Source: a virus (lineage: Duplodnaviria; Heunggongvirae; Uroviricota; Caudoviricetes). Taken from it: DNA of 29,078 nt. The position numbers and the translations under genes are program-made. The stretch lies in IMG/VR virus record IMGVR_UViG_3300042879_005260, positions 93,514 through 122,591 of that record; one strand, 5' to 3'. The notes under the pieces were generated by a model. That model was not told the origin of the DNA and did not search any database. It saw nothing but the letters and a program-made list of their open reading frames with translations. This document shows, in pieces, positions 1 to 29,078 of this stretch. The number at the start of each line of letters is the position of its first letter. Positions within the stretch are counted from its first letter, which is position 1.

Positions 1-67
1 CAATTAATAAATATATCACAAAGATACAAAGTTTTTTTTAATTGTCAATACCTTGGTTAAATTAATG

Positions 68-328
68 TTAATTTTTTTTCTTACAAGTTTTACAGTTTGA
101 TATTTTTTTAACTTCTTGTGCGACATTTTGAACGGTTGATTTCATAATAAACCTATTTACGGCTATAGTCCCAAATGCCCATAAAAAACTAGTAGCAAAA
201 ATTGTTTTGCTTATATTTGGATTAACATCAATAAATATGCCAACAAAAAAAACTATTGACAAGTAAAATGCGGTAAAAAACCAAACCATTAAAGATAGAA
301 TCAAAGAGATATTAAAAAAGTTTTTCAT
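68..328 (-). CDS. Small membrane protein (2 hydrophobic segments, C-terminal CxxC)
   Basis: 3' part of ORF 68..463. The start is moved to the ATG at 328 (MKNFFNISL) because the longer ORF overlaps the + strand gene at 384. Confidence 0.55.
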   Translation of the reverse strand: MKNFFNISLILSLMVWFFTAFYLSIVFFVGIFIDVNPNISKTIFATSFLWAFGTIAVNRFIMKSTVQNVAQEVKKISNCKTCKKKN

Positions 329-370
329 ATAACAATAAATACCAAAATAAAAGTTTTTGTCAATATTGAA

Positions 371-379
371 ATATTTATA
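371..379 (+). promoter_or_regulatory. ATATTTATA motif, putative phage-specific promoter
   Basis: The same motif lies shortly upstream of gene starts (0 to about 30 nt) at 371, 810, 1382, 3602, 9946, 22046, 23628, 26895, 27660 and 28260. Variants occur at 3073, 7839, 11337 and 19066. A minus-strand copy at 7072-7080 precedes the minus-strand aminotransferase. Confidence 0.6.
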
Positions 380-383
380 AAAT

Positions 384-791
384 ATGAAAAATCTTATAAG
401 AAAAATATTAAAAGAAGAATTTGATGATTTTGATTGGGCTGAAGAATTGGTTGGTAACACCAAACAATTTTCACCTGCTGAAGGATTTCTTTATGACATT
501 ATGCCCAATTTAAAGATGATTCCTTCAAAAAATAACCCAGGTTGGATGTTTTATAAGGATAAAAGCGGGGTTACTTTAATGGCGGATGATGTGGATAGAG
601 ATAAAAAAAATCCGATTTTATTAGTTGATTATGATGAAATTTGGTTAAAATTACGTCAAGAATTTGGCCTTAATGAACAAGAAATCAGTAATTTATGCGT
701 GCGTATGCTGGAAATAACCCATAAACGAAAGGTATTGACAGCTATTCACCGTTCCTGGAATAGATCCTGGAAGGCTGGAAATAACCCATAA
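384..791 (+). CDS. Hypothetical protein with MKNLIRKILKEE leader; paralog of 823..1224
   Basis: 135-aa ORF. Its 3' end (LEITHKRKVLTA) is encoded by the first 36-nt repeat. Confidence 0.85.
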   Translation: MKNLIRKILKEEFDDFDWAEELVGNTKQFSPAEGFLYDIMPNLKMIPSKNNPGWMFYKDKSGVTLMADDVDRDKKNPILLVDYDEIWLKLRQEFGLNEQEISNLCVRMLEITHKRKVLTAIHRSWNRSWKAGNNP

Positions 792-809
792 ACGAAAGGT
801 ATTGACCTG
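707..809 (+). CRISPR. CRISPR-like mini-array 1 (2 repeats, 1 spacer), no cas gene in window
   Basis: Repeats at 707-742 (GCTGGAAATAACCCATAAACGAAAGGTATTGACAGC) and 774-809 (degenerate 3' end CCTG). The spacer 743-773 is 31 nt. Confidence 0.55.
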
Positions 810-822
810 ATATTTATAAAAT

Positions 823-1224
823 ATGAAAAATCTTATAAGAAAAATATTAAAAGAAGAATTTGATGATTTTGGTTGGGCTGAAGAATTGATTGGTAACACC
901 AAACAATTTTCACCCGCTGAAGAATTTTTGTATGAAATTATGTCCAATTTAAAAATGGTTCCTTCTGAAAATTATCCAGGTTGGATGTTGTATAAAGATG
1001 AAAGTGGACTAAATTTAATGGCGGATAATGTGGATAGAGATAAAGAAAATTCGATTTTATGGGTTGATTATCACCGCATTTGGTCAAAATTAAATCAAGA
1101 ATTTGCTCTTAATACTCAGGAAATCAAAGACTTATGTATGCGTATGCTGGAAATGACCCATAAACGAAAGGTATTTACAGCTCATCATTGCAACACGACT
1201 TCAATCATCAGGAACTGGAAATGA
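823..1224 (+). CDS. Hypothetical protein, tandem paralog of 384..791
   Basis: 133-aa ORF that aligns with 384..791 up to LEMTHKRKVFTA, then has a different tail. Confidence 0.85.
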   Translation: MKNLIRKILKEEFDDFGWAEELIGNTKQFSPAEEFLYEIMSNLKMVPSENYPGWMLYKDESGLNLMADNVDRDKENSILWVDYHRIWSKLNQEFALNTQEIKDLCMRMLEMTHKRKVFTAHHCNTTSIIRNWK

Positions 1225-1381
1225 CCCATAAACGAAAGGTATTTACAGCCAAAGAGGGGTTTGTGAGCGCTCAACGGCAGCTGGAGATGACCCATAAACG
1301 AAAGGTGTTGACAGTCCATGACGCCTCGTTTTCATCTTGAACGCGGCTGGAGATGACCCATAAACGAAAGGTGTTGACCTG
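1146..1381 (+). CRISPR. CRISPR-like mini-array 2 (4 repeats, 3 spacers)
   Basis: 36-nt repeats at 1146-1181, 1214-1249, 1280-1315 and 1346-1381. Unique spacers of 32, 30 and 30 nt. The repeat ends GCTG/CAGC are self-complementary. Confidence 0.65.
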
Positions 1382-1394
1382 ATATTTATAAAAT

Positions 1395-2462
1395 ATGAAA
1401 AACCTTATAAGAAAAATATTACTTCAAGAAAACGTAGGAATTTCTTTTGCTGTTAGGAATTGGGCAAAGGTTATTTATGAACTTTTATCGAATTTACCAA
1501 TTTCTGAAAAAAGACTTATTGTCAATTCTGAAGAATATCCTGAACTATTTGAAGACTTTTCTTTTGATTATGCGGTTATCGATTTTAATGATTGGAGTAA
1601 TGGTTATCTTACAAAAACTTCTGGTTATGATTCAAACGGTTATTATGTTGTTCATATCATGGTTTTGAATAAATTTAGGAACAATCCTTATATGTTAACA
1701 ATTTTAAATCACGAATTAAAACATGCATACCAAGATTGGCAACGTCAAAGTAAAGGATACCCAAGTATTGATCAAAATAGAGAAAACATTAATATCTACA
1801 CTGAAGATTTTATTAAAGTTTTAAAAAATAGAATTAAGATAAATCCGATTTTCAAAGAAGTTTTGAAAGGTTACTATATACTTTCAGATTTAGAACTAAA
1901 TGCTTTTTTAGAAAATGTTTATGATGGTGATAAATTAAGTCCTTATAAGAAAATGGTTTTTGATTTAATAAATTATGATGCCGTTAGGGCAACTTATTAT
2001 GAGAACCCAGGGATTCTACAAAAAGATTGGGAAACTTTGTTGTCCCTGAACATTCCTTTTTTAAAAAAATATAAAAAATATGAAGACTTTTTAGTTGCAT
2101 CTACAAAATATTTTAACAACAGGAGTCAAGAAATACTTCGTAAAATAAATAAAATGGAATATGTTCACCGTGATAAAGGTTTAAATGAACAATTATTAGG
2201 GGAACAGATAGCTTGTCATTTAATATCACCCAAAGGTGATGGTAATGGCGGATATATTGACAATCAAAAAGCTTTAGAAATCGTTAAAAAAATTGAATCT
2301 GATACTAAAAGTTACCAAAGATTAAGTGACAAAGAAAAAGAAATGTTTAGAAGTACAATTAAAAATTTTAAAAATGATATTCTAAGAGCAGACACTAATT
2401 TAGACACTATAGATACATATCTCCATAAATTGGCAAATTTATTTAAATGTTATCCGTTATAA
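1395..2462 (+). CDS. Putative zinc metallopeptidase-like protein (HExxH) with MKNLIRKIL leader
   Basis: 355 aa, motif ILNHELKHAYQ. The promoter and first 9 codons match those of 384 and 823. Confidence 0.6.
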   Translation: MKNLIRKILLQENVGISFAVRNWAKVIYELLSNLPISEKRLIVNSEEYPELFEDFSFDYAVIDFNDWSNGYLTKTSGYDSNGYYVVHIMVLNKFRNNPYMLTILNHELKHAYQDWQRQSKGYPSIDQNRENINIYTEDFIKVLKNRIKINPIFKEVLKGYYILSDLELNAFLENVYDGDKLSPYKKMVFDLINYDAVRATYYENPGILQKDWETLLSLNIPFLKKYKKYEDFLVASTKYFNNRSQEILRKINKMEYVHRDKGLNEQLLGEQIACHLISPKGDGNGGYIDNQKALEIVKKIESDTKSYQRLSDKEKEMFRSTIKNFKNDILRADTNLDTIDTYLHKLANLFKCYPL

Positions 2463-2464
2463 AT

Positions 2465-2495
2465 TTTGATATTTGTTAAAATTTTATTACATTTG
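2465..2495 (+). promoter_or_regulatory. Bacteroidota sigma-A-type promoter (TTTG-N19-TAnnTTTG)
   Basis: TTTG at 2465-2468 and TACATTTG at 2488-2495. Similar sites: -7 boxes at 7108, 9277 (TTTG 9254), 15257, 18262, 19731 and 20638 (TTTG 20615). Confidence 0.65.
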
Positions 2496-2499
2496 TGAC

Positions 2500-3048
2500 A
2501 TGAAAAAAATCAAACTTTGGTGGAAATTTGAAGGTCGGTACTATTATAGTGATTTTATCAAAGGCATTAAAAACTTATGGAAATGGTTTCCTGTTATTTG
2601 GAAAGATCGTGATTGGGACGACCACTTCATTTGGGAAATACTAATGTTTAAAATCAAAAATCAAGCGAAGTATATTGGTGATAGAGATTTTCACACCAGA
2701 GCAAAACGTGATGCTGAAATCATGATGACATGTGTTCGTTTAATGGAAAAAGTAAAAGAAGAACATTATCAAATGGAATACATGAACTATTGTGAAGATG
2801 AGTTTGATTTTATTGATGCTGACACTCCAGGTTACAAACAACTTCAGATAACTGAAATCTCAGAAAATTTTGATGAGTACTTTAAGAAAAGACAAACCGC
2901 TTATCGTAAAGTAATGAAAAATGGAGGTTCATTTGGTAATGATAGTAAAAAACACATCGCCATGAGTATGGGACACCTACAACATGATAGGGCTAATAAA
3001 ATATTATTCACTCTTTTGGAAAGAAATATCGCCTGTTGGTGGGATTAA
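2500..3048 (+). CDS. Hypothetical phage protein (WFPVIWKDRDWD motif)
   Basis: ORF 2473..3048. The start is moved to the ATG at 2500, just downstream of the promoter. Confidence 0.8.
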   Translation: MKKIKLWWKFEGRYYYSDFIKGIKNLWKWFPVIWKDRDWDDHFIWEILMFKIKNQAKYIGDRDFHTRAKRDAEIMMTCVRLMEKVKEEHYQMEYMNYCEDEFDFIDADTPGYKQLQITEISENFDEYFKKRQTAYRKVMKNGGSFGNDSKKHIAMSMGHLQHDRANKILFTLLERNIACWWD

Positions 3049-3098
3049 CCCACTTAATTAATAAACTTAAAGATATTTATCATAAATTATTTTTTTGT

Positions 3099-3431
3099 AT
3101 GAATACCCAACTTTTTATTGAAATTAAAAACTCAAAAATTTTTAAATTTTATAATTCTTTATTAAAATTATATAGACATATTAAAGTTTTTAAAACCGTC
3201 GCTTTTATCGCTTTTTTTGTTGGTTTTTTAAGTTTATTTATTGAGAGTTTACATGATTTTGCCGGTTTTTTACTAGTACCGATTTATTTTGTCGGTATAA
3301 TTTTTACTTTTGTTGGTGTCATAGCCAATATATTGGTTAATATCAAAATCAAAAAACTTATTAAAAAATACACAACATCAAAAAATGAAATAACCAAAAT
3401 AATTAGCGAATTGTATGAAAACAAAAAATGA
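3099..3431 (+). CDS. Hypothetical membrane protein (2 TM)
   Basis: Hydrophobic stretches VAFIAFFVGFLSLF and GFLLVPIYFVGIIFTFVGVIANILV. ATG at 3099. Confidence 0.7.
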   Translation: MNTQLFIEIKNSKIFKFYNSLLKLYRHIKVFKTVAFIAFFVGFLSLFIESLHDFAGFLLVPIYFVGIIFTFVGVIANILVNIKIKKLIKKYTTSKNEITKIISELYENKK

Positions 3432-3582
3432 AATTATCATTAGACTTTTAAATGAAAAAAAAATAGACAATTCGGAGGCTTCTATTTTGTTGGGTGTTAA
3501 AGAAGAGGATTTAAAGAAATTTTTATATACTAAACAAGAAACTAAACCAAAAGAAAATTTTTATCCTGTTTACGGTTGTTGA
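3415..3582 (+). CDS. Small hypothetical protein (55 aa)
   Basis: Translated by hand as MKTKNEIIIRLLNEKKIDNSEASILLGVKEE...YGC*. It fills the gap between neighbouring genes. Confidence 0.5.
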   Translation: MKTKNEIIIRLLNEKKIDNSEASILLGVKEEDLKKFLYTKQETKPKENFYPVYGC

Positions 3583-3629
3583 TTTTTTTTCTCTTTTTGT
3601 AATATTTATATATTGATAAACAATATTTT

Positions 3630-5252
3630 ATGAAATCAATGTATAACCTATTAAAAGAATACGTACTAATTGAAGGACGTAAAGAAGATGTAATAAAGAA
3701 ATACCCTAATGTACCTGTTGAAATAATTGATGCTTTTGTTGAAGGTGAAGGTTTAGATGCTGAAAGTATTTCCGTCTGGAAAAGTAAAGATAACAAATAT
3801 CTTGATTGGATGGTTAATGAATACAATAAAAGAGGTCTTCAACCTTCATACATCATAGAATTAGTTAAAAACTTCTATGAGAGAGAATCAATGATGACAT
3901 CTGAAAATTTAAAAGAATTTTTTGATTCAAATGAGTATGATTTTAGTGAATCCGTAAAAAATGCAATAAAAAATGCACCAAGAGATATTAGAAATTATCC
4001 AGATTTAGACTCTTTACGAGTGGTTGTTACGTTTTTAATTGAAAAAAAATCAAAATCACAAAAAGAAAAAGAAGTTAAACAACAAGGTATTAGAATAGCT
4101 AAAGGTGAATATAAAGGTGCTAAATTTATTGTTATTTCACCTACCACACATGCGGCTTCTTGTCAATACGGTAAACACAGTCAATGGTGTGTTGCAACAG
4201 AGAATACATCCCATTTTGCTAATTACACCAAAAAAGGAACTCTTTATTTCTTTATTCAAACAACAGAAGATCTACCACCAATAACACCGAGGTGGGCTGA
4301 TAAAACAAGAAATCAAGTGGCCGGTGAACCACCTTTTAAAACTGCTTTATTAATTGAAGACGATGGTGATAGAAGTTGGTGGACAAAAGCCGACACTAAG
4401 TATGAAGGTTGGGTTGGTGATTACGGTTTTGAATGGTTCACGCAAGATATTGCTGACGCTATATTAAATTACAATAGAATTTCAATCACTAAACGTCTTG
4501 AAAGAGAAATTAACTTGATTAAAAATACTAAAGGATTTACTCAAAAAGAAAATAAAGATACTTCTTTGATACAAGGGTTTACTGAGTTATTAAAAAATAA
4601 CGTTTTAACCGAAGACGAATTAATTACTATTATTAAAAATGATAATTGGCCAATATTGTATCAAAATGATTATAAAGAAGTTTATAATGTTATAAGTGAT
4701 GAAAATTTTTATAAGCTTTTAATTGATCTTATGCGAAGCTTACCAACCGGTAGTAATGAATCATCGGAAACATTAAAGGATATGGACTCTAGACGATTTT
4801 TTTACACAATAGTAGATAAAAAACTAAGTGAAACCGAAAATAAAAAAGTCGCGGAAATTATTATTAATAAAGTAGGTAGTAAAGTAATTTTAAAAGATTT
4901 TGGTTCTGACGTTAGAATGTTTGTTGACAAATGGACAATGACACCTGAAAAAATGGAAGAATACATGAAAACTTCTGATTATTTCTTTATTGGTACTAAA
5001 ATCGGTGCTGAAATGAGAATTGAAGATATTACAAAAATTGATAGATTTGATCCAAACACACATGACTCATTAACTTTAATGTTATATACAATTAATAAAA
5101 AAACACAAAGAACTACGTCAACCGGTCTTTACGCGGTAAGAACTGATAAAGATTTATTAGATCCTTACATTGGTGATGATGATGATGAAATTCCTGAAGA
5201 GATTATTAAAACTTTAATTCCTAAATCAACATTAATTTGGCCAAAAAAATAA
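3630..5252 (+). CDS. Large hypothetical phage protein (SCxYG..WC motif), LxE-type leader
   Basis: 540 aa, containing HAASCQYGKHSQWCVAT and TLYFFI. ATATTTATA lies upstream at 3602. Confidence 0.85.
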   Translation: MKSMYNLLKEYVLIEGRKEDVIKKYPNVPVEIIDAFVEGEGLDAESISVWKSKDNKYLDWMVNEYNKRGLQPSYIIELVKNFYERESMMTSENLKEFFDSNEYDFSESVKNAIKNAPRDIRNYPDLDSLRVVVTFLIEKKSKSQKEKEVKQQGIRIAKGEYKGAKFIVISPTTHAASCQYGKHSQWCVATENTSHFANYTKKGTLYFFIQTTEDLPPITPRWADKTRNQVAGEPPFKTALLIEDDGDRSWWTKADTKYEGWVGDYGFEWFTQDIADAILNYNRISITKRLEREINLIKNTKGFTQKENKDTSLIQGFTELLKNNVLTEDELITIIKNDNWPILYQNDYKEVYNVISDENFYKLLIDLMRSLPTGSNESSETLKDMDSRRFFYTIVDKKLSETENKKVAEIIINKVGSKVILKDFGSDVRMFVDKWTMTPEKMEEYMKTSDYFFIGTKIGAEMRIEDITKIDRFDPNTHDSLTLMLYTINKKTQRTTSTGLYAVRTDKDLLDPYIGDDDDEIPEEIIKTLIPKSTLIWPKK

Positions 5253-5267
5253 AAAAAACACACACAA

Positions 5268-5987
5268 GTGAAAAATTATTTAAATGAAGATAATGAATGG
5301 TATGATGAAATTATTGACAATTTTATTGATTTACCTTTAGTTGTAGTTGTCGACAGTGGTGAATATTATCCTGTATATCTTGATGCGATGTATGAATTAG
5401 AAATCACAGGGTTAAATAAAGAAACATATAATTATATCGAAATGCAGGGGCCTGGTACTTATATTGAAGATTTATTACATCAAGAGTTACCTATTTTAGG
5501 AATTCCTGAAAATGGTGATATTTGTTATCTCTACCCTAAAAAGAAAAAATCACCCAGATATTCTACTTACATTTATAAATTAAAAAATATTAAAACAAAA
5601 AAAGAATTTATAATAAATGAAAAAGGGTTTAAACCCTACCAAATAAAAAACCGAATAATTGAAAATAATAATTTTGATTGGGTTGATGAACTTTTAATAA
5701 AAGATGACCCATTTTTACCTAATAAATTATATATCATTAGAGAACACAATATTTTAATTAAAATTGTTGGCGTTTTTAAAGAAAATAAAAAAATTAATGA
5801 CGCCGAAGATGATGGTTGGCGAGCTACTTTTCGAGCATTCAACCATAGGCCAAAAAAATGGGAACCTGAAGAAAGAATAGAAAGAAATTGGGCAAAAAAA
5901 TTAATTCAAGAAGGACATTGGGAACTTATTTCCGAAGAAGAAGCTAAAGAAATATTTGGTCATATGCGTGGTTATCACGAATTTTAA
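5268..5987 (+). CDS. Hypothetical protein with N-terminal (YLNEDNEW) and internal (IIENNNFDWVDE) acidic-Trp motifs
   Basis: 239 aa, GTG start. The motif resembles EEFDDFDWAEE of 384/823. Confidence 0.75.
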   Translation: MKNYLNEDNEWYDEIIDNFIDLPLVVVVDSGEYYPVYLDAMYELEITGLNKETYNYIEMQGPGTYIEDLLHQELPILGIPENGDICYLYPKKKKSPRYSTYIYKLKNIKTKKEFIINEKGFKPYQIKNRIIENNNFDWVDELLIKDDPFLPNKLYIIREHNILIKIVGVFKENKKINDAEDDGWRATFRAFNHRPKKWEPEERIERNWAKKLIQEGHWELISEEEAKEIFGHMRGYHEF

Positions 5988-7051
5988 ATTCTATCAAAAT
6001 AATCCACAAAATCTTCATGCTTAACAGCAACCGAAATTCTTGAATACTTATCAGAAACATCGGAATCCAATGAAAATTTATTTAAAGGAACTGATGATAT
6101 TTTATGTTCTAATAATTGTTCATAACTCAACGTAACAATACAAAAAGGTCCCACAGGTTTTGATGGATATTCCTCAAACAAAAAACCTCTTTTTTCCAGA
6201 TAATCAATATTTTTTTGAATATCGGACGTTGTTTTCTCTTTATATTTTTTAACAAACCTGTACCCCGTATTTAAAACTTCATCAACAACCAGTTGTGGTA
6301 AGTTGGAAATAGAATTGTACTTATAGAGGGAACGAATTTTCATTGCTTCAAATAAACTGGTGTTTTTGGTTGCAACATAACCAACACGAAAACCCGATAA
6401 ACCCAAAGATTTTGAAAACGAAGAAACAATAATTACATTATCGTAAAATAATTCATAAATTTTATCATCTTCAGAATTAAAAAGATAATAATAAGGTAAA
6501 TCCAATATAATAGTTGTACCTATTTTTTTAGCTCTTTCAACAAATTCCTTTAACTCCTGTAATTTTGGTGCCCAACCTGTTGGATTCGAAGGTATACATA
6601 ACATATAAACATCGTTAGGATGTAAAAAAACATCTTTTAAATTAAAATCATTAAAAGATTTTATTTCTTTGTTATGAGTTTTTAAAATTTTATTCCAAGA
6701 ACCCCAGTGATATCTTGGTATTCTAAATGTTTCGTTATAAATCGAGTTTATAGTTAAATCAAGGGCTGCCATCCCACCTGGTGTTATTAAAACATGGTGT
6801 TCGGGTAAATGAAATTTACTTTTGATAGTTTTTATTAAATCTGTATCGCCGTTATTGGGACCGTAATGTTGTAAAGATTTTAAATTAAAATCAAAATCAC
6901 CAACAACAGAATTAAGGTCAATTGTGGTAACATCCATAACTCCACGATGGAGTTTTAAATATTTGCCACCACTTTCGACTTCTAATTTATTAATATCTTC
7001 ACCAATTTTAACTATAGAAGAATAAGTAACGGGTGGTCTGGAAACTATCAT
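5984..7051 (-). CDS. PLP-dependent aminotransferase, class I/II
   Basis: Motifs ITPGGMAAL, PSNPTG, DLPY and SFSKSLGLSGFRVGY (PLP lysine). Confidence 0.85.
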   Translation of the reverse strand: MIVSRPPVTYSSIVKIGEDINKLEVESGGKYLKLHRGVMDVTTIDLNSVVGDFDFNLKSLQHYGPNNGDTDLIKTIKSKFHLPEHHVLITPGGMAALDLTINSIYNETFRIPRYHWGSWNKILKTHNKEIKSFNDFNLKDVFLHPNDVYMLCIPSNPTGWAPKLQELKEFVERAKKIGTTIILDLPYYYLFNSEDDKIYELFYDNVIIVSSFSKSLGLSGFRVGYVATKNTSLFEAMKIRSLYKYNSISNLPQLVVDEVLNTGYRFVKKYKEKTTSDIQKNIDYLEKRGFLFEEYPSKPVGPFCIVTLSYEQLLEHKISSVPLNKFSLDSDVSDKYSRISVAVKHEDFVDYFDRI

Positions 7052-7137
7052 AATTTCTTTTTTTTTATAATTATAAATATTTTTCTTGAGAAAAGAAATT
7101 TTTTCTTTACATTTGTAACATAAAATTAAAAAGAACT

Positions 7138-7839
7138 ATGGAAAAAATGGAAAACTTTAATAGTGTATGTTATGTAGCACGTATTAATGAAATCAAACCA
7201 ATACCAGGTGCTGACAACATTGAACAAGCAGTTGTTGGTGGGTGGAATGCTATCATACAAAAAGGACAATATGCTGAAGGTGGGTTGGTAGTTGTTGCTA
7301 CTACTGATGCTGTTATCCCTCAAGAACTTTCAGATGCAATAAATGTCACTAACTACTTGCGTAAAGGTCAAAGAGTGCGTACTGTTAAGTTGAGAGGAGT
7401 TTATTCTGAGTGTTTAATCATGCCTTTATCACTACTCGTTGGTAGATCTAAGGTTATTAAAACCACAAAGGAAGGTGATGACATGATGGAAAATCTTGGT
7501 GTTTACAAGTACGAACCACCAATTAAACAAATAACATTATCTTCAGGTAAAAGAATTCGTTTTACTGAAAATGAGGCATTTAGAGTTTATTATAAGTTTC
7601 CAAATGTTAAAAATGTACCTGGTATTTTTAATGAAGAAGATAATGTACAAATCACTCGTAAAATACACGGTACCAACGCCAGATTTGGCATTGTTAAAAA
7701 AGTAAAATTAACATACTTAGATAATGTTAAACTATTTTTAAATCACAAATTTGGGTTAGGTGGTGACAAATGGAAATGGTGTGAATACGAATTTTATATT
7801 GGTAGTCATAATGTTGTTAAAGATATTCAATCTTTGTGA
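7138..7839 (+). CDS. RNA ligase (Rnl2/DRB0094-like), N-terminal half
   Basis: N-terminal OB/tRNA-binding-like segment (ARINEIKPIPGADNIE) and nucleotidyltransferase motif I (RKIHGTNARF). Ends soon after GSHNVVK. Confidence 0.8.
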   Translation: MEKMENFNSVCYVARINEIKPIPGADNIEQAVVGGWNAIIQKGQYAEGGLVVVATTDAVIPQELSDAINVTNYLRKGQRVRTVKLRGVYSECLIMPLSLLVGRSKVIKTTKEGDDMMENLGVYKYEPPIKQITLSSGKRIRFTENEAFRVYYKFPNVKNVPGIFNEEDNVQITRKIHGTNARFGIVKKVKLTYLDNVKLFLNHKFGLGGDKWKWCEYEFYIGSHNVVKDIQSL

Positions 7840-7853
7840 TATTTATTATATTA

Positions 7854-7943
7854 TAGGTTGTACGAGAACCTAAATAAATAAGATATTAGAGCCCCTATTG
7901 GGACATAATTACTCGTACTAATTGTGTTTCTTTGGGGGATTCT
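7854..7943 (+). ncRNA. Structured leader with two hairpins whose loops are complementary (kissing loop)
   Basis: Stem TAGGTT/AACCTA with loop GTACGAG (7860-7866). Stem ACATAATTA/TAATTGTGT with loop CTCGTAC (7912-7918). An outer AGAGCCCC/GGGGGATTCT pairing ends next to the HNH start. Confidence 0.55.
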
Positions 7944-7948
7944 TTTTT

Positions 7949-8668
7949 ATGGATTACAATAGAATATACAAACAACTGATTAGTAAAGCTAAAAGTGAGA
8001 AAAGAGTTAAAAATAACGGAATTTATTATGAATCACACCACATCATCCCAAAATGTTTAGGTGGTGATGGCAAGACTACACAATGGAGAACACATAATAA
8101 TATAGTTCTTTTAACAGCAAAAGAACATTTTATTGCTCACCTTTTATTATGTGAAATTTATCCTGAAAATAAAAAATTAATATATGCATTATGGTATATG
8201 ATAAATGGTTCAAATAATGGCCCAAATACTGGTTCAAGAGAGCTTAATGTGTCATCAAGAACTTATGAAAGAGTTAGACAAAAACATTCACAAGTAGTGT
8301 CTAAAACACATAAAGGTATAATTAGAAGTCTTGAATTTAAAAATAAATTATCTATATCTAGAAAAGGTGTTGCAAGTCCTTTAAAAGGAAAAAAGAGACC
8401 CAATTTATCAAAATCAAAATTAGGGAAACCAAGACCTGAATTAAAAGGGAAAAAACAATCGTTAACACATATTATAAATAGAACAAAATCAAAAAGTAAC
8501 CCAATAATTCAATGTTCCTTGGATGGTGAAGTTATAAAAGAATGGAATTCACAAATAGAGGTTGCAAAAAATTTTAATATACTACCATCAACATTAAGTA
8601 GATGTATCAAAGGTAGTCTTACTAAATCTTGTAAAGGGTTTGTATGGAAAAAAAAGAAAAAATATTAG
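7949..8668 (+). CDS. HNH homing endonuclease (T4 Mob-like HNH, NUMOD-like repeats, C-terminal NUMOD1-type HTH)
   Basis: HHIIPKCLGG...NIVLLTAKEHFIAHLLL at the N-terminus; IIQCSLDGEVIKEWNS...GFVWK at the C-terminus. ATG at 7949. Confidence 0.85.
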   Translation: MDYNRIYKQLISKAKSEKRVKNNGIYYESHHIIPKCLGGDGKTTQWRTHNNIVLLTAKEHFIAHLLLCEIYPENKKLIYALWYMINGSNNGPNTGSRELNVSSRTYERVRQKHSQVVSKTHKGIIRSLEFKNKLSISRKGVASPLKGKKRPNLSKSKLGKPRPELKGKKQSLTHIINRTKSKSNPIIQCSLDGEVIKEWNSQIEVAKNFNILPSTLSRCIKGSLTKSCKGFVWKKKKKY

Positions 8669-8730
8669 ATATTTAAAAATTATTTTTATATATTTACACA
8701 TGTATTCAAAAACAAAATTGTATTTAAAAT

Positions 8731-9249
8731 ATGAAAAAAATATTAAGCAAATTCTTCAAGAAAAAAGAAAAAAAACATTATTACCCAACAGATGTCTGGT
8801 CAGAAGTCACTGATAAATACAAGTTAAAAGAAAAACTTTGGCATTATGTTAAGGTAAGAGCGAGCGTTGATAAAATAGAGGCAGGTATTGTAATATACGG
8901 AGAGATTTATGGTCCTGGCATTCAACAGAATTATGATTACGGATTAAAAGAGTTAGAATTTGCTGTGTTTGATATAACTTATAATAACAAGTATGATAGT
9001 GTTATTCACACTGAGTATGTTGTTAAAAATGTTTTAAGATTACCTCACGTACCTATTTTATATATCGGTCCTTGGTCTCAAAAAGTACAAGACAAACATG
9101 TATTCAACAATATGATTGAAGGAACTAAAGTACCTCATGAAGGGATTGTGATTAAGCATGTAAGTGGTGAAAGACAAAAAGTGGCAAAAGTGATCAATCC
9201 TGATTACTTAATAGCAAGTGAAAAACATGATTATGGTGATTCCCATTAA
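8731..9249 (+). CDS. RNA ligase (Rnl2/DRB0094-like), C-terminal half
   Basis: Contains YGEIYGPGIQ, FAVFDI, HEGIVIK and KVAKVINPDY (motifs III-V). It has its own ATG and a basic N-terminal extension. Confidence 0.8.
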   Translation: MKKILSKFFKKKEKKHYYPTDVWSEVTDKYKLKEKLWHYVKVRASVDKIEAGIVIYGEIYGPGIQQNYDYGLKELEFAVFDITYNNKYDSVIHTEYVVKNVLRLPHVPILYIGPWSQKVQDKHVFNNMIEGTKVPHEGIVIKHVSGERQKVAKVINPDYLIASEKHDYGDSH

Positions 9250-9305
9250 TTTTTTTGTAAAATTAAAAAATTGTAGTATCTTTGTTCTCACAAAAATTAA
9301 AAACT

Positions 9306-9575
9306 ATGTTTATAATAAATTACGTATTTGTCGCAATACTGGACGGTAGCCCAATTGCGGCTGCTCACACAAAAGCCGATATCGAAGAAATGTTGGATGA
9401 ATATAATGGTGTTAAAACTGGACATGCTGAACTTGTAAAATATGAACCTTATAACAGTAAGTACCCAAGTATAAACGACCTTGAAGGTGTTTACACTTAT
9501 AAAGATAAAGACGGTGAGTATGAAATAAAAGTTTACGGTACTGAATATAAAAGAGAAAAACAAATTAATGATTGA
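9306..9575 (+). CDS. Hypothetical protein at the left edge of the cassette array
   Basis: ATG at 9306 after a Bacteroidota-type promoter. The 3' end ATTGAACCTAAC is cassette-like, but no matching 5' arm was found. Confidence 0.7.
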   Translation: MFIINYVFVAILDGSPIAAAHTKADIEEMLDEYNGVKTGHAELVKYEPYNSKYPSINDLEGVYTYKDKDGEYEIKVYGTEYKREKQIND

Positions 9576-9668
9576 ACCTAACGGTTGGGTGTATATGTAG
9601 TTTTTTTTGTAGAAAGTTTCAAATTAATTTTTTTGTTTGATAAAAATGTTGTATATTTGTTGTTATAA
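9576..9668. repeat. attC-like site S1 (hybrid, poorly paired arms)
   Basis: ACCTAAC-GGTTGGGTGTATATGTAG ... TATATTTGTT-GTTATAA. The left and right arms come from different families. Confidence 0.6.
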
Positions 9669-9778
9669 ATATGTGATGGTGAAATAGCGACACAGCAACT
9701 GCCACGTGATTTGTGGAACAACAGTAAGACACGTAGTTGGTTAAATACCGAGCATCCTTCACCATCATTATTTATAAC
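9662..9778 (+). ncRNA. ORF-less cassette body; structured, possibly tRNA-derived
   Basis: About 21-nt terminal inverted repeat (GTTATAAATATGTGATGGTGAA / TTCACCATCATTATTTATAAC), internal stems, no ORF. Confidence 0.4.
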
Positions 9779-9900
9779 GGTTGGGTGTATATGTAGTGTG
9801 AGATTAGAACCACTACACTTGATTTAACCACAAATGTTTATTAGAAATAGAAATTTGAATATATCACTTAACCTCACATTACATATACACCTTGTTATGT
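9772..9900. repeat. attC-like site S2
   Basis: Arms GGTGTATATGTAGTGTGAG / CTCACATTACATATACACC; close homolog of S25. Confidence 0.85.
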
Positions 9901-9969
9901 GTAGTAATTTTGTGGGTGGGATTTGGGCTAAAATTTAATTTCTGAATATTTATATATAAAGATAAAACT

Positions 9970-10452
9970 ATGAGTAAAGAAATGAGAAACCATATAGATA
10001 AGTTTAAGAATTTTTTGTTGAAGGAACAAGATGAAAATTCAAATTTTGAGGATTTTGAAGGTGTTAATGAACATACTTTTATTCTTTACTTTGATGTAAG
10101 TGCTGGAAACATACCACAATCTGAATATGATGATGTTCTTCATCGTGCTTTGATTGAAGAATTTGATGGGTTTGGAAACACTTTTTACTTAAAAGATTAC
10201 TTTACTTCTACTAATCCAAGTTTTGAAGTTAAAATAATTAAAAACGAGTGGATTGGTAATAAAAACCACGTTTTTGATTATATAAAAACTACAATAAAGG
10301 TGGAGATACCAAAATATGAAGATTTTACTATTGAAGATGTTGAAGAAACTATCAAAAATAAGTTAGGTAGTTTTTATCATCGTTGGAATATATCATACGA
10401 TGAAACAGAAAAAGTTCATATATGGTTGAAGAAATTAGAAAGGGTCGGGTAA
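9970..10452 (+). CDS. Cassette gene with MSKEMR...LLKE leader
   Basis: 160 aa. Body termini GTTATGTGTAGTAATTTT / AAAATTATTACACATAAC. ATATTTATA at 9946. Confidence 0.8.
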   Translation: MSKEMRNHIDKFKNFLLKEQDENSNFEDFEGVNEHTFILYFDVSAGNIPQSEYDDVLHRALIEEFDGFGNTFYLKDYFTSTNPSFEVKIIKNEWIGNKNHVFDYIKTTIKVEIPKYEDFTIEDVEETIKNKLGSFYHRWNISYDETEKVHIWLKKLERVG

Positions 10453-10463
10453 AAAATTATTAC

Positions 10464-10548
10464 ACATAACGGTTACAAATATGAGAAGTAAATTTTATCT
10501 ATAAAAATTAGATAAATCAAAATTTATTTCTTATATTTGTTGTTATAT
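10464..10548. repeat. attC-like site S3
   Basis: CAAATATGAGAAGTAAATTTT / AAAATTTATTTCTTATATTTG; same family as S11 and S21. Confidence 0.85.
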
Positions 10549-10589
10549 TTAGTTTTGATTTTGTTTTACCTTATAAAAAAATAAATAAT

Positions 10590-10916
10590 ATGGAAAATAT
10601 AGTAAGTCACACTGTTCATTATCTTAAAAGAGTTGGTGAACCTAAAACAACAGATTTTAATTCTGAAATGAAAGAACAGAAATTAGAAATTGAAGCAAGA
10701 ATATCAATAAAACAGTCTTTAGAATTTTGTTCTTTTTTAAGCAGTATTGCAAATAACAAAGGGAGAAATGATGGAACTATTAACGGTAAAACTTTATCAA
10801 TAATTTCCAACTGGTATGATGTAAATGGTGGTTCAATTACAATAAACCATATCTATGGAAAAAGTGTAAGCAATAAAACAAGTTACTACACAATAACTTG
10901 GAGTAAAGAATTATAG
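10590..10916 (+). CDS. Cassette gene, hypothetical
   Basis: 108-aa ORF inside a cassette body. Confidence 0.7.
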   Translation: MENIVSHTVHYLKRVGEPKTTDFNSEMKEQKLEIEARISIKQSLEFCSFLSSIANNKGRNDGTINGKTLSIISNWYDVNGGSITINHIYGKSVSNKTSYYTITWSKEL

Positions 10917-10932
10917 TCAAATAATACGATAA

Positions 10933-11118
10933 ATGAAAAATATAGTATCAACATACGATAAGAGTAAAAATACAAGGGGAGGCACTCGGCAAGGGTCGGG
11001 TGCTAAACCTAAATACAATGAGCAAACTAAAACGGTTGCTTTTCGCTGTCCGCTGTCAAAAGTTGATGAACTGAAATTTATTGTCAAGTCTAAACTTTCG
11101 GAGTGGTCGGTAAAATAG
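10933..11118 (+). CDS. Small basic protein (RGGTRQGSGAKPK), possibly DNA-binding or RHH-like
   Basis: 61 aa; a Gly/Arg-rich N-terminus followed by a TVAFRCP strand and a helix. Confidence 0.55.
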   Translation: MKNIVSTYDKSKNTRGGTRQGSGAKPKYNEQTKTVAFRCPLSKVDELKFIVKSKLSEWSVK

Positions 11119-11119
11119 C

Positions 11120-11249
11120 AGCTAACGTCTGATGATAAACAATCGTTTTAATGTTGTTTATCGGTTGGGTGTATGAGAAGGTTTGCTTGTAGAAACTTTC
11201 AAATTACCACAACTATTGATAGCAAACTTTCTTATACACCTTGTTATAC
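11120..11249. repeat. attC-like site S4 (fusion of a truncated 54-bp-family site with an S14/S19-family site)
   Basis: ...ATGTTGTTTATC is joined directly to GGTTGGGTGTATGAGAAGG...; the ATTTGTT...AA stretch between them is missing. Confidence 0.75.
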
Positions 11250-11368
11250 ACAGTACGGTTTAATTAGGTAGAATGTTGATACGAAGAACGAATAAAAACT
11301 TTTTAAAAAAGTGAGGTGGGGAAATTTAATTTCTGAATATTTCTATATAAGATAAACTATTTATAAAT

Positions 11369-11938
11369 ATGAAACAAGATAGAAGAATACATAATTTCAT
11401 TAAAACTACTATAAGAGAGTTTGTAAATGAACAACCTAATAATAATGATATGGAAAATTTATTGAAAAAAGCGTTAGATGATGCTTTTATAAAACTTGAA
11501 AATCAAGTACCACAAACAAAAAAGAAAACTGAAACTATCAGTATTCAAGATGTAAAACCATCACAATTATTATCATTTATGAAATCAAATGATATACCAA
11601 ATGATGCTTATTTTACTGGGACAGATAATGGATATGATGGTTGGAATGATATTGTATTGGCTTGGGAAGTCGATGTACCAACCACAGAAAAGGAAAAGTT
11701 GGAATATAAAAATAGACGTTTCCACGATATTGCTTTTAAAAGTGTATATGATTTATTGACACCAAATGGTTATAAAAGAACTTCAGGACAGGATAGAGGT
11801 AGAATAAGTTATAGAAAATCAAGTTATGCTTCACATATTATTATGTTTGATAATAAAACGGTATATGAAATGTATATGGATAAAGATTTCAACTCGTTAT
11901 TAGAATATTATTCTATGTATTTTAAAAAAGAAGGGTAG
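11369..11938 (+). CDS. Cassette gene with IKTTIREFVNE leader
   Basis: 189 aa. The 5' UTR, leader and 3' UTR are shared with 23660..23950. Confidence 0.8.
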   Translation: MKQDRRIHNFIKTTIREFVNEQPNNNDMENLLKKALDDAFIKLENQVPQTKKKTETISIQDVKPSQLLSFMKSNDIPNDAYFTGTDNGYDGWNDIVLAWEVDVPTTEKEKLEYKNRRFHDIAFKSVYDLLTPNGYKRTSGQDRGRISYRKSSYASHIIMFDNKTVYEMYMDKDFNSLLEYYSMYFKKEG

Positions 11939-11996
11939 GGAAATTTTAAAAAGTTTTTCTCACTAAACTTAATTTGAAACGATAATGTAGTATTGT

Positions 11997-12127
11997 GTAT
12001 AACGGCTGACGATATGTGAAGGTGGGGATTATAAGTGCTAAACCCAGACTTACCAACAAAAGTAAATTAGATGCACAAATCTATGGATTTGGAACAAGCC
12101 CCCACTTTCATATATTGTTTGTTATAG
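11997..12127. repeat. attC-like site S5
   Basis: GATATGTGAAGGTGGGG / CCCCCACTTTCATATATT arms between GTATAAC and GTTATAG. Confidence 0.8.
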
Positions 12128-12147
12128 GGCGTTTAAATCAATAAATT

Positions 12148-12363
12148 ATGAGTGATGCAATGAGTGAAATTTACAAAGCTGAAAGAGAATATGAAAGAGA
12201 ATATTCTAAATGGAAGGAACAATTAGGTAAATCAGAAAAATTAGCGGATGAATACCAAAATATTTCTGATGAAATAGATGAAACTAATAGAGAATATAAA
12301 AGAAAATTGAACGATTTAATATCTAAATTAGAATTTGTTAAAGAGCAAATAAATGCCCTATAA
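12148..12363 (+). CDS. Cassette gene, short coiled-coil protein
   Basis: 71 aa. The stop TAA lies inside the CTATAAC core. Confidence 0.75.
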   Translation: MSDAMSEIYKAEREYEREYSKWKEQLGKSEKLADEYQNISDEIDETNREYKRKLNDLISKLEFVKEQINAL

Positions 12364-12411
12364 CGTCCGATGATAAACAATCGTTTTAATGTTGTTTATC
12401 ATTTGTTATAA
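12358..12411. repeat. attC-like site S6 (54-bp minimal family)
   Basis: ATGATAAACAA-TCGTTTTAATG-TTGTTTATCAT. Confidence 0.85.
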
Positions 12412-12448
12412 GTATGTAAAATTTAATCATAGTAAAAACTTAAATAGA

Positions 12449-12709
12449 ATGGAAATAAAAGATTTAAACGAAGTCGTTAAATACTTCAAGGAATATACAA
12501 GCAGAGAAGATGGTAAATACTTCTTTCACAAAGAAAATGACAATTTTAAGATTATCATATCAACGGACAATGAATTATATCAATTAAATACTGACCACGA
12601 ACCTTGGGGTATTGAAATTGATACAATAGATAATCTTAAAATTAGGTTTAAATCTTTTACTGGTGAAAATATAGAAGACATTACAAATAGATTTTGGGAT
12701 GAAGATTAA
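12449..12709 (+). CDS. Cassette gene, hypothetical
   Basis: Start moved to the ATG at 12449 (MEIKDL). Body termini GTTATAAGTA / TACTTATAAC. Confidence 0.7.
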   Translation: MEIKDLNEVVKYFKEYTSREDGKYFFHKENDNFKIIISTDNELYQLNTDHEPWGIEIDTIDNLKIRFKSFTGENIEDITNRFWDED

Positions 12710-12719
12710 ATTTTATTAC

Positions 12720-12852
12720 TTATAACGTTTTGCAGATAGGCGATGTGGCGGATTTTGAAACACAAAATTTGAAAATATGATACGAAGATTATTTGAAAAA
12801 CTAAAGCTGATTAAACCACGTCAGCCGCACTTGCCACAAACCAATGTTAGCG
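12720..12852. repeat. attC-like site S7 (loop carries a start codon)
   Basis: GGCGATGTGGCGG / CCGCACTTGCC arms; ATG at 12777 inside the site. Confidence 0.75.
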
Positions 12853-13055
12853 GTTCGGTTGTTTTAGTTAGTGATATTTTGTCTGAACAGCAAATAAATA
12901 GGGCAATTTTGTACTATACTAAACACAAAGAATACGTTGACGATATGGTTAAATTAACGAAAAATGCTTTTGAACCATCACAGATAGAGGACAAAAATGA
13001 CCCTATGTTATGGAAAGCTGAATATTGGAAGTGGTTTTTAACAACTGACCGCTAA
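12777..13055 (+). CDS. Cassette gene starting inside the hairpin (PHLPQTN-V-SGS junction)
   Basis: The GTT core at 12846 is read in frame as Val; the stop lies in the CGCTAAC core. Confidence 0.7.
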   Translation: MIRRLFEKLKLIKPRQPHLPQTNVSGSVVLVSDILSEQQINRAILYYTKHKEYVDDMVKLTKNAFEPSQIEDKNDPMLWKAEYWKWFLTTDR

Positions 13056-13143
13056 CGGTTGCAAATATATGTAGGTTTTTATTTGGAAATCTCAAATATT
13101 TGTACTACCTTTGTAAAAAACTTACATATATTTGTTGTTATAA
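13050..13143. repeat. attC-like site S8 with a Bacteroidota-type promoter in its loop
   Basis: CAAATATATGTAGG / CTTACATATATTTG arms. TTTG at 13082, N20, TACCTTTG at 13106. Confidence 0.85.
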
Positions 13144-13155
13144 AACGTTTTTATT

Positions 13156-13455
13156 ATGGAAAATTTAGAATTTCAAATTAAAAAATTAGGGACACTTAAT
13201 TATTCGAGATTAGAATCTTTGAGTATTTTAAGGAAAGAAATAAACTCTTATGACTATAATTATACTATGTCAGAAGTGAAAGAATTGTTAGATTCTATCT
13301 TGAATAATAACTTTGAAGAACGTTTTAATTTGGAATTCAAGGTGTGTTTCGATAAAATATTTAATTGTAATGAATATACTGAATATGATAATTATCCAAC
13401 TGAACAAAATTTTCCAGAAGATTGGATTCCACCAATTGGGCAAAATGTTTTATAA
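13156..13455 (+). CDS. Cassette gene, hypothetical
   Basis: 99 aa; the stop lies in the TTATAAC core. Confidence 0.75.
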   Translation: MENLEFQIKKLGTLNYSRLESLSILRKEINSYDYNYTMSEVKELLDSILNNNFEERFNLEFKVCFDKIFNCNEYTEYDNYPTEQNFPEDWIPPIGQNVL

Positions 13456-13541
13456 CGGTTGGGTATATGTGAAGTACCTTACCACAAACTTTAAAATTTA
13501 GTAGAAACTTTATGAGGTATTTCACATATACCTTGTTATAA
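13450..13541. repeat. attC-like site S9
   Basis: GGTATATGTGAAGTACCT / AGGTATTTCACATATACC. Confidence 0.85.
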
Positions 13542-13552
13542 ACTGTAAAATT

Positions 13553-13720
13553 ATGACTGTACAAGATTTGATTGAAACACTATCCAAAATGGATAAAGAT
13601 AAGATTGTTATAATAACTGAACCAAGTGGAATAGGTTGGACTAACATTGGTAAAGTAGTAGAAGGTGAATGTGATGTTAAAATAATAGAAGATGATAATG
13701 GACTATTCCACGAGTCATAA
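13553..13720 (+). CDS. Cassette gene, 55 aa (absent from the ORF track)
   Basis: Translated by hand as MTVQDLIETLSKMDKDKIVIITEPSGIGW...LFHES*. It fills the body 13535-13736. Confidence 0.65.
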   Translation: MTVQDLIETLSKMDKDKIVIITEPSGIGWTNIGKVVEGECDVKIIEDDNGLFHES

Positions 13721-13729
13721 TTTTATTGT

Positions 13730-13861
13730 TTATAACGGTTCACAGATTGCTTTAGTTGCGAATTTAAAAACGAAAAATTATGATAACACAGAGAGAATAT
13801 TTAGAAGCACAAAAGATTGTTGATGCGTACCACTCGCAATTGAAGCAATCTGTTGTTAGCA
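13730..13861. repeat. attC-like site S10 (loop carries a start codon)
   Basis: CAGATTGCTTTAGTTGCGA / TCGCAATTGAAGCAATCTG. Confidence 0.85.
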
Positions 13862-14031
13862 CCAGTGATTTATCGCTTAATCAAAAAGTAAAACGTAATT
13901 ATCCTGAAAGTTGGGATTATTGGGTTACTGAAATACAAGGCGAAGATGTGCTAATACGAACTACCGAAAGTGAAGATGACCCCAAGTATGATGATTTTTG
14001 GGTGAATATCGCTGAACTTCGCCTTGTTTAA
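13780..14031 (+). CDS. Cassette gene starting inside the hairpin (LKQSV-V-STS junction)
   Basis: The GTT core at 13855 is in frame. Confidence 0.7.
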   Translation: MITQREYLEAQKIVDAYHSQLKQSVVSTSDLSLNQKVKRNYPESWDYWVTEIQGEDVLIRTTESEDDPKYDDFWVNIAELRLV

Positions 14032-14038
14032 TCATTGG

Positions 14039-14123
14039 TGCTAACGTTTGCAAATATGAGAAGTAAATTTTACCTCTGAAAATTTTTTATTTCAAAATTT
14101 ATTTCTCATATTTGTTGTTATAT
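14039..14123. repeat. attC-like site S11
   Basis: CAAATATGAGAAGTAAATTTT / AAAATTTATTTCTCATATTTG. Confidence 0.85.
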
Positions 14124-14146
14124 TTAGTATCAAAAATTATTAACAC

Positions 14147-14386
14147 ATGGAAAATATAAAAAAATCATTAGAAGTATTAGCTAAGGTTGCTAATCATAGA
14201 GCAGTAGTAAATGACTTTGCTCGTAGTAAGTATATTGAAAGATTTGGTAATAAAGAAAAACCGATTGGAACATATCACGCTTATGATGGATATGATATAA
14301 TATCTGAAACAAAACTGAAAGTGAAATATACTTACGGTGCTGGTGATATGGACTTCAATGATTTTTTTATTATAGAATTTGAATAA
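14147..14386 (+). CDS. Cassette gene next to the attI-like site
   Basis: 79 aa. Body termini GTTATATTTAGTATCAAAAATT / AATTTTTGATATTGAATATAAC. Confidence 0.75.
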   Translation: MENIKKSLEVLAKVANHRAVVNDFARSKYIERFGNKEKPIGTYHAYDGYDIISETKLKVKYTYGAGDMDFNDFFIIEFE

Positions 14387-14399
14387 TTTTTGATATTGA

Positions 14400-14433
14400 A
14401 TATAACTAGATTATATATGTAATAACCCTTAAC
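14400..14433 (-). other. Candidate attI-like site
   Basis: The core ATATAAC is not followed by a hairpin. The minus strand shows three GTT heptamers (GTTAAGG 14427-33, GTTATTA 14420-26, GTTATAT 14400-06), ending 9 nt before the recombinase ATG. Confidence 0.5.
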
Positions 14434-14442
14434 TTATTATAA

Positions 14443-15249
14443 ATGAACGCAAAAGGAGTTTCAACTTTAAAGATTTGTGAGCAAAAGCTTAATTATCTAA
14501 ACTATTCAATTCGAACAAGGAATAACTATCTTTCACACATAGGTAAATTTTTAAAATCGCAAGAAAAATCTGCCTTACATTTGAATTCACAAGACTTCCA
14601 GTCCTATTTAGATAATTATCAATTCACCTCAGTTTCACAACAAAATCAAGTAATAAACGCAATCAGATTCCTCTACAAATTTGGTCTTAATAAAAAATAT
14701 GATAAAGTCAGTTTCAAAAGACCTAAATCAGAAAAGAAACTACCAAAAGTAGTTGATGGGGAATTTATTAAGACTCAACTATCTAAGATTGAAAATCTCA
14801 AACATAAAGCTATACTCACCTTAACCTTTTCAGTCGGACTCAGAGTATCTGAACTAGTTAGTCTCAAAATCGAAGATGTTGATTCAAAGAGAATGCTTAT
14901 CCATATCAAAAATGGAAAAGGTAGAAAAGATAGAATTGTTCCACTTTCTGAAACTGTATTAACTCTATTAAGAGAATACTTCAAACGACATAGGCCAAAG
15001 GAATATTTGTTTAATGGTCAAAACTCAACACAGTATTCAATAGGTTCCTGTCAGAAGCTATATAAAAAATATATTGATCCTACTGGACACATTCACACTC
15101 TGAGGCATTCGTGTTTTACAAACTTATTGGAGAATGGAACAGATTTAAGGATAATACAAAAAATAGCAGGCCATTCTAATGTAAAAACCACAGAGATTTA
15201 TACACATGTAAGTACTCAGTTATTAAACAAAATTTTACCACCAATTTAA
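14443..15249 (+). CDS. Tyrosine recombinase (XerD/integron-integrase-like) without the IntI-specific insertion
   Basis: N-terminal SAM-like domain. Catalytic residues R (GLRVSE), K (KGRKDR), HxxR (HTLRHS), H (AGHS) and Y (TTEIYTH). Only a short RHRPKEYLF segment follows KDRIVPL. Confidence 0.92.
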   Translation: MNAKGVSTLKICEQKLNYLNYSIRTRNNYLSHIGKFLKSQEKSALHLNSQDFQSYLDNYQFTSVSQQNQVINAIRFLYKFGLNKKYDKVSFKRPKSEKKLPKVVDGEFIKTQLSKIENLKHKAILTLTFSVGLRVSELVSLKIEDVDSKRMLIHIKNGKGRKDRIVPLSETVLTLLREYFKRHRPKEYLFNGQNSTQYSIGSCQKLYKKYIDPTGHIHTLRHSCFTNLLENGTDLRIIQKIAGHSNVKTTEIYTHVSTQLLNKILPPI

Positions 15250-15268
15250 TTTTTACTATTTTTGTTAT

Positions 15269-15805
15269 ATGAAATCAAACTGTTGTAACCAAAAAGTGGT
15301 AAAATATACCAACGATGATAATTTATTTTATTGCCCCAAATGCTTATGTCTTGTTGCTTTTAAAAAGAAAAGTTATAACATAGTAGTTACCATTATCTTA
15401 TTTATCTTTTTTTCTTTTATTTCACTGGAAGTATTAGCTCCAAAAAATTTAAATAAAAAATTAAAAGGAATTGTTAATACCGATCTTGAATTAAACGATT
15501 CTTGTTTAATGGCTTACATGAATGAAATTGATATTTTATTTCCTGAATTGGTTTTACAACAAATACACTGGGAGTCTGCTCATTTTAAATCAAAAATATG
15601 TCTAGAAAATCATAATTTGTTGGGTATTAAATATATTAAACAAAAAGAATCTATCGGTGAAAATCGTGGTCATGCAGTTTTTCCAACCTATAAATCTTGT
15701 TTACGTGATTACAAACGTTTACAACAGTATTATATCGGCAATCTAGTTGGGAAGTATGCGGAAGATCCAACTTACGGTAAAAAATTATTTAACTATGGAA
15801 AATAA
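15269..15805 (+). CDS. Putative GH73/lysozyme-fold muramidase with N-terminal Zn-ribbon and TM segment
   Basis: CC...CPKC, hydrophobic IVVTIILFIFFSFISL, QQIHWESAHF...NHNLLGIK and YAEDPTY. Confidence 0.55.
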   Translation: MKSNCCNQKVVKYTNDDNLFYCPKCLCLVAFKKKSYNIVVTIILFIFFSFISLEVLAPKNLNKKLKGIVNTDLELNDSCLMAYMNEIDILFPELVLQQIHWESAHFKSKICLENHNLLGIKYIKQKESIGENRGHAVFPTYKSCLRDYKRLQQYYIGNLVGKYAEDPTYGKKLFNYGK

Positions 15806-16067
15806 AATAAACGAAAACGACAAAAAAAATCAGTATGATTCGTATTGTCCTGTTTGTTCAGGATGTGGTGAAGAAGGCTGTTGTCCGCCTTTAGTATGTA
15901 AACAGTCACCTGATGGGCATTATTGTCAGACCTACCTTGACCATTTAAAATTTGTTTATTTAATGTATAATTCAGTTTACGAATTAATACCCAAGGACGA
16001 AGAAACGCAAAAAAAGTTAGATGAGATTTGGAAAAAAAATTACGATTTAATTTATATAACAAAATAA
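15795..16067 (+). CDS. Cys-rich hypothetical protein
   Basis: CPVCSGCGEEGCCPPLVC; ATG at 15795. Confidence 0.7.
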   Translation: MENKINENDKKNQYDSYCPVCSGCGEEGCCPPLVCKQSPDGHYCQTYLDHLKFVYLMYNSVYELIPKDEETQKKLDEIWKKNYDLIYITK

Positions 16068-16083
16068 AATATTATAAAAAAAC

Positions 16084-16467
16084 ATGTCTGGAATTTTAAA
16101 AAATAAATTTGTTGTGGGTGTGGATTTTGACGGCACTTGTGTCACACACGAATACCCAAAAGTTGGTAGAGATATTGGGGCAGTTCCTATTTTAAAAGAA
16201 TTAGTTAACAGTGGGCATAAATTAACTGAAAAAGGCGTTGATACACTACAAGATGCAATTGATTGGTTTCAAAAAAACGAAATACCATTATGGGGAATTA
16301 ATGAAAATCCAGAACAAAAAAGTTGGACCGATGGCAATAAACAATACGCGAATCTCTATATTGATGACGCCGCTTTGGGTTGTCCCTTAATTTATAATGA
16401 AATTGAAAGGCCTTTTGTTGATTGGATAGAAATACAAAAATTTTTAAAAGAATCTAATATTATTTAA
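16084..16467 (+). CDS. HAD-superfamily hydrolase-like protein
   Basis: VGVDFDGTCV (DxD motif I) and LYIDDAALGCP. Confidence 0.75.
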   Translation: MSGILKNKFVVGVDFDGTCVTHEYPKVGRDIGAVPILKELVNSGHKLTEKGVDTLQDAIDWFQKNEIPLWGINENPEQKSWTDGNKQYANLYIDDAALGCPLIYNEIERPFVDWIEIQKFLKESNII

Positions 16468-16486
16468 TAGTAAGAATCGAATATTT

Positions 16487-17197
16487 ATGGTTATGAATTT
16501 ATCTGAAAAAATAACCATAGTTATACCGTGTAAAAATGAAGGTTTTACAATAAAAAAAAGTTTAGATTTATTAAATTTACAGAATAATATAGAAAATGTT
16601 TTAGTTGTAGTAAGTGATTTTTCTGATGATTTTACTAAAAATTTATTATCAGAAAGAAAATCAGATAAATTTAACTTAAAATTAACATTGGGTGGATTAC
16701 CTTCTATTGCTAGAAATAAAGGCGCGAAATATTGTAAAACACCTTATATTTTGTTTTTGGATGCTGATATGTTTATTTTAGATGAAAATTTTTTATCTGA
16801 AGTTATATCAGAAATGGAGAATAAAGATTTTGATCTTTTAACTTGTAAGTTTAATACAAAAAATGGTAAATATAATAATTTGTATAACTCTTTTTTTGTT
16901 TTTCAAAAATTAACAAAAAGGTTTTCACCTTTTGCTTTAGGTGGATTTATGTTATTCAAAACAACTAAATTTAAAGAGCTAGGCGGTTTTGATGAAAATA
17001 TAAAAGTCGCCGAAGATTATCAACTATCCAGAAAAATAAAACCAAAAAAATTTGGTTTGTATAAAAAAAATATATTTACCGAAACTAGAAGATTCGATAA
17101 AAAAGGTTTGTTTTACATGTTAAAATTATTTATTAATTCTTTTTTACATAGAAATAATAAAAAATATTTCGTTGATGATCATTGTTATTGGATATGA
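16487..17197 (+). CDS. Glycosyltransferase family 2
   Basis: IVIPCKNE, ARNKGA, FLDAD (DxD), GGFDE and EDY. Confidence 0.85.
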   Translation: MVMNLSEKITIVIPCKNEGFTIKKSLDLLNLQNNIENVLVVVSDFSDDFTKNLLSERKSDKFNLKLTLGGLPSIARNKGAKYCKTPYILFLDADMFILDENFLSEVISEMENKDFDLLTCKFNTKNGKYNNLYNSFFVFQKLTKRFSPFALGGFMLFKTTKFKELGGFDENIKVAEDYQLSRKIKPKKFGLYKKNIFTETRRFDKKGLFYMLKLFINSFLHRNNKKYFVDDHCYWI

Positions 17198-17907
17198 AAT
17201 GGAAAACTATTATAATGAGCGACCTTCATTTAGGCGCAAGACAATCACAAACCGATAAAATTTTAAAGTTTTTAAAAGAAAATACTGCGGAAACTTTAAT
17301 TTTAAATGGTGATATAATAGATGGTTGGGCCTTAAAAAAAGGCGGTTCTTGGAAATCTGAATCTACTAAGATAGTTAGGAAGTTTATGAAACTTTCTGAA
17401 AAAAAAACTAAAGTTATTTGGATAAGGGGTAACCATGATGATTTTTTAAAACCTTTTGTGCCTTTTAAATTAAACAATATTGAGATTGTTAGGAAATATG
17501 TTTATACTGGTTTAGACGGTAGAACCTATAATTGTTTTCATGGTGACGTTTTAGATTTTGTAATCATGGAAGTTAGATGGCTAGCAATTATTGGTGGGTA
17601 TTCCTATGATTTTGTTATTCGTTTAAATACTTTTTATAATAAAATAAGAAAATTATTTAATTTACCATATCATTCTTTGGCTAACACAATAAAACAAAGT
17701 GTTAAAGGTGTTATAAATTTTGTTTCCGATTTTGAGGAAAATGCAAAAGCTTTAACAAAACAAAAAGGTTATGATGTCGCAGTTTGTGGGCATATACATC
17801 AACCGAAATTAGAAAATGATTACATGAATTCTGGTGATTTTTGTGAAAATTCAACTTGTCTGGTAGAAGATTACAATGGTAATTGGCAAATAATAAATGT
17901 TATATGA
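17194..17907 (+). CDS. Calcineurin-like metallophosphoesterase, PlcP/LpxH-like
   Basis: SDLHLG, NGDIIDGW, RGNHDD, HGD and CGHIH. The ATG at 17194 overlaps the GT2 stop. Confidence 0.85.
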   Translation: MKWKTIIMSDLHLGARQSQTDKILKFLKENTAETLILNGDIIDGWALKKGGSWKSESTKIVRKFMKLSEKKTKVIWIRGNHDDFLKPFVPFKLNNIEIVRKYVYTGLDGRTYNCFHGDVLDFVIMEVRWLAIIGGYSYDFVIRLNTFYNKIRKLFNLPYHSLANTIKQSVKGVINFVSDFEENAKALTKQKGYDVAVCGHIHQPKLENDYMNSGDFCENSTCLVEDYNGNWQIINVI

Positions 17908-17951
17908 AAGGCAAAAAATTTAAATCCGCATTAAATACAAAATTAAATATT

Positions 17952-18227
17952 ATGGGTGCAATCACAACGCCCGCGGAATTAATCCGAGAAACTTTAATTA
18001 ATTTTTTTTGGGGGTTTACCGGCAATTCGATAGTTCTTTTTATCTCCAAAGAAATGGATATTGCAATTTTAATAAATTTTATTGTTTATTATTTACTTAT
18101 TTCTTATATCGTAAATCGAGCGAAATATGAAACACGCTTAGGTAAATTTATTATCCTTCCAGGTTCAGCGGCCATTGGTGCTTTTACCGGGTATAAAGTC
18201 GCTCAATGGATTTCATATTTCATATAA
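17952..18227 (+). CDS. Small membrane protein
   Basis: Three hydrophobic segments; the start is uncertain (17904 or 17952). Confidence 0.6.
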   Translation: MGAITTPAELIRETLINFFWGFTGNSIVLFISKEMDIAILINFIVYYLLISYIVNRAKYETRLGKFIILPGSAAIGAFTGYKVAQWISYFI

Positions 18228-18286
18228 TAAATAAAAGCTTTTTTATTTCGTAAAAAAAGATTATCTTTGTTTTAAGCAAAAATAAG

Positions 18287-18991
18287 ATGAAAAAGTATAA
18301 AATCACTTTAATTAGTGATACACATAACAAACACAAACAAATAACTCAAGACTTACCTGGAGGAGATATTCTTATTCACTCTGGAGATTTTTCCAGTATG
18401 GGTTATGAGCATGAGATACGGGAGTTTTGTAAGTGGTTTAATGGTCTTCATAATTACACCCACAAAATCTTTATTGCTGGTAATCATGATTGGGGGTTTC
18501 AAGATAATCCAACTAAAGTGAAAGAGATATTAGAATTATACCCTAACATAACATACTTACAGGATGATTTTATTTATATTGGTGAAGATAGTCAGGATAT
18601 CATTAAAATTTATGGTAGTCCTTGGCAACCAAGATTTCACAATTGGGCTTTCAACGCTGACCCAGGAGAAGATATTCAACAACATTGGAATAAGATACCA
18701 AATGATACTGATATTCTTATCACGCACGGTCCTGCCTTTGGTTATTTAGACACTGTAGTTGGCAGAGGTTATGATAATCTAGGTTGCAAAGATCTTAACG
18801 ATAAGATTGCCGAAATTAAACCTAAAATTCATGTTTGCGGTCATATCCACTCTGGTCATGGCCACAAAATAAGTGCTGATGGCAGTGTACATTTTTTCAA
18901 TGCGTCAGTTCTTAGTGAAGAATATACATATAAGTATAAGCCTATTACTTTTGAGTGGAGTAAAGAAAACAACGAAATCGTTTTTATGTAA
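18287..18991 (+). CDS. Calcineurin-like metallophosphoesterase (second family)
   Basis: ISDTH, HSGD, IAGNHD, LITHGP and CGHIH. Confidence 0.85.
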   Translation: MKKYKITLISDTHNKHKQITQDLPGGDILIHSGDFSSMGYEHEIREFCKWFNGLHNYTHKIFIAGNHDWGFQDNPTKVKEILELYPNITYLQDDFIYIGEDSQDIIKIYGSPWQPRFHNWAFNADPGEDIQQHWNKIPNDTDILITHGPAFGYLDTVVGRGYDNLGCKDLNDKIAEIKPKIHVCGHIHSGHGHKISADGSVHFFNASVLSEEYTYKYKPITFEWSKENNEIVFM

Positions 18992-18997
18992 TAAAAT

Positions 18998-19028
18998 ACC
19001 ATCATTAAAAAAAATGATGGTTTTTTTT
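18998..19028 (+). terminator. Rho-independent terminator
   Basis: ACCATCATT-loop-AATGATGGT followed by a T-run, just after the stop at 18991. Confidence 0.7.
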
Positions 19029-19108
19029 GGATTTAAAAATTAATTGCATTTTTAAAAAAATAAAGATATTTATTAATTAAAAAGAATAAAATTTTTATTT
19101 TTAATAAA

Positions 19109-19402
19109 ATGGAAATAAATAAAATAAAAAGTTTAAAAATGCATAATTTTAATTTTGACCCTATGAATATTGATTTAATAACAAGACCAGGTGAAGCTTT
19201 TCTTAAATGTATGGGATTTCTTACATTAGGAACGGTAATGGAAGTTAATATTAACGACATACATCTACCACCAATTTTTATTGAGGTTGCGAGGTTCTTA
19301 GCTTATATGGGTGCGAGTGTCGCATTTTTTAAATTTATAATTAACCTTTTTAGGGGTAAAAAAGAAATTAAAGAAGATAAAAACCCAGAAGAAAAAGAAT
19401 GA
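19109..19402 (+). CDS. Small membrane protein (2 hydrophobic segments, charged C-terminus)
   Basis: 97-aa ORF with ATATTTATT upstream. The topology is holin-like but there is no other support for that call. Confidence 0.6.
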   Translation: MEINKIKSLKMHNFNFDPMNIDLITRPGEAFLKCMGFLTLGTVMEVNINDIHLPPIFIEVARFLAYMGASVAFFKFIINLFRGKKEIKEDKNPEEKE

Positions 19403-19626
19403 ATATTTTCTTATTTTTAATAATAATAATTTTAATAATTATTATTGTTATTGATTGGTTTATGTTAAGAAAATGGGAAAAACAGATTGTTAAAAATCTT
19501 AATGATATTTTTGACGGTATAAAAGCTTTTTTTATTGTTTATGTTATTGATAGAGTGTTCGGAGCTTTGGAAACAAAAGAAGAAGAGGGCACTAATGATG
19601 ATGAAAATTCTGAGGAGATAGTTTAA
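19399..19626 (+). CDS. Small membrane protein
   Basis: Hydrophobic N-terminus; ATGA overlap with the previous gene. Confidence 0.6.
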   Translation: MNIFLFLIIIILIIIIVIDWFMLRKWEKQIVKNLNDIFDGIKAFFIVYVIDRVFGALETKEEEGTNDDENSEEIV

Positions 19627-19773
19627 TTTTTTTTGTAATATAAAAAAGCGTTACAATTTGATAAGTTAGAATTATTCAATCACATATTGGGCATTTTCTA
19701 ATAAATGTTGTAATATTCATTTTTTTTACTTATATTTGTATTCGGTATCAAGAATACCTCTTATAATAAAGAT

Positions 19774-20214
19774 ATGGGAACAATTAAAAACACTGCACTC
19801 CCCAATAAGGTTTTATACCTTGTAAGGGGAGTGCCTTAACTAGGGTGTGGTAAGTCAAAATTCGCAAAATCTTTAAATTGTATACATTTTGAAGCTGACA
19901 TGTATTTTACCGATACAGAAGGTGATTATAATTTTGTACCCGAAAAAATAAAAGATGCACATGCTTGGTGTCAAAATGAAGTTGATAACGCAATGATTTT
20001 AAATCATACCACCGGTATCAACAATACCATAGTTGTCTCTAACACCTTTACTCAAGAGTGGGAAATGGAGCCTTATTTTAAGCTGGCAGAAAAGTGGGGT
20101 TATACGGTGTTTTCAATTATTGTTGAAAACCGACATGGTGGTGTTAATCAACACGGTGTTCCTGCGGAAAAATTAAAAATAATGGAAAACAGATTTCAAA
20201 TTAAATTAATATAA
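19774..20214 (+). pseudogene. P-loop kinase (AAA_33/PNK-kinase-like) interrupted by an in-frame TAA CTA inside Walker A
   Basis: MGTIK...LYLVRGVP*L-GCGKSKFAKSL...HFEADMYF is in frame with ORF 19900..20214 (VVSNTF, HGVP). Confidence 0.7.
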
Positions 20215-20228
20215 TATAATATATTTTT

Positions 20229-20390
20229 ATGAACCAAACAACAAAAATTGTTTTTGAAGAGGCAACAAAAACTTTAACAAAATCAAATGGTGATGAGTGG
20301 ATTACAATAACCGCAGTAATTGCGGTTGTAGCTTTAGCTTTTTGGTTAAGTTTTAAAAAAGAAAAAATCAAAGAAGTAAGTGTTAGATGA
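20229..20390 (+). CDS. Small single-TM protein (53 aa)
   Basis: Translated by hand; TM segment WITITAVIAVVALAFWL; ATGA overlap with the next gene. Confidence 0.6.
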   Translation: MNQTTKIVFEEATKTLTKSNGDEWITITAVIAVVALAFWLSFKKEKIKEVSVR

Positions 20391-20602
20391 TTCAGTGGGA
20401 AGAATTAAAAGATTTTCACGTTTTCGGATATTTTGAGGATCACACTTTTTGTATTAGAATTAATCGTGAAAAAGAAGTTACTGCTCTTTATTATTTAGGT
20501 GAAGAAAAATATAAATGGGTTCCCAGTGATGAAACCGAAAAAAAATTAGATATGATGCAATTAGTTGCAGAATTTATTTTAATGGAAAAAATTAAAAAAT
20601 AA
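20387..20602 (+). CDS. Hypothetical protein
   Basis: 71-aa ORF. Confidence 0.65.
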   Translation: MIQWEELKDFHVFGYFEDHTFCIRINREKEVTALYYLGEEKYKWVPSDETEKKLDMMQLVAEFILMEKIKK

Positions 20603-20665
20603 AAACATTTTTTTTTTGCAATGTAACAAATTTAACCTATATTTGTTACAACAAAATAAGACACA

Positions 20666-21187
20666 ATGGAACTAATTGAAATTTTAAGAACTGAAACACA
20701 GTCTTTAAAAGAACAATACCTTGAGATGACCCAAAAATGGGCAGAAAACCATTTTAACCTGGTTGTTAACCGAAGCAAATGGAACGAAGAAACCTGGTGT
20801 CAATTTTTTGGTTTAACGCCTGAACTTAAAAACCCTGGTACCAGTAGGGAATTTTATTCTTTTCCTCGTGGTTTTTATAACACCAAAAATGCCAGAAATT
20901 ACGATAGAATGAAAACTGAAATTAGAAAAGTCTTGGCTGACGGTTTGGAAAAAACAATTCAAAAAGAATTAAAAAAGGCAGAACTTCATTATGAATTTTC
21001 ACTTCTAAAATTAGAAGCAAGAATCAAACTTAAAAATTTAAACATTGAAAATTTAAAAATCGTTACCGGTCATGTAGGTGTTAATATTGATATGACTTTA
21101 AGCGACGGTCAAAAAACGGTAAAAGCTTTTACCATCATCGCGGAAGGAGTTATTCAAAGACCACATTACCGATATCTTGTAAAGTAA
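20666..21187 (+). CDS. Hypothetical phage protein
   Basis: 173-aa ORF behind a TTTG-N19-TATATTTG promoter. Confidence 0.8.
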   Translation: MELIEILRTETQSLKEQYLEMTQKWAENHFNLVVNRSKWNEETWCQFFGLTPELKNPGTSREFYSFPRGFYNTKNARNYDRMKTEIRKVLADGLEKTIQKELKKAELHYEFSLLKLEARIKLKNLNIENLKIVTGHVGVNIDMTLSDGQKTVKAFTIIAEGVIQRPHYRYLVK

Positions 21188-21188
21188 A

Positions 21189-21998
21189 TTATGTTGGTAA
21201 AAAATCAAAATTGTCAGCATCTTCAAAAAGAGGAAAATTTTTTCGATATTCTGTTAAACTTTCTAAATCCAAAGTGTAATTTAAAATAGAATTTTTATTA
21301 TCTTCCGCTTTTAATAACCAAGTTGCGTCAGGAAAAATAATACCACTATCACCAAGATAAGAAAGCCCAGCACCATCGGAACCAACACGATTAACCGCAA
21401 CAACATAACTTAAATTTTCAATTGATCTTGCCGTTAAAAGTGTTTTCCAGGCTGCTGCACGTTTTTCTGGCCAATTCGCAGTGCATAATAAAACATCGTA
21501 AACAGGTGTTTTAAGTTTTGAACCTGGTTCCAGATTTCGACTCCAAATCGGAAAACGAAGATCATAACAAATTAAAGGACAAATTCGCCAACCTCTATAT
21601 TTAATAATAATTCTTTCTTGACCTGGAGTGTAATATTCATTTTCTTTTGCGATTCTAAATAAATGTTTTTTATCATATTTTGAATATTGACCTTCAGGGG
21701 TTACAAAATAAAACCGATTAAAAAAATTATTATCTTCATGTACCATGACGGTAGTTGCTATCGCAAAGTTTTTTTTGGTTGCAATATCTTGTAACCAATA
21801 CAAAACTTTTTTTTCTTTGTCAGCATTTTTTGTTAACATACTAAAACCTGTGGTGAACATTTCAGGTAAAACAACAACATCAACATTATTTAGATTGTTT
21901 AGTAACGAACCAAATCTTTTAAGATTTGCATCAACATCCTGCCAAATAATTTCTTGTTGTAACAAGGAAAATGTAAGCGTCTTTTTGTTTTTTTCCAT
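21189..21998 (-). CDS. Nitrilase/carbon-nitrogen hydrolase family, omega-amidase (YafV/Nit2)-like
   Basis: Catalytic E-K-C triad in VLPEMF, YDKKHLF and ICYDLRFP; also NWP and VAVNRVG. Confidence 0.88.
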   Translation of the reverse strand: MEKNKKTLTFSLLQQEIIWQDVDANLKRFGSLLNNLNNVDVVVLPEMFTTGFSMLTKNADKEKKVLYWLQDIATKKNFAIATTVMVHEDNNFFNRFYFVTPEGQYSKYDKKHLFRIAKENEYYTPGQERIIIKYRGWRICPLICYDLRFPIWSRNLEPGSKLKTPVYDVLLCTANWPEKRAAAWKTLLTARSIENLSYVVAVNRVGSDGAGLSYLGDSGIIFPDATWLLKAEDNKNSILNYTLDLESLTEYRKNFPLFEDADNFDFLPT

Positions 21999-22053
21999 AC
22001 TTAATGATAAATAATACTTTTAATTAAAAAAAGAATTTTTTAATAATATTTAT

Positions 22054-22488
22054 ATGATTATGGGTAAAAAAGTAATAAAAAAAATTTTAAATCAATTAAA
22101 AGAAAATCATGACGAATGGTTAGAGTCTTTAGTTAATAACTTAAAAGACCCAGATGAAATACAAATATTAAATTATTACCAAGATTTACATAACAAAAAA
22201 ATCTTGCAAGATGGTGATAACATTCATATCAAAATTGATCAAGATGGTATTAATATAGATAGTGACGCGGTTATTGTTAGATACGTTGATGATGATCAAT
22301 ATTTAATTAAACTACCTGGAATTTTAGATAATAGTTACACTCATACACATTGTGGAATGAAAGCTGACAATAAGATATGTGAGTGTTATGATTATATGGA
22401 AGATATCGGCAAATGTTGGTTTGTAAATTTTTCAAATGCGTATGAACTAGACCTATACCCTAATAGAAAAGGATTTAAATACGTTTAA
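22054..22488 (+). CDS. Hypothetical protein with KKILNQLKE leader
   Basis: 144 aa; ATATTTATA at 22046. Confidence 0.75.
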   Translation: MIMGKKVIKKILNQLKENHDEWLESLVNNLKDPDEIQILNYYQDLHNKKILQDGDNIHIKIDQDGINIDSDAVIVRYVDDDQYLIKLPGILDNSYTHTHCGMKADNKICECYDYMEDIGKCWFVNFSNAYELDLYPNRKGFKYV

Positions 22489-22489
22489 A

Positions 22490-22719
22490 TTTAATCTAAA
22501 TCTTAGTAAAAGTGGTAAATATTATGTTGGTTCTACTTTTGAATTTGATTATTCTAAATTGGAAGAAGTTTCTGAATATTTGATAAATTTAGGTCTCGAA
22601 AGGAAAGATTTTGAAAAAAAAGGAGCGAAAGATATTTCTTTCAACGGTAAATTATCAATGGATGATTTGAAATAATTTTAATTTTTTAAGAAGGGTTGGA
22701 AATTTTTATTGTATATAAC
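22490..22719 (+). pseudogene. 5'-truncated cassette body
   Basis: Start-less reading frame (LSKSGKYYVGSTFEF...SMDDLK*, stop 22673-75), followed by a cassette-type 3' end (AAGGGTTGGAAATTTT...ATATAAC). Confidence 0.5.
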
Positions 22720-22807
22720 GATTGGGTGTATATGTAGTTTTTTATTTGGAAATATCAAAACTTATTCGTACCTTTGTAAAAAAAATTACATATACACCTT
22801 GTTATAA
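22713..22807. repeat. attC-like site S12 with a Bacteroidota-type promoter in its loop
   Basis: GGTGTATATGTAGTTTTTT / AAAAAATTACATATACACC. TTTG at 22745, N20, TACCTTTG at 22769. Confidence 0.85.
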
Positions 22808-22848
22808 GTATGTATTATTTTTGTTTTATTACTTATAAAAAATTAAAT

Positions 22849-23013
22849 ATGGAAAAGAATAAAGAAATTGTTTTAGATGGTGTTGAATACGTTTTAATAC
22901 CCAAAAGACAAAAAGATGATGTTAGGAATACATTACCAAAAAATATTGACCCATTGTATGGTCTTTGGAAGATTTTTGAAGAACCTAAATTAAAAAAATC
23001 AAAACAAAAATAA
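22849..23013 (+). CDS. Cassette gene, small hypothetical
   Basis: Start moved to the ATG at 22849 (MEKNKEIVLDGVEY). Confidence 0.6.
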   Translation: MEKNKEIVLDGVEYVLIPKRQKDDVRNTLPKNIDPLYGLWKIFEEPKLKKSKQK

Positions 23014-23019
23014 TATTAC

Positions 23020-23073
23020 TTATAACGGTTGCAAATATATTATCGTTTTAATGTAATATATTTGTTGTTATAT
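23020..23073. repeat. attC-like site S13 (54-bp family)
   Basis: CAAATATATTA-TCGTTTTAATG-TAATATATTTG. Confidence 0.85.
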
Positions 23074-23107
23074 TTAGTTTTGATTTTGTAATCGTAAAAT
23101 ATTAAAA

Positions 23108-23449
23108 ATGGAAAAAGAAATAAATTTAATTGGAGAAATAGACTTCAAAGATGTAAAAGTTAAAGTGTATAACGACCCATACACAAAAGATGATACCGTT
23201 CAGTGTGTATGGAGAATGAGAAATCCAGATACGTGTTATGAAGGTATTATGTGGATGAATTTGGAAACTGGTAAAATTACATACCCTGAAGATGCGGTTA
23301 TACCAGAACAAACTGAAAGGGATAGGGAAATGTTACCACAATTCATAGTTACTGGTTATGATAAGATTGATGATAAATTTATTTCTTTTGTTAGTTCGTA
23401 TTTGGATAGTGATTATATACGAAGAAACCCTAAACAAAATCAAAATTGA
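23108..23449 (+). CDS. Cassette gene, hypothetical
   Basis: 113 aa. Confidence 0.75.
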   Translation: MEKEINLIGEIDFKDVKVKVYNDPYTKDDTVQCVWRMRNPDTCYEGIMWMNLETGKITYPEDAVIPEQTERDREMLPQFIVTGYDKIDDKFISFVSSYLDSDYIRRNPKQNQN

Positions 23450-23543
23450 ATATAACGGTTGGGTGTATGAGAAGGTTTGCTTGTAAAAACTTCAATTATA
23501 CCACCAATGCTGATAGCAAACTTTCTTATACACCTTGTTACAC
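23450..23543. repeat. attC-like site S14
   Basis: GGTGTATGAGAAGGTTTGCT / AGCAAACTTTCTTATACACC. Confidence 0.85.
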
Positions 23544-23659
23544 ACAGTACGGTTTATTAAGGTAGAATGTTGATACGAAGAACGAAAAAACTTTTTAAAA
23601 ATGTGCGGTGGAAAATTTAATTTCTAAATATTTATATATAAGATAAACAATTTAAAAAT

Positions 23660-23950
23660 ATGGAACAAGATAAAAAAATAAAGAACTTCATTAAAACTAC
23701 AATAAGAGAGTTTTTGAATGAGAATAAAAATAATATAAAAGATTATTACAATTCAACCAATATTATATTGGTTGGTAAAAAAACAAATTTACTATCTGAT
23801 ATGAAAGAAAGATATGAATATGATATAAATGGTGATGAAATTTATTTTTTTGATGATGGTTATCATTTTGGAACGTTATATAAGGAAGGTAGATTTCTTG
23901 AATTGAGACATGATGGTTCAATAAATGAATATGGTTGGAGAAATTTTTAA
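23660..23950 (+). CDS. Cassette gene with IKTTIREFLNE leader
   Basis: 96 aa. Flanks are homologous to the 11369 cassette; the payload is unrelated. Confidence 0.8.
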   Translation: MEQDKKIKNFIKTTIREFLNENKNNIKDYYNSTNIILVGKKTNLLSDMKERYEYDINGDEIYFFDDGYHFGTLYKEGRFLELRHDGSINEYGWRNF

Positions 23951-23997
23951 AAAGTTTTTCTCACTGAACTTAATTTGAAACACAAATGTAGTATTGT

Positions 23998-24090
23998 GTA
24001 TAACGATTGGCAATATGAAACGGTTGCCTTGTAGTTCGTTTCAAAATATAACTCAGTTTTCTGGCAACTGTTTTATATTGCTTGTTATAG
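23998..24090. repeat. attC-like site S15
   Basis: GCAATATGAAACGGTTGCC / GGCAACTGTTTTATATTGC. Confidence 0.85.
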
Positions 24091-24108
24091 CCAGTTAATT
24101 TTAACGAA

Positions 24109-24339
24109 ATGTACAAAATAGCAAAAGAAATTCACACTTACCAACAAGGTAGGATAAAATTTAGAATACACGAAAGATTTTTATGGAGATGGATACCAAG
24201 TAAAAGTTTTTCTGAATATGAAACCTATGAATTGGCAGAAAAAGCAATTATAGAAAAACTGAACGGTAAACACGGTGGTATTGTTGAATTGAAAAATGAT
24301 GTTTATAAATTTTATCCGTATTCATTACCGATGCCTTAA
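24109..24339 (+). CDS. Cassette gene, hypothetical
   Basis: 76 aa. Body termini GTTATAGCCAGTTAA / TTAATTGGCTATAAC. Confidence 0.75.
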   Translation: MYKIAKEIHTYQQGRIKFRIHERFLWRWIPSKSFSEYETYELAEKAIIEKLNGKHGGIVELKNDVYKFYPYSLPMP

Positions 24340-24343
24340 TTGG

Positions 24344-24441
24344 CTATAACGTGAGGCAGCTAACAGAAGTGGCTGCTTGTAAGAACTTCTGATTTAAAAA
24401 TAAATGCTTGTAGCAGCCATTTTTGTTAGGTGCTGTTATAA
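24344..24441. repeat. attC-like site S16
   Basis: GCAGCTAACAGAAGTGGCTGCT / AGCAGCCATTTTGTTAGGTGC, with an extra G on the + strand. Confidence 0.85.
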
Positions 24442-24463
24442 GCTGTTAAAATAAAAATTAGCG

Positions 24464-24724
24464 ATGGCTTTGATTATAATAGGAACTGACAAAAGATGCA
24501 CTTGTAGTTGTGCAAGTAAATGTGTTGGTAAAGAATATAATAGCGGAATGGGAGCAAGATGCACAAAAGAAGAACTTGAAAATGCAGGACATCATACAGT
24601 TGAATTAAATAGTGAAAAAGACGATAAAATAATTCAAGATTTTTTGTGCATAGATGGCGATGAAAAAAAGATTAGACTTGACCTTGTTAGAAATGGTAAG
24701 GTGCGGAGGAAATTTTTATTTTAA
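24464..24724 (+). CDS. Cassette gene, Cys-containing hypothetical
   Basis: 86 aa, CTCSCASKC. Confidence 0.7.
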   Translation: MALIIIGTDKRCTCSCASKCVGKEYNSGMGARCTKEELENAGHHTVELNSEKDDKIIQDFLCIDGDEKKIRLDLVRNGKVRRKFLF

Positions 24725-24728
24725 TTGC

Positions 24729-29078: not shown

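Follow-up and report, generated by a model that had tools for sequence, protein, structure and literature searches.

The window analysed here, a stretch of 29,078 nucleotides from a Caudoviricetes virus (positions 93,514 to 122,591 of IMG/VR record IMGVR_UViG_3300042879_005260), contains near its start two copies of a small gene, each of which runs directly into a short CRISPR-type array. The six 36-nt repeats of the window form two arrays, E1 and E2, on the + strand, and the features of the two loci are:

384..706, + strand: body of leader-family gene 1, 107 codons, MKNLIRKILKEEFDDF...LCVR; the called ORF (384-791) runs through repeat 1 and the spacer
707-809, + strand: array E1, two repeats and one 31-nt spacer
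707-742, + strand: E1 repeat 1, also codons of gene 1 (the last base of Met followed by L-E-I-T-H-K-R-K-V-L-T)
743-773, + strand: E1 spacer, 31 nt, GC 0.45
774-809, + strand: E1 terminal degenerate repeat, 3' end CCTG
823..1145, + strand: body of leader-family gene 2; the called ORF (823-1224) ends with a TGA stop (1222-1224) inside E2 repeat 2
1146-1381, + strand: array E2, four repeats and three spacers
1146-1181, 1214-1249, 1280-1315 and 1346-1381, + strand: E2 repeats, the last one being terminal, 3' end CCTG
1182-1213 (32 nt, GC 0.41), 1250-1279 (30 nt, GC 0.57) and 1316-1345 (30 nt, GC 0.53), + strand: E2 spacers
1395..2462, + strand: next ORF, 355 aa, starting 13 nt past array E2

A degenerate 32-mer of the repeat has six matches in the window and none in 100 shuffles, which bears out the six repeats and the spacer lengths of 31, 32, 30 and 30 nt given in an earlier, sequence-only reading of this DNA. 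The hand counts of spacer G+C in that reading were exact as well, and all four values lie far above the mean of genome 30-mers (0.295). The four spacers show no kinship to one another or to the remaining phage sequence. In E2, repeats 1 and 2 are alike, and so are repeats 3 and 4, in a second variant, as expected from the addition of units at the gene end.

The repeat folds back on itself, as had been proposed: folding energies of the four internal repeats are -5.0 to -7.9 kcal/mol, with GCUG/CAGC, AAAU/AUUU and CC/GG pairs. In the last repeat of each array, correctly described as degenerate, CCTG stands in place of CAGC and that fold is lost; terminal repeats are degenerate across the arrays of the record and its relatives. 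Repeat 1 of the arrays folds freely, and a leader-repeat hairpin is absent. The sense strand of the repeat pairs much better than the antisense strand, owing to 69 G-U cells among 320. Across 32 unique repeats, covariation did not rise above shuffle controls and is not significant. A scan for promoters and terminators stayed at or below chance, leaving the arrays without a promoter or terminator of their own. The Rfam search of the window matched zero families, a result that is uninformative here, because true Cas13b arrays likewise receive no Rfam match.

Fusion of the leader-family gene with the arrays

Both called ORFs continue from the gene body into the array and translate repeat 1 as L-E-I/M-T-H-K-R-K-V-L/F-T. 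In gene 1, the length of the spacer shifts the frame and the ORF stops at a TAA (789-791) inside repeat 2; the terminal repeat of E1 together with base 810 yields a TGA (808-810) in the same frame as the repeat 1 reading, and the terminal repeat of E2 has a TGA at 1380-1382. Genes 1 and 2 are 77% identical. The family of gene 1 comprises 272 database proteins, and the leader gene body has a dN/dS of ~0.42. In the AlphaFold model of gene 1, residues 30-115 have a pLDDT >90 and the final helix (residues 98-113) extends into the residues encoded by repeat 1. The leader protein has no match in Pfam, PHROG, PDB folds (best Z 4.2) or the ESM Atlas. The "leader" of these arrays is thus a translated-looking gene under purifying selection and not a non-coding AT-rich leader, and the last 36 bases of the gene have a threefold identity: they are twelve codons, they contribute to the last helix of the protein, and they form a 36/30-class repeat that folds back on itself with paired ends. 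This fusion of gene and array, absent from the sequence-only reading, is the most unusual feature of the locus.

The arrangement extends well beyond the window. All arrays found, either via the repeat or via the protein, sit behind one gene family, and every array in the record begins within the last 12 codons of this multi-copy gene of ~107 aa; seven of the eight full-length paralogues in the record carry arrays. Homologues that are ~30% identical have a different repeat, with arrays at the same codons, dividing the family into two subfamilies. Within the H-K-R core, synonymous sites that are fixed in the array-bearing copies are changed in the array-less paralogue, and the 15-nt core is identical in locus L084 although the protein body there is only 40% identical. 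Together, these observations suggest that the repeat is under selection as nucleic acid, an argument that rests on loci identified via the protein and on the paralogue that lacks an array rather than on loci selected by the core.

The 355-aa ORF downstream of E2 has no informative Pfam or PHROG match, and its likeness to the leader family goes no further than the conserved start region and residues 1-12 (MKNLIRKIL...). A large segmental duplication as the source of the two tandem gene-array loci was rejected; the downstream 355-aa ORFs share just 12 residues.

Arrays and spacers across the record and its relatives

The whole record (122,591 bp, or 122.6 kb; ~51% complete) holds seven arrays with 22 repeats and 15 spacers. 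The unique spacers of record and relatives number 59; they measure 28-32 nt, and 45 are exactly 30 nt long. The mean GC of the 15 spacers in the record is 0.456 compared with a genome 30-mer average of 0.295, and 20,000 draws of 15 random 30-mers produced no mean as high. Between sister arrays, the trailer-side spacers are shared and the differences are additions on the gene side: array C2 of the record has two gene-side spacers beyond the one common to L018 and L013, L064 has two spacers more than array D of the record, and L011 has one spacer ahead of a spacer it has in common with L009. Polarised growth is seen directly in C2, D and the L009/L011 pair, and for the window arrays it is read from the order of repeat variants.

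The description of the arrays as CRISPR-type and cas-less stands. Neither the record nor a 96%-complete relative (G408) encodes Cas13a, Cas13b, Cas1 or a TnpB TNB domain, and G408 has no large ORF with two HEPN motifs, though it carries arrays. These are genuine CRISPR-type arrays that lack cas genes and are still growing in this phage family.

The window spacers also recur in lake water. The E1 spacer is present in runs X1-X4, and pieces across E2 spacer 1 occur in X1, X3 and X4 and across spacer 3 in X2; the Logan contigs are fragmented at this multi-copy locus, so that unit gain or loss cannot be read from them. The matches by which the sequence-only reading had hoped to identify targets in phages, plasmids and Bacteroidota genomes did not appear in the collections covered here. 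The 59 spacers have no protospacer in this phage or in 0.32 Mb of relatives, the window arrays have none in cultured phages (INPHARED) or plasmids (PLSDB), IMG/VR contains no match to the central 22-mer of any of the four window spacers, and array E2 has no protospacer in 401 sampled Flavobacteriales genomes, where partial matches are at chance level.

Affinity of the repeat and search for a partner

Is the repeat a Cas13b repeat? The sequence-only reading had called it type VI-B-like. The true type VI-B loci compared here have 36-nt repeats with a 66-bp period, in line with the ~30-nt spacers that the reading ascribed to them, and the ends it gave for Cas13bt repeats (GCTGGA and TACAGC) agree with the nucleotides stated in the literature (PMC7613696). 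The likeness of the phage arrays to type VI-B arrays (Bergeyella zoohelcum, L051) and to Cas13bt3/Cas13X.1 (PMC7613696) comprises the 36-nt repeat, the 30-nt spacers, a four-pair terminal stem (GCUG/CAGC or GUUG/CAAC), the G10-U27 wobble and the 3' half. The phage repeat matches 14 of the 23 nucleotides stated for Cas13bt3 (PMC7613696) and keeps 10 of the 12 nucleotides that are invariant in 18 real Cas13b-adjacent repeats (G1, T3, G4, G10, G21, G25, T27, A32, C33 and A34), or nine in E1, in which position 10 is A. In contrast, positions 18-20 of the phage repeat are AAC, within an A-rich loop, where VI-B has an invariant T18 and T19 and a near-invariant T20 (U18-U20 in the RNA); the inner stem has 2-3 pairs compared with six in true VI-B; and the phage arrays have no cas13b, non-coding leader or leader-repeat hairpin. 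Binding by any Cas13b is therefore unproven, given this loop and inner stem.

A covariance model built from the 18 real repeats scores the phage repeats at 10-16 bits (best E 0.33) and held-out true Cas13b repeats at 26-53 bits (best copy per locus; degenerate copies score lower), while the wrong strand of true Cas13b repeats reaches 8-12 bits, near the scores of the phage repeats. The phage repeat is thus VI-B-like in size, ends and 3' half, and to that extent the earlier description holds, but it is not a canonical member of the Cas13b class. Since the label "Cas13b-type repeat" fails a calibrated test against real repeats, a partner should be sought without that assumption.

Searches for host arrays in 185,579 species genomes, by an exact 26-mer, a relaxed 18-base pattern and a 19-base pattern covering both subfamilies, found none in these collections, which may lack the true host; the pattern searches returned single chance matches and a 1.8-kb phage-like contig. 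This contig is binned with a Flavobacterium MAG and is the only hint of a host. In one JGI metagenome scan, the arrays detected were gene-anchored phage arrays, with none outside that gene context. A peptide-pattern search of IMG/VR, of limited sensitivity, confirmed no Cas13b relatives. In G409, a phage that belongs to the distant subfamily, a TnpB-type ORF of 421 aa lies 1.5 kb away from a family gene; the two family genes seen in this phage are both without an array.

Possible origin and role of the arrays

What builds these arrays, and what might they do? Our favoured explanation, which we put forward tentatively, is that the arrays are built in trans by an adaptation complex of the host and that the array RNAs serve as rival or decoy guides to a Cas13b-like nuclease of the host. 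The arrays are seeded on the 3' end of the multi-copy phage gene and, most likely, grow during infection as the adaptation complex of the host inserts 30-nt spacers next to the gene-proximal repeat, duplicating that repeat. A candidate integrator is the plastic type II-C Cas1-Cas2, which loads Cas13b arrays in trans in Flavobacterium. The VI-B array of Flavobacterium columnare acquires its spacers in trans by a II-C Cas1, and these are 30 nt long and in many cases derived from the host genome (PMC8092290). Like the phage arrays, that array lacks its own cas1/cas2, and the likeness includes a leader-distal repeat end that reads GTTGT, or GCTGT, on the opposite strand; however, the F. columnare array is chromosomal and adjoins cas13b, whereas the phage array lies in a lytic-type phage genome. 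The GC-rich spacers of the phage would be drawn from non-phage DNA, probably that of the host, and the arrays are probably transcribed together with the gene. In this view, the most likely fate of the repeat-bearing RNAs is to bind a Cas13b-family nuclease of the host as competitors or decoys, in a form of counter-defence. One of these decoys would be a "guide" consisting of the phage gene's own sequence, ahead of repeat 1.

The decoy role is suggested because repeat 1 folds freely, because no spacer target was found and because host VI-B arrays need a leader-repeat hairpin, failing which leader-derived RNA sequesters Cas13b (PMC13187072). Phage repeat 1, placed after a non-spacer sequence, is formally equal to such an extraneous crRNA. 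Viral repeat RNAs are known inhibitors, and Racrs have been reported for all CRISPR types except type VI (PMC10651486). Like the RNAs of the phage arrays, Racrs and solitary repeat units (PMC10651486) are repeat-like, encoded by a phage and potentially able to occupy a Cas nuclease, but a Racr is a single repeat behind a promoter, whereas the phage arrays contain 1-4 real spacers, lie inside or behind an ORF and overlap with coding sequence. Against a decoy stands that the spacers are held at strict length and recur in several lake samples, though a pure decoy needs none. Against the favoured explanation as a whole, the Cas13b model does not recognise the repeat and the collections searched contain no host array with it. 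Both roles named by the sequence-only reading, reprogramming guides and decoys, are still hypotheses.

As reprogramming guides, the mini-CRISPRs would load a host Cas13b-like nuclease with spacers chosen by the phage and directed against competing phages, plasmids or host transcripts, which is possible although we consider it rather unlikely. The spacers are unique and strict in length, the arrays go on acquiring them, trailer-side spacers are kept in related phages and window spacers turn up repeatedly in lake samples, as though what they contain were of consequence. A precedent is provided by archaeal virus mini-arrays that exclude related viruses (PMC11656645). The mini-arrays of the Saccharolobus portogloboviruses SPV1/SPV2 and of prophages are, like the phage arrays, short (1-4 spacers), viral, cas-less and presumably dependent on host Cas proteins; their repeats, however, are identical to those of the host and their spacers mostly match related viruses (PMC11656645), whereas the phage arrays have yielded neither host counterpart nor target, are many per genome and each start inside a coding gene. 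The absence of a protospacer from every collection searched argues against retargeting, as does a repeat that matches no known host repeat identically. Moreover, activation of Cas13 usually leads to dormancy that aborts the infection, which would hurt the phage.

It is quite unlikely that the partner is instead an undescribed or non-Cas13 RNA-guided protein, encoded by the host or by the unsequenced half of the phage, such as a miniature type V nuclease, a TnpB-like protein or a new branch of type VI, the likeness of the repeats to Cas13b repeats being superficial. Such a partner would fit the failure of the Cas13b repeat model, a repeat family found behind this phage gene only, a record that is 51% complete and the TnpB-type ORF of G409. 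However, the 96%-complete G408 has arrays and none of the candidate genes sought, the family genes seen in G409 are array-less, and the repeats agree with type VI-B in their geometry, in their paired ends and in the G10-U27 wobble.

The arrays might also be a functionless by-product, neutral scars at a gene end that happens to resemble a CRISPR repeat and into which host Cas1-Cas2 occasionally inserts spacers, but this seems to us decidedly improbable. Spacer integration is known to go astray at repeat-like sites in the laboratory, the trailer repeat retains an in-frame stop and resembles the original gene end, and the spacers are without targets. Scars would not be expected on seven of eight full-length paralogues, nor in two subfamilies with ~30% protein identity and co-diverged repeats, nor with a 15-nt core that is identical in L084 and synonymously changed in the array-less paralogue.

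Lastly, a protein-level device, in which the 66-nt unit of repeat and spacer, read as 22 codons, varies the C-terminus of the small protein while the nucleic acid itself does nothing further, would suit ORFs that read via repeat 1 into the spacer, so that each array alters the tail, and database homologues of 115 to 177 aa, but it is already largely refuted and has hardly any probability left: in-frame 22-aa protein repeats, which the sequence-only reading had named as the contrary outcome, are not maintained, stops are not depleted in the spacers (25 of 45 observed, 22.6 +/- 3.3 expected from shuffles), 14 of 59 spacer lengths are not divisible by three and break the frame, and in both window arrays the reading frame is lost past the first spacer.

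A more far-reaching proposal, which we regard as unlikely, is that the phage gene family evolved its last twelve codons as a working CRISPR repeat and thereby captured the host's spacer-integration machinery, giving many gene-anchored, co-transcribed arrays whose repeat co-diverged with the protein over deep time into the two subfamilies. If so, the arrays would represent a distinct, virus-specific branch of CRISPR biology, and the partner could be an undescribed type VI relative, or the small protein itself could take part. Should a Cas13-family nuclease take up the array RNAs, this would be the first case of a virus countering, or hijacking, RNA-targeting CRISPR by array mimicry, and a lytic phage genome would be shown to serve as a substrate for host adaptation enzymes. 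The solitary repeats and CRISPR systems listed in surveys of viral and plasmid-borne CRISPR components cover all types but type VI (PMC10651486, PMC11656645), and we found no description in the literature of an array with its first repeat inside a protein-coding gene. The 36 bases in which the two meet, constrained both as helix codons and as repeat, offer a clean natural case of overlapping codes.

Arrays that begin inside a gene

The window spans bases 93,514-122,591 of the IMG/VR phage record G000 (122,591 bp, 29.6% G+C, about 51% complete by CheckV) and contains two short CRISPR-like arrays, E1 (707-809, one spacer) and E2 (1146-1381, three spacers), which a sequence-only reading had described as cas-less and type VI-B-like. 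All six of its 36-nt repeats lie where it placed them, with a degenerate repeat pattern matching six times in the window and never in 100 shuffles, and its spacer lengths (31, 32, 30 and 30 nt) and hand-counted G+C values equal those measured. The predicted fold-back is borne out in the four internal repeats (-5.0 to -7.9 kcal/mol), as is the degeneracy of the last, or trailer, repeat: in both arrays CCTG replaces CAGC at its end and the fold is lost. That reading missed the context, namely that each array starts inside an ORF.

Window 384-791, + strand: leader-family gene at E1; repeat 1 in frame, then spacer
Window 823-1224, + strand: leader-family gene at E2; repeat 1 in frame, then spacer
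Window 369-420, 808-860 and 1380-1430, also G000 68618 downward (- strand): start module

The two ORFs are paralogues (77% protein identity) from a multi-copy phage family, here termed the leader family, and in both repeat 1 forms the last twelve codons (L-E-I/M-T-H-K-R-K-V-L/F-T), reading on into the spacer. In that frame the trailer repeat, extended by one base, reads TGA (808-810 and 1380-1382), which suggests that the gene originally ended there. Across the record, 22 repeats and 15 spacers form seven arrays on both strands, all seven directly 3' of a leader-family member at the same codon; the same arrangement is present in related IMG/VR and JGI lake contigs. Of the full-length paralogues in the record, seven out of eight bear arrays. 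An array-less paralogue (L025:2936-3318, equal to G000 82936-83318) comes directly after array D and keeps ...V-H-K-R-Q-V..., differently encoded, with a tail that is longer and unrelated; it has either decayed or never gained an array.

Behind most arrays of the record another gene with the same start begins 13 nt downstream. The start module (about 40 nt, ATATTTATAAAATATG then KNLIRKIL codons) is conserved at the head of leader-family genes and also heads two unrelated 355-aa ORFs after arrays (window 1395-2462 and G000 67551-68618), which have only their first 12 residues in common; the module resembles a transferable gene front end.

The leader gene body is under purifying selection (dN/dS about 0.42, 171 pairs) and its indels are whole codons. 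A profile search with the protein returned 272 database proteins with lengths of 115-177 aa, as expected if reading continues into spacers that differ between copies. The AlphaFold model is a confident alpha/beta fold (pLDDT >90 for residues 30-115) whose last helix (residues 98-113) extends into repeat-coded residues, and no relative was found in Pfam, PHROG, PDB folds or Atlas (best structural Z 4.2).

Loci recovered by protein body alone are unbiased with respect to the repeat, and in the near subfamily 11/11 of these carry arrays. Locus L084, at only 40% identity in the protein body, still has an unchanged 15-nt core for T-H-K-R-K. Seven more distant homologues (L086, L087, L090, L091, L093, L110, L158; 28-33% identity) end in 36/30 arrays with a different repeat, of the GTTGGATGAGGT...CACAAC type coding WLDEVYNLRGVT (W-L-D-E-V-Y-N-L-R-G-V-T), which begins at the same codon.

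Distant-subfamily homologues: in each locus the match stops around base 1700-1850

The unchanged core in L084, the different repeat at the same codon and the recoded H-K-R of the array-less paralogue together indicate a double constraint on the 36 bases, as coding sequence and as nucleic acid, and an old gene-array fusion. The 1.8-kb contig L158 belongs to a Flavobacterium MAG bin. On the 58-kb viral contig of L086, three tRNA genes (L086:2443-2725, - strand) lie about 0.6 kb downstream of the array.

Spacer turnover and origin

We collected 59 unique spacers from the record and its relatives, 45 of exactly 30 nt. They are not protein repeats, the alternative against which the CRISPR-type reading had been set: stops are not depleted (in frame in 25 of the 45 thirty-nt spacers; shuffles give 22.6 +/- 3.3), and the frame is broken by the length of 14 of the 59, so that reading survives. 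Homologous arrays have trailer-side spacers in common and extra spacers on the gene side: L018 and L013 have only the third of the three spacers of G000 array C2, L064 has two ahead of the single spacer of array D, and L011 has a new one ahead of one common to L009. Such one-ended growth is typical of CRISPR adaptation and is shown here for sister arrays; for the window arrays, the one feature in support is how the repeat variants are arranged (1 = 2, 3 = 4).

The spacer set is GC-enriched in general; for the 15 spacers of the record, the mean G+C of 0.456 was never reached in 20,000 resamples of genome 30-mers. Copying from the phage is ruled out by the lack of a second copy there and by G+C far above the genome. 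The most GC-extreme spacer (L020:9533-9561, - strand; 69% G+C) lies in a 108-kb relative, the phage having about 30%. Lake-water DNA sequenced in separate studies contains exact pieces across the E1 spacer and E2 spacers 1 and 3. No protospacers were found for the 59 spacers in this phage or 0.32 Mb of relatives, for the window arrays in cultured phages or plasmids, for E2 in 401 sampled Flavobacteriales genomes, or for the four window spacers (central 22-mers) in IMG/VR.

Strict 30-nt inserts, repeat duplication and polarity point to a Cas1-Cas2 ruler, which would add spacers to the phage arrays in infected cells. Neither G000 nor the relative G408 (317,983 bp, 96% complete, two arrays) has Cas13b, Cas13a, Cas1 or a TnpB-type TNB domain; our own Cas13b HMM with filters off also found no match, and there is no large ORF with two HEPN motifs. 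The cas-less description holds for these genes across the record, and with no Cas1 in the phages the integrating enzyme would be the host's. In Flavobacterium columnare, a VI-B array that lacks cas1 is loaded in trans by II-C Cas1 although the leaders and repeats differ; the enzyme recognises mainly the leader-distal GTTGT end, and many spacers of that array come from the host genome (PMC8092290). The GC-rich phage-array spacers would fit captured host DNA.

Comparison with Cas13b repeats

We took 18 distinct repeats from true Cas13b loci: that of a Bergeyella gene (839 bits, NCBIfam NF038190) and others from 7/401 sampled Flavobacteriales and 23/401 sampled Bacteroidales genomes. Each of the 18 measures 36 nt and recurs every 66 bp, as the proposed VI-B geometry had it. 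Their common fold has four terminal pairs, a wobble between G10 and U27 and an inner stem of six covarying pairs, and the U-rich loop is invariant. The phage repeat has their size, ends, wobble, most of the 3' half and 10 of 12 invariant nucleotides (9 of 12 in E1), but it carries an A-rich loop and can form no more than 2-3 inner pairs. A covariance model of the 18 scored the best copy of held-out true repeats at 26-53 bits, the wrong strand at 8-12 and phage repeats at 10-16 (best E 0.33). By this test the phage repeat falls outside the canonical Cas13b repeats, so "type VI-B-like" stands for size, ends, wobble and 3' half and fails for canonical membership.

Rfam gave no match, even on true Cas13b arrays, and covariation in 32 unique phage repeats was not above controls. 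G-U occupies 69/320 paired cells, and gene-sense RNA therefore pairs far better than antisense. The Cas13bt repeat ends given in the sequence-only reading hold up: the Cas13bt repeat string used for comparison agrees at 23/23 nucleotides stated for Cas13bt3 (PMC7613696). The window repeat matches 14/23 of these, and 23/36 of that string. Two diverged Flavobacteriales Cas13b loci (L131 in G447, L132 in G421; about 400 bits on NF038190) have GCTG...CACAGC ends, to which GTTG...CACAAC is the alternative, which places the phage GCTG/CAGC ends within natural VI-B variation.

Possible roles of the array RNAs

What might such arrays do? A scan found no promoter or terminator signal between gene and array, which makes their co-transcription likely. 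In host VI-B arrays the first repeat is hidden in a leader-repeat hairpin, which avoids leader-derived RNA sequestering Cas13b (PMC13187072), whereas phage repeat 1, taken with its upstream sequence, is free to fold. Free folding, many copies per genome and the lack of targets favour, as a tentative first choice, array RNAs acting as competitors or decoys, a role of which we infer every functional step. Guides that retarget a host Cas13b, also put forward earlier, rank second and seem unlikely, no protospacer having been found in the collections searched. Phage-repeat arrays outside the phage gene context were not found in 185,579 species genomes or a JGI metagenome scan, searched with a relaxed pattern and 19 positions common to both subfamilies. 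A partner other than Cas13 is improbable; the covariance result leaves room for one, and G409, a distant-subfamily phage of 281 kb, has a 421-aa ORF whose Cas12f1/TnpB-type TNB zinc-ribbon domain scores 86 bits, a domain absent from G000 and G408.

L162 = G409:C1:231452-234655: TnpB-type ORF, about 1.5 kb upstream of an array-less leader-family gene

A scar without function, for which the lack of targets speaks and against which the constraint on the repeat does, is still harder to credit, and a role purely at the protein level can practically be dismissed.

Viral mini-arrays and solitary repeats are already known (PMC11656645, PMC10651486); their repeats are the host's and their spacers match related viruses (PMC11656645). 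Type VI is the sole CRISPR type unseen on viruses or plasmids, according to reviews and surveys (PMC10651486, PMC11656645), and our literature search found no description of CRISPR arrays anchored in coding sequence. Elsewhere in the window, a gene set among those of the phage but on the opposite strand (5984-7051, - strand) encodes a class I/II aminotransferase (Pfam PF00155, E 9e-23) and is adjoined by a gene for a PHA02142-type OB-fold protein (7138-7839, + strand).

Follow-up and report, generated by a model that had tools for sequence, protein, structure and literature searches.

The window analysed here, a stretch of 29,078 nucleotides from a phage contig of 122,591 bp, appears to carry a phage-borne platform of gene cassettes that functions in the manner of an integron without being one, a reading to which, mechanism included, a probability of about three in four was assigned. 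Stem scans together with a listing of core sequences placed 29 hairpin sites on the + strand of the window, 11 of them at 9579-14120 (array 1) and 18 at 22716-28992 (array 2), and no sites of this type were found in the remaining 93 kb of the contig. The anatomy of the arrays, the covariation of their stems and their tight link to one recombinase clade were established by sequence comparison, and the earlier interpretation of a distinct hairpin cassette system used by a phage was supported. No published description of this system was found in the literature.

Hairpin sites and cassettes

The host of the cassette arrays is a large uncultured freshwater phage. Each cassette begins with a hairpin site and a short leader, continues with a small gene and closes with an 11-nt terminal arm (ATT-N5-TAA). 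No recognisable function was detected for the cassette genes. The bodies measured 105-757 nt, in line with the 0.1-0.75 kb given in the earlier note, and its counts of 11 sites in array 1 and 29 in the window were reproduced, all on the + strand. The sites have the form TAAC-G, 3-nt bulge, stem-loop, T-GTTA, in which TAAC-G pairs with T-GTTA and the bulge, on the 5' arm, is followed by the stem. The NNNNAAC/GTTNNNN hairpins described previously were recovered, but the 5-nt and 2-nt spacers ascribed to them are better read as this pairing together with the 5'-arm bulge.

Nine of the 11 sites in array 1 were good hairpins, and two, S1 and S7, were degenerate, with cores and cognate flanks kept and weak stems. 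S1 (9579-9665), the first site, lies directly 3' of the stop codon of the backbone ORF 9282-9575; it is a chimera whose left and right arms come from different hairpin families, its fold is weak (z -0.54), and the flank that follows it is the cognate of the one preceding S2. No ORF was found in the 113-nt body preceding S2 (9666-9774). S2 itself (9775-9897; TAAC-G, bulge, 20-bp stem, loop, T-GTTA) heads a cassette with ORF 9970-10452, and its hairpin and 5' leader are paralogous to 27511-27712, while S3 (10467-10545; 22-bp stem) heads a body with ORFs 10590-10916 and 10933-11118. The compound site S4 (11123-11246) joins a short hairpin that lacks the 3' core to a long one that lacks the 5' core; it folds as two hairpins (z -3.85) and heads a cassette with ORF 11369-11938, and metagenome contigs from two runs diverge just past the C (11126) of its TAAC. 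S5 (12000-12124; 20-bp stem) heads a cassette with ORF 12148-12363. The minimal 48-nt form of the site is represented by S6 (12361-12408), which heads a cassette with ORF 12389-12709, displays the TAACG/TGTTA stem and 3-nt bulge (z -4.88) and has near-identical copies at 25001, 25796 and 28610, the left part of S4 being another copy.

The degenerate S7 (12723-12849) folds weakly (z +0.56), and ORF 12777-13055 starts within it and contains its 3' core (GTTA). S8 (13053-13140; 20-bp stem; z -5.03) heads a cassette with ORF 13156-13455 and has a promoter-like TTTG-N20-TAccTTTG motif in its loop, and S9 (13453-13538; 21-bp stem) heads a cassette with ORF 13553-13720. S10 (13733-13858; 20-bp stem) is the site of ORF 13780-14031, whose start codon lies in the loop, and the 3' arm and core are coding. 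The last cassette of array 1, with ORF 14147-14386, is headed by S11 (14042-14120; 22-bp stem), which together with its downstream leader is paralogous to the sites at 10467 and 26179 with their leaders. Among the good hairpins, DNA folding of the three tested (S4, S6 and S8) gave z values of -3.9 to -5.0.

Array 2 (22716-28992, + strand) comprises 18 sites with their cassettes and continues until the contig stops, with no recombinase visible at its right end. The sites are located at 22716-22804, 23023-23070, 23453-23540, 24001-24087, 24347-24438, 24732-24818, 25001-25048, 25296-25383, 25796-25843, 26179-26258, 26562-26686, 26864-27002, 27242-27356, 27512-27634, 28004-28127, 28229-28358, 28610-28657 and 28945-28992, all on the + strand.

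A fixed-geometry search detected 163 sites in 41 loci on the strand of the recombinase versus 5 on the opposite strand. Stem pairs covaried, pair 3 occurring as GC (37), AT (33), TA (18) and CG (11), and an almost invariant T at -7 was found opposite G at +7, a wobble that is possible on the site strand only. Note, however, that sense-strand polarity and G.T wobbles are equally expected of an RNA structure. A Bacteroidota-type promoter consensus was present in three hairpin loops and start codons fell inside several, and given these features the hairpins may also be active in expression. Hairpin families were common to several sites at 95-100% identity, and the 48-nt hairpin occurred upstream of three different flank types. 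Such combinations of hairpin modules with differing downstream flanks show that a further process is at work, whether homologous exchange, gene conversion or exchange at a second point.

Complementarity of cassette ends

Over 20 positions beyond GTTA, the stretch following site n was compared with the reverse-complemented stretch preceding site n+1. Consecutive pairs (n = 27) matched at a mean of 13.4/20 positions, versus 7.7/20 in 813 non-consecutive pairs, and none of 10,000 partner shuffles reached the observed level, which bears out the earlier claim that the ends of each body are complementary. The sole exception in array 1 was the S3 body (5/20). The complementarity was cassette-specific and extended over 15-24 nt, the two flanks of one and the same site matched at 8.1/20, and in other loci the corresponding values were 11.1/16 versus 8.15 +/- 0.19. 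When the site of a free cassette was rebuilt from its joined ends, the mean folding energy was -25.2 kcal/mol versus -16.3 kcal/mol in the array context, and the + strand was the more stable one in 25 of the 27 cases.

The recombinase and the insertion site

The gene at 14443-15249 (+ strand) encodes a 268-aa tyrosine recombinase that is Xer/IntI-like, on Pfam searches and PDB alignments, and that carries an N-terminal SAM_4 domain (Pfam). The catalytic residues R134, K159, H218, R221, H244 and Y253 are present and form invariant columns in the family alignment. The protein aligns to VchIntIA (PDB 2a3v) over residues 21-180 and 210-267; between these blocks, 29 residues stand in place of 77 in IntI4/VchIntIA, indicating that the IntI insertion is absent, as had been claimed in the earlier note. 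The recombinase fell under all curated IntI and Xer cut-offs of NCBIfam, scoring 151 versus a cut-off of 265 for TIGR02249 and 104 versus 435 for PRK15417.

Array 1 is ended by an attI-like insertion site (14395-14442, + strand) that abuts the recombinase start codon. Its left arm, ATTGAATATAA, is part of the last cassette, and its right half, TAGATTATATATG..., extends to the start codon. The last cassette ends with an unpaired TAAC (14403-14406), 36 nt 5' of the ATG at 14443, precisely where an unpaired terminal core had been described, and the exchange point at the insertion site is inferred to lie within this TAAC. About 50 viral loci have the junction TAAC/TAnnATATAT (the slash marks the junction) upstream of the recombinase gene. 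The insertion site and the hairpin sites have only TAAC in common, after which TAGATT in the former stands against GGTTGG in the latter; homology this short excludes homologous recombination and also counts against a classical two-strand exchange.

Cassette arrays in related phages

Recombinases at least 70% identical to that of the window were present at 31 viral loci, with 137 kb of sequence covered upstream of them and 180 kb downstream. Within 7 kb of these genes, 95 sites were found upstream versus none downstream, and the statistical association of the recombinase clade with such arrays, for which the earlier note had asked, is therefore strong. Many other contigs carry the hairpin motif with more than 4 kb of downstream sequence and no recombinase there.

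The comparison among relatives, likewise proposed beforehand, revealed that cassette content differs and that identical cassettes occur in unrelated contigs, the moved units being bounded exactly from the TAAC of their own hairpin to the TAAC of the next site. Two otherwise unlike contigs, L005 and L043, had one unit in common that was 100% identical over 315 nt, and L002 and L031 had a common unit (97.5%) followed by a hairpin in L002 and by an insertion site in L031. Array-2 cassettes at 28610-28995, 24992-25384 and 27241-27519 recurred at 90-96% identity in L034, which has two units in common with the window (96% and 92%), and L019, which has one (90%). A further contig, L082, encodes a recombinase that is 93% identical and has a near-identical TAAC/TAnnATATAT insertion site and a different last cassette. 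In six comparisons of whole cassettes or insertions between otherwise different phages, the exchange point mapped to TAAC, at the hairpin's 5' side, so that a cassette comprises a hairpin and the gene downstream of it. Judged from these junctions, the hairpin goes with its downstream gene, opposite to the arrangement in integrons, which refines the earlier reading.

The Freya phages, cultured phages of Polaribacter, encode a distant homologue of the recombinase (37.5% identity). The empty site of Freya_1, ...ATTGTTTACAAC followed directly at the junction by ACCCC..., lies 46 nt 5' of the recombinase gene. In Freya_10, 4.9 kb of hairpin cassettes were present exactly after the AAC of this empty site, with insertion flanks 100% and 99.8% identical to those of Freya_1, and Freya_6 has another cassette at the junction occupied in Freya_10. 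Genome comparison shows both that moved cassettes have exact TAAC borders and that related phages carry insertions at a fixed site. The available sequencing runs consisted of assembled contigs, and these break at the repeated hairpins.

Proposed mechanism and alternative explanations

It is proposed that the adjacent 268-aa Xer-type recombinase carries out strand exchange inside TAAC, where the hairpin has its 5' foot. Exchange between two hairpin sites would excise or shuffle a cassette, and exchange between a hairpin site and the fixed TAAC/TAnnATATAT site upstream of the recombinase gene would insert one, so that new cassettes would accumulate beside that gene. In the free cassette, which would probably be circular, the two ends would meet and pair, folding the coding strand into a single long hairpin with a bulge, and this folded single strand would be the substrate of the recombinase. 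A single strand would be exchanged and replication would complete the process, by analogy with integrons and CTX-phage integration. The single-stranded substrate is inferred because the ends pair only when folded or circular, the wobbles are strand-biased and the overlap regions are non-homologous. Recombination itself, the recombinase as catalyst, the circular intermediate and the single-strand exchange are likewise only inferred, and neither experiments nor reads give evidence of circles, excision or recombinase activity. Also counting against this reading are the two degenerate sites, the S3 body with its unmatched ends, the hairpins that occur with differing downstream flanks, and the absence of a recombinase at the visible end of array 2 and downstream of the hairpin motif in many other contigs.

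It could be that the hairpins are instead RNA-level or expression signals (terminators, processing sites or modules resembling the promoter-early stem-loops, PeSLs, of T4-type phages), that homologous recombination shuffles the cassettes and that the recombinase has another role, in dimer resolution or lysogeny. Every site is carried by the coding strand, the only one on which G.T wobbles are tolerated, and the loops hold the promoter consensus and start codons noted above; the 95-100% identical hairpin families could supply homology, and mini-circles have been documented for the PeSLs of T4-type phages (PMC2839356, PMC4122927). However, such an account is unlikely, given that the insertion-site junctions share no more than TAAC with the hairpin sites, that the same-nucleotide junction recurs in the roughly 50 loci and in the Freya phages, that the sites lie strictly upstream of the recombinase clade and that a local terminator or promoter needs no complementarity between two cassette ends.

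A bona fide divergent integron with a true IntI and attC sites, like the reported phage-borne integrons and attC clusters (PMC9892861), would account for the integron hallmarks seen here, which are the AAC/GTT cores, the extrahelical bases within imperfect inverted repeats, the cognate ends of the cassettes and the position of the insertion site next to the integrase gene. This is very hard to reconcile, however, with a recombinase that is missing the IntI-specific insertion and scores far under the IntI cut-offs, with an exchange point on the opposite side of the hairpin relative to the gene and with extra bases on the other arm; moreover, the published phage cases are small IntegronFinder attC clusters tested with IntI1, not with this recombinase. 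MITE-like palindromic elements inserting alone into intergenic TAAC/GTTA would make the complementary ends remnants of a palindromic target, and indeed the hairpin-free junction would be a perfect palindrome (ATAAC-GTTAT) and identical hairpins are found between unrelated flanks. Such elements are scarcely credible here, since the 15-24 nt of cassette-specific complementarity join the flank after site n to the flank before site n+1, with same-site flanks matching far less well, since units of hairpin plus gene move as wholes, and since recombinase-proximal insertions bring gene-bearing units, never bare hairpins in the cases compared. A cassette platform moved by the adjacent recombinase remains the preferred reading.

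Comparison with known systems

The platform resembles integrons (for example class 1 and the Vibrio cholerae superintegron with VchIntIA) in its polar layout, in which small genes, most of them unknown, alternate with imperfect hairpin sites that have AAC/GTT cores and extrahelical bases and whose stems are conserved in structure and not in sequence. In both, the two ends of each cassette are complementary and a fixed insertion site adjoins the tyrosine recombinase gene, with the newest cassette (in the phage, by inference) nearest. Unlike in integrons, the phage recombinase is without the IntI insertion of about 48 residues and does not pass the curated IntI models, exchange is placed at the 5' foot of the coding-strand hairpin, which precedes its gene, the bulge is of 3 nt and on the cleaved arm, and end pairing extends over 15-24 nt versus 7 in integrons. 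In addition, the recombinase gene and the cassettes point the same way, many cassettes seem to have their own promoter, and the host of the cassettes is a phage.

Integration of the CTX-phage type (IMEX elements), by XerC/XerD on a folded single strand, resembles what is proposed for the phage cassettes, in that an enzyme of the Xer type lacking the IntI insertion would act on a duplex-mimicking hairpin, with one strand exchange that is completed by replication. In the CTX system, the XerCD of the host inserts the entire genome of a filamentous phage at the chromosomal dif site, whereas here, on a mechanism that is only inferred, small cassettes would be moved by an enzyme that the phage encodes, both inside a phage genome and from one to another.

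PeSLs are similar in that, in large lytic phages, small variable genes have repeated intergenic stem-loops on their flanks. These modules have been linked to gene gain, loss and replacement via mini-circles, and their shuffling was attributed to homologous recombination between repeats (PMC2839356, PMC4122927). The words recombinase and integron are absent from PMC4122927, and in the part of that paper that was consulted no insertion site or complementary cassette ends were found for PeSLs.

Integron-type recombination sites have also been described on phage DNA as attC clusters or integron fragments, including in a flavobacterial (Polaribacter) phage (PMC9892861). The clusters concerned are small, with two or more attC sites each; they were detected by IntegronFinder, most are without an integrase, and the sites were recombined experimentally by the bacterial IntI1 (PMC9892861). 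In this they differ from the present system, in which large arrays are tied to a phage-encoded recombinase without the IntI insertion.

Setting and form of the hairpin sites

The window forms the final 29 kb of a 122,591-bp IMG/VR virus record, classed as linear and ~51% complete by CheckV, with 28% G+C. Among its backbone genes are phosphoesterases, a glucosaminidase, a glycosyltransferase and an RNA ligase that a homing endonuclease interrupts. The ligase and its interruption take up three ORFs, all on the + strand: the N-terminal part of the ligase is encoded at 7138-7839, the homing/HNH endonuclease gene follows at 7922-8668, and the C-terminal part is at 8731-9249. At 371-1421, two tandem paralogous small genes (384-791 and 823-1224) share 84% DNA identity, and partial repeats continue to 1421.

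A stem scan combined with a listing of xTAACG/TGTTA cores located 29 hairpin sites, all on the + strand, with 11 in 9579-14120 (array 1) and 18 in 22716-28992 (array 2), and with none of these sites in the other 93 kb of the contig. The usual layout is a left flank, TAAC-G, a 3-nt bulge (mostly GTT, TCT or similar), a stem-loop with a stem of 13-24 bp and a loop of 9 to ~90 nt, T-GTTA, and a right flank. Good hairpins were found at 9 of the 11 array 1 sites, and the DNA folds of the three that were tested (S4, S6 and S8) gave z values of -3.9 to -5.0; at S1 and S7 the cores and flanks are kept and folding was no better than that of shuffles. The arrays contain 22 + strand copies of ATT-N5-TAACG, where 2.1 would be expected in the entire window. 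With one fixed geometry, 163 sites were present on the recombinase strand in 41 loci versus 5 on the opposite strand. The stem pairs covary across these loci, so that structure is conserved rather than sequence; no covariance model was built, and the covariation was taken from anchored pair counts in a script. Position -7 is a T in 101 of the 103 distinct sites from the 41 loci, and position +7 is a G in 69 and an A in only 6. T(-7).G(+7) is thus a conserved wobble, and only the + strand can form it. Comparison of all Rfam families with the window gave a single sub-threshold microRNA-family match on a hairpin, and nothing more.

Site S4 (11123-11246) is compound, consisting of a short hairpin without its ...ATTTGTTA end joined directly to a long hairpin without TAAC. 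The break in the short hairpin lies on the 3' arm, five paired positions in from the core. It could be that this is the scar of an aberrant or second-strand exchange.

The ends of the cassettes were compared over the 27 consecutive pairs of sites in the window. The 20 nt after the GTTA of one site matched the reverse complement of the 20 nt before the TAAC of the next at a mean of 13.4 positions, versus 7.7 for non-consecutive pairs and 8.1 for the two flanks of the same site, and the observed complementarity was matched by 0 of 10,000 partner shuffles. The recurrent mismatch was a right-flank G opposite a left-flank T, and only one body (10546-11122) lacked matching ends. The end complementarity holds in other loci too. 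An earlier note, made from the sequence alone, had claimed 29 hairpin sites in the window, 11 of them in array 1, and complementary cassette ends; both claims are upheld. The site that a free cassette would have was rebuilt by joining the end, hairpin and start of one and the same cassette; its mean folding energy was -25.2 kcal/mol compared with -16.3 in the array context, and in 25 of 27 cases the + strand gave a stabler fold than the - strand. One body of ~110 nt (9666-9774) contains no ORF, although its ends are complementary over a long stretch; a small RNA and an emptied cassette are both possible explanations.

Three homologous loops (13082-13113, 22745-22776 and 24760-24791) carry TTTG-N20-TAccTTTG, which is the primary-sigma promoter consensus of Bacteroidota, directed into the downstream gene. 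The form TTTG-N20-TAnnTTTG was matched 7 times across the window versus 3.4 expected, and most sites have no such motif. Some loops also contain start codons. Taken together, the promoter-like motifs and the start codons suggest that cassettes probably carry their own expression signals. Some 30 cassette ORFs were compared with Pfam and PHROGs, and no family was found above threshold, nor any recognizable function.

The mobile unit, the insertion site and the inferred exchange point

Within the window, a hairpin mostly goes together with what lies downstream of it, and TAAC is where the homology begins. Two other viral loci, L005 and L043, have in common a 315-nt unit of 100% identity, although the DNA that they share totals just 760 nt of ~20 kb. 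The unit runs from the ATAAC-G of its own hairpin to the TAAC-G of the next site; beyond this point the two loci have different hairpins. The same borders were observed for two units common to locus L034 and array 2 (96% and 92% identity), despite a DNA identity of just 73% between the recombinase genes, and for one unit common to locus L019 and array 2 (90%). A unit that is internal in contig L002 is the last unit in contig L031, where TAAC is followed by TAGATTATAT... and then by the recombinase gene. In all, five shared cassettes extend from the TAAC of the upstream hairpin to the TAAC of the next site, with a differing downstream hairpin. From these exact borders it follows that a cassette comprises a hairpin and the gene downstream of it, and that the exchange point lies within TAAC, at the 5' foot of the hairpin.

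The first 114 nt of L002 repeat positions ~3485-3598 of the same 8.3-kb contig at 100% identity. The repeated segment is the 3' end of a cassette that adjoins the insertion site, and the copy at the contig start is followed by a hairpin site. A cassette that was duplicated or inserted again could account for this, as could the effect of repeats on assembly.

The insertion site of the window occupies 14395-14442 (+), with the C of its TAAC 36 nt before the ATG of the recombinase. In ~50 loci, with recombinase identities down to ~50%, the left arm varies with the cassette and ends in TAAC, and directly after it, a few tens of nt 5' of the recombinase start, comes a conserved TAnnATATAT (alternatively TAcTATATGTA). 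Locus L082, with a recombinase 93% identical and a near-identical insertion site, differs both in its last cassette and in its downstream backbone. TATATGTA occurs both in the right half of the insertion site (14407-14430, TAGATTATATATGTAAT) and, in the most frequent family of hairpins, on the 5' arm (GGTTGGGTGTATATGTAG, 9779-9800), at a similar distance from TAAC if the 3-nt bulge is discounted. In the insertion site, TATATGTA may be the second binding arm or simply a promoter.

The recombinase and its association with the arrays

The gene at 14443-15249 (+) encodes a tyrosine recombinase of 268 amino acids with Phage_int_SAM_4 and Phage_integrase domains. Residues R134, K159, H218, R221, H244 and Y253 form the catalytic set and are invariant in 14 family members. 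On alignment with VchIntIA (PDB 2a3v), residues 21-180 correspond to 18-181 and residues 210-267 to 259-316, leaving a gap of 29 residues versus 77 at the place where IntI carries its extra domain; likewise, 253 residues of the recombinase extend over 304 of IntI1. Against a cut-off of 265 bits, the integron integrase model TIGR02249 matched in two stretches with a score of 151, and PRK15417 scored 104 against 435. The curated Xer models were not passed either (XerA_Arch 184 against a cut-off of 220, XerD 156 against 330 and XerC 150 against 335). The best solved relative was XerA of Pyrococcus abyssi (4a8e), which aligned end to end (E 1.4e-37) without extra insertions. The family is very large in metagenomes, where its automatic name is XerD.

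In a small tree with a single IntI reference, E. coli XerC and XerD split off with support of 100/100. IntI1, which has a long branch, fell into a polytomy with the phage clade and bacterial homologues that was not resolved, so that sister-group relations cannot be stated. The VchIntIA alignment agrees with the earlier note in that the IntI insertion is missing, and the phylogeny proposed there against IntI and XerCD separated the recombinase cleanly from the latter only.

Using the one fixed geometry, 95 sites were found in 137 kb upstream of recombinases at least 70% identical to that of the window, versus 0 in 180 kb downstream, which provides the statistical link between recombinase clade and arrays that had been sought. 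For recombinases 60-69% identical the counts were 27 upstream and 0 downstream, for those 48-59% identical 16 and 0, and below 48% no sites of this geometry were found. In a scan of IMG/VR for the hairpin motif, 12 of 80 retrieved stretches included the recombinase, and in all 12 it lies on the same strand, downstream. Many of the 80 do not extend far enough for a judgement, and ~30 had more than 4 kb downstream without a recombinase, so that not every array seems to adjoin one. Array 2 has no recombinase within the contig.

Bacterial homologues 40-50% identical (Bacteroidota, Nitrospirota and others) had no hairpin arrays, with a TAAC|TAnTATAT-like motif kept before the gene. A chromosome contig of the cultured bacterium Mesonia aquimarina (L090) encodes at 7800-8714 a recombinase 49% identical, preceded by ...ATAAC|TACTATATATAAAA, with no hairpin array upstream of the gene. 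This may be the recombinase of an ordinary integrative element with the same type of core site.

Relatives in cultured phages and metagenomes

A nucleotide search of GenBank phages identified no close relative, and the only match to the array region was ~100 bp in a 462-kb uncultured phage. A protein search of the same phages identified distant recombinase homologues (31-40%) in Cellulophaga phage Ingeline and Polaribacter phages Freya and Leef. The ten Freya isolates are of unequal length. In Freya_1 the site is empty, reading ...ATTGTTTACAAC|ACCCCTATAAC..., 46 nt before the recombinase gene, and in Freya_10 a 4.9-kb insertion of small genes with AAC...GTT hairpins begins exactly after the AAC of Freya_1, with flanks 100% and 99.8% identical between the two. 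Freya_6 has a different cassette at the same AAC junction.

Sequencing runs that contain window sequence came from lake-water metagenomes. The public runs were compared over 9400-29078 as assembled contigs only, and most joints had sides shorter than 31 nt. Because assemblies break at the repeated hairpins and the joints are short, the contigs give no verdict on circles or excision; a loose contig end directly after TAAC at 11126 is a weak hint only. At 16215, inside the ORF at 16084-16467, 30 nt are inserted in contigs of one lake metagenome.

Proposed mechanism

Exchange at G|TT, with the hairpin 3' of its gene as in attC, is ruled out by the five shared cassettes, and the Freya_10 insertion that starts right after AAC also counts against it. 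TAAC is the sole sequence common to the insertion site and the hairpin sites, the next bases being TAGATT and GGTTGG, respectively. Homologous recombination is excluded on this ground, and a classical two-strand exchange is disfavoured since it requires identical overlap regions. Further exchanges must also be at work, since one and the same hairpin can be joined to differing right flanks. If the strand is reversed, a cassette with its hairpin first and its exchange point in TAAC has the integron layout with the genes inverted, which makes the coding strand the counterpart of the recombined 'bottom' strand of attC. This agrees with the observed + strand bias in fold stability and in the wobbles.

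One interpretation of these data is that folding would create an Xer-like site, in which the 11-nt left arm ATT-N5-TAA adjoins the exchange point. Such a site would fit stem positions 6 and 7, where the T-A and A-T pairs are invariant, and also the pairing of cassette ends only in the free cassette. A single strand would then be exchanged, with replication completing the reaction, as is inferred by analogy with integrons and CTX-phage integration. Note that single-strand exchange, cassette circles and catalysis by the recombinase are all inferences without direct evidence, the metagenome contigs being uninformative.

Meaning

The main reading, that a second kind of integron exists in which an insertion-less, Xer-type phage recombinase acts on cassettes through single-stranded hairpins folded from the coding strand, and that it is widespread in Bacteroidota phages from 44-kb siphoviruses to genomes of more than 400 kb, is held only slightly above even odds (about 0.55). 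To our knowledge, integron chemistry on folded single strands has been tied to a domain found only in IntI. If the reading is correct, that domain is not needed for recombination at hairpin sites and is not the sole route to such chemistry, and phages possess a dedicated gene-capture machine for trading accessory genes. It would also explain how large lytic Bacteroidota phages build and swap many small orphan genes, which probably include genes for host takeover and anti-defence. The phage system may resemble the ancestral state behind integrons, or be a convergent invention, and the origin of integrons would become testable. The integrase of phages Freya and Ingeline has been read as a sign of a temperate lifestyle (PMC8776804); on the main reading, contrary to this, an 'integrase' in such phages would be no evidence for one. 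The words integron, cassette and hairpin are absent from the paper describing the Freya phages (PMC8776804). With their empty and filled sites, these phages offer an immediate experimental model.

Comparison with known systems

The literature searched, which left out most subscription journals, yielded no account of arrays of hairpin cassettes linked to a phage recombinase without the insertion. Integrons and attC clusters have been described in phages (PMC9892861). The arrays differ from the PeSL modules of T4-type phages (PMC2839356, PMC4122927) in that their insertion-site junctions share only TAAC and in that the arrays are strictly linked to a recombinase clade, whereas PeSL modules are shuffled by homologous recombination between the repeats and have neither a dedicated recombinase nor a fixed insertion site. 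The recombinase resembles Xer proteins in its R-K-H-R-H-Y set and its two-domain fold without extra insertions, and is unlike them in falling below the curated XerC, XerD and XerA cut-offs.

The textbook example of site-specific cassette capture is the integron. As in integrons, imperfect inverted repeats with AAC...GTT cores lie between the phage cassettes, cassette starts are complementary to the inverse core that closes the same cassette (with longer pairing than in integrons), and the insertion site adjoins the recombinase gene as attI adjoins the integrase gene. In contrast to integrons, the phage recombinase gene is read in the same direction as the array instead of diverging from it, its product lacks the additional domain of IntI (the I2 helix region), exchange does not take place at the G|TT of the 3' core, and the hairpin precedes its gene, whereas attC follows it.
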